A model generated the notes under the pieces. The model did not search any database, had not been told where the DNA came from, and was given only the letters and a program-made list of their open reading frames with translations. A stretch of 58,357 bases of DNA, the filler included, from Globobulimina sp. (Eukaryota): the NCBI GenBank assembly GCA_003354225.1. It is 6 parts of 6 records of this genome, joined end to end, with 100 filler letters (N's around TTAATTAATTAA, not from the genome) between each part and the next. Parts side by side here need not be neighbours in the genome. Positions count along the whole stretch, not along the records: positions 1 to 9,761 come from PIVH01000036.1; 5 more parts are not named here. One strand, written 5' to 3'. Shown piece after piece: positions 1 to 58,357 of this stretch (positions are counted from its first letter, which is position 1; the number at the start of each line of letters is the position of its first letter). Made by a program: the position numbers and the translations under genes.

Positions 1-333
1 AAGCGATCAATCTCAACAAATTGTAGAAAGTTGGTAAATTAAGTTTGATGGAATGGGATGGAAAAAAAATACTTTACCCGCATTGTAACAGAACAGAACA
101 AAAATTGATAAACATTTTATAGAGCTATAACTTCGAAAAAACACTGTTTCGTCGATATTCACGAAATAGACTTTTTCCCTCAACGATATAACTGAACCAA
201 ATGTAAACAACACGAACCTAAAGATTTATTTAAGCAATTTTTAATCTGAGTGCAAGGATAGTATATCCTATATATATATCACACTTCAGTTTCACACTAC
301 ATTTCTTTCCCATTTTCCACTGTCTTTGTGTTA

Positions 334-1623
334 ATGGCTCAACAACCAGCCGTCATTATGCAAGACATGAACGTAGCAAAATCATATTGGGGCTCAGCAA
401 CACATGAACAATGCTTGAATGCAATTGATCCATGTGATTCATATCTAAAATTGTATAAAAAGCAATATAGAAAATCATCAAAACGCCTGTCATGTGATTG
501 TGATGATTATAAGAAAGATAAAGATGGCAATCTAATTTATCCCAAACATATTAATTTTCGAACAAAAACAATGGATATTATTAATCCAACCATTAATGAC
601 ATTTTATTTGATGATACCGTATGGAATAAACATTTTCGATACAAACATAAAAATAAATCGTATTTAGAGAAAGCAGCGTATGAATCATTTAATATGTGGT
701 ATCATTGCGTAACGAATGAGAATATACACCAAATCCCACAAAAAAAACAACGAAATTGCATCACCTTAGTACCAATAACTGATAATAACACATATTTCAT
801 TGATGATAAATTAATTACTTCGCTCGAAGAATTAATACACATTTATTTTGGTTTAAAAATCAAACAAATCGATGTTAGTAACACAAATAATGTTATTTTT
901 CGAAAAAACAACTTTGGTAATTTTGTCACAAAAGATATTCATCACAAATTATCGACATATTATAACAACGACAAAGATATATTTGCCATTGTTGGTATAT
1001 GCAGCAAAATAGGTATATTTTCTGGGAGCGGTGATAACGACAACAACAACAAAGTGATACATGGCGAGCATAATGATAGCACACAATCCGCAGTGGTGTC
1101 CTTTAGCAAATTAGGCGTTTACAATAAATTACAGCGAAATATTCCTCAATGGTTAAAAATAAGACGTTCTGGAAAGATATTATTGCATGAAATTGCACAC
1201 TTGTTTGGTTTATCACATTGTGAATATTTTCGCTGTTTAATGAACAAAGACGTTGTTTTAGACTGTGTACCGATGCATTTATGTCCTATTTGTTTAAATA
1301 AATTATATTACGCAATGATCAAAGAAAATAATCATCGAAATACTTTTGAATACGATTTAGTACAAACGGCGGCGTCGACATCTGTCCTGGCCATGGCTGA
1401 GGAAATAGCAATTATTATACGTGGTGGTACTGATGATGAAAAAGAGAAAAAAAGAAAAAAGAAAAAAAAAATGCGCATGAAAATCGATAATAATACATTT
1501 AATTTATATCAACGGTATAAGGACTTAGCTGAATGGTTCAACCAAAATAAATGTTTTAGAGAGGCGACATGGTACAATAACCGCATTATGTCATTGTCAT
1601 CGAATGTAATAAATGATGTTTAA
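334..1623 (+). CDS. Archaemetzincin-like zinc metallopeptidase (peptidase M54)
   Basis: HEIAHLFGLSHC zinc motif (HExxHxxGxxH), CLMN Met-turn and HLCPICL Cys motif typical of archaemetzincins; first ATG at 334. Confidence 0.85.
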   Translation: MAQQPAVIMQDMNVAKSYWGSATHEQCLNAIDPCDSYLKLYKKQYRKSSKRLSCDCDDYKKDKDGNLIYPKHINFRTKTMDIINPTINDILFDDTVWNKHFRYKHKNKSYLEKAAYESFNMWYHCVTNENIHQIPQKKQRNCITLVPITDNNTYFIDDKLITSLEELIHIYFGLKIKQIDVSNTNNVIFRKNNFGNFVTKDIHHKLSTYYNNDKDIFAIVGICSKIGIFSGSGDNDNNNKVIHGEHNDSTQSAVVSFSKLGVYNKLQRNIPQWLKIRRSGKILLHEIAHLFGLSHCEYFRCLMNKDVVLDCVPMHLCPICLNKLYYAMIKENNHRNTFEYDLVQTAASTSVLAMAEEIAIIIRGGTDDEKEKKRKKKKKMRMKIDNNTFNLYQRYKDLAEWFNQNKCFREATWYNNRIMSLSSNVINDV

Positions 1624-2186
1624 CTTTTAATAATATATAAATAATAATTTAATATAATAATAATAATTAAATGATGTATCCGTTGAATGCAAAAAAATAT
1701 TTTGCTATAATTCTCAATTTTTTTTTTATTTTTTTGCGTTCGATCCCTACCCTCTCTTTCTATTTTGTTATGAATGAACAAATAAAAACCTTCATGCAAA
1801 ATAGAGAGTTTTTTTAAAATTATTTGATTGTTATCCCCTCTTTTTCGATCATCATCTTTTGTTTTTATTGTTATTTTTGTGCCACCATGTTTTCCTTTAT
1901 TTTTTTATGTCTGTTGTACACTGTACACCTTTTTTGATTTGGTTTTTGTCCTTTGACTTTTTTTTAATAATTCATCAGCGATGGGGAGCAATTGGTCATT
2001 GGGTAAAAATATCCTTGCACACGCACCGAGAGACAAATAATTTGCAAAAAAAAGACTGAATTAAATAGTGGACGTTTGAATTCCAAATAAAAGTGATATG
2101 GAAGGGAAGTTAAAGAGTTGCATCGTTTCAAAAAGAAAATGAAATGAAAGGTTTAAATTAAGTTTGTGATGGAAAGTTAGTGTAAA

Positions 2187-3676
2187 TTAAAATAAACCAA
2201 AATCTGTATCAAATGACAAAGTTCCTGAATCAGATTTTTGTTCTCTTGAATAGGTTTCAAAATATTGAAATATAATTGAGACAGCTAATAATATTCCAGT
2301 GCCCGATCCTATGGCGCCCATAAAATCCGCAAATATGGATAATGCGCCAATACACATACCACCCAATGCCGCAGCAGTTGGTATATATCGATATAATATT
2401 TTAACAACGGATTGTTCCCTATAGCCTTTAATGACTAATCCTTGTTTCTCTAATTGTCGTGCAACATCACGTGGCGATCCGCCAGAGATCTCAATCCAAA
2501 CCACACTGAATAATGCACAGCTTATTAATATAAACAAGACATAAACAATGGAATGCAATGGGTCCGTCACCACTTCTTGCATCGATCTCGGCGGTGACAC
2601 AAAATAAGCTAAACCGCCAACAGGTACATACTGTCCATGTGCATTGGTCCGCCAATCCCCAAATAAACGAACAAAGAAATTCTTACTGTATCGACGATGT
2701 AATAATTGAGAGAAAAAATATAAATTTGACACCAATGCAGTTTGTAATATCACCGGGATATTACTGGTATAAAATAATTTGATCGGATAGGTTTGATTTG
2801 AAATACCGCGCGCTTTCACATGTTTTAATGGTAAATCAACTCGGAATCCTTGAACATAAATCACCACTAAAAAGACAATAATTGTTGCCATTAAATTGGT
2901 TAAATTGGGTAAGTTTTTACGATAAAAGGCCTCTCGCAATGCACTAAATTTATTATTTCGTGTAATTAATAAATAAAAAAATGCAATAATGGCACCTTCA
3001 AACTCAGGGCCACCGCCTAAATTAATAGTGGTCGGCGAGAATGCTCTCCACACAATATTTTCACAGATATTTGTGGCAATAAATAAGGAAATGCCACTGC
3101 CCATTCCATAGCCTTTTTGCAACACTTCATCCAATAATAAGACAATAAGGCCAGCCATGAATAATTGGATAATGATTAAGATGCAATTGCCTAATCCCAA
3201 TGTGCGCCAATCGCCATACATGCCACTGAATACATACAATATGGCTTCTGCTAAAGTTATAAATAAACCTAATAATTTCTGTGCGCATGCATACAATTGA
3301 CGCTCTTTTGGGTCTTCAACGTTGACAGATATTTGTTTTGTGCCTGCCAATAATTGTAATACTAATCCGGATGTTACTATTGGTGATATACCTAACTCCA
3401 TTAAAGTGCCTCTGTTGGACGCTAAAACCACACGGATCCAATACAATGGATCTGCATGATCTGAAGGACGGATTCCATATAATGGGATTTGACAACATAC
3501 TAAAAACACTACCAGTGTTATAGCGGTCCATGCTAATTTAACTCGGAATGGCACTCGTTTATCTATTTTATTTATTTAGTTTTTTAAATTGGTATGATTT
3601 GGTAGAGTAAAATACCTGGTGGTTCTACCTCAGGTACAATACGTAGGAATGGTTCTAAATATTTTAAAATTCCCAT
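2187..3676 (-). CDS. SEC61A: Protein translocon Sec61 alpha subunit (2 exons)
   Basis: Conserved [30 protein letters not shown] and [13 protein letters not shown]. Exon 1 3676-3616 ([20 protein letters not shown]) is spliced via a 53-nt GT-AG intron 3615-3563 to [10 protein letters not shown]. Confidence 0.97.
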
Positions 3677-3740
3677 TATTTTATGTTAATTTTGTGTGGT
3701 GTTTTATCTGGTGCTGAGTGTTGCTGTTGGTTGGTTTTTG

Positions 3741-3776
3741 TTGACGTGGACAAATAGTTTTTAAAATTGACGTGGA
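3741..3776. promoter_or_regulatory. Two TTGACGTGGA copies (UPRE/bZIP-like) upstream of Sec61alpha
   Basis: Exact 10-mer at 3741-3750 and 3767-3776, 65-100 bp upstream of the SEC61A ATG; matches the TGACGTGG UPRE consensus. Confidence 0.5.
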
Positions 3777-3866
3777 AAAACTAAGTGAAGTGTTTTTTCG
3801 TTCTTTTCATTTATTAAAAACGGCGCAACCGTACTTGAGTGCAAGGATCAATCATCAGTCTCGCCA

Positions 3867-4616
3867 TCATTTGAATTTGCTGAGAACATCTTGATTACAA
3901 AATAAATTTTGAATCAATACAAAAGCACATATTCCAATGATCAACATTACCACAAACCAAATCATACCATTTTTATCATTTTCTCTGTATGTGTATTGAT
4001 CAAAATCGTATATATTATTATCATCATTATTTGAACCCATAACACCTTTAATGCCTTGTAGTGTAAATATATACGGTTCAATTACTTGAATATTTTTACC
4101 AGTTACATCCATTTTATTTGCTTCCACAATACGATCTTGCTGTTTTTTATCAGAAGATACAAACAATGACAGTCCATACTGCAGATTAACAATTAAATAA
4201 TGGCCAGATGGTTTGTGTGGAGCTTGCAAGATTTGAAATATATTTCTAGTTTCTGTAGAATATGGATGTGCTTCAAGTACATGATTATATGCCTTACGAT
4301 CATTTGATACAAAAAGCCATCGTTTATAATCAACATTAAAAAATCTATATCTGTTCTCAGCAAGTTTTTCGATTTGAAATATATTTCTCGTTTCATACTG
4401 ATATTTATGAGCTTCAACAATATTATCATGTTTGTTTTCATCATTACTTACAAACAAATATAGATCAGAATTTGGGTTACGTATCAACAATTGCTGCTTG
4501 TTTAATGCTGCAGCATCCAAATCAGTGATTGTTTCCACTTCAAACATCAATAAATCCCTGCCTCCATTTGCAATCATTGAACATAGACACAGTCCAAGTA
4601 TAAACATTTTGATCAT
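3867..4616 (-). CDS. Membrane-anchored secreted protein with three ~45-aa repeats (probable beta-trefoil)
   Basis: Signal peptide from ATG 4616 (MIKMFILGLCLCSMIANG), three LFVSxD...EA repeats (the first two ending ETRNIFQI), C-terminal TM helix. Confidence 0.65.
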   Translation of the reverse strand: MIKMFILGLCLCSMIANGGRDLLMFEVETITDLDAAALNKQQLLIRNPNSDLYLFVSNDENKHDNIVEAHKYQYETRNIFQIEKLAENRYRFFNVDYKRWLFVSNDRKAYNHVLEAHPYSTETRNIFQILQAPHKPSGHYLIVNLQYGLSLFVSSDKKQQDRIVEANKMDVTGKNIQVIEPYIFTLQGIKGVMGSNNDDNNIYDFDQYTYRENDKNGMIWFVVMLIIGICAFVLIQNLFCNQDVLSKFK

Positions 4617-4743
4617 CAGTGTATGGTTCAAAAAGTTTGACATTTCTAACATCAGGCAAACGTTTTTTGAAAAACAAAGGTGCGGAAAGTGAACACCCAT
4701 AAATCCTAACAAATGTACATTTTACATTAGTTTAACTTAAATC

Positions 4744-5905
4744 CTAATACGTAAATACCAACAATACCCCAAGGACAACAACAGGTATTTTTAATTGGAT
4801 AATTAATTTTGATTCGATTAATTTTGGAAATAATATGGAATGATACTTTGCTCGTAATTTTTGTTCAATTTTTTTACTCAATTTCTTATCAATACACATT
4901 TCCAAACTATTTTTTCCATACAAGTCTTGGTGAAAATAGTTCATTTCATATTTCCTGTCATAATTTAATAACAAACTCAATATTTTTTCATTTTTCCTAT
5001 AAACACACCACATTAAACAGTTCCAATTAAAATTCTGCATATCAGTCGCATTGAGATTTATAGCTTTACATTTTAACAATAATTTAACGACATCCTTTCT
5101 GTCCTCAGCACAGGAAACCATTAACGCAGTCCTTCCACGCTCATCTTCCAAGTTAATATCTGTCCATTGGTTGCTTATCAATGCTTGGACAACATCGCAA
5201 TGCCCGCGATGCGATGATACCAATAATGGTGAAATCTCTATTGATATTAAAATAAATTAATTATATAATTATATACTAATATATATAACAAAGATATAAT
5301 AAGAATATACATGGTCATACCATACCATCTCTATTGCATATATTTGGATTTGCGCCCATTTTTAATAACAATATAACAATATCCGCTGCTCCAATTTTGG
5401 CTGCTCGAAATAATGCAGTTGAATGTTCTCTGTCTCTTGCATTTATATCTAACTTTATTGATATATCATTCATATTATTTATATTATGCAAATGTTGTTT
5501 ATTTTGTTGTTTATCTTTATTTATTAAAATTTCTATCAAATTCAAATCCCCTTTTTCTGCTGCAAAATGAAGCACTGTTCTTTGTAATTTATGATCCATT
5601 TGTTTCGAAAAGTCAATGATTTGTTTTGTTTTAAACATTTTCTGTACTGCCCATATTCTATCTTTTTGTATTGCCCATATTAAAGGAGTCCATACTTGAT
5701 GTTTATTGGCTGAATTACCATTTAAATCAATTAATGATAACAATTCAGTAAATTTATCCTTTTCTTCCCTTACAATGCTATGGATAAATCTTTTCATTTT
5801 TTTCTCCTTTGCCTCCTTATCATCTTTATCATCCTCATCCTCATCCTCTGGCAAAACCATTGGACTATAATACAATGTGTTGCTTTGTTTGTCATTGTTA
5901 GCCAT
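4744..5905 (-). CDS. Ankyrin-repeat protein (2 exons)
   Basis: TPLIWA, TVLHFAA, TALFRAA, SPLLVSS and TALMVS ankyrin motifs; intron about 5325-5238 joins NRD to EISPLL. Confidence 0.85.
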
Positions 5906-6026
5906 GTTTGTTTTTCGTTGATTGTTTTCAGACTTAAGATGAGTGAGATGGCGTGGAAAAGGATGAGGGTTAATTAGACCGATGGACTTTATATATATCA
6001 TATATCATATATGAGTCTACAATGAT

Positions 6027-7741
6027 TCATTTTTTTAGAACATTTTTCTTTGTTTTACTTCTTGATTTAAATTTCTTTTTTAGGACATTTTGTGTGGTAT
6101 TTTTTTTTTCCATTGCTTTGAAAACATTTTTAGCAGCGGCTGCCGCCTCAGTGAAAGCTTTATCGACTTGGATTGACGACACCTTTGACACACGCGGTTG
6201 TTTAGCCATATTTTTGAACACTGATTTCTGTTTTTGAACAACTTTAGCTGCCGCAATCCTTTTTTGTTCCTCTTCGTCCGCTGTTATTATTTTCCTGTTT
6301 GACTGTTGTAACCCTTTAAATTTTATTTTGCCCCCTTTTCCACGGGAAGCTAAATACTCATCTCTTTGTTTCGTTGAATGAATATTTGTGCTCGATTGTA
6401 AGCCACTAAATTTACTCACTTTGCCCGCAGTGTTTAATTCATCCACGGCATTCCTCTGTTGATTAATATCCATAGCCATATTATAAGAAATATCTGCTAT
6501 TTTATCATAATCTTCTGGACGTATATTAACATTCTCATTTATTAGTTGCATTTTCGATAATAATGGCACTGCTCCATTTCGCTTCGCAAATTGTGATTTG
6601 GCACTGGCAATATTTCCTCTCTCCTCAGCAGTCAGTATTGGAGCTAGAGCTAGAATTAAAATGAATATATTTAAGTCAATTAACACATAAACATATCATA
6701 CAACATTACCATGGCCAGCCATCGGAGCCATCGGAGCTCCAGGAATTGATGCTATTTTTTAGTGTCAAACTGCAGAAATTGTACGTACAAATTTTCAACA
6801 CAACACAACACAAACCAGCTATTGGAGCTTTTGTTGATATTGGAGGCATTGGAGCCATTTGAGGCATTGGGGCCATTTGAGGTATTGGAGCCATTGGAGG
6901 CATTGGAGCTTTTGGAGCCATTGGAGGCATTGGAGCTTTTGGAGCCATTGGAGGCATTGGAGCTTTTGACAACATTGGGGCCATTTGAGGCATTGGAGCC
7001 ATTGGAGCTTTTGGAGGCATTGGAGGTATTGGAGCCATAGGAGGCATTGATGGCATTGGAGCCATTGGTGCTCCAGAAGGGAGTGGTGCTGTTTGAATTA
7101 CATTCTTTGCAGGCAATGTTGTTGGAGCCATAGGTGCACCTCCCGGTAATGGCGCTATTTGTGGGAGTGTATAATCAATATATAAAATATATGCATATGA
7201 TTATGATTATGATACCTGGCAATATTAATGGTGCAGATGAACGTGGTGGAGCAACAGGTTTAGGTTTTGGAGGTTGTACTTTCTTTATTTGGGAAATATC
7301 AACTTTATTCATTTCAAATATAGATTTTATATCATCTAAATCGCCCAATCCATCCACATCCAAATCAATAGAATATCGTCCAAATGATTTTGAATCAAAC
7401 GTAGATGGTGGTACATTTAATGAAGTTAAATCATCATCGACATCCACAATAAATGCACTAAAATCCAATGTATCTACCTCAGCCATTAATAGCTCATCGG
7501 GAGGCTGCAGTGTTTGGTTGTTACTTGCTTCAGATAATGGTGGCGGTGTTGGCGATTTAGAGTGATGTGATAAATTTCCTTTGTTGAGTGGATTCTTATA
7601 TTTTAATGAGTTTATCATTGTTTTATTCTGCAATTTATTCAAAGCATCCGCTGTCTTAGATATTCGTGCACCATATTCATTACTAATTGTATCGGCGATT
7701 GTATTTATATTCTTTACTGTTACACTGCGTTTAGTTGTCAT
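6027..7741 (-). CDS. Hypothetical protein with Pro/Met-rich (PPMAP) repeat and basic C-terminus (4 exons)
   Basis: GT-AG introns 7215-7155, 6815-6752 and 6709-6650, all phase 1, join the reading frames into one continuous CDS. Confidence 0.7.
6816..7075 (-). repeat. Coding tandem repeat encoding APMPPMAPK units
   Basis: Imperfect tandem units such as ttggaggcattggagcttttggagcca. Confidence 0.85.
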
Positions 7742-7769
7742 GCTGTAAACTATTGAAAAGATAAAAACA

Positions 7770-9761
7770 ATGTCGTGCACTACTTCTGGGTTATGGCACT
7801 TATCCACCGACACTAACAAAGATATATTTCATATTGTTGAGGTATTGGCAGTTACTGTAGAGATTGTTTGTATATTGTTGTATGTGAGAACGAATAGGAA
7901 TATATCCGTGAATTCAAACATCACAGATAAAAGTATTGTGATTAATGATTATGAAGATACTGTTGATGATTACGATGGATATGAAAAATTAGCGAGGAAA
8001 ATAAAGAAAGCAAATAAAAACACTATTTTGCCCGTTTATTTTAATCTGTTAAAATGGTTTATTTTCTACCAAATAATAATGATAATATATTCGTTGGCAA
8101 TATTTGTGTTGTCCATAAATAAAACAGCAATAAAAACAGTAACTAAATAGTTTAGCACTTTGCTACATTACTTGTATGAAAACAATACAAACATTAAATT
8201 ATATAAAATATATAGTATAATTATTGCATTTGAAGGTTTTATTGTGAATTTCTTTTGGTATAGTTTTATGTATTTGATAATCTGGAGTTTTATACAAAAA
8301 TCAAGCGGGAAAAATTCATGGAGGAGGAGTGCGTATATATCCTTATTTTTAGGTGTTGTACATGGCGCTGCCTTTATATTTATGTTTGAAATAATTGTCG
8401 ATTGCTTCACCACGAGATTTATCATTATGACATTATGCTCATTTGATTTATCCATATTTATCATCTTAATATATTACATGGTCAAATATCCAAGGAAGAG
8501 ATATAAAAAATCATTAATTTGTTACACACTCATTATCACTGTAATACATATAATATGGTTAATACTTAATATATTTGCCTATATCAATAAAAATGGATCT
8601 TTTTACATTTATTATATATTTGATGTGCTGCGACAATTAATATTTCCAATCATCTTATTTTTTACACTCAAATATGACTCTGAATATTGGTCGGAGATGG
8701 CATATTCAATTATGTGCTCCAATCATGCCCGCTTATCCATATGGGACGAATATGTGGATATAGAATCTACAAATTATGCCTCGGCCTCAGAGTCGACTAC
8801 AAATACAAATACAAATCTATCCATCTATGACGAAGTAATAAATTTAGCCGCCTCTGAAATGCAAATACCTATATTTGAATGGTGTTGCTTAGGTATTGAC
8901 AATGATGAAATAGTTGGCTTAGGCACATATGCTCATGTATTGTTAGGCAAATATAAAGGAAGGAATGTGGCAATAAAATGCATAGTTTGCGATGAATTAG
9001 ATATTGAAACAATGCATTTATTTTATAAAGAAGCATTATTATCCTTATCATTACAATCGAGAGGTATATCACATCCAAACATTGTCCAATTTTTAGGGAT
9101 TGCCATTCAGCCGCCTGAGCTATGTCTAATAGTTTAGCACTTTTACTACATTACTTGTATGAAATTAAAACAATATATAAATTATATAAAATATAATATA
9201 TAGTATGAATATTGTAAACACAAATCATTAACCAATGTTTTGCAAAATGTACATTTATATTCAAATATTAGTTACATTCAAATTTTATATATGGCGCAAG
9301 ATATTGCCAAAGGAATGAAATATTTGCACAAACATGATATTATCCACAGAGACTTAAAAACTGACAATGTATTAATTCATTCATATACGGCTAACAAATC
9401 AAATACTGCCAAATATCCAAACAAACTGTTTATTGCAAAAGTATGTCTACACTCTCTAACTAACATTTATATATATATTATAATTATAATTAATTAATTA
9501 TATATATATCAGGTCTGTGATTTTGGGCTTGCCAGAAAAGTTGAAATGAATCAATTAAATCCAAATGATATGGATGACGAAGCATATATTTATGTTGATG
9601 ATCATGACGAATTGGCTCAAGCAAATGGTTGTAATTCGCCGAGTTTATCATCGATCAGATCCATCAGATCCATTCGATCCATTAAATCAAAGAATTCTGC
9701 AAAATCATCAATTTCGGAATTTATATTATCAACTTTAGGAATAAATACATTGAATATGAAA
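7770..9761 (+). CDS. Multi-pass (7TM-like) membrane protein fused to a TKL protein kinase; 3' truncated
   Basis: About 7 hydrophobic helices ending in DSEYW, then GLGTYAHV, VAIK, HPNIVQFLG, HRDLKTDN and CDFGLAR. Introns at 8150-8215, 9132-9203 and 9441-9512. Confidence 0.88.
8150..8215 (+). mobile_element. Introner-like intron, copy A (66 nt)
   Basis: GT-AG intron sharing long identical blocks with the intron at 9132-9203; ATAGT at both junctions. Confidence 0.6.
9132..9203 (+). mobile_element. Introner-like intron, copy B (72 nt)
   Basis: GT-AG intron whose removal restores LCLI|YEYC; highly similar to 8150-8215; ATAGT at both junctions. Confidence 0.6.
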
Positions 9762-9861
9762 NNNNNNNNNNNNNNNNNNNNNNNNNNNNNNNNNNNNNNN
9801 NNNNNTTAATTAATTAANNNNNNNNNNNNNNNNNNNNNNNNNNNNNNNNNNNNNNNNNNNN
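9762..9861. other. Artificial contig linker
   Basis: 44 N + TTAATTAATTAA (stops in all six frames) + 44 N. Confidence 0.99.
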
Positions 9862-11463
9862 TTTGCGCACAGTGTCATGGGTGGCATATCCGGTGTGGTG
9901 CAGAACCCATCGCGCGGCTACACAGAGACCGGTGCCTGGGGCTTCATTAAAGGGGTTGGCACGGGCTTAGTGGGAGCATTTACGAAGCCCATCTCTGGAG
10001 CTTTGGACTTAGTGGCAGCGGCCAGTCGCAGTATAGCGGGTGCCACGGGACACGAACACAAGGAAATTAAACGAAGATGTGAATTGAACGAGAATCCCTT
10101 CATACAATCTAGTTACAGCAAAATCAAATATTACTGGATCGCATTGAGGAGGAATGAACATTATATTATACATATTCCGAATGTCAAAGTCAATAAAAAA
10201 ATAATTAAGAAATCTGAAACAAAGTTTAAGAAAACGACCAGGACAAAATGCACATTTGTTTTAACGGACTGTTCTATTTTTATTGTGGATGACCCGATCA
10301 ATGATGACAAAATTGGGGAAGTATTTGATTGGACTCAAACGAATATCAAAGCACAGATTGAAGACGTCGACAGTACGCAAGAGACAAAAGACAAAGACAT
10401 AACCATAGAATCGAATAATTTGTCTGGGTCTTCGTACAGAGCCATTGTGACTGCGGAACAAATGAGGATATTGAATGACAATCAGTTTATTCATGGTAAT
10501 GATAAGAATGAAAATGAAAATATATTGTTATCCTCGTATCATACGGGCGAATTATTATCGTTTGAACGTCAGGAAACTAATAGCAATGAGGATGATATGT
10601 CGTTGCTGTCGAACAGCAATGTTGTTATGAGCCATCCGCATACATTGGGACCGGTTTCTTTGTTTTTCTTAATTAAGGATAAAAGAAATAGGAATAGATT
10701 TAAATTAACTTTTAATTCATTGCGGGGTCAGTCATTACAAATGATTGATTTTTGGAAAAAAGAGTGCATAAAACGAAGGAAAGCACATGTTTTGTTGTTA
10801 AAACAGCAAAAAGAACTTCAGCATCAATTGCAACAACATTTGAAATTGAAAAAAGAGAAAAAAGATAAAAAGAAACTAAAGTTATTGCAAAATAAACAAT
10901 TATTAAGGCAACACTCACAATCTGTATCTAACTCAGAATCAGTGGTTGAACACCAATATCATAGGAATATGATGCAAAATAATAATCGAGTACATGCATG
11001 GATGTTAAACAGATCTCAGTCGGAGAAAAGATTTAAAATTCAAGATTATGATGATGGCGATGATGATGGTATTATTAAGTACAATAATAATGAGGACAAT
11101 ATCAATGATGATGTTGGTATTAACGAAGATAATGACAACAATGATGTTGATCCAGATCCAGATATTGATGATGAATATGTTGGCAATGAAGAGGAGGATG
11201 ATGAGGATGCAAATGATCATGAAAATAATAATGATTTAGATGCGATGCAAACTGATAGCTCTGAAATAATCAATCATAAGTCTGGTTATATGCAATTAAA
11301 TGATCAAGATGAAGATGATGCATTTGATCATGAAAATAATAATGATATTACAGATTCTATCGCAAAGAATAACGCATTTGATCTAAAAAAATCAAAATTG
11401 CAACAACGAAAACCAAACAGTCTCAGAAATTTAACTGTCACTATTAATAATTATGATAAATGA
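9862..11463 (+). CDS. VPS13: VPS13-family lipid transfer protein, C-terminal part (5' truncated)
   Basis: GGISGVVQNP...GFIKGVGTGLVGAFTKPISGALDL is the VPS13/ATG2 C-terminal amphipathic region; followed by a PH-like segment and an acidic tail. Confidence 0.8.
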   Translation, partial: FAHSVMGGISGVVQNPSRGYTETGAWGFIKGVGTGLVGAFTKPISGALDLVAAASRSIAGATGHEHKEIKRRCELNENPFIQSSYSKIKYYWIALRRNEHYIIHIPNVKVNKKIIKKSETKFKKTTRTKCTFVLTDCSIFIVDDPINDDKIGEVFDWTQTNIKAQIEDVDSTQETKDKDITIESNNLSGSSYRAIVTAEQMRILNDNQFIHGNDKNENENILLSSYHTGELLSFERQETNSNEDDMSLLSNSNVVMSHPHTLGPVSLFFLIKDKRNRNRFKLTFNSLRGQSLQMIDFWKKECIKRRKAHVLLLKQQKELQHQLQQHLKLKKEKKDKKKLKLLQNKQLLRQHSQSVSNSESVVEHQYHRNMMQNNNRVHAWMLNRSQSEKRFKIQDYDDGDDDGIIKYNNNEDNINDDVGINEDNDNNDVDPDPDIDDEYVGNEEEDDEDANDHENNNDLDAMQTDSSEIINHKSGYMQLNDQDEDDAFDHENNNDITDSIAKNNAFDLKKSKLQQRKPNSLRNLTVTINNYDK

Positions 11464-11600
11464 TGATTTTGTTTATTTATTTTTGATACTTTTAGTGATT
11501 GCTTTGTGTTTTATTTGTAGTTATCTTCTTTGTTAGTTTTTTTTTGCAATTGTTTCCATAAATCATTTCATTTACTTTGACACATTTTCATTTGTCGACA

Positions 11601-12989
11601 ATGGCAACTGCAAATTGTGTGAGTTTCACCACATCGGACAACAGAATTATTATTCTTAATGACCGTGACATATTTGGTAGAGATTCTACTGCAATGTCGA
11701 AGAGAATATCAAGGCAAGTATTTTCTATTAAATCAATCAAAACATCGCAAATTATTAATAATAACAATAAAAATGGAAAAGTAGCAATTTGTGAATTACA
11801 ATTATTAAAGAAATCTAATTATATTCGAATTAACAATATTGAATATCGTGATGACCAACATCCAATCCCTATTCATGACGGTGATATTCTCAATCTCGTC
11901 CAAGCAAAATATGAAAAGCAACAATTCTGGTTAAAAGCATCAAAAATCGAAAATAGGAAAAGAAAAAGATCAGAACCTATTTTACTCACAGATTCAACTC
12001 AAAGTCCATCGAAAAAGCGAAAAATTAGTGACGATTTTGATGATGAGGATACATTTTCTTTTACCAAAAAACCAAAACAATCATTAAAAGATTTAGAAAA
12101 TACCTGGAACAAACTTCAAAATCACACAAATAATAACTATATTGATGAAGATGAGGATGAAAATTATGATATTGCATTATTGGAAAATACATTGCCTCCA
12201 ACACAAGATATTGCATTATTGGATAACAGTGATGATATCGAACACGCACCAATTGCAACACCATCAGTGGTATCCGATACTGCACAATTAATGGCCATCA
12301 ACTTACAACAGCAACACATAGTATATTCGGATGGTGTTTGGTGCATTTTAGTTCCAACCAATGATAAAAATTCAAGTGTATTAATCAGCTGTGATAAATT
12401 TACAATTGGTAGAGAGGGAAGTAATGATTTGATATTTGGAAATAATATCAAGATTTCCGGAACACACTGTTGTATCATTGACAATAAAATCAGAAAAAAA
12501 ATATTATTACAAGATTCTTCCACAAATGGAACATATATTAATAAGTCAAAAATATTAAAATATCGTGAAAGAGAATTAAAGAATGGGGATTTTATATCAT
12601 TTGCAGAGGTTGAAGAGCTCGAGTTTTATTATTTTCATATTTCTGCCTATTTTGAGTGTTGTAATTGTGGAAATAATGAGAATGAGAGTGAGAGTGAGGA
12701 ATTTAATGTGAGATTAAAGAAAATTAACTCAAAATATTATTTGACAATGAATGGAAAAGAAATGGTTTATGATGAAAGTTTTTATGAAAAGAAATGTTTA
12801 TCAAAATGTATTACCGACATCGTAGATATTCCAATAAATATTAGTAATGTAATCGTAGACTGCTGCGGTGGAATAATGGATATTATCGCATATAATATTG
12901 GTTCAAAGAGACCTAAAAAAGTTATAAATAGACCTCCATTACGTAGATCATTTGCAATGTGTGGATCGCCGACAACTGAACAGATATGA
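11601..12989 (+). CDS. Nuclear protein with two FHA domains
   Basis: IFGRD...ISR (N-terminal FHA-like) and IGR...ISGTHC...DSSTNGTYIN (canonical FHA); NLS-like RKRKR and KKRK. Confidence 0.8.
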   Translation: MATANCVSFTTSDNRIIILNDRDIFGRDSTAMSKRISRQVFSIKSIKTSQIINNNNKNGKVAICELQLLKKSNYIRINNIEYRDDQHPIPIHDGDILNLVQAKYEKQQFWLKASKIENRKRKRSEPILLTDSTQSPSKKRKISDDFDDEDTFSFTKKPKQSLKDLENTWNKLQNHTNNNYIDEDEDENYDIALLENTLPPTQDIALLDNSDDIEHAPIATPSVVSDTAQLMAINLQQQHIVYSDGVWCILVPTNDKNSSVLISCDKFTIGREGSNDLIFGNNIKISGTHCCIIDNKIRKKILLQDSSTNGTYINKSKILKYRERELKNGDFISFAEVEELEFYYFHISAYFECCNCGNNENESESEEFNVRLKKINSKYYLTMNGKEMVYDESFYEKKCLSKCITDIVDIPINISNVIVDCCGGIMDIIAYNIGSKRPKKVINRPPLRRSFAMCGSPTTEQI

Positions 12990-13106
12990 ATTTATGATAA
13001 AGAGTAAAGTCCGCTATTAAAATGCCAGTTTTCATATTGTAACTTTTGTGCCTAGCTCAGATATTTAACGTTCTGTTTTCACAGACCGAAAACTGTTAGC
13101 CTCAGA

Positions 13107-13937
13107 ATGTCAACTTTCACAGAAAAATATTCCCCCATTCTTGAAAATATTCAACGAGGAAGCAAATCAATGGATGGTATCATAGAAATGCTACGTTTAA
13201 GAGTCAACGCAGAGACACAATTTACCAATTCCTTGCAGAAAATAATCGAATCCTCAAGCAATTTAATAGCGAATGGATGTGATACCAAAACTTCTCTACG
13301 AACCCAAGGCTTTGATGCATTATTTTGTGATATGAAAAACGAATATCATCAACGCATGGAATTTCTCAATTCATTGAAAGATGCTGTGCTCGATCCATGT
13401 CTTCGAATGAAACATATATATGAACAAAAACATAAGTCATTGGTTCATGAAACTAAACAAAAATCAAAATTACTCGAAAAACACCAAACTGAATATTTGA
13501 AATTAAAAACAAAATACGACAAAGTAATGGCCAAATGCGACGACCTCAGAGCTAAAAAAAAACAGCCAAATATTGAACGGCGATATTCCCAAAAACAGAT
13601 AGTTTGGAAACAACAAAAACGTTCCTTTGATGATTAGATATCATATTCTTTGGTCAATATTCAGTTGATTGAATTTCAGCGAATGAATACATTGAAAGAT
13701 GCATTGACGAATTGGACTGCATTTATAACCAATTTCTGTGCCAACAGAAATTATGATATCAAGAATTTAGCGCAATCAATGTCACAAATTAGCATTGAAA
13801 ACGATTTACATATTTTTGCTGAACAAAAACCCAGAAAAATAGCGAGAAAAAATACAAAAAAAACACGTACGAAATCATATGCTTCCTCAATATATATGGA
13901 GTTCAGAAAGCAATCAGCTACTTTTTCAAATCCATGA
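13107..13937 (+). CDS. F-BAR/FCH-domain protein interrupted by an in-frame TAG
   Basis: MLRLRVNAETQFTNSL FCH-like helix and QLIEFQRMNTLK C-terminal F-BAR helix; two same-frame ORFs separated by TAG 13635-13637. Confidence 0.65.
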
Positions 13938-14378
13938 TTAACAGTTTAGTACATGTACAGTACACGACGTATTTTTTCAAATTAACCAATTTGTAATAAC
14001 AGAAACATGAAAAGCAGCTTTTAATTAGCTTCTAATTATTAACAATGTTGTTGTATTTATTTTTTTTAATTTTATTATTTCAAATTTCACTCAATTCTCT
14101 CCTTTCAATTAATTTTATTATTTCAAATTTCAATCAATGAAAATAATTATAAACGGAAGAAACATTTAGAACTTTATAAAAAATGAATATTTTTGTGATT
14201 GATAATTTTTGTTTATGTTGTTATGAGTGAATTAATTTCTGTTCATTTTGTTATGTTTTGTAGTTTAATATGTTTCGAACCCGTTGCTCATAATATTTTG
14301 TGTCAAGATGTCCATAATTAATAATATTTGTAAGAATGTAAGAATGTAAGATCAAAAACAAGGTACGTTATGACAATT

Positions 14379-14431
14379 TGAACCACAGCAACGTCGCCAA
14401 AACATGTACAACGTGAACCACAGCAACGTCG
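14379..14431. repeat. 18-bp direct repeat in intergenic DNA
   Basis: TGAACCACAGCAACGTCG at 14379-14396 and 14414-14431. Confidence 0.85.
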
Positions 14432-14586
14432 GTGTAGCACATCGAAAATGTTCTTATGTTCAGACAGTGTACGAAAACGCAAGCTGGCTGCACACGGACA
14501 AACGCAACATTAGAATCTGACGCTGAAAATTAATTAGCAAGACTGTACATGCATGGATATAACAACATCTTCAAAAAAATAACACT

Positions 14587-17262
14587 TTAAACATATACTC
14601 CCGTTTGATTCTTTTTATATATTTCCTGTTCATTATTGTTGTTATTGTCATCAAACATATCATTATCCCCAATATCATCTGCCTCGTCTTCTTCTTGAAT
14701 TGCAGTGTCCAGAAGATTGTTATTTCGAATTCGAGGACTAATTACAGGTGACGCAAATGGTGAAACCTTTGGCGATTTATTATAACTAAAATTAGCTGAA
14801 GATGAACCTGACGGTGACCCAATAACAGGCAATGCTTTATTATACGCCCGCGATGATCTAGTTATTGTATCCGTATTTGATTCAATTCTGTGATGACTCT
14901 GATTAATATTTACATTTACTTTACTTTGCCTAGATTGTGCAACAACACTTTGATGATGTTTGCCAAACGCTGCTTTCATACCAGAAACATTTCGAATATG
15001 ACTCTTTTTATGTTTCTGTTTATGCAATGAAATGATATCGCGCGCACTCATACGGTTTCCCTTTGTTTGCACACATTTAAATATATGACAACATATCGCT
15101 GTGATTAACGACTTATTATAATCATAAACTAATTCACCTTCATCGCCATTGATTCTCCCAATTAAACAATTAAAAACTCGTAGACTATCATTTGAAAATT
15201 CTTTGCGAAACAAATTACTTAAATCACCAGTCACAGAATGATGCATATGATTTTTAGATTGTTTCTGATTTAACAGTATCTTAATATTGGTTTGGTTGCC
15301 AAATGGAGCTTCGTCATATAACAAACGACAACAAATATTGAAGGTATTTGCTGCCGACATATCAACAGAATCAATCATGATCAGCGTAGGAGAGGATACT
15401 TGAAAAGCTTTCGAAATCGCGGTCTGCATTCGCCAAATTGAATATTTCCAGTAACGTTTCATTTGGATATTATCTGTGGATTTTAATGTTATTTCTAAGT
15501 TATACACAGCGATCGGCAATGCAGTTTTGCCTTTGTATGAAAAGAAGTATGTTCCACTGAATAAAACAGATAATACCGATGATAGCACAGTGCCTAAAAA
15601 AACAAAGCCTCCAACGCTGTTCATTAATAATTGAGAGTCTAATGCTTTGATGGAATAATAAAATAATATTTGTAAGATTAAGAAGGGCAGGTTTTCAAAG
15701 CAGACATTTGTGATAAATCTCTCCGTTCTCACCCGCACTAACTCGAAATATGGCACTCCCATAGAAAATATACAATGTGGTATTAATATGCTGTTTGACA
15801 GTTCAATGGCGGGGAAAACACCACCGGTTATCAAGGTTATTAATAAAAAATATGTATAATAACATTTATTATTTAGCCATATATGTGGTAATTTGCAACA
15901 ATGTGTATAATGATTTTCTGTGCTCCATAAATTTGTTATGTGTCTGAAATAAGAGATGTTTAATACATATGGCACGACCACAGCTAACAAGGCAAAGACT
16001 AATAAGATTGAGAATGGTGAGGGATAATATATTGATATAATATATAAGTAAATTGTGAATAAAATGTCACTCCAAAAGTCCCATAATTCTAAAACCATCC
16101 AAATTAATGCAAAATAATTGATTGGATCGCCAGATGGATAACATTTGTACGATAATACTGATACAAATATAATGATTACTATGGTTGTTATTGATATCGT
16201 TATTAAAAAAGTGGCCGTTAATTTACTTAATGTTGCTGAGGCAGCGGCAATTATTTTATCAGAAGCACTCGCTTCTGTTATAATTCTATTATTATTATCA
16301 TTTCGATCTGTTTCTGCATTAAAATAGGTATTAAAATCACATCGTTGCCAATATCGAATATTTACATAATGTGTAGAACTATATTGTGATAAATACAATT
16401 TATAATCTATGCTTTCATTATATTTGGAGCTGTCAATTATAATATATTGGAAAGGATATATAATATCTAAGTTATGATAGCTAGAGAGTTCTAGCTTAAT
16501 ATGTATGTATTTATTATTTGAAGGTACGGAGGCAAAGCAAAACAATTCATTAAATATTGGATTTGTTCTAGCATCGTCTGAAGTTGTTGATATTTTTAAA
16601 AATAAAGATGGATCATTGTCATATTGAATATTGTTGATTTTATTAGCATTATCAGACCGGATTAGATATCCTCGTACAAAATAATTTTGTGGCTGTGGAG
16701 CACCAAAAGGAAATATACCGTTTAATATCTCTACACATTGTGTGATTGATTGATATTTTGTAATGCTTAGACGACTGTAATCTGTGTAACTATATGTTGA
16801 TGTATCCATTACTGATTTATCCAACGGTATTGATATTGTGGATGGATTTATGCTCCATTTATTAAAATTAAATAAGTTTGATTGTCCAATTAAGAATGAC
16901 GTATTGCCAAATGATGCAATGTTTATACATGAACCTGGTTTGCTTGTACCATCAAAGCAGTGTGTAGTGGATGGCCATTGTATCAGCGTGGATGTTTGAG
17001 CTTGGTCCACTTGATAATGGTAATAATGATAATTAGATCCACCGTAATCATTACAGAAATATGGATAAATATTATTCGGAAAAATTGTATTGGATAATGC
17101 TATATAATTTACATTTGTTGCTGAATGAATGGTTGTGCACCAAATTGTTGTGTTGGAAATGCATTTAGAATTCGAGTTGGACAGTTGGGAATTCACTATG
17201 ATTACAAGTCTAGATAACAACAATAACGAAAGTGACATGATTGAAGTGACAACAGTCGACAT
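14587..17262 (-). CDS. Large membrane protein: signal peptide, ectodomain, multi-TM XK-related-like domain, cytoplasmic tail
   Basis: 891-aa ORF; WDFWSDILF and FENLPFLILQ resemble XK-family DxxSD and ExxPQLxLQ motifs. Confidence 0.65.
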   Translation of the reverse strand: MSTVVTSIMSLSLLLLSRLVIIVNSQLSNSNSKCISNTTIWCTTIHSATNVNYIALSNTIFPNNIYPYFCNDYGGSNYHYYHYQVDQAQTSTLIQWPSTTHCFDGTSKPGSCINIASFGNTSFLIGQSNLFNFNKWSINPSTISIPLDKSVMDTSTYSYTDYSRLSITKYQSITQCVEILNGIFPFGAPQPQNYFVRGYLIRSDNANKINNIQYDNDPSLFLKISTTSDDARTNPIFNELFCFASVPSNNKYIHIKLELSSYHNLDIIYPFQYIIIDSSKYNESIDYKLYLSQYSSTHYVNIRYWQRCDFNTYFNAETDRNDNNNRIITEASASDKIIAAASATLSKLTATFLITISITTIVIIIFVSVLSYKCYPSGDPINYFALIWMVLELWDFWSDILFTIYLYIISIYYPSPFSILLVFALLAVVVPYVLNISYFRHITNLWSTENHYTHCCKLPHIWLNNKCYYTYFLLITLITGGVFPAIELSNSILIPHCIFSMGVPYFELVRVRTERFITNVCFENLPFLILQILFYYSIKALDSQLLMNSVGGFVFLGTVLSSVLSVLFSGTYFFSYKGKTALPIAVYNLEITLKSTDNIQMKRYWKYSIWRMQTAISKAFQVSSPTLIMIDSVDMSAANTFNICCRLLYDEAPFGNQTNIKILLNQKQSKNHMHHSVTGDLSNLFRKEFSNDSLRVFNCLIGRINGDEGELVYDYNKSLITAICCHIFKCVQTKGNRMSARDIISLHKQKHKKSHIRNVSGMKAAFGKHHQSVVAQSRQSKVNVNINQSHHRIESNTDTITRSSRAYNKALPVIGSPSGSSSANFSYNKSPKVSPFASPVISPRIRNNNLLDTAIQEEDEADDIGDNDMFDDNNNNNEQEIYKKNQTGVYV

Positions 17263-17410
17263 TATCGTTTCTACGCAGCCACAGGCTCCAACACTAACGA
17301 CAAGGAAAGAAATAAAATTATTTTATCATTAATAGTAATAATTCTACTCTTGTATAAAATGGCAATATAAAAAAAACAATGAAATCAAAATAGATTAACA
17401 ATAAGCTAAG

Positions 17411-19550
17411 TCAATAACCACTATCTCTACAATTAAACCATTCGAGATGAGAGTCATTTGGCAATGTCAATGGGAACATATTAGAAACTGTAACATATTT
17501 GTGCTGCTCTTTATATTTATAAATCACAAATAGTTCTTTTGCCACATATTTATCCGGACAGCAATGATAAAAGCCAGGCAAATATGACTTATCCCCACTT
17601 GATAGCACTAACTCCGATTTATCACTGTCTACCATATATTGCAAAACAATCCGGACATTAATAAATGACAATAAATGCATATCTTCGTTGGCATTCTCTC
17701 GCATCAACGCTTCCAATTCATTCTCTACACTCAACCAATCTATCTCACACACTTTGATTTTATACATCTCGTCTTCCATTTTCTTCTTATTTTTTATTTT
17801 ATTCTCATTTTCATTTTTTCCATTTAAAATACCATACACATTAAATAACAATGGCGGTGGCGGTGGCTTACCGTTGTTTGTATTTATAGAATTTTCTATC
17901 TCTTTCTCCTTCTCTTCTTCTTCATGTTCTTCCTCCTCTTTATAATTGTCCTCGTCCTCTTTGTCCAACTCCGTATATTTGCGAATGGCATCAAACAATT
18001 TTCCTTCCACATGATCGCCATAATACGCACACAAAATAACGAGCCCTTCGCCATACTTTTCCGGCTCACTTTGTCTATTCATAATTGACTGCTGTTTCAA
18101 TGCAAATTGTCGTTTATTATGCAGTGATAATCCATTCTCATTCAAATGCTTTGTGGCTTTATTACTTTTCCATTTAATTGCATATGGTTTATAAAATAAT
18201 TTATATCCATAATACGTAATCAATGGAATCGTAAATGACAATAATATTTGCTTTAACGTAGAATACGACTCTGTGCATTTGATAGGTACACTAATCTGCG
18301 ACGGTCCTCGTTTTAGTCCAAACTTTATAGAAATGCCTTGTTTTAAACTGATGTCAATGCCGAAGGACTGTTTTATATCAAGTTCCGTTATCATCTCTTT
18401 CTCGATCATTAAAGGCAATTCAGGCTCGATTAATTTATTAAAACCACATTCCACTTTGACCACATTCATCAAATCCAATTGCAAAGACATATAAAAGCCG
18501 AAATTAGCATCAATTTTCTTGTTATGTTTACAGATTAACGACACAAATGTTTTCGGTGAAACATCAATTTTGAAATCCCATTGTTTGGGACCACGATTTT
18601 TCGATAAACTCCATGAAAATGAGGGATTTTTCCCCATTCGAATAGATGATGCACCCATCCATTCGTTAAATATAATGCGTTGAATTCCAAATGAAATATC
18701 AAAGCCTGGATAACCTCCAAAAGTTCCATTAAAAATAGACATTTTTTTAATAAAATTATAACCCCAAAACAATCCGTTTTTAAAAACAGTGAATAACTCT
18801 GGTATTACATGCAAATACGATGTATTTTCCGGCTTTTTCTCGCTTTCCGACAACATATTTCCAAATAAATCCGCAGCATTTTCTATATTCGGATTCCCAT
18901 CATTTGCACCAAACATTTGCAACCAATTAAAAAACAAATTAATATCAATACTAGTTTTCGTATCAATCGTGCGTGAAATGGTAAACCTCGACGAAAACGT
19001 CTGCAAACCCATGGAAATTCCACTGACAAACTTCAAAAAACGATTGTACTGTTTGTGCCATTCAATATTAATATTTTGATAGATCTTATTATTCAACGCA
19101 TCCATATCATCATTGTACTGCGTCAACGATAGCATCCATGTGTTATCATCATTATATTCGTAGGTAAACCCCAAAGAGATCAAAAACGACATCAATGAGG
19201 GACTGATGCTTTGTCGTTCCACCGGAATATTTTTCAATATGGTCATGTCCCCCGTGGCCAACGCATTTTGTATCACAGAGACTTGATCTTCGACGGATAA
19301 CGACATTAATTCGGACATAGATACTTCCGCATCATCCTCATCTGTATCTGTATCTGGTTCATATATATCCATATCCGGATTAATGACCACCTGTAACGTA
19401 GGCAAGCCATTGTATACATTGCTGATGAATTGCGGTATGGTTTCATGTCTGAATATTAAATCTATGAATTCCTGGTACATTGAAGTTGCATCTATACCGA
19501 CTTCACAATGTCCGTGTGACGATATTAATTTATCCAATTCGAGTTTCGCT
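17411..19550 (-). CDS. DNAJC11: DNAJC11-like protein (DUF3395 C-terminus); 5' exons missing
   Basis: GLVILCAYYG, VRIVLQYMVD and KSYLPGFYHCCP...KELFVIYKY motifs; 3' splice site CAG at 19553-19551. Confidence 0.8.
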
Positions 19551-19601
19551 CTGTTTTATGTGTATGTGTATGTGTTTGGAGTGTGAAATTTCCAGAAAAT
19601 T

Positions 19602-19701
19602 NNNNNNNNNNNNNNNNNNNNNNNNNNNNNNNNNNNNNNNNNNNNTTAATTAATTAANNNNNNNNNNNNNNNNNNNNNNNNNNNNNNNNNNNNNNNNNNN
19701 N
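19602..19701. other. Artificial contig linker
   Basis: N44-TTAATTAATTAA-N44. Confidence 0.99.
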
Positions 19702-19969
19702 GTGACTACTATTCAAATATGTTAAATATCGAAACCTGTTTGAGTTTCATCACTCGTTTTAATAGGAGTTATAGTGCCCATTTTGATATCGATATCGCAT
19801 TTTATTCCGAACAAAATGTGTTTTTTAGCTCTTTTTTAATCTGGTTCTGGTGCATAGTTTATTATTATGATTATGATAGTTTATATGTATAAAATACAAG
19901 TGAAAAGTGAAAAAAAACAGCAAAAAAAAAAGAAAAAGGAAAAAATATGACATGAAGAAAAATACAAAT

Positions 19970-21073
19970 TTAGGCTTTTGATTTTTGTAGTTTTTGCGTA
20001 GATTGTAATCGATGAAATTGCTGAAAAATAACCCTGTCGGATTGGATGAAATAATAATAATTATATTGATCCATTTCAATCATTTTTAATTCATCATAAC
20101 TTAACATACCATCTTTTAATAAATCACTCATTTTAAAATCAATTGAATTTGTATTATTTGTATTAACATTATTTCTTAACAATTCATGTAATAATTGTTT
20201 GGCTACTTTGCGATATGATTTCTTATTATTTTTCTTGATTTTGATTATCTGTTTTTTGTCAGTAATATTGATGTTGTTATTATTTACAGTCTTTATAATA
20301 TTATTAGTATTACTATGTGAGATCGGTGGTTTTGTTCTAAGTTTTTTTGTATAATCAAATTTAGAATTTGAATTTGAAGTTTTTGTATTATTTTTTTTTA
20401 TTATTTTATGATGATAATGATTATGATGGTGATTATGATGATGATAATGATGATGATGCTGATGATTATGTTTATGATTATGATTATGAATGGGACCAAA
20501 ATCATTTAACTCTTCTTTTGTAACAATATCGTGTTTATTTGCCCATTCATGCAAATATAGACATTGTGGATTGTTACAGGTTGTATGTCGTAAAAAATAT
20601 GAACAATATTTTGTAGAACCGGTGGTTGCTTTTATTATTCTATGTCCATTTTGTAAATATTTGCCATTCATATGGTTTATTGCTTTCATTGCATCACATT
20701 CTCGATAAAAAGTGATAAATGCAGCAAATGAGCCAGTTCGCGATGCGTGCGATGTTTTTTTATTGCAATATACTTTTTTTATTTTCCCAAATGACCCAAA
20801 CCATTGATTCGTTTTCAATGTGTGTTCATCATACACTGTATTTACAGGCAAACCAACCACATAAACTAAATTCTTTTGTCGCACCCGAATATTTGATAAT
20901 TCTTCATATGAAAGTTGTGAATGATGAATTGTTGTTGCTGTTGTTGTCGACGTTCTTGTTGTATTATTTGAACCATATTCACAAAATTCACACGTTTTAC
21001 AACCACGCAAACATTTTGACAATTTGTGATCTGTACAATCCGTTTTGCCACTCTGCTGTTCTGACGACGACAT
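19970..21073 (-). CDS. NOT4/CNOT4-like RRM + CCCH zinc finger protein lacking a complete RING
   Basis: LSNIRVRQKNLVYVVGL, FGSFGKIKKV and GSTKYCSYFLR...CNNPQCLYLHE are NOT4 hallmarks; His-rich tract at about 20411-20490. Confidence 0.82.
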   Translation of the reverse strand: MSSSEQQSGKTDCTDHKLSKCLRGCKTCEFCEYGSNNTTRTSTTTATTIHHSQLSYEELSNIRVRQKNLVYVVGLPVNTVYDEHTLKTNQWFGSFGKIKKVYCNKKTSHASRTGSFAAFITFYRECDAMKAINHMNGKYLQNGHRIIKATTGSTKYCSYFLRHTTCNNPQCLYLHEWANKHDIVTKEELNDFGPIHNHNHKHNHQHHHHYHHHNHHHNHYHHKIIKKNNTKTSNSNSKFDYTKKLRTKPPISHSNTNNIIKTVNNNNINITDKKQIIKIKKNNKKSYRKVAKQLLHELLRNNVNTNNTNSIDFKMSDLLKDGMLSYDELKMIEMDQYNYYYFIQSDRVIFQQFHRLQSTQKLQKSKA

Positions 21074-21159
21074 CTTTTTATAAAGCATACACAAAGTTTT
21101 TTCTGAGCTTCTGATAATTTATGATTTAACCTTTTTCGGAAATTTCGACTTTGTATCGT

Positions 21160-23469
21160 ATGGCACGTATCCAATCCACTTTTGACTTGAAGGCGAGTTT
21201 ATCAGTTTCTAGATGTCATTACATTCGCTCAGATTGCATTCATAAGAGGTATGTGTTCAAATGTTTGCATGTGATATCGATAAAATTAATTACATTCTTT
21301 GTCAGATATTTGAGTGTGGCACGCAATGATGACAGCAAGAGACACAGATTACGTTTAAGACATAATCATGACATTGGAAGTTATATTAAAGCAATATCAA
21401 AATGTGGTAATAATGAGAACCGCGCATTAAAAATATTCTCAACCATAATTGATTGGAATTTATCACCAGATTTACATACATTTAATGCATTAATTAATGT
21501 AGCATCAAAAGCACAAAATTTGTCATTATGTTGGGATTTATTAAATAAAATGAGATTAAAATATCAAATATATCCAAATCATGAGACATATCTTGTTTTA
21601 TTTGATACAATGTTAAAACACAAGCAATATAATGACATACTAAACGAATTTGAAGATATTGTTCAAGAATACAAATATATTCACCCCGATCATTCTCTGT
21701 TGTTATTGACAAGCATCAATCAAATATTACCAATAACAATCATTTCATGCGGTAAATTGAATAAAATTGATCTGGCAAAGCAATTATTCAACCAATGGTA
21801 TAATAATGAGAACAATAATAACAATGCGATTATCAACTCCATAATATCTGTCTTAGCGACTGATAATGTCAATGATGCAATAATATTTTTTAAGGATGTT
21901 ATTTTGAATAAAAATAATAAATTTATGTATAGTGATAATAGAGCGTATATATCATTGTTACATTCATCTGTCGACAAAGAAGAAATATATGAAATGATAT
22001 TGAAGAATAACAATGGCAATAATAATTTATTAGGGCTTGATATATTTAATATGATGTTAAAATACTACAATAAAAATAAGAATTGGTGTGGATCAATAAA
22101 AATTTGGCAGCACATTCAGTTTTATAAAACAAAGCCAGATTCAATGAGTCATATTTTTTATATACAATCATTAGTCCATTCAAATAGGGACAAAAAAGAA
22201 ATTGAAATGGAAATAGAGGCAATAATGAAGGATCGGAGTGAGATAATTAACGAATTGTTAGCAAAATGTATGATTTGGGCAATGATTGAAATTGGATTAG
22301 ATCCAAATAATATTTTTCTAGATTTTAAATATAAATTATTGATATTACCAAATATTTCATTATATAATGAATTATTATACTTTTCGATAAAACAGTTGGA
22401 TTATAAACAAGCATTGGACATTTTGGATGAAATTAAGAAAAGCAATTTAAAATTAAATACACAAACCTTTAACACATTAATTTATGGAGTAAGTAAATTG
22501 AATGATATTGATTTGATTGACGAGTTATTACAAGAAATGAATAAAGCACAATGCCCTATGAATGAATATACATATCTTTATTTATTAAGCCTTTATGCAA
22601 AAAATGGCGATATTCAAATGTGTAATTATTATTTAAATCAAATTCAAAACAATCACAATGCGTATCCACATTTAATTAATTGCTATGCCAATTATTTCTC
22701 ATTGGATAATAATAACAATACAGGCAATAATAATGAGTTTGAATTTAATCAATGTTTAATTTATTGGAATAAATTAAAATCATTTAACAAAGCAAATCTA
22801 TTGAGCTATATATTGATGCTAAAATGTTTAAAAAATTATACTCGAAATATTGAACAGCACCATAAAATATTGAATTTTACCATAAACCTATTTGAGAATG
22901 AATTTTTAAAATTATTTAAAACAAATGATAATAATATAAATAACAGTAATAATATGCGAGTGGCCTTCAATTTATTGTTAGATATTTTCTATGAAATAAA
23001 TGAGATTGAATTGGGTTTAAAATATTTTGTTTTAGCTGAATCGGTTGGAATATATAGTACAAAGAAAACAAATTATAAAATAGATATCCATGCAATGACA
23101 AGATACCCAGCAATATTTTCAGTTTTATATTTTTTAAAATCATTAAAACAAATATATGATACTAATCATAATGAAAAGTGGAATGAAAAACAATATGAAA
23201 TTATAACTGGTGTTGGCATGACTTCAATTGATTGGATTCCTGTTTTAAAACCAATTATTTTGGATTTATTAAATAACAAACTATCAAAGGCGATAACATA
23301 TCATATTCCAAGTTATAACCAAGGTGTAATTCTTTTAGATCCTCATTCTTTGAAAACATATTTCAAAACAAACCAATCAATAAAACTCAAATTGGACAAA
23401 ATTGAGATGAAAACAAAACAAAACAACTCATCCAACATTCAAACAGAAAATCACAATTTGCACATTTAG
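21160..23469 (+). CDS. PPR protein with C-terminal SMR domain
   Basis: PPR repeats (PDLHTFNALINV, NTQTFNTLIYG); SMR motifs IDIHAMT, IITGVG and NQGVI. Confidence 0.82.
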   Translation: MARIQSTFDLKASLSVSRCHYIRSDCIHKRYVFKCLHVISIKLITFFVRYLSVARNDDSKRHRLRLRHNHDIGSYIKAISKCGNNENRALKIFSTIIDWNLSPDLHTFNALINVASKAQNLSLCWDLLNKMRLKYQIYPNHETYLVLFDTMLKHKQYNDILNEFEDIVQEYKYIHPDHSLLLLTSINQILPITIISCGKLNKIDLAKQLFNQWYNNENNNNNAIINSIISVLATDNVNDAIIFFKDVILNKNNKFMYSDNRAYISLLHSSVDKEEIYEMILKNNNGNNNLLGLDIFNMMLKYYNKNKNWCGSIKIWQHIQFYKTKPDSMSHIFYIQSLVHSNRDKKEIEMEIEAIMKDRSEIINELLAKCMIWAMIEIGLDPNNIFLDFKYKLLILPNISLYNELLYFSIKQLDYKQALDILDEIKKSNLKLNTQTFNTLIYGVSKLNDIDLIDELLQEMNKAQCPMNEYTYLYLLSLYAKNGDIQMCNYYLNQIQNNHNAYPHLINCYANYFSLDNNNNTGNNNEFEFNQCLIYWNKLKSFNKANLLSYILMLKCLKNYTRNIEQHHKILNFTINLFENEFLKLFKTNDNNINNSNNMRVAFNLLLDIFYEINEIELGLKYFVLAESVGIYSTKKTNYKIDIHAMTRYPAIFSVLYFLKSLKQIYDTNHNEKWNEKQYEIITGVGMTSIDWIPVLKPIILDLLNNKLSKAITYHIPSYNQGVILLDPHSLKTYFKTNQSIKLKLDKIEMKTKQNNSSNIQTENHNLHI

Positions 23470-23620
23470 TGATCATGTAATCAGGTTCTTTACTTCCAGT
23501 TTAGCGCTTAATAAACCCGAATACCACTAAAGCTGTTTTCCAAAAAAGTGAGTGAAATTTCCGGAATTTGCTCTCATGTCAGCTAGTGTCAGTCAAGAGC
23601 TTTAACTTTCAACATCTAAA

Positions 23621-25246
23621 ATGAGTCAACATTATAATAATAATTTGTTGGTGGACACCAATGGTCACACCAATGGTCACTCCCTGGAGAAGGAAGATTC
23701 AGCAAATTACTCTTTTAATAGTGATTTAGAACCAACATATACAATAACATCACACAGCAGAGCTATTCCAGTGAATATCAATAGGGAACAAGTCGAAGCG
23801 GATGCATTGCAACTTCAACAATCTGCCATTGAAAATAGTATGACGACGCCATTTCGACCACCAACGCTATCCCGAAGTGAGTCTATGTCGTCTCGAGTAT
23901 TTGAATTTGTTGGTAGTAAATTCTCAGCGGGTTCCATCAAAGGATCTATATTTACAATGTGTATATCTATTGTCGGTGCCGGTTGTCTGGCTTTGCCATT
24001 TGCTCTGAGGAGTGTCGGCCTCATATTTGGTGTTTTTTTATTATTTTTTGGTGCCATTTTAGCATATTTCACACTTGATTTGCTTTTAATGTCTGCTGAA
24101 TACCTTCCAGAGACACATCGGGGACCCAAACCATATCGAAATATATCCTATCATATGTTAGCAAAACATTCTTATGGCAATGGCTTATCGCGAGCACTCC
24201 AGGTTTTAATGGCAATACAATACTTCGGAAGTATGCTGTCTTACGTAGTGGCATTCAGTGGCTTTATTGATTTGGTTTATTCCATTTATCCCCACGGGAA
24301 AGGGTGGCCCAGTAATATTTATAGCATATGCGTAGTTGGAATCAGTTATTGCGTCATATTGCCATTATCGCTTTTACGAAGTATCGACTCATTGCGTTTT
24401 ACCTCTTTGTTAGGCTTTTCTATGGCCGGCTATTTAGTGTCTGTTGTAACTATCGAATATTTTGTATTATGTAACGATGGAGAAAGTATTACCAATCATT
24501 ATCAGACCACATGCATTTGGAGTCATGCTCCACAATATCATATTCCACATAATATATTATGGCCTCTCGACACATTTGAAAATTTTTATAAAGGATTTTT
24601 AACTGCATTCCCGTTGGTTGTCTTTGCTTATACGGGACATCCATTCTTGTTGCCTTTATATGTGGAACTGGCCAGACCTTCAATAAGGAGAATGAGAAAA
24701 GTATTCAGACGCGGAATATGCGTAATCACTGTGTTGTATTTTTTCATCGCACTATTCGGTTTCTTATTATTTCTTGATAGTGTTTGCAGCAATTTATTAT
24801 TAAACAACTTTCGTAAACACTTTGATGTTGTTATTGCTTCATTAGGCATTGCAATCTCATGCATATTAACTGAACCAATATTTGCATATAATTTTCGAAG
24901 AATGATTGGAATGATATTCTGGGACAAAACAACAAAGCAAATAACAACAGCCTGGCATGTGGTCATTACTGTTTTATTTATCACTGCAACTGTTCTCTTA
25001 GGTGTTTCTGTCAAATCAATTGCTGTGGTATTTGGAATTTTAGGCAGTACAACTTATCCATTATTGGGCTATATATTACCGGCAATGTTCTTTTATAAAA
25101 TGGCACCTTCAGGTTCCCATAAAATAAGGAAAATTATTGCTATAACGCAAGCAATATGCATTGCTATCATCAGTCTAAATTCATTGGCATATAAAGTTAC
25201 TACCCCACTCGATGAATCTTGTGATAATGCTCAAAGTATTGGGTAG
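23621..25246 (+). CDS. Amino acid transporter (AAAP / SLC38-like)
   Basis: SIVGAGCLALPFA and FPLVVFAYTGH motifs, about 11 TM helices. Confidence 0.92.
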   Translation: MSQHYNNNLLVDTNGHTNGHSLEKEDSANYSFNSDLEPTYTITSHSRAIPVNINREQVEADALQLQQSAIENSMTTPFRPPTLSRSESMSSRVFEFVGSKFSAGSIKGSIFTMCISIVGAGCLALPFALRSVGLIFGVFLLFFGAILAYFTLDLLLMSAEYLPETHRGPKPYRNISYHMLAKHSYGNGLSRALQVLMAIQYFGSMLSYVVAFSGFIDLVYSIYPHGKGWPSNIYSICVVGISYCVILPLSLLRSIDSLRFTSLLGFSMAGYLVSVVTIEYFVLCNDGESITNHYQTTCIWSHAPQYHIPHNILWPLDTFENFYKGFLTAFPLVVFAYTGHPFLLPLYVELARPSIRRMRKVFRRGICVITVLYFFIALFGFLLFLDSVCSNLLLNNFRKHFDVVIASLGIAISCILTEPIFAYNFRRMIGMIFWDKTTKQITTAWHVVITVLFITATVLLGVSVKSIAVVFGILGSTTYPLLGYILPAMFFYKMAPSGSHKIRKIIAITQAICIAIISLNSLAYKVTTPLDESCDNAQSIG

Positions 25247-25473
25247 CAATTATGTGCTACAATTTAACTCTTTCAACCTTACATACTTTAATATCTTTTT
25301 ATGAACCTTTTTTGTTTTGATGGTTATTTACATATTATATATTATTAATTGTGGGGTTTTCGCTTTTTTAGCTGTTTTTACGTATTAATTTAGTTGATTT
25401 TTAAAATTTGCAATTACGAAAAAAAAACATTTAGTGCTTTCAAATTTAGTGCTTTCAGCAGAAGCAATTAGCA

Positions 25474-26861
25474 ATGGGCTGTACTTCTTCTGAAAACGTA
25501 AATATGGATTACATGATATCACACGAACCTGATATAAGTAGCGAGTATGATTATCGTCATTTTATAATTTCAGCCTATATCCGTTCTGTAGCCTTACTTT
25601 TGGATAACGAGGAAAACGATGAATATGATATATTTTTATTAATACCAACAACACTAAGCAAAATAATTGAGAAATATTATCAACACTTTGAGATATACAA
25701 CATATCAATACGTGATTTAAAAATACGTAATGTGTCAGAATTAGAATATCTTATTTATAATTGTTCGCGAACCAATATATTTTATGATGGAAATAATAAA
25801 TTATATATTAAAGATTTTGAAAATAAAATGCATGCATTTGTGGAAAATGAGTTCGAGAGAGAAGATAAAGAGAAAGGGAATATTAATTTTATTTTTAGCG
25901 AAACTTATTGTTTTAGTGATTTTATGTGCGGATCAAATGAAATTGAATTAATTAAACATAGTCTTTACAACGAATATCGCAAAATAATTAAATTGAAAAA
26001 TGGAAATATATATACACAATATAGCAAAAATCCAAACGGCTGGAAATATATTTCAAAATTAAAACGTATAAATATAATTGAGATAGATTGTGGTTTTGAT
26101 CATACATTATTTTTAACATTGGATGGCCAGGTATACAGCCAAGGGAATAATGTGTGCGGTCAATGCGGTATTATCAAAAGAAAAAATGGAATCAGAATTA
26201 ATGATTCATTTATTAATACACCAACTTTAATAGATACGTTTATTGCAAATGATTGCAATATAAAATCAATCAGTTGTGGCCATGGACATAATGTTTGTAT
26301 CGATAATGCAAATGATAAACAAGGCTTTGTATGGATGTTTGGCAGAAATAAAGTATGGCAATGCACTCCAAACTATATTGATCAAGAGGAAGAATTATAT
26401 TTACCGACAATAAACAGATCTTTTGTTGATACAAAAATAATAAAAGCAAAATGTGGCAATGATTTTACAGTTTTATTATCACAGAAAGGATTTTTATATG
26501 GTTTAGGTAATATTAATGGACAAATAAATTTAGAAATAAAAGGCGTCTCATTATTAAGTATCAGGAACGATGTTATTGATGTTGAGTGCAGCAGCAATTA
26601 TGTTGTATGGCAAACAAACCAAAATAAAATATATTCATTGGAATCAAAACAATCTTGGTTTGTTTGTTTCTTTCTAAAATTAATAATTAAACAACTGAAC
26701 CTGTAAATAATTAATAATTTTACAGGTGGTATGGATGGAATAGAAATCGGACATTTACACAAGATTGGAATTCGTCGAAACCAATTTATTGGAAATCATT
26801 CAAAAACAATCATCATAGAATGCTTGTTGGCAAAAGGAATTTTATTTTGTTTACAAACTGA
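25474..26861 (+). CDS. RCC1-repeat protein with N-myristoylation/palmitoylation motif (2 exons)
   Basis: MGCTSS N-terminus; IDCGFDHTLFL, GQVYSQGNN..GQCG and ISCGHGHNV repeats; intron 26658-26725 gives SWWYGWN...LFTN*. Confidence 0.82.
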
Positions 26862-27201
26862 AGCCATTGCCATTCCAGGTGATACTACATACAACATACA
26901 AAGTGCAAACACATTTGACTTTTTAGGTTCACACTTCTTTTGTGATTGACTAAGTTTTTTGTGATGTTCTGTATTTTTATTATTTTTCTCATTATTCTTC
27001 CAAGAATATTAGTATTCTTGATTCTTCTCTTAATTCTATGTTTTCACAGTTTCAATAAGATGTAAAAAGAAGAACTTGTCAACAAAAAGATGAAACTCTA
27101 CAAGCAAAAAAAAAGGCAACAATTATAACAATTAACAACAACAACACAGCAAAAACAAAAACAAATAAAATAATAATACATAACAAAATGTAATTCCTTT
27201 T

Positions 27202-29367
27202 TTATTTAGGTTTTGAAGAAGATTTATGTTTGTGTTTTTTGTGATGTTTATCTTTTCTGTCTTTTTTTTTATTTTTCTCTTTTTGTGCTTTTCTTTTCTT
27301 TTTTTTTGTAATTTTAATCCATTGTTTTTTATGATATTGATCTAAAGCCGTATACATCATATGGCGCACTCCGAACTTTGTTTTGATCGATTGTTCAAAC
27401 TCAAAACTTAAATCAAACTTATCACCATGCATTATTTCATCCTCGTCATGCATTTCTTTAAAATACGCGTGTTTTAAGGAATCCTGCGCAGAAATACGAT
27501 CACCGGGATCCAATGCTAATAATTTATACAATAAATCCGTACAATTCTCCAAATCTGCCTCCGTACAATTATTCTCATCAAATTTATGTTTAATCATTTT
27601 TCGAATATTTTTGCCATTATGCTTTGGCAATTTGATCACCCAATTCCTGGCCTGGTCATTTAAAATCCATTCAGTCGATTTGGGCGTGCCCATCACATCA
27701 AATATCTGTTGTAGCTGATCCAAATAATTTGCGCCGGGAAACAACGGTCTCCGTAATATCATCTCCGCCAAAATGCAGCCCACGCCCCAAATATCCATTT
27801 TTTCGTCGTAACGACCGCCACTACACATCACCTCTGGCGATCTATACCACCGCGTACAGACATATTCAGTGGCTTTGGCATTTTCAGGATTATCGGAATT
27901 CTCCTTTCCTAACACACCGCGCGCTAAGCCAAAATCTATGATCTTTACGTCACAATCACTGCCATTCAGCAATATATTTTCGGGCTTAATGTCGCGATGA
28001 ATCACGCCGGACTCATGAATAAAGGCCAAACCTCGCAATACCTGATACGTTAAATATTGGTAATGTAAGTTGGATAATTTCTGTTTACTGGTAATTATTT
28101 TACACAAATTACTCTCCAATAAAGGCATTACAATATATACATCTTCAAAGGTTTGAATCTCAGAGACAATCGGCGGCAAACTATCATAGATCTCAATTAA
28201 ATCGGGATGCCGAAATCGATTATAATGTAATAATAATTTGATTTCTCGCAATATCCTGCGCGCATCGCGTATATCATCAAATATATGTTTATTTTTTTTG
28301 ATTGCCACTCGTTTTTTAGTCCGCTCATCGATGGCCTCACACACCACGGCGTACGCTCCGCTCCCTATCAATCGAATGGGTTTGTAATACTCATACAGCT
28401 CAAATATCTCATTCTTGATTCGAAACTTACATTTCTTATCTGCCAAAATCATGGACTTCTCCATCTCCTCCTTCTCCCGCTCTTTCTCCCTCTCTTTGGA
28501 TTCTTTGCTGTGCTTTTTCTTGCTGGCACTGCCATGGTCGCTGTTGGCCTTATTGCGCAATTTTAGATCGACATGAGACGCCGATTTACGATTCATTCGG
28601 TCCCGATTATAATCGGCTTGCTCTTCAGGATTGGCCTCTGATTTGTTGCGCTGCATTCGTCGATCCCTGCCATTGTCGCCTGGTTTCAGTGTGTTTGGTT
28701 TCTGTGACCGCGACCTGACCGGTGCCTGCATACTGTGTCGTTTTAGGTGGCTGTTATCCTTTGCTTTCATATGACTGCCACGTTTGGGTGGCGCTCTTAT
28801 CCCACTCTCTCTGTCTCGCTCTCTGTCTCTGACCCGGTCCCTGTCTCCGCCACTTGTTTTGTTATTATTTTGTGACGACGATCTCTTACGCATTTGTTTG
28901 TTGCTTGCTTTGATTTTTCCGTTGCTTGTCTCTTTATTTTTGTTTTTATTTTTGTTTTTGTCTTTGTCTTTTTTCGATTTCTTTTTCTTAGACGATTTTC
29001 TTTCTGTGTTCTATGTATATAACACATGCGCGCAAATTCGCATATTTTTACAGGTTTTCTATAAATATTACCTGTGATTTTGGGGGTTTTGGTGGTTTTG
29101 GTAGTTTTGGTAGTTTGTGAGATGGAGGCTTAGGCGGTATGTTTTTGTTTGATTTTTTTATATTTTGAAATTTCGCTTTGAATGAACTTAAATTAGTTTT
29201 GGAGGCACTTTTTTTGTGCGGCACATCATTATCATATTGTTTGTTATCGTCATCCTCATAGTTTATAGAGCCACTGCGTCCAAATAACTCTTTGCCTTTG
29301 GATAAGAGCCCTTTCCCACTAAACAGCGACGAGCCTTTTTTATTCAATGAATCTGAGCCGGATTTCT
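27202..29367 (-). CDS. MAP kinase (TEY) with long basic N-terminal extension; 5' truncated
   Basis: GSGAYAVV, HRDIKPEN, DFGLAR and TEYVCTRWYRSPE; intron 29071-29011 links an upstream exon that is open to the contig edge. Confidence 0.93.
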
Positions 29368-29467
29368 NNNNNNNNNNNNNNNNNNNNNNNNNNNNNNNNN
29401 NNNNNNNNNNNTTAATTAATTAANNNNNNNNNNNNNNNNNNNNNNNNNNNNNNNNNNNNNNNNNNNN
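29368..29467. other. Artificial contig linker
   Basis: N44-TTAATTAATTAA-N44. Confidence 0.99.
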
Positions 29468-30913
29468 TTTATTATTTCTGTGAGCCGAAGTGTGTATGTT
29501 TTGGGCGAAACGGGTATCAATGTATTGACCATGTCTGTGATTGCTGTGTATAAAGAAGACAGCGAGAATACATTTCGCTTAATTTTGTTGACGGAGTCCT
29601 CTGATTATTTACAATTAGCGCGCAGCAGTTCTGATTTATATTTATTCGAACCAAGCGATGGTGGTACAATTTCCAAAGGTTCCTTCACTGCAAAGTCCGA
29701 TGCGGTGACAAAAGACGAACAGATTACTGGCGCCATTGCAGGCTGCTTGAATAACAAAGCATTTATTTGTAGTCAATTATGGGAGATTACGGCCGAAAAT
29801 GTAGAGTGTGCTGAAAATGAGGATGGGATTAATTTCAGTGGGCGGTATGCATTGCAATTTGAGACTTCGTGCAGAGCGCAGCCGGATATCTCTGCGGATT
29901 TAGCCACTCATTGCGCGGATTGGTTGGCTTTGCATCCAGATATTGATGGGCCTGAACCTGTGACATTGTATGCCACATTGACATGGAAAGACGAAATATG
30001 CGATCCTCAATTATTTGAAACGCAGTTTGGCGCAGAAATGCAATTTTATACAGATAGCGGTTACAGTGTTGAAGCGGGTAATACATTGTATGAAGTTGGC
30101 GTAGATCCTATTTATGTGAAAATCACCACAAATTATCCGCAAGATACGTATGAAATTTTCGATACGGAGTTGATTAATGTATGGATCTGTACCTTTGACC
30201 CAACGTATTCTGTGGATTTGGACGAGTTTACCGGCGGCTGTTTTGATACAAATCGCGATGACACTGGTTATGTGTATAATATTTATAAAAGCGATAACCC
30301 ATTGATCGAAGAGGAAGGCTTTGTGTTGGGCGGGGTGGATGGTTCCGGTCATCCCAGTTTGGATGGTTCGGCAGTAACGCGAGTGTTGGAATTTTATTTT
30401 AAAGTTCCGCCTAAAATCCAAAGGGATACATTATGGGTTCATGCTCAAATTGACGTAGCATTAACCAATGGGAATAGGAGAAGATTGGCGGCCAATGCTG
30501 GAGCAATTCCAGCAAATGAAATATCAAATCAAATGCAACATTTTGTGGATAATATTGCGGTGGGCCATGGAAGAGGTAATAAGCCACCACCACAACAGCC
30601 ATTTTATCAACGACCAAATTATCAACAACCGCAGCAAGTAAATTATCCAAATTATGGACCAGCTGCAGCTGCACCGTCATCATTTGTGGTGTCATTATCA
30701 TCGCCGTGGGTTATTGCGATTGGAGGTTTGTTAGCAGTGATATTGGTGTTTAATATCGTGTTTATGTGTTATATGAATTGTAGAGGAAGAGGGCGAGGAA
30801 TTGTAGGAAGAGCTTCGTTGAATAGAAGACGAAGAAGTGGCTATACATCGGTGAAAAATGTGGATTCGGAGGATTTTAATGATTCGGAAGTAAATGCTAT
30901 TAATGTCGAGTAG
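29468..30913 (+). CDS. Type I membrane protein with ZP-C-like domain and RRRL site; 5' truncated
   Basis: Cys-containing acidic ectodomain, RRRL at 30476-30487, Q/P/Y-rich linker, TM helix and short tail. Confidence 0.7.
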   Translation, partial: FIISVSRSVYVLGETGINVLTMSVIAVYKEDSENTFRLILLTESSDYLQLARSSSDLYLFEPSDGGTISKGSFTAKSDAVTKDEQITGAIAGCLNNKAFICSQLWEITAENVECAENEDGINFSGRYALQFETSCRAQPDISADLATHCADWLALHPDIDGPEPVTLYATLTWKDEICDPQLFETQFGAEMQFYTDSGYSVEAGNTLYEVGVDPIYVKITTNYPQDTYEIFDTELINVWICTFDPTYSVDLDEFTGGCFDTNRDDTGYVYNIYKSDNPLIEEEGFVLGGVDGSGHPSLDGSAVTRVLEFYFKVPPKIQRDTLWVHAQIDVALTNGNRRRLAANAGAIPANEISNQMQHFVDNIAVGHGRGNKPPPQQPFYQRPNYQQPQQVNYPNYGPAAAAPSSFVVSLSSPWVIAIGGLLAVILVFNIVFMCYMNCRGRGRGIVGRASLNRRRRSGYTSVKNVDSEDFNDSEVNAINVE

Positions 30914-31336
30914 ATTAAAATATATTTTTTTTTGTACCTTCTCCAAAATAAAATAAAACGCTTATACCAAAATATATGTTTCTTTTTTGTTTGTTTCTTT
31001 TTTGTTTAAATAGTATTATTTTTTAATTTTATGTACAATCGATACTTTCATAGTGACACTCATTCAATATAAACGAGCTCGGGAATTGTACATAAAATCA
31101 CATGACTGCAGCCTTTTTTTTTTAACCAACGCCTCAGTGCCTACTCAGGTACCATTAGATAACACCCCTAGGCCTCGATTTGCAGCACAGGGAACAACAT
31201 AATGCGATTCTAAAATTTCACAATATACAATATTATTTAATTAATCACAAAAAAACACAAAGAAACATTGCATGCATCTGACGGTAGTTATTGTGTGCTA
31301 TATTAATACAAAAAAAAAATTAAAAATAAACACATA

Positions 31337-34055
31337 TTAGTCATATACTTCAAATCCATCATCATTCACATTCACATTGCCATTATCAATTTGTTGATCC
31401 TCTTCCTCTTCCTCGGCAGACCCATCATCACCATCTGAGCTTGAGGCTGAGGCAGAGGCAGAGGCAGAACTGGAAGCACTCGATCCATTGTCCTCCTCAT
31501 CCTCGTCCTCATCCTCATTACTGTCACTATTCCGCCACGCAGTCTCATCCTCGTCCTCATTGCCATCACTCTCGTCGTCATCTCGTGTAAAAGTAAAAGA
31601 ATTAAATTTTAATAAATATTTTGTTTTATTTCTATGCGTAGAATGATGTCCATGCGTATTGTCAATGGAATATATGGGCATATCTGTGAATTCCTGATCA
31701 AAGTTATTCGTCTGATCTTCATTTAATTTCGGTGTAAAAGGCGGTTTCAATTTTCTGTCATATAACAAGTTCCAATCAATCGATTTAAAGAAAATATGTC
31801 GCTTTATTTGCTGTGCGCCCTTTAAATGGGCAAAAGACTTTTTTTTCGGGTCGTTTTGATATTTATTTGGATTGGAAGATTGGTACGAACCCAACCTTTT
31901 TTTCCAATTCCTTTGCATTAATAAGGTCAATATATTCACGGCAGAGTCACTGAAATAGTTTGGAAAACGCAGTTTGCTGTGTAATATCTTCTCAAACAAG
32001 CGATCTCTGTCGCGGCTATAAAAAGGCGGCATTCCGGTCAACATCTCATACAATAACGCCCCTAAAGACCACCAATCCGCTGGCTTTCCGTGGCCACATC
32101 GACGTAATATCTCTGGCGCCAAATATTCCGGCGTACCGCAAAAAGAATGCGCCAATAAGCCCTCCTCTTCGTTAATATTCTCCTTCGACAGCCCGAAATC
32201 GGTCAACTTTATATGGCCGCCCGCGTCCAACAACACATTCTCCGGCTTCAAGTCGCGATAAATGATGTTCATCGAATGCAAATATTCCAATGCCAACGCA
32301 ATGCTCGCCGCATAAAACCGCGCCCTGTCTTCCTTAAACCGGCCGGCTTTGCCCAAATGGAAAAATAACTCGCCGCCGCCACAATAATCCAACACCAAAA
32401 ACAATTTCGTCTCTGTTTGAAACGCATAGTACAATGACACGATGAATGGATGGCTCACAAAGCCCAACACCCGGCGCTCAGTCCGCGTATGTTCGATTTG
32501 GTTGCGTTTGATCACATTTTCTTTCTTCAAGATTTTCATGGCATAAATTTGATTTTCATTATCCACTTTTTTGACTTGCAATACTTTGCCAAACGCGCCC
32601 TTTCCAACCACTTTTAGCAAGGTAAAGTCAGACAAAGTGGGCGCTTTCTTATCATTGCCATGCTCGCCCTGCGCCAGTTTGAGCTGCGCTTTTTTGCTTT
32701 TATTTTCCAGCTCTTTCTGCTGGATCGGATTCATATTATTCTCTGCGGCATGCACGCCGCCAATGCGTATGATGCTATTGGCCTCTTTCTTGAAGATCCA
32801 TCGAAACTGCACAAAGGAGGACAGTTCAGGCGAGACCATCAGCAATGGATCGTCCACAATGACCCGCAGCCATATTTGCAACGACACGCGCATATGTTTC
32901 AAAAATGGCGACTCGCTGTCAAAGACGCTGCGATTCATCTTAGGATGCGATAGGTTGATGTTTGAGGGCGAGGACCCGGATGGAGCAGCATTGTGTGTAT
33001 GTGAGTGTGGCACGGATTTGTTCAGCACCAGCGGCAGCGGTTGCAATTTGGCTATTTTTTTCACTTTGCCTGCGGTTAAGTCGTCCGTTAATGGCAAACT
33101 ATTGGAGGAGCCCAGTGGGAACAGCGAGACCTGCGTATGTTTTGAGTGCAAGGATGGGATGTTTGTATAAATGGTTTTGTATATTATCAGATACCGGCTT
33201 TGGAGGCGTGTCTTGTGGCTTATTGTTGCGTAAATGTTGCATTTGTCGTTGTTGTAATAATAATTGTTGCTCGTGTTGTATTTGCCGGATATGTTTGATT
33301 TGTTTCATTTGAAGCATCAATTGTTGTTCCTGTCGCTTTTGAACCATAATTTGTTGTTGGTGATATTGATAAATTTGTTTGTAAACGTGGCGCGGCGAAT
33401 ATTTGCGGTTATGTTTATCCATATTAGTCTCTATTTTGTTGGCCGCTTCCTGCTGGAAATATAAATAAAATAAACCTAAGGGTAATAAGGGAGGCACTTC
33501 TATTTGTTTTTTCTTCTTCGCATTGCTTTCATCGATTTGTTGCAAGACACTGTATTTTGCTTTTAATTTGTTGTGTAACTGAATGAAATCACATAGGGTT
33601 TTATACACAGTCCACATTTGCTGTTGATATTGCACTGTAATTTCAAATTTGAGCGAGGAGTTTGCATGGAATATAGCCGAACGTTGGAATATAGGCCGTG
33701 TCATATCGATGGCGTTTGGTTTGAAGGGGGAGTTTAACGCAGAGGAACTTTGGGCTTTTATACCGTTTTTTAACGCATTGAGCTGTTTATTTGTGTTTGT
33801 TTTTGCTTTTGCTTTTTGTTTGGGTTTGGCTTTGGATTTTGGAGGTTTTTTTTTGGGTTTGGCTTTGGATTTTGATTTAGATCGATGTGCTGAATTATTT
33901 CTATGGTTCGACGATGATATATGTTTGGAGGTTGTATGATGCTTTGAAGGCGGATCATATTTGGTGGATGGTATGGAAATGGTCAGTCTATGTTTTGGTT
34001 TGTTAGTTTCTGCTTTCTTGGGACCGAATAGTTTATTGCCTAGAAACTTAAACAT
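31337..34055 (-). CDS. PX-domain AGC kinase (SGK/Akt-like), 2 exons
   Basis: PX-like WTVYKTLCDFIQLHNKL and LQIWLRVIVDDPLL; GKGAFGKV, YRDLKPEN, SFCGTPEYLAPE, NFDQEFT and hydrophobic motif FNSFTF; intron 33194-33131. Confidence 0.9.
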
Positions 34056-34208
34056 AGAGCTAGAATATCGTCCGCCGTACGTTGTGTCCAACTAATAATT
34101 CGGAATGGAAAGCAACAACGAAGCAACGATGACGATGTCAATAAGATTAAGTTTTTGGATCACTTTTTTCCCTTTTACTATTTTTACAAAACCACGTTGT
34201 ACAATAGC

Positions 34209-35005
34209 ATGGCCTTTACCACAGCCTTGGGAAGCATTGAACAGTTGGTACTAATATTGCTTTGTTCATATCCATTATTATCATTCATTATAGCTTGTAT
34301 ATGGTTAATTGTATGCAGATACAAAGCATATTATAAATGTTTCAATAATAATGATATCGATGCTGATTACACTGTATTCAAGCAGTACAATAACTTTTTG
34401 ATTATAGGCAGCCAAGCATGCGGCAAATCGCATTTGGCAAAACAATTAAAGGCAATGTTTCCTCGGCTAGAGCTAATTGAACTGGATACAATATATTGGA
34501 AACCGAATTGGAAACGAAACAAAGGTAAATTTTATCGGGATGTGCGAGCATCATTATTTAATAGAATTGGAGACAAGAAATATGAACCAAAATATGATGG
34601 TGTCATCATTGATGGCAATTATAATTTTATTAAGGAACTGACTTGGAATTTAACGGACGTAATAATATGGTTTGTAAAATTTTACTGAAACCATTTCATT
34701 GATATGTTTGTAAATAAAACCATGCCAGGTTGGACTACGAATTTATCGAAGTGTTTTATCGTGCAATAAAACGTTCGTTTTGGAGGATAATAACAGGAAA
34801 AAAAGTATGTAATGGCAATGTTGAGACGGTAAGCAAATTATTAAACGATTTTAAAAGCAGTGTTGTGTATAACGTATGGAATGATCATGAAAAGATAAAT
34901 ACACACAACATCCCAAATGATTATATTCAATTGTTTCCAAATAAAAAAATAATTAGACTTAAATCACCGTACCATTGCAATCAATGGCTAAAACGTATTA
35001 AATAA
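34209..35005 (+). CDS. Adenylate-kinase-related P-loop protein (FlaR/topology-modulation-like) with N-terminal TM, 2 exons
   Basis: GSQACGKS Walker A, LDTIYWKPNW, IIDGNY and IIW|LDY across intron 34670-34728. Confidence 0.8.
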
Positions 35006-35073
35006 TTCATTCAATTTAAATCTGATTGTCACGCAATAAAGTTTTTGGATTTGATCAGAAAAACTTTTACTTG

Positions 35074-36069
35074 ATGTTAAATATTATGGTAATGGTCAAT
35101 TGTTACTACATATCTGTACCATTGGAATGCATTTGCGGATTTATTATATGCATTGTGCTCATTTATTTATTCTTTAAAATCCGCAGTGTTCGAAAGCATA
35201 AATATATGCATCCATTTTATCCATTTACAACTCTATTTTGTGTATTGTTTATGGAAATATGTGTCATTGTCGATTGTATTCATATAACCCTTTGTGCATT
35301 TATAACAGAAGAATTCGATGTTTTTAGTCAACGTTACAGTGGTATTAAAATAATAGCAGACATTGCTTATTTTGTATCAACCACATTTTTGTATATCATA
35401 ATGATGGGAAGACTGGTCCTCACATTCGACAATACTTTGTACCAATTGCACAACTCTATAATTGCTTTTATTGCAATATTTATATTTACATCAAATTGTG
35501 CGATGATATATTATGTAACATTGTTAATGCTATATGGCGACATTCAAAAGGTGGATAAAAAGGAAAAACCAATTATTGCTGTTATATCCGGCATTGATGT
35601 CATATTAAATGTATCATTATTATTATTGTTTATTTTTAAAATAAAACAATTAATCGCTTCTATTCAAGATACGGATTTTGAACATTTTATTGCAATTAAT
35701 GATAAAGACGATATGTATCGTGTTTGTGGCGATAATATTACTAAAACACCAGCAGAGGAAAGAAAAAAATATATCTCTTTGGATAAAAATCAACACAAAT
35801 TAATAACAATAATCACAAGACATAGTTTTTTAAGCAGTATAGCTATTATTGCAAATTATACATCATTATTTATTGATATGTATTCTCCACATTCTACTAT
35901 TAGTACGTTGATAAATTATGGAATCCGAGCAATGTCTTCCACTGTTATTGTGACTACGTTATGTTTAAACTTTGGGTTTAACATCAAAATGTATTCTCGC
36001 TGTTGCGGAAACTGTCACGTTGGGTGTTATTCATTTTGTGTCTATTTTACTAAACACTCAATTCAGTAA
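35074..36069 (+). CDS. Hypothetical 7TM-like membrane protein
   Basis: About 7 hydrophobic segments, a long loop before the last two helices, and a Cys-rich tail (CCGNCH). Confidence 0.65.
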   Translation: MLNIMVMVNCYYISVPLECICGFIICIVLIYLFFKIRSVRKHKYMHPFYPFTTLFCVLFMEICVIVDCIHITLCAFITEEFDVFSQRYSGIKIIADIAYFVSTTFLYIIMMGRLVLTFDNTLYQLHNSIIAFIAIFIFTSNCAMIYYVTLLMLYGDIQKVDKKEKPIIAVISGIDVILNVSLLLLFIFKIKQLIASIQDTDFEHFIAINDKDDMYRVCGDNITKTPAEERKKYISLDKNQHKLITIITRHSFLSSIAIIANYTSLFIDMYSPHSTISTLINYGIRAMSSTVIVTTLCLNFGFNIKMYSRCCGNCHVGCYSFCVYFTKHSIQ

Positions 36070-36154
36070 AGACATTGTGAAGCAAACTAATCCAGTTCAT
36101 ATTTTCCGTCTACATCGAAAAAAAATCTTTCACTCTAAACGTACAGTGAAACGA

Positions 36155-38368
36155 ATGGCACTTTTAGAAGAGACTGAATTCGAGTTTGACCAAGGTTGAG
36201 TCTCACATTTCATGTCATAAAACAGAACAAAACAACACACACTCAATTAACAAACAGTATGGTGGAGTATAATAATGGCAGCCAGCACAATTTGTATCTT
36301 ATATATATTAATAGAATTTAGTTGCAACAAAAAAGTGCGCTATATTCCGTCTCGTTTGATGATATCGCGAGCCATATTCAATTACATCGCAGTGTTTGTG
36401 GTATTAATCACAATTCAAAATCAAACAATTATTACTCACCCAAGACATTGTGAAGCCCAGGGAGCGATTTTTTTATTTTCATTGTATATGGCAACAATAT
36501 ATTATGCATTGATATGTTGGGAATTGTACTTAACATTAAAAAATCCATTTCGTTCTCCATCCAGTGGTTCAATATTATTTCACCTCTGCACCACATTGAC
36601 ATGTTTTACAGTTATTATATTTTTAGCAGCTTTTAGTAAATTTCAATATAGGCCGGCATTCCAAGTCTGTTTCCTTGACTATGACGAAGGAGAGATCAAT
36701 TTGTTAAATTGGTTTATTATTTATATCCCTGTTTGTGGCATTTGTGTTGGTGGCCTTATAGCCACTGTGTGGAGCGTACAACGTCTCAAAACAACCATAA
36801 TTGATGAAACTTTTGAATTGCGATGGTTGTTAATTAAACAACAAACTGTCATTATTACATTATTTACATTAAATTATATTTTACAAGGCATAAATTGGAG
36901 CATTTTATTTTGGTTTAACGATGAAGATAAACAACCAAAATTAAATCCATATTTATTAACCGCATTTTGTATGATTGCAGTTATATTTGATGCGCTCACT
37001 TGGATTATACGAAAATATATAAAACAAATATATAATTTCAGTTCACATCCAGCTGCCAAACGACTCAAAGGAGCGCAGGGAATGAAGAATATCTCTGATG
37101 CTTTAAGGAAGGAAGTGATAACATGTATTGTTGATGGATTGTCTCAAACGTTAACAATTAATATTGCTGCCGACTCCAGACATCGCACTGAAACGGCATG
37201 TACAGAGAGCGAGTTAGTGCCTATCAATTCACTCAATTATTCTGTTTCAGATCAGCTTATTGATGGTGAAACAATTAATTATTACCAATCAATTGAGGAA
37301 AGTGGTGAGACATTGACGAGGTTTCATTTTCCAAATAAAATCGATGGTAAATGTATGCAGAATGTGATTGAAGAATATAAGATTGATCCAATGAATACAA
37401 ACAAGCATTTGGAAGGCGTAATATTTCGAGATTATGGAGCCAAAGTTTTTGGTTATTTACGAAGGAATATATATAAGATTGATGGTGACGAATATTATAA
37501 ATCTATATTGCCGCATGGTGACATTGCAAAGATATCGTTAGAATTAACTGCAAAGTTTTCAGAGGGCAGAAGTGGTGCATTCTTTTTCTATACGAAAGAT
37601 ATGAAATATTTGATAAAAACGTTAACAAAACGCGAAGCTCAGTTATTGTTGGATTGTTTGCAAAGATATGTAAATTATATGAAACATAATAAGGAAACGT
37701 ATTTATGCAAATATTTTGGATTACATTCGATTACATTATATGGTCATTGCATATATTTTGTTGTGAATAAGAATATATTTTGCGTATTGGATAGGGCTGA
37801 AGATGAGATATATGATATTAAGGGTTCGTGGATTGATAGGAATACAAAACATAATATTACAGACAGAAAGTTGATGAAAGATGAAGATTTACATAAAATA
37901 TTATTGTTAAATAAAAATAAATCATATGCCATTTATAAACAATTAGAGAAAGATACAATATTTTTATCACAGTTGAATATTATGGATTATTCATTACTTT
38001 TAGGCGTTTATTATGAAAAAATTAAAACTGAAAATAATAAAACAGGAAATGAACAAATGATCGATTTGGAAGACAAGGAAGAAGAGTTGAAACACAATGA
38101 TGATACACAAGAAATATTAGAAGCAGAATATATTGAAGGTGCTGGGAAATATTGTATTGGTATCATCGATATGTTACAAGCATGGAATTTTAATAAAAAA
38201 GTTGAACGCTTTATTAAATCATATGTCCGATGTAAAGATAAAAATGGAATATCATGTGTTCCACCAATACCATATAAAAATAGGTTTTTAAACAAAATGA
38301 TTGAAATTGGTATTGGACATAAAGTTAAATCAAGACAAAGTACATTGATTTCTATTAGTGCGAATTGA
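36155..38368 (+). CDS. GPCR-PIPK: 7TM receptor fused to phosphatidylinositol-phosphate kinase (2 exons)
   Basis: 7TM region, then FRDYG..VF..LR, GRSGAFFF, YLIKT, YDIKGS, MDYSLLLG and IGIIDMLQ. Exon 1 36155-36194, intron 36195-36257. Confidence 0.92.
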
Positions 38369-38471
38369 TAATATCTTCTCCTTATTAACTAAGTATACAA
38401 TTAATTATAAACCTGCGATAATAAAACTTTAAACTTCAGCTCTTTTAACATACCCAACCATATCAGACCCA

Positions 38472-39130
38472 ATGTTTGCTTTCTTAGCCTTCTGTTGTTC
38501 ATTAATGAGTGCTGTGTTTGGTGAAACATCATTCCAAGCACCAGATTTTACCATCAATATGGACGAACCGGCAAATATCCGCTGGGAGAAAATATGTGAT
38601 GAATATGGTGTAATTGTATGGGATCTTTATCAAAATATATTGGAAATGTTCCCAGCTGTGTTTGTTGATGATATGGAAGCAATTATGTTAAATTGGTACA
38701 ATAACAATGCAGAAGAACCATATACCTCAGAAATGGCATATTATGCAAATTGCACAGGTATACCATTGGGTGCCATCGTTACAATGAATTTAATATATGA
38801 TATGACTGCAGCTTGTACTTCAATTGTAGCAGAAGATGGAAATGGTGTAATATTTCTTGGCCGTAACTTTGATTATGGATACAAATTGGCGCGCAATATG
38901 ACATTTAATGCACATTTTACTGACAAAACCGGAGAAATATTGTATACCACAACAATGTTTTTTGGATATGCAGGTATAGTTGTTTCCAAATTGCATTTTG
39001 AAATTAGATTAATTAAAATGTTAACAATTAAATAGGTACATGGACTGCTGTACGGCCAAATAAATTTTCAATATCGGCAAATGAACGAACCCAAGGCAGT
39101 TTGATTAGTAATATTAAAACCATTCGCGAT
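38472..39130 (+). CDS. Acid ceramidase/NAAA-like Ntn hydrolase; 3' truncated
   Basis: Signal peptide, catalytic CTSIVA and GRNFDY; intron 38974-39035 continues GTWTAVRPNKFSISANER. Confidence 0.9.
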
Positions 39131-39230
39131 NNNNNNNNNNNNNNNNNNNNNNNNNNNNNNNNNNNNNNNNNNNNTTAATTAATTAANNNNNNNNNNNNNN
39201 NNNNNNNNNNNNNNNNNNNNNNNNNNNNNN
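39131..39230. other. Artificial contig linker
   Basis: N44-TTAATTAATTAA-N44. Confidence 0.99.
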
Positions 39231-42200
39231 ATATATAATTTTTTATCCATATTGTCACGTCGTGGTGATTTTAATGCTGTTTCATCAATCATTGAACGAC
39301 TAATATCACATTCAAATGAGAATGATGATAATACTCCGATATTATCTATAAATAATCGGTTATTTATTGTACTCATTCAATCATTGCGTATTGGTGGACA
39401 ATGTGAACGAGGATATAATGTATTTGAACAAGCTCTAAATGAGTTTAACATCCCCCCTTCAATACCGTTGTTATTACAGGCATATATGGTATGATTTTTT
39501 ATTTTATTTTTATTTTTTGTGCAAGGATAAATCGCATTGTTTAAATATCAATATTCAGTGCAATCCAACCAAATGGAACTTTAACTTTGTTACATTGTTA
39601 AATGAATACAATTTGCAATGTGATCAATCCGCATATAATGAGGTTATAAAATTTCATTTACAATGTATTGTAAATCAATGTGAAAAAAGCAAACATCTTT
39701 CAACCTCTCAGCAGCCAATAACGTTTGAAGCGTTTGAAACATTTGAATTTGATGATATTAACCAATACAAAAATAAATTGCCATCAAATATTGTGGATGA
39801 ATACAATGCAACAATCAGTGCTAAACAATCACAAAAAACTAACATAACACAAGAAACAATCCTAAGTTCAATTCAATTGCATGCTCAACGAATATTATTT
39901 TATTTGAACGATGCAAATTCCTCAAATTATTATTTAAACACCGATATATTCCATAAAATCATAGCCACCTCATTTGATTATATGTTTCATAACAAACTAC
40001 CTTTAACAGAATGGATGAATAAATATATCAAACATATCATCACCAAACAATTTCAGAATCATAACCAAGCATTAACCAATTTATTGCCACTATTATTCCA
40101 AGGCTGTTTGAATAGAAATCAGGTTCAATTATCACGTGATATATGGCAACTATGCGAAACTAATAACATTGAAATTGATAAGGAATCAAACAAATATTAC
40201 AATGACTTATGCATTCGTCATTTTGTGCGCCACGGCAAAACGCCTCCAAATGATAACCATAAGGACCAAAATCCAGAGCTCAAATTATGTGCATTCCCTG
40301 GCGACGCACATTCACATTCATTGCAGACAACAGCACCACAAACAAATGATGAATGTTTGAAATTAGCCAACAATTTATTGGATAGATCACATAAAATCGG
40401 TTGTTTAATGGATAGTTATTACAACGATGCAATGATAGCAAAAGAATTGGAACCACATTCAAAAAAACTGTTTTTAACAGATATGGAAAATGCTATTACA
40501 TTTTGTCGGAAATATAACGATATAATATCTGGAAGAATATTATTTGACGCGTTTCTAGCTTCAAAATTATCGTTTAAATATCACGCCGCAATGAGCCCAG
40601 ATTTTTTATTTTTATTGGATAACAAACACTGTCGACATGAAAACAATTCATTTGGAATTACTCCGCGAGATGTTATAACATTATGGCCTTTAAATCCGCC
40701 GCAAGCATTCATCAACAAAGCATTCACTGTTCTGATCACATATAAAAATGCGGTTGGTATAAAAAAGTTATTTGATACTGTCACCTTACAAAACACACAA
40801 AACCAAAAACAGTTACTCCTGACGCCAAAGATGCTGATTCTAGCAAGTGATTTATTTGCAACTGAATGTGGAACCTGTACAGATAATATATACTGGGATT
40901 ATTTGTGGCGTTTAATGGAGAATAAACAGTTTAAATCGGCACGGACTACGCACAGTGTTGGATACATTGGTAATAAAATACTAAATATAGTGTCTGCTGC
41001 AAACGATGATGAATGGACAGAGGATGAGCTTATGGTTCATGTGAAACGAATTTATAATACATTTAAGAATTATAGCTTACCTTTGCCACTACCTTTGATG
41101 CAGAAGTTGCATAGCAAATTGACCAACGCATTGAATAAGTCATGGATTCGGACAGTTTACATTGACGAACATCATCCAAATACCAACTCATCAATGCATA
41201 TTATGAATGATTACCGATGGTATATAGACAGCGAATCGTTTAATTATGCACTTGAACATGGTTTATATGGCAAGTTGGCACCGTTGCGGAAATTAATGAT
41301 TGATGGTACTATTCCAACCTCACACAGATTGGTGCATAGAATATTGCTCACTTTCTCCAGAAGTAATGAGTTGGATATAGCTCATTTGCAACAATTTTTA
41401 ATTGAATGCCAAGCACATTACCAGCATGCTTTCAGTCCGAAAGAAAAGAGTTTGATTGCTCAGATGGTTAAGCGCTATATTACTGAGCAGAATATTAATA
41501 TGGAACACGATGTATATATGTCAGCAATGATAGCGTATTTAAAGTCGATTAAGGTGATAATTAATATGAATGAAGTTGCAGAGCTGCAGCAAATAAGTGG
41601 TGATACACGACGTACAGTTAAACCATATATCAAATTTATTAATCCTCAGAGAGCTGAGGCACCAACGAGTGATGCAATTCGTTTTGAAGTTGGTGAAACT
41701 GTCCAATTGTGTGGCTTGGCACAATATGCATATTTAAATGGAAGTATTGGACGTGTGGTTGGCTGGTTTAATAAGGATAACCGTACATATCCTGTACAGT
41801 TAAATGATAATCCACATGCCGTGTATGTGTCTGCTCGGAATATGAGGTTTGGGAAACATATTATTAATACCACATTACCTGAATTTGAAGGCGATGGAGT
41901 ATTGGAAACAAGTGATGTTACATTGATCCCGCAATCGCCAGATATTCAAACCAGCGCTGCACCAGCAACAATAACACCGTTTGACATAAAACAAAGGAAA
42001 CATCATTTACGGAATAAGTTATTGCATATATTTGAGGATCAAAAGGCTGATACATTTGAAAATGGCATATCATTAGTTTCATTTAAACAATTATGGAATT
42101 TATATTTTCCAGATGAAGAATTCTATCATGATGATGAAAGTTTGCATGATTATGTTGTAATGCATGTGCCATTGGAAGTTGATTATGGATGGAATGTATT

Positions 42201-43329
42201 TCAATATCCAGGACAGCCATTGGAAAGAATTTATTATTTGACAAAATATAGTTTCAAACCTAAATGGGATAAGTTGTTATCACTCGATGCGTTTCTAGCT
42301 TATTTACGTAATTTGATAGAGAATCAAGCAAATGGCAGGATACGATTAAAGGATTTGTGTACAGCGTGTTATTCAGATGTTTATGAGTCGCATAAACATA
42401 TTCGATCATATTTGTGTGTCAATATGTTACATTTCCTCAAACATCATCATAATGAATTTGTTGTGGATGTTATTAACGGCGAAAAATATATATCACTCTA
42501 TTCAAATGCGAATGGGGATAAAACAGATAATATGAATATTAATGGGAATATGTGTCAGTGGAATGTGTATGAGGTGCAATATTGGCTTTGGAACTTGTAT
42601 CACAATACGAAATGTAATAATAATGTAACAATATTGGAATGGAATGTTATTTTGGCACTATTTGAAGGTCATCATATTGATGGCAATGCATTGAACAGTT
42701 TGAATGAATCTGATCTGTCTAAAATGAATATAAATTCCATTGGTATTCAAAAACTTATTTTGTCATCGATTCAGAAAGAATCATCAGTTGATACTGTTGA
42801 TGATGATGAGGAAGAACCATTGTTTACAATACGTGATAATTGTGTACCATTAAAAGAATTTGATGTATTGTGTGATGACAATTTTTATGAATGTTTGATT
42901 AATTATCATAATAAATCCCCATCGGATGATAATTATATTTATCAGCATGATATATTGAGATATTATGATATAAATGAACAACACCAATGGTTCATGCAAC
43001 ATTTAGTAAATTGTTATTATGATAAGTTTCATGTAAAGTATTATTTGCATAATGACAAACAGAAATATTTTAAAATAAATATGAGGGAGCAACGGACTGT
43101 GAGTGACATCGATGATGCGGAATTACAAAAGAGATTGAAAACAGAATTGCAACAACACCCGATTGGTATAGATTTAATATCATTACTGCATGAATACGAA
43201 TTGAAATACAATGGGAAAATGTTTAAACACAATGCAAAATATGTAAATCTGACAGATAGACTGAAAGCATTGAACTTTTTTGTGACTTCATCTTCCTGTG
43301 GATATATTGTATTTGATTTTAGTTTTTAG
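39231..43329 (+). CDS. Large protein with PPR-like helical repeats, SH3-like, LOTUS/OST-HTH and SAM domains; 5' truncated
   Basis: PPR-like N-terminus; VQLCGL...LNGSIGRV; GISLVSFKQLWNLYF and GIDLISLLHEYELKY (LOTUS-like); WNVYEVQYWL...FEGHHIDGNAL (SAM); intron 39489-39558. Confidence 0.7.
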
Positions 43330-43353
43330 TCTTACAACTCCAGTCAGTTCACA

Positions 43354-44838
43354 ATGCAAAATCCATCCGCTCCTTTACTTGGTACGTATGATGCGACATC
43401 ATACCACAGCACATCTTATGACGGCAGACAGAATAATAAATACAAAATAAATATAGATAACGCGTCACAACCCACTGGGCAGCCTGTGGTAGTCGGCCAG
43501 CAACCGCAAGTAATATATGCACAACAAGGACAACCGCAACCTGTTCCAATGAATCAATATCAACAGCCCGTTCAATATGTTCAGCAGCCAGTTCAATATC
43601 AACAGCAACCAGTTCAAGGGCAGGTAACATATCAACCACAACAGCCGGCTCAAGGTACAGTGTAGATATTTATGTATAGCCGGTATGGATACTTTACAAT
43701 TCTCATAAATACAAAAAATGTATAAAGGTCAACAACCAGTGCAATATCAACAACAACAACCTGTGCAAGGTCAGCAAGGAGCACAAGGCGGTCAAACATA
43801 CCAACCAAGTGATACGCAATTAGGTGAAGGGTTGGAGCAGCCCGGCATTGTGGTGCAGCCACAAGAAGCAATCAGAGTGGCCGGCGGGAAGGATGGTGTT
43901 GGAATGGCTGAAGGCTGTGCTCGAAATCCACATATTTTGACATGGATATTAACGATTGCTGTTTGGTTTATGATATTCAGCGTTGCTGTCTGTAATATTG
44001 CTTTCTCCGATGATGGTGGATATTGCTCTTTTTTTGCTGGTAATATCGGTGCAGCGTTAGGCATTACAGGGGCTGTAGCAATATGTTATTGGATCGAGTG
44101 TTTTTGTACAGGAACCGGCAAATATTTGAGAAATATATTACAAAATGAAGGAGCTGTGCAATTTGTGGAGAGAGTGAAAGGTCAGCCGGCAGAGATTTGG
44201 TGGCGTGTAGCTTGTTATCATTATGAAACGAGACGAACAAGCCGCCAGGTAACAGACTCCAATGGTAATACAAGAACAGAATGGGAAACCCGGCAAGAAA
44301 AGGTGTATACGTGGAGAGCGAGAGAACAGTATCGATATTCTACATGTATTGACGTATCGGGGCAATTATTAGGTTTGGAGGAATATAAGCTCACAAAATT
44401 AAGATTAAGAAAAACGTATGGTTTTGTTGATTCACAATCGCAGCAAGAATATATTTTACAAAGAAGGACATTTAGAATGATGGTATGTTATTCGTTATCC
44501 TATCTGGAGAAATATTTGATTTTATAGTGTAATGTTTTGAAATGACAGAATTGGAGAGATGTTCATCAAGAATTTTATGAAGAATTTACTATTCCTGGAT
44601 ATGTTGATCGTATTTTAGCTGAATCTGAACCTGGTATGCATGCGTTGTGTTTTTTCGTTAACATTTTTGAATATAACAATATAATTTGAATACGCAAGGT
44701 CTCAAACCTGGATGGATGAGTGCATCTGTATATTGGTTGTGTAATTTGGTATTCTTTTCACCATGTTTTAGACATCAAATGAGTGCAGCATGCGGAAATT
44801 GTGAATATACATTTATTAAACAATTATCTGCGTATTAG
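43354..44838 (+). CDS. TMEM151: TMEM151-family membrane protein with Q/P/V/Y-rich N-terminus (4 exons)
   Basis: YWIEC, PAEIWWRVACYHYE and CIDVSG...KLTKLRLRK motifs; introns 43655-43727, 44483-44548 and 44634-44698. Confidence 0.85.
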
Positions 44839-44983
44839 ATTAATTTGTTTGTAATTAATTAATTTTACTTTTTGTATCATATAACGCACTCCGGTTTGCC
44901 CTACTGTTGATAAAAAAAATAAGAGTATAATTGAATTGAAACATTCAAGATTAGATAGAAAAAATGTCAAGAAATTTGATTGT

Positions 44984-47900
44984 TTATTCACTTGATTCTT
45001 TGTAAAACCCAGACGCTGTGGTCAATGCTTTTGTAAAATTACGTTTCAAAATTTCTTTTGTTGTATATTGCGGGATTTGTAGATTTAAAAAACAAGTTTG
45101 TGACTGCGGTAATGTTTGATCCGCATTATCAACCTTTAAAACACTAATTTGTAACCTTAAATTTTTGCGTATAAATTCCTGTTTTGATGGCAACCGTTTT
45201 TGTGCATAAACAAAATCTATAAATTTTGGTTTTAATTCCTCATCTAATGATAGTATAACTTCCCAGAAATGTTGGATTAACTCATGATTTAAAGACAAAC
45301 CATCTCTATAAACCGTGTGTTCTTTCAACAATGATAAATCAATTTGTGATGAACCACATATCTTTAATCTCAATTCAATTTCATTGAATACATTCAATGC
45401 GTTTAAGGGTATTATCTCTGACAATCCACAAATTAATGCATATATTTGACCTTCAAACCGTGTGTATAATTGATATATTAATATATCTTTAACTAAATCT
45501 AATCGATTATTATATGCATATTCTTGTTTGTCATTTGTATCCAACATATCAGATACATTTAACATTGCAATTAATTGTTTAAATGATGATTTATCATTTA
45601 AATGCCGAATGTTTTCAAGTGATTGAAAAGTTGTAATATCAAATTGTTTTAAATAATTCATATGTTTATCAATATCAATATTATCATTTGAATGTTTCTC
45701 AATCTGTCCGCGGATACATTTATATTTTGACATATTTTTAATTAAAATCCAAATCCAAATTGGAAAATCAAAATGTAACGGAATTGAACATCGCATTGAG
45801 ATTCCAATAATACGTCCTAAGCAATAATATGACTGCGCTTGTAAATAATACAATAAATTCGGATTAAACATAAAATATTCACGATTCTCTCCTAAATCGT
45901 TTGATCGGTTCGGTGTTGGTACTAACAATGCTAAAGTCATTGGAGTGGAATTCTCATTTTTAGAGCAATAATTAATATCATCCACACGCTTTATTTCCTC
46001 ATCCTCTTCCTTTGCCTCTGCATCTTCTTTCTCATCTTCATCTTGTTGAGGATGATACAAATTATGTTGCAATTCATCCACCAATCTCGCAAAAAAAGCG
46101 CGAAACGGACCTTCGTCGCCTTCGACGGGTTCATCATGCAATTTAATAATAAATGGCGTCTCTGTTCGTAGTCCTCGTCCTAAACTCCACGGTGTACGTA
46201 ATCTCGCTGAATCTGTCAGTAATAATACTTGATGGGCTTGGAATAATACACAATCATAAAATGAAAATGAATCGGTTGATAATATCCTATCAATTTGTAA
46301 ATCAAATGGTTGCCTGAATGCTGATGGTGTTGCTGTATAATCTAAGATGCGGTTAAAATGATTTTGTCGCACATTTAAAAATATAATGGGCAAAATGCAT
46401 TCAATTAAATCATAAAATGGGGAACATTGATCAATATCAATTAAACTTAAAAATGATGCCATATTTTTGTTAAATTCACATAATAAAATACAACGATAAA
46501 ATATAATTAATTTCCAATCATATTCAGATATATTCAAAAATACTTTTTTATTTGCTTTTAGTAGTTTAATTTGGATGCAATTTAATATTTTTTCTATCAT
46601 TAGTCTGTATTCGGAATTATCTGTCATTGATTTATAGCCCACACTGGAATACAATTCAATGAATTTTGATTCCATATTATATCTTGTCATTATATTCAAT
46701 AATAAAATATCTTCTTTTTTGCTCCAAGATTCTAACCATTGTAACTTATCATTTTTATTTGGATGCAATTCTTTCAATTCTTTCAATTCTTTTTTTTCAA
46801 CATTTTCTTGCTGTTTTTCTTTTATTATCTCTTCTTTTTCTTCATTCATTTCTTTTGGCTCTGGCTTGGTTTCTTCGGTTGATTTATCACCATCTTTCAT
46901 CTCAATTTTATCATCATTTACATTTACTTTTGCTGTTTCCGTTTCTGTTTCATTTGCAAAATCATCACTAATTTTTTCCTCTTCTCTTACATCCACTAAA
47001 TAATCGGAACATAAATCTGAAATAAAGTCAGCTGAAAATTTATTATGTTGTTGGAAAAATAGCGCATTTCTAATGGTATCGATTGCATTGATATACCAAT
47101 GATCCGTTGCCTCACAGTCAGTTATATTAAATAATTTTTCTGCTAATAACCTTGTTGCAAATATATGTTTAAATAGTTTTGAATGTAAGCAACAATAACT
47201 TAATGTATTTGCATTATTATTTGCTTGCTGCAATTGTTCAATATCTGAACTATAATAAAATCGCAATCGTATTTGCAACTTCTTTGTCCAACTCTGTATT
47301 GCTTGTTTTATTTTTACATTTTCCTTTAATTGTAATTCTTTTTGGATCATTTCCTGCTGATTATTTATTAATAAATTGTGTAAAATATTGGCAACGGATA
47401 ACATCCATTGCGAGGCAATGACAGTGGGAATGTTATCCGCTGCAAAATAGCCTTCAATTAACGTATTTATTAATATCAAATCCCAATTCCATTTGTTACG
47501 GATCGATGGACATATAAATAAATTGATTAATCTCGGAATTGGTGACAAGAACAGCGATAACTCAGTCTCTCCAGTCAGTGATATCCAAATTTCAGATTGT
47601 TCAAATATTATTGTGCCTAATTCGTGTAACTTTGATCGATATAAAATATTGGTACATTTCATATCACCATAAACAGTCAATGCATCATCATTTTTTGTTT
47701 TGCGACCCGAATCTTTAATAATTTCAATCAATATATCACATCCAATCGACACCTTATACTGAAACGCATATTGACGAATTAATAATGCATTGTTATTTGG
47801 ATTTAAATTAACTTTAAACGAATTATTATTTAATTGTTGTAGTATCGAATGGATGATATCATTTAATGCTTCTCTCTGTTGCTGTTTATCCACATTATCC

Positions 47901-48796
47901 AATACATTTGCCACATAATCATTATACTGAATACTTTTATTTGTCATTGCAACAGTAATTGGGTTATATAACAATGAAGCATAATATTGATAATTTTGAA
48001 TGCTATCAAAAGCTGGCTGCTGTTGTTGTTGCTGCACATGTTGCGATATATTATATAATACTTGTAAGCATATTTTGGCAATGGAGGAGCACGTCTTATT
48101 AATATTATGCAAATATAATTTGGCCAACTTATTTGGCGGTAATATTATCGACGAATTATAATCCAAAATCGCAAGTTGCAGCACATTTAATGGCAGCCAC
48201 CATCTTTCCTGTTTCCCTTCATTTTCATTTTCAAATAACACCAACGCTAACTTTGGTTTTGTGTCCGTGTCCACATAAACTACTTTACCCACCGAATTAC
48301 GAATATCCTCCAGTTGATCCACCCATATTTTCGCGCGAATCATACTAATTCTCGATTGAATATCTGCCTTCACATGCACGCACACCCCGAATTTCAAATA
48401 TTTTAACAATTGCGGCGTAACATTCACCTGTTTTACACTGCGCCGAATGTGTTTTGAGGGCGACATGGGTGAATTTAATGAGCCAGTCGACGATGTCGAT
48501 GATAATCTTTGTATGGGACACTTATCCAAACCCGGATCGATCTCACGAGCTTGCATCAAAGCAACCATATCATGCGGATTCACTCGCAATCGCGTTAATA
48601 TCTCAATCATTGTGAATCTATCCATGCCGTGGATAGTTAATCGGCTTTCCACTCTGTTCAGCCATTTTTCCACCATTGGATCCGTCACAATCTGCGTGTA
48701 ATAAATAGGCAATATACGCGTCCATGTTCCCGTTGGATGGTCCAATGTATTGAAGCCATATTGCAATTCCACGCCATCATAGATATGATCATAATG
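44984..48796 (-). CDS. HECT E3 ubiquitin ligase, C-terminal part; 5' truncated
   Basis: GDEGPFRAFF, LGRIIGISMR, FWEVILSL and LPQSQTCFLNLQIPQY (catalytic Cys); upstream Mib/Herc2-like SH3 segment. Confidence 0.9.
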   Translation of the reverse strand, partial: HYDHIYDGVELQYGFNTLDHPTGTWTRILPIYYTQIVTDPMVEKWLNRVESRLTIHGMDRFTMIEILTRLRVNPHDMVALMQAREIDPGLDKCPIQRLSSTSSTGSLNSPMSPSKHIRRSVKQVNVTPQLLKYLKFGVCVHVKADIQSRISMIRAKIWVDQLEDIRNSVGKVVYVDTDTKPKLALVLFENENEGKQERWWLPLNVLQLAILDYNSSIILPPNKLAKLYLHNINKTCSSIAKICLQVLYNISQHVQQQQQQPAFDSIQNYQYYASLLYNPITVAMTNKSIQYNDYVANVLDNVDKQQQREALNDIIHSILQQLNNNSFKVNLNPNNNALLIRQYAFQYKVSIGCDILIEIIKDSGRKTKNDDALTVYGDMKCTNILYRSKLHELGTIIFEQSEIWISLTGETELSLFLSPIPRLINLFICPSIRNKWNWDLILINTLIEGYFAADNIPTVIASQWMLSVANILHNLLINNQQEMIQKELQLKENVKIKQAIQSWTKKLQIRLRFYYSSDIEQLQQANNNANTLSYCCLHSKLFKHIFATRLLAEKLFNITDCEATDHWYINAIDTIRNALFFQQHNKFSADFISDLCSDYLVDVREEEKISDDFANETETETAKVNVNDDKIEMKDGDKSTEETKPEPKEMNEEKEEIIKEKQQENVEKKELKELKELHPNKNDKLQWLESWSKKEDILLLNIMTRYNMESKFIELYSSVGYKSMTDNSEYRLMIEKILNCIQIKLLKANKKVFLNISEYDWKLIIFYRCILLCEFNKNMASFLSLIDIDQCSPFYDLIECILPIIFLNVRQNHFNRILDYTATPSAFRQPFDLQIDRILSTDSFSFYDCVLFQAHQVLLLTDSARLRTPWSLGRGLRTETPFIIKLHDEPVEGDEGPFRAFFARLVDELQHNLYHPQQDEDEKEDAEAKEEDEEIKRVDDINYCSKNENSTPMTLALLVPTPNRSNDLGENREYFMFNPNLLYYLQAQSYYCLGRIIGISMRCSIPLHFDFPIWIWILIKNMSKYKCIRGQIEKHSNDNIDIDKHMNYLKQFDITTFQSLENIRHLNDKSSFKQLIAMLNVSDMLDTNDKQEYAYNNRLDLVKDILIYQLYTRFEGQIYALICGLSEIIPLNALNVFNEIELRLKICGSSQIDLSLLKEHTVYRDGLSLNHELIQHFWEVILSLDEELKPKFIDFVYAQKRLPSKQEFIRKNLRLQISVLKVDNADQTLPQSQTCFLNLQIPQYTTKEILKRNFTKALTTASGFYKESSE

Positions 48797-48896
48797 NNNN
48801 NNNNNNNNNNNNNNNNNNNNNNNNNNNNNNNNNNNNNNNNTTAATTAATTAANNNNNNNNNNNNNNNNNNNNNNNNNNNNNNNNNNNNNNNNNNNN
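48797..48896. other. Artificial contig linker
   Basis: N44-TTAATTAATTAA-N44. Confidence 0.99.
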
Positions 48897-50456
48897 AAAT
48901 CATTTTTAAATGTCCAACAGATAAAAAATGCCAATGAAGAAACTGTAACGCTACAAATTGAATGTTTAACTGCATTGCATGACTTTTTTGAAACAGAAGA
49001 ACGACGGACGGAATTTCTGCAAAGCAAAACTGAGAAAAATACAAATAAACATATCGCCAAAGAGAAAATTATCAACGAAGAAGAAAGCAGCGATATTGAA
49101 TCCGATGCGGAGTTAAGTGATGAACAAGAAATGAAAGAAGAGACTGGAAACCACCGCGATGTGGCAGGTATTCGTGGGGGATATGTCTCGACCGATACAG
49201 GCAATTTAATCGAATTTATTAATACCATATCTTGCTCCATCACTGTGCTCTGTTTGTCGTCGTCTGATCAGGTCAGGAATAAATGTTGTGAGATATTATT
49301 AGATTGGACCGCTTCTTGCTGGGTCAATCCAATCGAGTCTCTAAAAGAAATCATCTCATTTTGTTTGGATCCAACCGATTTCTATCATAAAACTTGCGAC
49401 ATTGCCTATATTGCATTAAGTAAAATTATTGAACGAACACCGAACTTATTTCATATGAATTGTATTCATGGCATTGTGCAATGTTTTAAATTGTACCATT
49501 CCTCATTAGATTATACATTCATTGATGTGGATGAAAAGAATCCAATCATAAATACAATAATTCCGCAAAATGTGCCTAAATTATTTGGTGTGTTGGAGGA
49601 AATGAATAAAAGTAAACAGCAACAAGTTTTATGTGCAATTTGTCGATCGATAATAAGTTATATTGATTTTGGTGTTTGTAAAAAAAAAATTATTTCCAAA
49701 AAGAATTATTTGCAGATTCCAATGTTTGTGACATATTTATGTCATTTTTTATGTGCTATGCCGTTTGAAACGTATACGCCAAGTCAGCCATATGCGGTTA
49801 TTCAATGTTTAGATAATATTTTAAAAAATAATATTACGCATTTAACGGCAAATATAAGCAATAAAATGAAGATATTGAATGAGAACATATCAAATAAAAA
49901 AGAGATTTTAAGCAATGTACGAGCTTTATATGAATATTTATGTCATGGTTTAATGTGTTTAATAATATATCAATTCAGAGAGTTTTGGACGAAATTATAT
50001 AATTTAAGTGATCAACATATATATAATTATAAATTAACTGCAAATAAAAAAAATAAAGATAAAAATTTTAAAACCAAAAAACAACAAAATGGTGAGACCC
50101 AAATGTTATTTATTATTGATATAAAAGGTAAAAAAAAAATGATCAAAGACTTGCAAAGTTTATATCAGCTCTATTTTATTGAAAAACAAATTCGTTTGAA
50201 TAAAAATAATAAGACAAAAAGACATAATACGCGATCAGGTAAAAAAGAAGAGAAATATAACATAGCTCCAGTTTTAATTAAGATTGAAAAGGAATTTATG
50301 AAAATGGCAAATGAATATGTTGATGAAATGGCAAATGAATCGACACAAACTGATTCAGAAAGAAATTCTAGCGACGATATTGACAGTGATAACGAGAATG
50401 ATCTCGATATTGATATGATTGATGTTGAAAAGCACCAAAAGAAGAAAAAAAGATAA
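48897..50456 (+). CDS. NIPBL: Cohesin loader NIPBL/Scc2 C-terminal part; 5' truncated
   Basis: WVNPIESLKEIISFCLDP and LCAMPFET...PYAVIQCLD resemble Nipped-B_C motifs (LVHPxxCxPxLIAxxxDP; LAxFPYxTxxEP). Confidence 0.65.
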   Translation, partial: KSFLNVQQIKNANEETVTLQIECLTALHDFFETEERRTEFLQSKTEKNTNKHIAKEKIINEEESSDIESDAELSDEQEMKEETGNHRDVAGIRGGYVSTDTGNLIEFINTISCSITVLCLSSSDQVRNKCCEILLDWTASCWVNPIESLKEIISFCLDPTDFYHKTCDIAYIALSKIIERTPNLFHMNCIHGIVQCFKLYHSSLDYTFIDVDEKNPIINTIIPQNVPKLFGVLEEMNKSKQQQVLCAICRSIISYIDFGVCKKKIISKKNYLQIPMFVTYLCHFLCAMPFETYTPSQPYAVIQCLDNILKNNITHLTANISNKMKILNENISNKKEILSNVRALYEYLCHGLMCLIIYQFREFWTKLYNLSDQHIYNYKLTANKKNKDKNFKTKKQQNGETQMLFIIDIKGKKKMIKDLQSLYQLYFIEKQIRLNKNNKTKRHNTRSGKKEEKYNIAPVLIKIEKEFMKMANEYVDEMANESTQTDSERNSSDDIDSDNENDLDIDMIDVEKHQKKKKR

Positions 50457-50626
50457 AAGATAGCGACTTTTTGTAATTATTTCTGATTGGTTGCATTGAT
50501 ATATTTTTTTAACACATTTATTTACGCACCGCATATCTCTTAATTAAATTTTATTTATCTCATTCAATATTTAGCACAAATGTTGTAACGATCATCCAAT
50601 AATCTTTAGGTTTTATGCTGCAAATA

Positions 50627-53600
50627 TCAATAAAAATCATTGCAGGAACATTTACCGTCTTGAAAAGTATGAACGCGGTTTGCATCTGAAACAATTACTT
50701 TTCTGTTTGTGATGATTGAGATGAGTTTAATTGATTGGTGGCAATCATTACAAATTCTTAGATTCTTATTTATTACAATCTGATAATCATTTGCTGTTTT
50801 CAACAATGCATAGACCAATGCTAATTTTTCACTGTGTCGCAATAATTCATATTCTTTCTCCGAATCCGTGTTTAGCTCTTTTGTGATGAAACTAAAATCG
50901 TGTTTGAATGCATATTCTTGTTTTAATTGTTCCCATAATTCGTGCAGTTTCTCATCAATTAACTCTGACTCTCTTTTACTAAAATCCCTTTTATATTTAT
51001 TGCCTGCTTCGAATCTGTACAAAGTGCCATAAATATCTATCTCGGATATTCCTTTTGTTTTTGTCCAACCTCTCAATTTCATCTCTTTCCGAATCATTTC
51101 GACTTTATCGAATTCCTGATATGCGCCATAAATATGTGATAATAATATGGAGGCTGCTCCTAATTTATCCGCATATTTGTGGCCAACAAATCTTTGTTTC
51201 ATTTGATTGAAAACAGTTTCTGCCATTTCCTTATTCTTATATTTGCGACATCCGTTCAACAATGACATCCACACAGAATAAGGCAGCAATAATATATCAT
51301 TCTCATCCATTATAACATCAAATGCTTGCTCCAAAAACCCATTTCGCGCAAAGCAATCAACCAACGCATTTATAGTATTTGCAGTATAATTTTGTGGCGA
51401 ATGTTTTATTTCACTTTGCCATAAATATTGTGCCTGCTCCACATTGCCACTGTGACTGTACGCATTGAGTAAAGATGTATAAATCTTATCATCTGCTTTT
51501 AAACCAACTCCATTCTTCATTCTATCAAACAGCTCCTCCACTTTCTGCAAATCTCCATTGCGGCCAAACGCATGAATGATACTGTTGAAAATATCAATGT
51601 CTTTCAGCTCATTAAAGTTAAATATTTCCAGACAAATATCCAACATTCCACATTTGCCGTACATATGAATCAAATTAATTTGTATCGACCGGTCATTCAA
51701 CATATTAATGTCCATCTTATTATGTATTTTCTTTCCAAAGTGATAAGCTGAGGATTGACTGCACGCTTTGAATAAAATAACATGTGATATAATATCTGCA
51801 GATAGCATGTTGTCATAATATTTTTTAAATAACTCAATGCATTGTAAATTATCTCCATTTTCAAAATAAGCAGTCATCATTGCATTAATACAAATAATAT
51901 CTCGCTCCGTCTCTCCAATGCAACCAAATATTTCTTTTGCTTTCTTAATATCTCCCAAGTTTCCATAAAAGTCAATCAGTGTACATTTGAGTTGAAGAGA
52001 TGGATATTTATTATTTATATTTTTAATGTTGGATATGATTTCTATGCCTTTCTGCTGCCACGAATCATTTCTATTTTTCATATGTATGCAGGCCTTCAAA
52101 GCCAATATTTGCGAGACATCATTTTCTGCATTTTCTAGTTTAAATTCCTCGTACAATGCCAGTGCTTTTTTGCAATAACCATTGTTTATATAGGCTCTCA
52201 TCAAACAATTTATACTTTCTACATTCTTCTCCTTCTCAGCAATACCATCAAAAACTGCTTCTGCACATAAAATATGCCCCATATTTCCAAAAGCTTTGAT
52301 AGCAATCAAATGGGTAATAATGGTCGCTTCCATTTTATCCATACCCTTAATATCTGCATACAAATCGAGGCATTTTCCATCCATTTTATGGTTACAATAG
52401 GCAGTCATCATACAATTCACAGTTTGAATATTAATGCATTTATTTTTATTTTTAATTTGATTGAATACATTCAAAGCTTTATTAATGTCATTCAAAGGAT
52501 GTCCGTAAAAATGAATCAATGTGTTTTGCAGTTGAACATGATGCTCAATATTGCGATCATTAATTTTCCTTTTAATGATATCATTTCCTGTCAATATATC
52601 ATCCGTATTACTGCAACATTTAAGTGCCAACAATATGGATATATCATCCATCAAATCTGTTTCTTGATATTTACAATACACTTTCAACGCTTCTTTATAT
52701 GAATTGTTTTGGATCAAAGCTTGCATCATATTATTAATGCTCACATTATCTTTATTTTCAAGATTGGTAAATGAGTTTATGGCTTTCTCAATCTCTCCAA
52801 AATGGCCATAACCAGCAATCAATGTATTATTCAATTCAATGCTTGCAATATTTGTAATATTTTTAACAATCTGCTTGATATTGATGGCATCATTTGTATT
52901 AATACACATTTTGAGCAATAATATGTGTGAGACATCATCATGAATTCTTTTGTATTTGTTATACAAAGACAGTGCATCTTCAAATCGTTTATTTTCATTA
53001 TAAACAGAAATCATACAATTTATAATCTCAATCCTTTTATCCATTATATTTTCAAACAAATGCATGGCGGCACAAATGTCCTTATTATCACCATATGTTT
53101 TCAAAGCAATCATAAATGTCTGCGGATCACTTTGCAATTGTAAGTTGCCAATGTTTTCAAAGATATTTATTGATTCTTTCCACATTCCATTGTCAGAATA
53201 CATTCTCATCAAAGCATTCACACATTTTATGCTGGGATTTGCAATCTGATCGAATACATTTTGTGCTTTCGTGACTTGTTTAAAATGATTATAAAAATGA
53301 ATGGCTGTGTTGGCATAGTTTACATTGTTGCTTTTACGCAATGTCTTGTCCAGAATGTCTTGTCCCATTTGCATATTATTGGTGTTGGTACAGGCTTTGA
53401 CGGCCAATAAATGGGAGATATCATCTCTTAAATAGCTATATCGGGCATCTTTATATATTGATAGTGCCTCCATATAACAATGGTTATTTATATAAGTTTG
53501 GGTCATACAGTTGAGAGTAACCACACTTTTCTTGTTACTGTCAATATTGTTGAATATAAGCAATGCTTTGTCAGTTTGAGCAAAATGTCCATAAAAATTT

Positions 53601-54331
53601 ATCATACTGTTTAATAGCTCAATGCTGTGATTATTACTATTTGATGAGTTTACATTCAATTCTTTGATGAGTTGTTGCCCGAATCGATAATTATTGGTAA
53701 TAATACACGATTTGATGGCAAATAAATGGCAAATATCATTCATCTGCACAGTTTTATGAAAGTCTTGATATAAACGCAATGATTGTGGTTGACAGTTATT
53801 TTTAATGTAAGCTTTCATCATAGCACTGATTGTATTGACATTTTCCATATTCTTTGCCGGAATTGACTCAAACACATTTATTGCTGCTTGCATTTGATTG
53901 AAATGACTGTAAAAATTAATCAATGCATTTGGTACATAACTGTCATTTTCAATTAAGTGCAGTGGAACTTTCGAATGAATAATGCTTCCCTTTTCGAAAT
54001 TGTTTGATTCAATGCAACATCGCATCAATGATGGATAGGATACTTTGTCTGAACCTAAAATCATATGAATATCATCCCAAATTAGCCAGATTTTGTGTGC
54101 ATGTTTTGTGGATAAGCATAGTTTTACCATGGTATTGATCACAAAATGGTTTTTTGCTTCATTTGAAGGAATTTGGTGATAGATTCCAAATGCTTTTCCG
54201 ACAATCACTTGGTTTGTTTCTTTCCCGTCATTCTTTTGATACAAACTCTTTATTGATTGGGTTGCTGCTTTACAAGTTAAGAACGGTTTCGATATTGTTG
54301 AGAAGTGCACATGAAAACCTTTGGAAATCAT
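50627..54331 (-). CDS. PLS-like PPR protein with E and DYW deaminase domains
   Basis: More than 20 PPR repeats, E-like WMSLLNGCR...ILLSHIY, PG-box-like KTKGISEI, HSEKLA, KNLRICNDCH and HTFQDGKCSCNDFY; intronless. Confidence 0.93.
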   Translation of the reverse strand: MISKGFHVHFSTISKPFLTCKAATQSIKSLYQKNDGKETNQVIVGKAFGIYHQIPSNEAKNHFVINTMVKLCLSTKHAHKIWLIWDDIHMILGSDKVSYPSLMRCCIESNNFEKGSIIHSKVPLHLIENDSYVPNALINFYSHFNQMQAAINVFESIPAKNMENVNTISAMMKAYIKNNCQPQSLRLYQDFHKTVQMNDICHLFAIKSCIITNNYRFGQQLIKELNVNSSNSNNHSIELLNSMINFYGHFAQTDKALLIFNNIDSNKKSVVTLNCMTQTYINNHCYMEALSIYKDARYSYLRDDISHLLAVKACTNTNNMQMGQDILDKTLRKSNNVNYANTAIHFYNHFKQVTKAQNVFDQIANPSIKCVNALMRMYSDNGMWKESINIFENIGNLQLQSDPQTFMIALKTYGDNKDICAAMHLFENIMDKRIEIINCMISVYNENKRFEDALSLYNKYKRIHDDVSHILLLKMCINTNDAINIKQIVKNITNIASIELNNTLIAGYGHFGEIEKAINSFTNLENKDNVSINNMMQALIQNNSYKEALKVYCKYQETDLMDDISILLALKCCSNTDDILTGNDIIKRKINDRNIEHHVQLQNTLIHFYGHPLNDINKALNVFNQIKNKNKCINIQTVNCMMTAYCNHKMDGKCLDLYADIKGMDKMEATIITHLIAIKAFGNMGHILCAEAVFDGIAEKEKNVESINCLMRAYINNGYCKKALALYEEFKLENAENDVSQILALKACIHMKNRNDSWQQKGIEIISNIKNINNKYPSLQLKCTLIDFYGNLGDIKKAKEIFGCIGETERDIICINAMMTAYFENGDNLQCIELFKKYYDNMLSADIISHVILFKACSQSSAYHFGKKIHNKMDINMLNDRSIQINLIHMYGKCGMLDICLEIFNFNELKDIDIFNSIIHAFGRNGDLQKVEELFDRMKNGVGLKADDKIYTSLLNAYSHSGNVEQAQYLWQSEIKHSPQNYTANTINALVDCFARNGFLEQAFDVIMDENDILLLPYSVWMSLLNGCRKYKNKEMAETVFNQMKQRFVGHKYADKLGAASILLSHIYGAYQEFDKVEMIRKEMKLRGWTKTKGISEIDIYGTLYRFEAGNKYKRDFSKRESELIDEKLHELWEQLKQEYAFKHDFSFITKELNTDSEKEYELLRHSEKLALVYALLKTANDYQIVINKNLRICNDCHQSIKLISIITNRKVIVSDANRVHTFQDGKCSCNDFY

Positions 54332-54395
54332 TAACAACAAAAAAACTTTTTTTTAGTCAGGAGAGCAAGTATAGTTATAAAAGTATAGAATGATT

Positions 54396-55151
54396 TTACG
54401 CCACATAGATATTTTTTCTCTTCTTTCCTCGAATATCTGCATGAGGATCAAATTGAGCATTTTTGGTTTGGTTGGATATTTTTTCAATATTTCTTTTCGC
54501 AGTGAAGTTTTGAATATCGTTTGTAAATTCATACAACAGAGACACAGCCAAAATAATCAAGATATAGGCAATTGAATTAATAACAGACTCTCCAATCTTT
54601 GCAAACAATAAGAATCCTTTTAATAATAAAATCAGCGAAATAATGCTCATAAATATGATAAATTGCGCAGAAACAAAGGATAAAATAATTCCGACAAAAT
54701 AATTGTGTCTATGATTTGAATCATCATTTCCGAGCTTAGCGCATTTTGTAATCATTTTCACGAATCGATGTAAAAGAATTATGCCCAAAACAAACATAAC
54801 AGAGCATAATACGGTAATTTTATTGACACATTCTTCCGTTTCAGTTTCTGGTTTGACTGTGCAAATGAAAGAATATTTAGATATTAATGAAGATATCAGA
54901 ACCAGACAGGCCATATAACACAAAAATATCATTAATCTTCGTTTTTTTTTAAAAGGATGTTTGTAGTCCGATAAGAATATACCAAATAATACATTATTGT
55001 TTTTAATGTAGATCCATAAATCTGACACGATGTTTTCTGTCCAAATTACTCTGTCTGTGTCATACAATTCTTCTTCTTTCTCGCACGTGTTATTGACTGG
55101 TTGCTTCACAACAAATTTCGGTGATAATTTGGAGAGCACTTTGTTTAGCAT
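54396..55151 (-). CDS. Hypothetical membrane protein (about 4 TM)
   Basis: 251-aa ORF; NNVLFGIF...HPFKKKRRL motif followed by hydrophobic helices. Confidence 0.6.
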   Translation of the reverse strand: MLNKVLSKLSPKFVVKQPVNNTCEKEEELYDTDRVIWTENIVSDLWIYIKNNNVLFGIFLSDYKHPFKKKRRLMIFLCYMACLVLISSLISKYSFICTVKPETETEECVNKITVLCSVMFVLGIILLHRFVKMITKCAKLGNDDSNHRHNYFVGIILSFVSAQFIIFMSIISLILLLKGFLLFAKIGESVINSIAYILIILAVSLLYEFTNDIQNFTAKRNIEKISNQTKNAQFDPHADIRGKKRKNIYVA

Positions 55152-56610
55152 GGAAACAAAAAACAGTTTGGACTTACAGAGAAGTGGTGAGGTTGCATTA
55201 TCATTAGATGAGCGCCTGAAATCATTAAAAACAAGATATTGTACATTGCTATGTTTATTAGCATCAATTGATGTTTTGGGGTATTCATAATTCCTTCATT
55301 CATTTTAATGATTTATTGAATATATATAATTTGTATGACACAGACCATTTGCAACCGATGCACATTTACCATCATTGCCCAAAATGACATCGGATTTACA
55401 TACATCTCCGTCATGGATTCAATTTAGTGTTTTATCGTATTCCTTCATATTGGCAGTATCTTCATTATGCGGCGGTTATTTATCAGATAGATATGGTCGG
55501 AGATTAATAACCTTATTCGGTTTATTCTTTTTTATTTTGGGTGGATTTGCTTGTGTTGTGGCTCCAAATATTTTAGTATTAAATATCTCGCGTATTATCC
55601 AAGGATTTGGCGGTGGCATATCTTCCATTATAACATCAGCCGTTGCTCGGGATGTATTTTTAGCAAATGAACGCATGCAAATATTGGGCATCTTAGGAAC
55701 ATTACGACCATTCGCAATATGCATAGCACCGATATTTGGTGGTTGGATCGCTGAAACATTCAATTGGAGAATGGTATTTTTTGTAACATCCTCAGTTGCG
55801 TTGATTGTATGTCTTATGACATTTATATTATTGCCAGAGACGAAAGAAAAGTTTTTTATTGCTCGTCGCAGTGATATGGATAAAGCAAATATTAAAATTA
55901 ATATGACACAAATTCTATGCTCGGACTGCATTTTATTAACAGTGAGTTTTATGTTTGCATTCCGAATGATCGCAGTCTTTGTATTCTTAAATGAATTCCC
56001 GTTTGTTGTGGATGCTATTTATGCATTTAATGAATTTACATCGGGTGTGTTGATTGGCTGTGGTGCCTTTTGTTTGGTTATCGGGGCTTCTCTCAGTATT
56101 TTAATGGCTCGGTGCAACAAAGTATGCATAATGCGATTGTCTGCGAGTTGTGCTTTGCTGTCAAGCATATTATTAATAAGTGGGCCTATATGGAATCATT
56201 GGAAGGAAATAAAGAGTAAAAAAATCTCATTTGCTGATTTATACACATATAATGATTGGTACTTTATTGTGATCCCATTTTGTATTTTGACATTCAGCCA
56301 AGGATTAAATGGGCCGCCTTCCAATGTGATTGTGCTGGAACCCTATCCACATTGCGCTGCTTCAATAAGTTCAATCTTAGTATTTTGGAGACTGATCTTT
56401 CCAGCCATTGTTATGATTATTATTACGCAAATCGCCTCCATCTCAAATGAAAGCAACCACATTGCCGCACTTATTATAGTTCTAACTATGTCATTCATGG
56501 GACTCTTATGCTTCTTGCTCATGTTTTGTGGAACCTGTTTATCGAAACAAACTGTCGAGAAGAGAATGAATATTAATCCACAAAAATATTATGTAAAAGT
56601 TTTGAGTTAG
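55150..56610 (+). CDS. MFS drug:H+ antiporter (DHA1, Bcr/CflA-like), 2 exons
   Basis: Intron 55281-55343 restores LGPFATDAHLPSLP; motif A GYLSDRYGRR, RIIQGFGGG and APIFGGWI...WRMVF. Confidence 0.9.
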
Positions 56611-56627
56611 TGTCACAAGTCACAAGC

Positions 56628-57704
56628 ATGTCAGCCTCGCAACTACTTCACCACATCATCGACACATTTGAAGTGGACAGATATCCCTTGGTCTCCATCG
56701 TGCTGCCAATGTACAACACACAAAATTACATTTGCTTCTCCGTCGACTCAATAATACAGCAAACCTATTTGAATTGGGAATTAATAATAATTGATGACGG
56801 ATCGACAGATAATTCACTCGATATCGTACAATCCAAATATGTGAATAATAATAATAACAATAACACAAATATTAAACTAATATCTCTGACACAAAATGTT
56901 GGCATTGTCAAGGCATTAAATATCGGCATAGCTGCCTGTCATCCAAACAGCGCATACATCGCCAGAATGGATGGTGATGATATTTCAGCATCGAATCGGA
57001 TTGAAAGACAAGTTCAGTTTATGCTCAATAATCCAAATATTCATGTCTTAGGAACTGCAGTTTCCATATTTGACTCTGAAAATGGCACTACATTAAAAAG
57101 CATAAATTACAAATGCTTTACCACATTATCTATAAAATGGTGTTCTTTATTTTTTTGTCCCATGAATCATCCCACCATTTTATGGCGAAAAGTAAATGGC
57201 GAAAATATTCAATATAATGAGTCATATAAACACTGCGAAGATTATCATTTATGGCTTACTTTATTATTCCAACAAAAGTACGAGTTTGCAAATCTAAATG
57301 GTTCCTATTTAAAATTACGAAAACATTCCAATAATATTTCAAACAAATACCGCAAGCAACAGAGCACCGCTTCAATACAATTAATTTATGATTATATCTC
57401 ACAAAAACTACTCAAACATCAACAAATATCAATGGACACAATCCGCTGTATACGCAATCCCAAAACAATTGAATCTGTGTCGATGTTTACAAAATGTTAT
57501 CATTTATTGCAAGAATGGCAAGAATTTGTTTTGCGAGATGTTGCGAATAAAAATGATGTGATGTTTATTAAAAATGACTGCGATGCGAGAATGGCAGAAT
57601 TAATCTCATTTTGTATGCGCTTCAATGTGATGGCCGCAATGGAAATGATTCAAAAATGGAAGTTAAGGAAACCAAATAAAAAATTAATCGAAAATATTTT
57701 GTAA
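56628..57704 (+). CDS. Family 2 glycosyltransferase (GT-A)
   Basis: VSIVLPMYN, IDDGSTD, YIARMDGDD (DxD) and EDYHLW. Confidence 0.92.
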   Translation: MSASQLLHHIIDTFEVDRYPLVSIVLPMYNTQNYICFSVDSIIQQTYLNWELIIIDDGSTDNSLDIVQSKYVNNNNNNNTNIKLISLTQNVGIVKALNIGIAACHPNSAYIARMDGDDISASNRIERQVQFMLNNPNIHVLGTAVSIFDSENGTTLKSINYKCFTTLSIKWCSLFFCPMNHPTILWRKVNGENIQYNESYKHCEDYHLWLTLLFQQKYEFANLNGSYLKLRKHSNNISNKYRKQQSTASIQLIYDYISQKLLKHQQISMDTIRCIRNPKTIESVSMFTKCYHLLQEWQEFVLRDVANKNDVMFIKNDCDARMAELISFCMRFNVMAAMEMIQKWKLRKPNKKLIENIL

Positions 57705-57942
57705 TTATATAAATATTGAAAAACTTGAGAGTTGTTTTGTGTTTCTGTCAAGAGTTGAAATGATGATTGCATTCAGCAATAAAGCGTTTGTTATAAATTT
57801 GTATTAATATTTATATTTAAATTGGCACCAAACAACACACTGCATTCAGGAAATAAGAATAATAAAAAAAAGAAAAAAATATTAATCAGTAATAATTAGT
57901 TGTTCCCATAGCCGTGTTCCTGGTGTAATTTATTTGTATGAA

Positions 57943-58357
57943 TCACATTTTCCTTTTTTTAGTTGGAGGATTATCAAAATGTCCGCCTCTTTTATTGTTT
58001 TCTTTATTACCATCATCTGTAAATATCTCACCATTTGTTGATGAATAATTTGTCATTTGATATGGTTGCGGTGTTATCGCCGTAAAATTATATTGTTGTT
58101 GATGATGATAAGGCGGCGATCTCGATATGACAGTATTCCCACCGAATGGTGTATTATTGAATGGTAATTCTGTCGCTGTTATGTTAATATGTATATATTT
58201 ATAAATGTAAACGGAAACATTATTATAACATACACCGATTTGTCTGAAACCCATCCGGAAAATCTGGAGATATCGACGTGTTTGGTGTCGCTGGTGAACC
58301 TAAAAAATTGTTTTGTGTTGTTGTGGTTGATGTGTTTGAATGTATTGAATTAATTTG
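57943..58357 (-). CDS. 3' end of a hypothetical low-complexity nuclear protein; 5' truncated
   Basis: Open frame from the window end, intron 58233-58176, ends PPTKKRKM (NLS-like). Confidence 0.55.

Follow-up and report, generated by a model that had tools for sequence, protein, structure and literature searches.

The origin of new spliceosomal introns is still debated. In Mycosphaerella/Zymoseptoria, Torriani et al. are said to have found in 2011 that recently gained introns are homologous to other introns of the genome and that the insertions are precise; those cases come with population-level presence/absence data, whereas here we work from one assembly.

In fungi, same-gene duplications (SGD) account for 82 introns in 24 species, and half of these events took place without exon duplication (Collemare, van der Burgt and de Wit 2013, PMC3609843). 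For the events without exon duplication, the authors suggest that the intron may have transposed within a single transcript or been transferred between paralogues (PMC3609843). Near-identical introns are also cited for C. elegans (three introns) and for Oikopleura (PMC3609843; PMC4122922), those of Oikopleura dioica being attributed to reverse splicing by Denoeud et al. 2010 (as cited in PMC3609843 and PMC4122922). A 2012 review describes the evidence for intron transposition as indirect only, lists 14 unambiguous events in its Table 1, and points out that a 'complete recombination' route would also remove neighbouring introns (PMC3443670).

Introners are treated on a larger scale in a survey of 3,325 genomes, which defines a family as at least four similar introns in genes of dissimilar proteins (Gozashti et al. 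2022, PMC9860276). The families described there occur with and without target-site duplications (TSDs) and terminal inverted repeats (TIRs), have copy numbers from 5 to more than 2000, and for the most part spread through DNA transposition (PMC9860276). Neither this survey nor its 2025 successor (PMC12130899) uses 'Rhizaria', 'foraminifer' or 'Reticulomyxa' anywhere in its main text (0 occurrences of each); the supplements may list rhizarian genomes.

Here we describe two near-identical introns, A and B, within one gene for a membrane protein kinase. Like the fungal SGD, as characterized in PMC3609843, they are near-identical introns in a single gene, of regular length and without an extra-stable fold, and, as in half of the fungal cases, the flanking exons are not duplicated. 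Unlike the fungal cases, the host here appears to be foraminifer-like and rhizarian, and the pair offers two things beyond what PMC3609843 describes for SGD: relatives show both sites empty, and the target sites are alike. The likeness to Oikopleura dioica lies in gained introns identical in sequence to other introns, for which RNA-mediated spread has been proposed there (PMC3609843, PMC4122922); Oikopleura, unlike the present host, is an animal with massive intron turnover. As with some introners of PMC9860276, similar introns were made by copying, carry no TSD or TIR and would leave the mRNA unchanged; two copies, both in one gene, are seen within 58 kb, where that survey asks for at least four. 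Fungal introner-like elements (ILEs) are longer than regular introns and stably folded according to PMC3609843, whereas A and B have regular length and no stable fold. Near-identical introns of the same gene are thus a known, rarely documented class, and in the literature searched the present pair is new for its lineage.

Results

The analysed stretch and its host

The window, that is, the whole stretch of DNA analysed (58,357 bases), consists of six contigs of about 9.7 kb apiece, ordered by falling length and joined by linkers of the form N44-TTAATTAATTAA-N44 at 9762-9861, 19602-19701, 29368-29467, 39131-39230 and 48797-48896. The GC content per 2-kb window ranges from 28 to 43% and is about 30% in most. 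The genes of the window have long ORFs with few, short introns. Among the matches to the kinase family, the only named members are Reticulomyxa filosa ETO18088.1 and a Nonionella stella transcript model, both foraminiferal, which points to a foraminifer-like rhizarian as the host. Five public DNA-type runs (X1-X5) contain 0.69-0.97 of the words sampled from the stretch (0.71 for X4, from a second organism), and three runs with small shares are guessed to be RNA.

Gene model of the membrane kinase

The gene lies at the end of the first contig, and its predicted parts are as follows.

7770..8149, + strand: exon 1, with the ATG at 7770; its final TA opens a split TAT (Tyr) codon
8150..8215, + strand: intron A, 66 nt, phase 2, GTTTAG...TATAG
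8216..9131, + strand: exon 2, hydrophobic multi-pass region plus kinase N-lobe to hinge (..PPELCLI)
9132..9203, + strand: intron B, 72 nt, phase 0, GTTTAG...TATAG; copy of intron A
9204..9440, + strand: exon 3, YEYCKHKSL...HRDLKTDN...FIAK, kinase catalytic loop; Pfam E=5e-14
9441..9512, + strand: intron C, 72 nt, GTATGT..CTAACTAAC..CAG; sequence unrelated to A and B
9513..9761, + strand: exon 4, VCDFGLARK...; cut by the contig end, with the N linker from 9762

Once the introns are removed, 1782 nt are left, and the spliced model is a stop-free run of 594 codons. The encoded protein has a hydrophobic, multi-pass N-terminal half followed by a protein kinase domain. Its start, MSCTTSGLWH, resembles MSCVDTGLWH in the relative P0136. 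Positions 4-76/79 of the Pfam Pkinase / PK_Tyr_Ser-Thr profiles lie at the end of exon 2, and P0004, P0005 and P0006 align without a gap across intron C.

Introns A and B both begin with GT and end with AG. If intron A were retained, an in-frame TAG (TA+G) would form at the junction of exon 1 and the intron and translation would stop there. Intron B contains in-frame TAG codons at 9135-9137 and 9201-9203, and its retention would stop translation at the first of these, the second codon of the intron. When 8150-8215 is excised, the product reads ...KTVTK-Y-IIIAFEGF... and lines up gaplessly with ...NTVVF-Y-IIIVFQGF... from P0136, the one close relative that covers site A (63% identity over 171 aa). 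Excising 9132-9203 gives ...PPELCLI-YEYCKHKSL..., which is gapless in all six relatives that span site B: P0003 (80% identity), P0001, P0015, P0004, P0005 and P0006, comprising three ORF fragments and three full proteins. The Pfam kinase profile is likewise contiguous over intron B, stopping at 76/79 in exon 2 and resuming at 78/81 in exon 3. From this homology, A and B are predicted to be spliced U2-type GT-AG spliceosomal introns. Protein searches brought up no product of this gene derived from a transcript.

Both insertion sites are empty in relatives

A further point concerns the nature of the relatives' sequences. P0136, P0003, P0001 and P0015 are short ENA/Logan ORFs with non-homologous AT-rich tails, and because of these tails we read the relatives' ORFs as calls on intron-containing genomic DNA that has no intron at A or B. 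P0136, P0002 and P0003 are each recorded on two contigs, the longest of which (5,071 nt) is common to all three; because they share it, they probably come from one gene. This relative's gene appears to be broken elsewhere: following ..SSGTQAW, at about codon 160 of the present model; in the vicinity of codon 382; and following ..HRDL, at codon 483. The present gene is continuous at all three places where the relative's gene appears interrupted. P0001 and P0015, which lie on other contigs, also run uninterrupted across this second site. Among the 272 proteins compared, there is none that stops at site B, and peptides encoded by A or B are absent from them beyond five chance 5-mers.

A comparison of intron presence and absence with relatives, proposed in the sequence-only reading as a check, thus finds both sites uninterrupted in related ORFs, and the introns look like gains. 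Of 65 aligned bases, A and B disagree at 5, set against protein identities of 63-80% to the relatives; for this reason the A/B duplication appears much younger than the split from the relative, and at least one of the two introns would therefore be a recent gain.

Introns A and B are homologous copies

The five shared strings, both sets of coordinates, both phases and the ATA/GT and ATAG/T junctions (here and below, a slash marks the splice junction or insertion point) that were first noticed by eye were all verified in the sequence. In a global alignment of A and B, 60 columns match, 5 mismatch and 8 contain gaps. The local alignment score of the pair is 46, against 14.7 +/- 2.2 for shuffled sequences (n=2000; maximum 24) and a maximum of 20 among 295 real AT-rich windows of 72 nt. 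By blastn, the two are 86% identical over 64 nt (E=4e-14). Their 5′ 32 nt are nearly identical (31/32 plus one indel). The window contains exactly two copies of the 19-mer CTACATTACTTGTATGAAA, against an expectation of 0.03, and two matches were reached in 0 of 100 shuffles. Intron C is unrelated to either copy (global scores of 13.5 against A and 17.5 against B). The likeness of A and B is real homology and does not reflect AT-richness.

The exons that flank the two introns are non-homologous, as had been proposed: A lies in the hydrophobic N-terminal region and B between the kinase N-lobe/hinge and the remainder of the domain. The view that A and B are homologous copies, and that exon duplication does not explain the pair, therefore holds.

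Several further origins of the likeness were considered and set aside. Segmental duplication of exon plus intron is ruled out by the unrelated exons, and a homologous coding insertion by the different reading frames of the two copies. Tandem duplication of neighbouring exon sequence is ruled out as a source, since the introns do not resemble the exons around them. Nor does the likeness reflect an extended splice-signal consensus general to the organism, for neither intron C nor the Sec61 intron has the shared sequence.

Ends, folding and length

The ATAGT repeat had been interpreted as a target-site duplication that supplied a splice site, and this does not survive inspection of the ends. The repeat is out of register by one base: its copies are 65 nt apart, and the intron is 66 nt long. 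A TSD would show as a repeat of the intron's last bases immediately upstream of it, or of its first bases immediately downstream. Here, in both copies, the preceding base is A and the last base of the intron G, and the following base is T and the first base G; there is therefore no in-register direct repeat. Taking ATAGT as a TSD would also imply the pre-insertion sequences AAA TAG at site A and ATA GTA TGA at site B, and is rejected because the implied stop falls inside a conserved kinase motif that reads LIYEYC in intron-less relatives.

The intron ends form no terminal inverted repeats, in agreement with the earlier observation. The small hairpin reported in copy A is real, with a 6-bp stem, but it is not preserved in copy B. 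Neither intron has a significant fold (z = -1.64 for A and -0.52 for B, against 200 shuffles each). A search of Rfam with A and B returned no match at E<=1, which rules out an intronic snoRNA or other known RNA at that threshold.

Other introns of the window measure 53 nt (Sec61, confirmed by comparison with a 99% identical protein), 72 nt (intron C) and 70-88 nt (further candidates), and A and B (66 and 72 nt) fall within this range. Their donor, GTTTAG, is unlike the GTAT.. donors of the other introns, which are GTATTT in Sec61, GTATGT in intron C and GTATGA, GTATGG or GTATGT in the candidates. Taken as a whole, the pair shows the hallmarks neither of DNA-transposon introners nor of fungal ILEs, and looks like an exactly copied regular intron.

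Copies elsewhere

Within the 58 kb there is no third copy, the next best blastn match having E=0.006. A scan of metagenomes with the 19-mer returned two matches, one in a MutS-like bacterial gene and one in a fungal-like gene, both of them chance matches within coding sequence reading LHYLYE. The 5′ 30-nt pattern had 0 matches in collections of prokaryote genomes and viral contigs, which are poor places to look for such an organism.

The two insertion sites resemble each other

The exon sequences on either side of the two introns are also alike.

8142..8149, + strand: upstream exon flank of site A, ACTAAATA; last four bases AATA, the same as at site B
9124-9131, + strand: upstream exon flank of site B, GTCTAATA; ends in AATA
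8216..8227, + strand: downstream exon flank of site A, TATAATTATTGC; 9/12 bases match site B
9204-9215, + strand: downstream exon flank of site B, TATGAATATTGT

Both exon junctions read AATA/TAT, or AATA/TAT.A.TATTG when extended. Over 8 upstream and 12 downstream bases the flanks agree at 13/20 positions, and agreement of at least 13/20 is found in 533 of 391,105 random position pairs of the CDS (p about 0.001, a value that is indicative only, as the window size for this comparison was picked after the data had been seen). When 1723 CDS positions are ranked by their likeness to site A, site B ties for 2nd-6th place and one site scores higher (14/20). The CDS contains six instances of the 7-mer AATATAT, of which two bear the intron. 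Further out the likeness fades, to 16/40 bases over +/-20 nt.

The flanks encode residues (YIII at site A, YEYC at site B) that are conserved in intron-less relatives, and for that reason the likeness of the sites appears to predate the insertions. The copying process chose, or needed, a site resembling the home site. Such likeness is consistent with reverse splicing, with microhomology-guided DNA copying and with a mobile element that prefers certain sequences, and taken alone it separates none of the three.

Discussion

The explanation that we rank first, and hold tentatively as quite possible rather than probable, is a precise duplication of an intron within its own gene, mediated by RNA through reverse splicing. 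One intron would have been copied from the other, or both from one recent source. An excised intron would reverse-splice into its own transcript at a look-alike site; the intron-bearing RNA would then be reverse-transcribed, and the cDNA would recombine with the gene, so that the copy is placed exactly, with no base added or lost, in the same gene about 1 kb away. The scheme supposes both an RNA intermediate and the identity of parent and copy. An RNA route is placed first because the copied unit coincides exactly with the GT..AG intron, which is natural for a lariat intermediate. A local event is favoured because both copies lie in one gene, none is found elsewhere in the window, and the boundaries are exact; that two copies should fall at random into the same gene, among the roughly two dozen in the window, seems unlikely, as a judgement and not a computed estimate. 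Exact insertion with no in-register repeat is consistent with reverse splicing or homology-guided copying and speaks against cut-and-paste. With regard to the criteria that PMC3443670 gives for transposition by reverse splicing, the boundaries are exact and the sites are empty in the relatives' ORFs, which appear to be genomic; the RNA intermediate and reverse transcription are presumed. The same review holds reverse splicing followed by reverse transcription to be rare (PMC3443670), and this counts against the explanation, as does the donor GTTTAG, which departs from the donors of the other introns.

The main rival, which we consider rather unlikely, is that A and B are independent insertions of a dispersed introner family, of low or high copy number and without TSDs or TIRs, with a preferred target like AATA/TAT, and that they share a gene by coincidence. 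According to PMC9860276, introners occur in many aquatic protists, some without TSDs or TIRs insert 'directly', and the median length of a family can be as low as 30 nt. The look-alike flanks could equally represent a target preference, and the three other apparent interruptions in the relative's gene, none of them shared, suggest active intron gain in the lineage. What a dispersed family predicts less well is the distribution of the copies: there are only two in 58 kb, both in one gene, with the next match at E=0.006, and no intron-derived peptide turned up in the 272 ORFs of relatives that were compared. The scans of metagenome, prokaryote and viral collections point the same way, having yielded nothing beyond the two chance coding matches, though these collections are poorly suited to the organism. 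Clearly unlikely, in our judgement, is a copy made at the DNA level without RNA, in which template switching guided by microhomology, or ectopic repair, took place between look-alike sites separated by 983 bp and carried over the 66-72 nt lying between the microhomologies. In its favour are the short distance between the sites on a single molecule, an exact insertion free of any TSD, and matches on either side of the segment, namely 4 identical bases upstream (6 if one gap is allowed) and 9/11 bases downstream; these microhomologies are, however, short and imperfect, and a replication slip would need luck or selection to arrive at exact GT..AG boundaries.

Two other explanations are very improbable. 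If the introns were old and had been lost in relatives, something would have to preserve their likeness, whether gene conversion or a functional element common to both, such as an intronic RNA or regulatory site. Constraint of this kind could account for the near-identical 5′ 32 nt, but both sites are empty in every readable relative, neither an Rfam match nor a conserved fold is present, and the segments are too short for likely conversion tracts, with exon flanks that are unrelated beyond about 20 nt. The segments might instead be unspliced small-repeat insertions that make the gene a pseudogene, or an assembly artefact, and the donor GTTTAG is indeed unusual for the window. The GT..AG ends nevertheless fall exactly where excision brings back the reading frame and a kinase alignment free of gaps, no stop interrupts the 1782 nt that remain, and the copies differ by 5 substitutions and several indels, unlike a collapsed repeat.

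An extension of RNA-mediated duplication by reverse splicing, which we regard as doubtful, is that such copying may be active in the lineage, an intron re-entering its own transcript at a site like AATA/TAT.A.TATTG while the same cDNA recombination erases neighbouring introns. Loss of neighbours through cDNA would explain why the gene and its closest relative appear to share none of about six interruptions.

The pair offers a compact case in which to test intron copying that is mediated by RNA or guided by homology, combining apparent youth, exact boundaries, no TSD, visible empty sites and target sites that look alike. If the full genome holds many copies, A and B would belong to the first rhizarian introner family. 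If RNA-mediated re-entry at a site resembling the home site is true, they would record spliceosomal reverse splicing in nature, as a trace that can be dated and whose target rule can be read.

Composition of the window and neighbouring genes

The window is composed of six contigs of about 9.7 kb each, rather than a single molecule. N44-TTAATTAATTAA-N44 linkers connect them, so adjacency across any of the following positions is meaningless:

9762-9861, contig join
19602-19701, contig join
29368-29467, contig join
39131-39230, contig join
48797-48896, contig join

The first linker truncates the membrane-kinase gene at 9761. Upstream, this gene (ATG 7770, plus strand) and its divergent neighbour form a very tight head-to-head pair, with an ATG-to-ATG gap of only ~27 nt (7740-7772). 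The minus-strand ORFs at 3867-7828, whose content includes ankyrin repeats, look like a single multi-exon gene.

7175-7828, minus strand, ORF of the divergent upstream gene, likely ATG 7742
6781-7122, minus strand, 9-nt tandem repeat encoding a proline-rich PMAPMPPMAPKAP... run in the adjoining gene

Elsewhere, the window encodes two PPR proteins. The domain layout of the first (PPR-E-DYW) is the architecture of a plant-type organelle RNA-editing factor, here in a non-plant protist.

50627-54352, minus strand, PPR protein of 1241 residues that carries an E motif and, at its C-terminus, a DYW deaminase domain (Pfam E=5.7e-30)
21130-23469, second PPR protein

Splice sites of the similar introns

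Among the introns of the window, only that of Sec61-alpha has near-transcript-level support: it is confirmed by a 478-residue protein, 99% identical, from a transcript-sized JGI contig.

3564-3616, minus strand, Sec61-alpha intron, 53 nt, GTATTT...AAATAG, after codon 20; the one intron of the gene

The other introns of the window have GTATGT, GTATTT or GTATGA donors, and GTTTAG, the probable actual donor of A and B (the two similar introns of the kinase gene), is atypical. Both copies contain an internal GTATGA of the usual donor type, 24-25 nt into the intron. Splicing from this internal site cannot yield the kinase, because an in-frame TAG would stay in the mRNA.

8174-8179, internal GTATGA of intron A
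9157-9162, internal GTATGA of intron B

At the other end, the 3′ half of each intron (..ACAATA..AAATTATATA) shows 77-79% complementarity to the 3′ splice site together with the first 12-15 exon bases (..TATTG). The exon bases involved are the same ones to which the two target sites owe their resemblance. Given the AT-rich sequence, this complementarity may be due to chance.

8184-8230, 3′-half/exon complementarity, intron A
9170-9215, 3′-half/exon complementarity, intron B

Interruptions in the closest relative

The closest relative is represented by short ORFs (P0136, P0002 and P0003), probably of one gene, which appears to be uninterrupted at sites A and B and to have its breaks close to codons 160, 382 and 483 of the spliced model described here. 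At these three places, the kinase gene (7770-9761) is unbroken. None of the roughly six comparable interruptions is shared between the two genes, a possible sign of very rapid intron turnover or of cDNA-mediated replacement.

Follow-up and report, generated by a model that had tools for sequence, protein, structure and literature searches.

A PPR-E-DYW protein of the foraminiferan Globobulimina and its probable role in site-specific mitochondrial C-to-U editing

The stretch of DNA analysed here (the window) is 58,357 nt in length, and consists of six records from Globobulimina sp. (GCA_003354225.1) joined with filler, which are not necessarily neighbours in the genome. Judged from its sequence, the window contains an intact gene for a PLS-class PPR-E1-E2-DYW protein in which all the catalytic and zinc-binding residues are present. 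The gene is conserved across related foraminifera. The most likely function of the protein is site-specific editing in the mitochondrion, whereby a single C of one RNA would be converted to U. We give this reading a probability of about 0.7, a figure that covers the explanation as a whole, including import into the mitochondrion, the deaminase activity of the protein and the premise that there is a site to be edited.

Architecture of the gene and its protein

The coding sequence is complete and without intron (50627..54331, minus strand). Starting from the ATG at 54331, a single uninterrupted reading frame of 1234 codons runs to the stop codon at 50627-50629, in agreement with the intact PPR-E-DYW protein of about 1230 amino acids described in the earlier note. 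At the composition of the window the chance probability of a stop-free run of 1234 codons is ~3e-44. Two orthologues, P0002 and P0003 (1223 and 1226 aa, with 61% and 51% full-length identity to the window protein respectively), are co-linear with it over their full length and begin at the same methionine. An exact look-up of the protein in the protein collection returned no identical entry. Within the window no second DYW gene was found by tblastn or by Pfam analysis of the 30 other ORFs, and Rfam and tRNA scans gave no matches.

Beginning at the N-terminus, the first 61 residues (54149..54331, minus strand) resemble a presequence by composition, being rich in K/R and S/T. The first 40 residues include six K+R, nine S+T and two D+E, and the first acidic residue is at position 35. 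The chain then continues as the PPR array (aa 62-1017; 51281..54148, minus strand), in which 28 PPR-like motifs, each 31-41 aa long, follow one another in P-L-S order up to a closing P2-L2-S2. Two S-like motifs occupy expected L positions. The array is defined by Pfam matches (PPR, 2.8e-47; PPR_2, 1.4e-38), a periodicity of ~100 aa and a hand-anchored parse; the motif borders were placed by hand, so that the residues designated as last may be off by one.

Following the array are the E1 motif (aa 1018-1056; 51164..51280, minus strand) and the E2 motif (aa 1057-1091; 51059..51163, minus strand). The Pfam E_motif profile matches aa 1031-1098 with E = 8.4e-6 and a score of 26.4 bits, 0.9 bit below the curated cut-off of 27.3. 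E1 is further located by alignment to the E region of 9kfx and by a structural model (TM 0.88 to 9kfx), and E2 by the 9kfx alignment, the hand-anchored parse and overlay of the model. The E domain, the presequence-like N-terminus free of acidic residues and the array of more than 20 triplet-patterned PPR motifs noted previously are therefore all recovered. The C-terminal 143 residues (aa 1092-1234; 50630..51058, minus strand) form the DYW cytidine deaminase domain, identified by PDB and Foldseek matches and by Pfam DYW_deaminase (PF14432), which matches aa 1142-1234 over profile positions 2-93 of 93 (5.7e-30).

The residues expected to specify the RNA target are more strongly conserved than the repeats that carry them. 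In the 20 motifs of P and S type, the residue at position five agrees with that of the window protein in 95% of cases for P0002 and in 90% for P0003; for the final residue the figures are 75% and 70%. Identities over the whole repeat tract are lower, at 57% and 46%. The pairs of fifth and last residues are mostly N/D, N/N and N/S, and so the target is expected to be rich in U and in pyrimidines. In six of the 20 motifs the pair either has no assigned base (M/R, L/N, C/D, I/D and N/P) or is unsure (N/T). The target predicted by the PPR code reads 5'-U n Y A n C U n C U n U n Y U n Y n n Y n n U n n U n n-3', with three intervening bases before the C.

The deaminase domain

The section from E1 to the end of the DYW domain aligns to the plant-type structures 9kfx (4.4e-33, with the E region aligned from residue 20 of a 235-residue query), 7o4e (1.6e-24) and 7w86 (1.7e-20). 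The motifs HSE, CxDCH and HxFxxGxCSC are each matched in these alignments. Conservation was assessed in an alignment of 34 sequences (A2) and in a foraminiferal-type alignment (A3). The HxE motif, contributing a zinc ligand and the proton shuttle, is H1166-S1167-E1168 (50828..50836, minus strand), and the catalytic zinc CxxC together with the histidine after it reads CNDCH (C1194-H1198; 50738..50752, minus strand). The deaminase signature HxE(x)nCxxC is thereby complete; H1166, E1168, C1194 and C1197 are invariant in A2, as is the histidine of CNDCH. A second zinc site, with predicted metal binding, comprises H1198 together with H1221 and C1228-S-C1230 (H1221 to C1230; 50642..50671, minus strand). 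Its four ligands are invariant or nearly so in A2 and A3, H1221, C1228 and C1230 being nearly invariant in the former and invariant in the latter. The window protein and its two orthologues alike retain all the zinc ligands and the catalytic glutamate. The protein terminates in DFY (50630..50638, minus strand) in place of the D-Y-W tripeptide. Each of these elements had been read from the sequence in the earlier note, and each is present.

An AlphaFold2 model of aa 880-1234 has a pLDDT of 93.4 and a pTM of 0.88. It superimposes upon the RNA-bound synthetic PPR-DYW protein 9kfx_A with a TM score of 0.88 (rmsd = 2.3 Å over 352 columns), and Foldseek gives target-normalised TM scores of 0.85 to both 7o4e_B and 7w86.

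The domain departs from the plant consensus at several positions. In place of the PG box, P-G-C-S-W-I-E in 9kfx, the window protein and both orthologues have K-G-I-S-E-I-D; the P-G is retained in five of the eight aligned relatives in A3. The plant sequence VRDxNRFH is replaced by VSDxNRVH. A terminal Y is found in all 10 complete foraminiferal-type representatives (among the best 150). According to a 2026 survey, non-plant DYW domains show variation in both the PG box and the terminal tripeptide (PMC13386178), and the DFY terminus is thus taken as a variant rather than an exclusion.

Host origin and relatives

From the sequence evidence in this section the gene is a native nuclear gene of the foraminiferan, rotaliid-like by its relatives. 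A Sec61alpha gene lies in the window at 2187..3676 (minus strand), identified by homology. It has exon 1 at 3617-3676, a GT..AG intron of 53 nt at 3564-3616 and exon 2 at 2187-3563, and both exons are found by tblastn. The protein is 98% identical to P0097, the 90% cluster of which includes entries from Ammonia, Elphidium, Bolivina and Nonionella. The distance from the PPR-E-DYW gene is 47 kb in the window, which is counted here as one contig though it is made up of joined records. An MFS transporter gene at 55150..56610 (plus strand; Pfam MFS_1, 5.5e-38) appears, from reading of the sequence, to contain an in-phase GT..AG intron of 63 nt (55281-55343). The PPR-E-DYW gene has a GC content of 0.320 and a GC3 of 0.325. 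Its RSCU correlates with that of the 22 other ORFs with r = 0.85, the leave-one-out values for those ORFs being 0.39-0.94. The AT-rich codon usage and the intron-bearing neighbour, upon which the earlier note had based its proposal of a native gene, are thus both found, and the proposal is upheld by the foraminiferal Sec61alpha, the codon usage, the GT-AG introns and a DYW clade without plants.

Among the sequencing runs listed as containing the stretch there is no RNA run, a result neutral with regard to expression. Contigs from two sequencing runs of two separate studies cover 25 and 21 of 30 bins of the stretch and are near-identical to it; the pieces are short, and this shows recurrence only. 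One run contains a variant with a 6-base in-frame deletion at 52004. At the joints among the run contigs the sides are of 22-27 letters within the repeat protein, and these were given no weight.

A DYW phylogeny, which the earlier note had proposed as a check, was calculated as an unrooted tree from 50 DYW domains. It places the window protein in a clade of 15 rows (support 97/84), the other members being four Nonionella stella and 10 environmental rows; plants are absent from it. All 14 plant rows are on the opposite side of the tree from this clade; as the tree is unrooted, an ancient transfer from a plant would be compatible with it. Of the relatives with a species name, the closest comes from Bolivina argentea, with 75-79% identity over the E and DYW part. 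The EukProt sets for this species and for Nonionella stella both contain relatives; we take these sets to be the transcriptomes of PMC8153729, in which case the family would be expressed.

The relatives make up a foraminiferal family of multiple members, of which at least four from Nonionella appear as distinct DYW proteins in the tree. We define a foraminiferal-type DYW subfamily by membership of the clade together with the motifs ISEID, (V/F)INKNLRIC and (S/A)DxxR(V/I)HxF and a terminal Y. The window protein belongs to it by its position in the tree, by its motifs in A3 and by its terminal residue. Among the best 150 representatives at 50% identity, 11 carry at least two of the three shared motifs. 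A query of metagenome loci with the single protein gave no relative, and a query with an alignment gave 24 loci at 30-51% identity, with no long match closer than those to plants or rotifers. The ESM Atlas returned rotifer and plant DYW clusters only, bdelloid rotifers being the top feature-based neighbours with a score of 0.98.

Proposed function, alternatives and significance

In the proposed mechanism the N-terminal presequence, recognised by its amino-acid composition, would direct import into the mitochondrion. The array of 28 motifs would recognise the individual bases of one RNA stretch of ~28 nt by means of the fifth and last residues of its P and S motifs, the bound target being probably U- and pyrimidine-rich. 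The E1-E2 motifs would then position the DYW domain over a cytidine located ~4 nt 3' of the base contacted by the S2 motif that closes the array. The zinc site of H1166, C1194 and C1197, with E1168 as the proton shuttle, would deaminate that C to U. DYW-type PPR proteins accompany mitochondrial C-to-U editing in Naegleria (PMC4758236) and in the rhizarian paradinids in a 2025 study (PMC11946409), and the DYW domain is an established deaminase in plants (bioRxiv 10.64898/2026.09.04.749523). This literature agrees with the association of DYW proteins with organellar C-to-U editing, and their scattered occurrence outside plants, set out in the earlier note. A paper on foraminiferal mitogenomes, based upon DNA only, reports no C-to-U editing in the passages searched (PMC10127745). 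Counting against the explanation are the KG box, ISEID in place of CSWIE, the DFY end, VSDxNRVH, the E_motif score below its cut-off and the uncoded or unsure pairs at six of the 20 motifs.

The loss of the PG box proline and the DFY tripeptide would also fit a mitochondrial sequence-specific RNA-binding factor that has lost its deaminase, acting in stabilisation, processing or cleavage of RNA or as the recruiter of another enzyme. Some plant DYW proteins have non-editing roles, and the variability of both elements outside plants noted above could be taken in the same way. We consider this unlikely, given that the three orthologues keep the zinc ligands and catalytic glutamate, that these residues vary little or not at all among 34 sequences, that the model of the DYW part fits active-type structures with high confidence, and that paralogues of the same clade do carry PG. 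Deamination might instead be broader, either at many sites or of A-to-I as well as C-to-U type, as proposed for PPRD1 of Diplonema. In the Diplonema report one PPR-DYW protein is required for both edit types at 110 sites (bioRxiv 10.64898/2026.09.04.749523), and both types occur in the rhizarian paradinids, where the A-to-I candidate is, however, an ADAR-like protein (PMC11946409). The multi-member foraminiferal family, unlike the situation in diplonemids, and the long canonical PLS array with its conserved specificity residues fit a model of one protein for one site, leaving the broader activity quite improbable.

The target compartment and the source of the gene might also be different from those proposed. 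As plant DYW proteins function in plastids too, the protein might be directed to stolen diatom plastids (kleptoplasts) and edit their transcripts, an alternative allowed by the earlier note. Diatom plastids are not known to require C-to-U editing, and the N-terminus resembles a simple presequence. Relatives are present in the kleptoplastidic Nonionella stella, but the closest named relative comes from Bolivina argentea, which is without intact chloroplasts (PMC8153729). The plastid alternative is thus very improbable and we do not retain it. Plant contamination, or recent transfer from a plant, is the least credible of the readings. The named matches are mostly plant proteins, and transfer from plants is often invoked for non-plant DYW genes (PMC11946409 and PMC13386178). 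However, identity to plant matches is ~26-36%, compared with 71%, 62% and 40-47% for foraminiferal-type proteins, the clade contains none of the 14 plant rows, codon usage and GC content agree with the other ORFs of the window, and a foraminiferal Sec61alpha gene is present in the same window. Contamination was rejected on these grounds.

A putative editing factor of this kind may be compared with several known systems. With the PLS-class editing factors of land plants (OTP86/At3g63370, 7o4e/7o4f; DYW1, 7w86; synthetic 9kfx) the window protein shares the P-L-S array, P2-L2-S2, E1, E2 and a DYW domain with HxE, CxDCH and HxFxxGxCSC. It differs in being only ~30-36% identical to them in the E and DYW part, in its long array of 28 motifs, in KG, VSDxNRVH and DFY, and in its separate clade. 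The Heterolobosea (Naegleria gruberi, Acrasis kona) likewise have a nuclear multi-gene PPR-DYW family with intact zinc ligands and presumed mitochondrial C-to-U editing, at a few sites. They belong to a different supergroup, however, and Naegleria P0028 is 32-36% identical to the window protein and groups with rotifers in the tree. The bdelloid rotifers also possess a large non-plant DYW family, but with 35-41% identity and as a separate 100/100 clade beside Naegleria; their genes are interpreted as transfers from plants (PMC13386178).

The paradinids (Ascetosporea) are Rhizaria too, and their PPR-DYW proteins are found with demonstrated mitochondrial C-to-U editing. Their DYW domains group with those of fungi, with a two-residue deletion in common (both from PMC11946409). 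In our tree a 100/100 branch lies between the fungal-type group and the group with the foraminiferal clade, the paradinids being compared by description only. The marine protist Diplonema papillatum has in PPRD1 a mitochondrial PPR-DYW protein whose DYW catalytic core is canonical. PPRD1 differs in being single-copy, with an atypical PPR array, partner proteins and >100 C-to-U and A-to-I sites; the window protein, by contrast, is one member of a family and its PLS array is canonical.

PPR-DYW proteins are known from Naegleria, Acrasis, Physarum, rotifers, diplonemids and the rhizarian paradinids, and for Rhizaria as a whole the 2026 survey gives a total of 31 DYW domains (PMC13386178). A full-text literature search found no paper on DYW or PPR proteins or on C-to-U editing in Foraminifera. 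The earlier note had termed the editing system undescribed, a description weakened by the paradinid editing and by the survey's count, in which Foraminifera may already be included. The publication of foraminiferal mitochondrial genomes is recent (2021-2023) and has been based on DNA alone.

Tentatively, and at slightly less than even odds, we suggest that Foraminifera have their own expanded, Y-terminated PPR-E-DYW branch with members conserved across rotaliids, and that their mitochondria perform a site-specific C-to-U editing of plant type that has gone unreported. If so, then at a small number of codons the mitochondrial genes as published from DNA would not match the proteins that are made. 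The conserved intact DYW family predicts that some foraminiferal mitochondrial codons are corrected in the RNA, and such correction would have consequences for COI barcoding from cDNA, for mitochondrial phylogenies and for protein predictions. In that case the family would also count as a third DYW lineage, rhizarian or deep eukaryotic and seemingly independent, with a bearing upon whether DYW editing is ancestral or transferred. A well-supported clade that is not nested among plants enters the debate on whether such editing spread from plants or is old in eukaryotes, extending the pattern already seen in Naegleria, Acrasis, Physarum, paradinids and diplonemids.

Organization of the DYW gene and its protein

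The DYW gene is an unbroken open reading frame of 1234 codons (50627–54331, minus strand), beginning at the first ATG (54331) and terminating with TAA. Since ∼7.8% of random codons at the local base composition are stops, the chance probability of such a frame is near 3e-44. The protein matches the Pfam PPR (2.8e-47), PPR_2 (1.4e-38) and DYW deaminase (5.7e-30, profile positions 2–93 of 93) families, while the E motif (8.4e-6; 26.4 bits) falls slightly below the curated threshold of 27.3. An intact PPR-E-DYW gene, as the earlier note had it, is therefore borne out.

Starting at the N-terminus, the earliest acidic residue by composition count is at position 35, in agreement with the acid-free segment described before. 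Residues 62–1017 comprise 28 PPR-like motifs in P-L-S order on hand-placed anchors (more than 20 triplet-patterned motifs had been claimed), with a super-repeat of ∼100 residues when cut at the S-motif signature. An S-like motif twice replaces the expected L, and the array terminates in P2 and L2 (36 aa each) and S2. The chain continues as E1 (1018–1056), E2 (1057–1091) and a DYW domain of 143 residues in the same parse. The motif borders were set by hand without a dedicated motif finder, so the ‘last’ residue of each motif is possibly off by one. All the residues named in the note are present: HSE (1166–1168), CNDCH (1194–1198), the second zinc site (H1221 and C1228-S-C1230) and the C-terminal DFY.

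From E1 onwards the protein aligns end to end with the RNA-bound synthetic PPR-DYW protein 9kfx (4.4e-33), and the plant proteins OTP86 (7o4e; 1.6e-24) and DYW1 (7w86; 1.7e-20) align with its DYW domain. An AlphaFold2 model of residues 880–1234, calculated from a 34-sequence alignment, has a mean pLDDT of 93.4 and a pTM of 0.88. It superimposes on 9kfx_A with TM = 0.88 (rmsd = 2.3 Å, 352 columns), and its DYW part gives a target-normalised TM of 0.85 with both 7o4e_B and 7w86. Across the 34 aligned sequences the catalytic H, E, C, C and H do not vary, and H, C and C of the second site are nearly invariant.

Genomic setting

The window is gene-dense, eukaryotic nuclear DNA of ∼31% GC. The Sec61alpha protein encoded in another record of the assembly (2187–3676, minus strand) is 98% identical to P0097, which clusters at 90% identity with EukProt entries from Ammonia sp., Elphidium margaritaceum, Bolivina argentea and Nonionella stella; by this cluster membership the organism is a foraminiferan, rotaliid-like by its relatives. 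The Sec61alpha gene has a 53-nt GT..AG intron (3564–3616, minus strand). The sequence of the MFS transporter gene adjoining the DYW gene (55150–56610, plus strand) can be read in phase through a GT..AG intron of 63 nt (55281–55343, plus strand). The DYW gene has a GC of 0.320 and GC3 of 0.325, similar to its neighbours, and its RSCU correlates with that of the other 22 ORFs at r = 0.85, where those ORFs' own values are 0.39–0.94. The AT-rich codon usage and intron-bearing neighbour previously reported are both confirmed. Near-identical pieces of the DYW gene occur in contigs of two sequencing runs from two studies. At 52004, contigs of one run (the other study) carry a 6-base frame-keeping deletion in the gene with several nearby substitutions, suggesting an allele or closely related strain.

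Most other genes in the window appear as single long ORFs, which suggests a genome with few introns, and the spacers between genes seem very short; 64 bases separate the upstream gene's stop from the DYW ATG. A second PPR protein (21151–23469, plus strand; 772 aa; Pfam PPR_2 1.8e-23, PPR_long) has no E or DYW domain and is probably P-type; it gave no match to the PPR tract of the DYW protein (tblastn, E ≤ 1e-3). A GC-richer block (27202–33151; 0.37–0.43 versus ∼0.31 elsewhere) contains two protein kinase genes, which fit the codon usage of the window most poorly (RSCU r 0.61 and 0.39; GC3 0.43 and 0.52). The ORF at 43718–44527 (plus strand) matches TMEM151 (1.7e-21), a mainly animal family, and its presence in a foraminiferan may merit a look. 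The five pairs of 44-base N runs with 12 bases between them (9762–9861, 19602–19701, 29368–29467, 39131–39230 and 48797–48896; ∼9.8 kb spacing) are artificial joins, filler between records and not biology; those at 48797–48896 cut away the 5′ part of a Nipped-B-like gene (48975–50456).

Relatives and phylogeny

The exact protein has no entry in a collection of 15 billion proteins. The nearest are two unnamed environmental proteins, P0002 (71% identity over residues 880–1234) and P0003 (62%), followed by a Bolivina argentea fragment of 563 aa (75% in one search, 79% in another). Four Nonionella stella proteins are 40–43% identical, rotifer proteins 35–41%, Naegleria 32% and plants ∼26–36%. Both P0002 and P0003 align co-linearly with the window protein over its whole length, first methionine to last residue, at 61 and 51% identity.

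When 1.84 billion representatives were scanned in full with HMMER, 2240 proteins matched at E ≤ 0.001. At least two of the three foraminiferal-type motifs are found in 11 of the best 150 of these, and all 10 complete proteins of this type among the best 150 end in Y; the commonest endings of the other 139 are DYW (55) and DFW (27). The motifs shared by the clade are ISEID (PG-box region), IVINKNLRIC and VSDxNRVH.

The DYW phylogeny proposed earlier was calculated by maximum likelihood from the C-terminal 150 residues of 50 proteins (LG+G4; bootstrap not fully settled). The window protein lies within a clade of 15 rows (support 97/84) that also contains the four Nonionella and 10 unnamed rows, with none of the 14 plant rows inside. 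Plants, Naegleria, rotifers and Soliformovum are on the opposite side of the tree, and a 100/100 branch separates a fungal/Protostelium-type group. The tree is unrooted and does not indicate the direction of transfer.

Putative activity and RNA target

Plant contamination is excluded by genomic setting, composition and phylogeny, and the finding stands: this is a PPR-E-DYW gene, native to a protist, as the earlier note read it. It is possible that the protein has lost catalysis, as the DFY terminus and the PG box might suggest, where it and its two orthologues have KG at a position that is PG in five of eight aligned relatives; but every ligand is kept under evident constraint, so this is unlikely. 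A multi-site or dual deaminase of the diplonemid kind is also unlikely, because foraminifera possess a family of canonical PLS proteins. Editing directed to kleptoplasts, an option in the earlier note, fails on distribution, since Bolivina argentea, the source of the closest named relative, is stated in PMC8153729 to host no intact chloroplasts. The passages of that paper covered here make no mention of pentatricopeptide proteins or RNA editing.

A native editing factor would most likely act by analogy with those of plants: the PPR array would bind single-stranded RNA at one base per motif, and the DYW domain would deaminate a C ∼4 nt beyond the S2-bound base (mechanism in the introduction of bioRxiv 10.64898/2026.09.04.749523). 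The fifth residues of the P and S motifs, 20 in all, match in 95% of cases for P0002 and 90% for P0003, and the last residues in 75 and 70%, whereas identity over the whole PPR tract is 57 and 46%; a conserved RNA target would produce such retention of specificity residues above the tract average. In the published fifth/last code U is specified by N/D, C by N/S, either C or U by N/N, and A by S/N. With this code and the hand-set borders the P and S motifs are predicted to recognise U, Y, A, C, U, C, U, ?, U, Y, U, Y, ?, ?, Y, ?, U, ?, U, ?, suggesting a pyrimidine-rich target. The presequence-like N-terminus may direct mitochondrial import, and we infer import, deaminase activity and an editing site.

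In Naegleria, mitochondrial C-to-U editing was discovered by way of its DYW-type PPR proteins, and Physarum has 16 such proteins (PMC4758236). Acrasis, Malawimonas californiana and Gefionella have them too, and diplonemids a single-copy one (bioRxiv 10.64898/2026.09.04.749523); they are also present in several fungi and in paradinids (Rhizaria), where editing is demonstrated (PMC11946409). By major group, the DYW domains tallied in a 2026 survey (PMC13386178) number 1,666 in Metazoa, 31 in Rhizaria, 22 in Discoba, 15 in Fungi, 9 in Alveolata, 3 in Haptista and 1 in Amoebozoa. Full-text searches, judged by titles, abstracts and selected passages, yielded no paper on foraminiferal PPR/DYW proteins or C-to-U editing. 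The foraminiferal mitogenome papers PMC10127745 and PMC8589990 worked from DNA, and in the passages covered the sole anomaly they note is a cox1 frameshift conserved in Miliolida. Within a known kind of system, the window protein is the first example of a foraminiferal subfamily that can be recognised as such, and C-to-U editing by this protein is a well-founded prediction.
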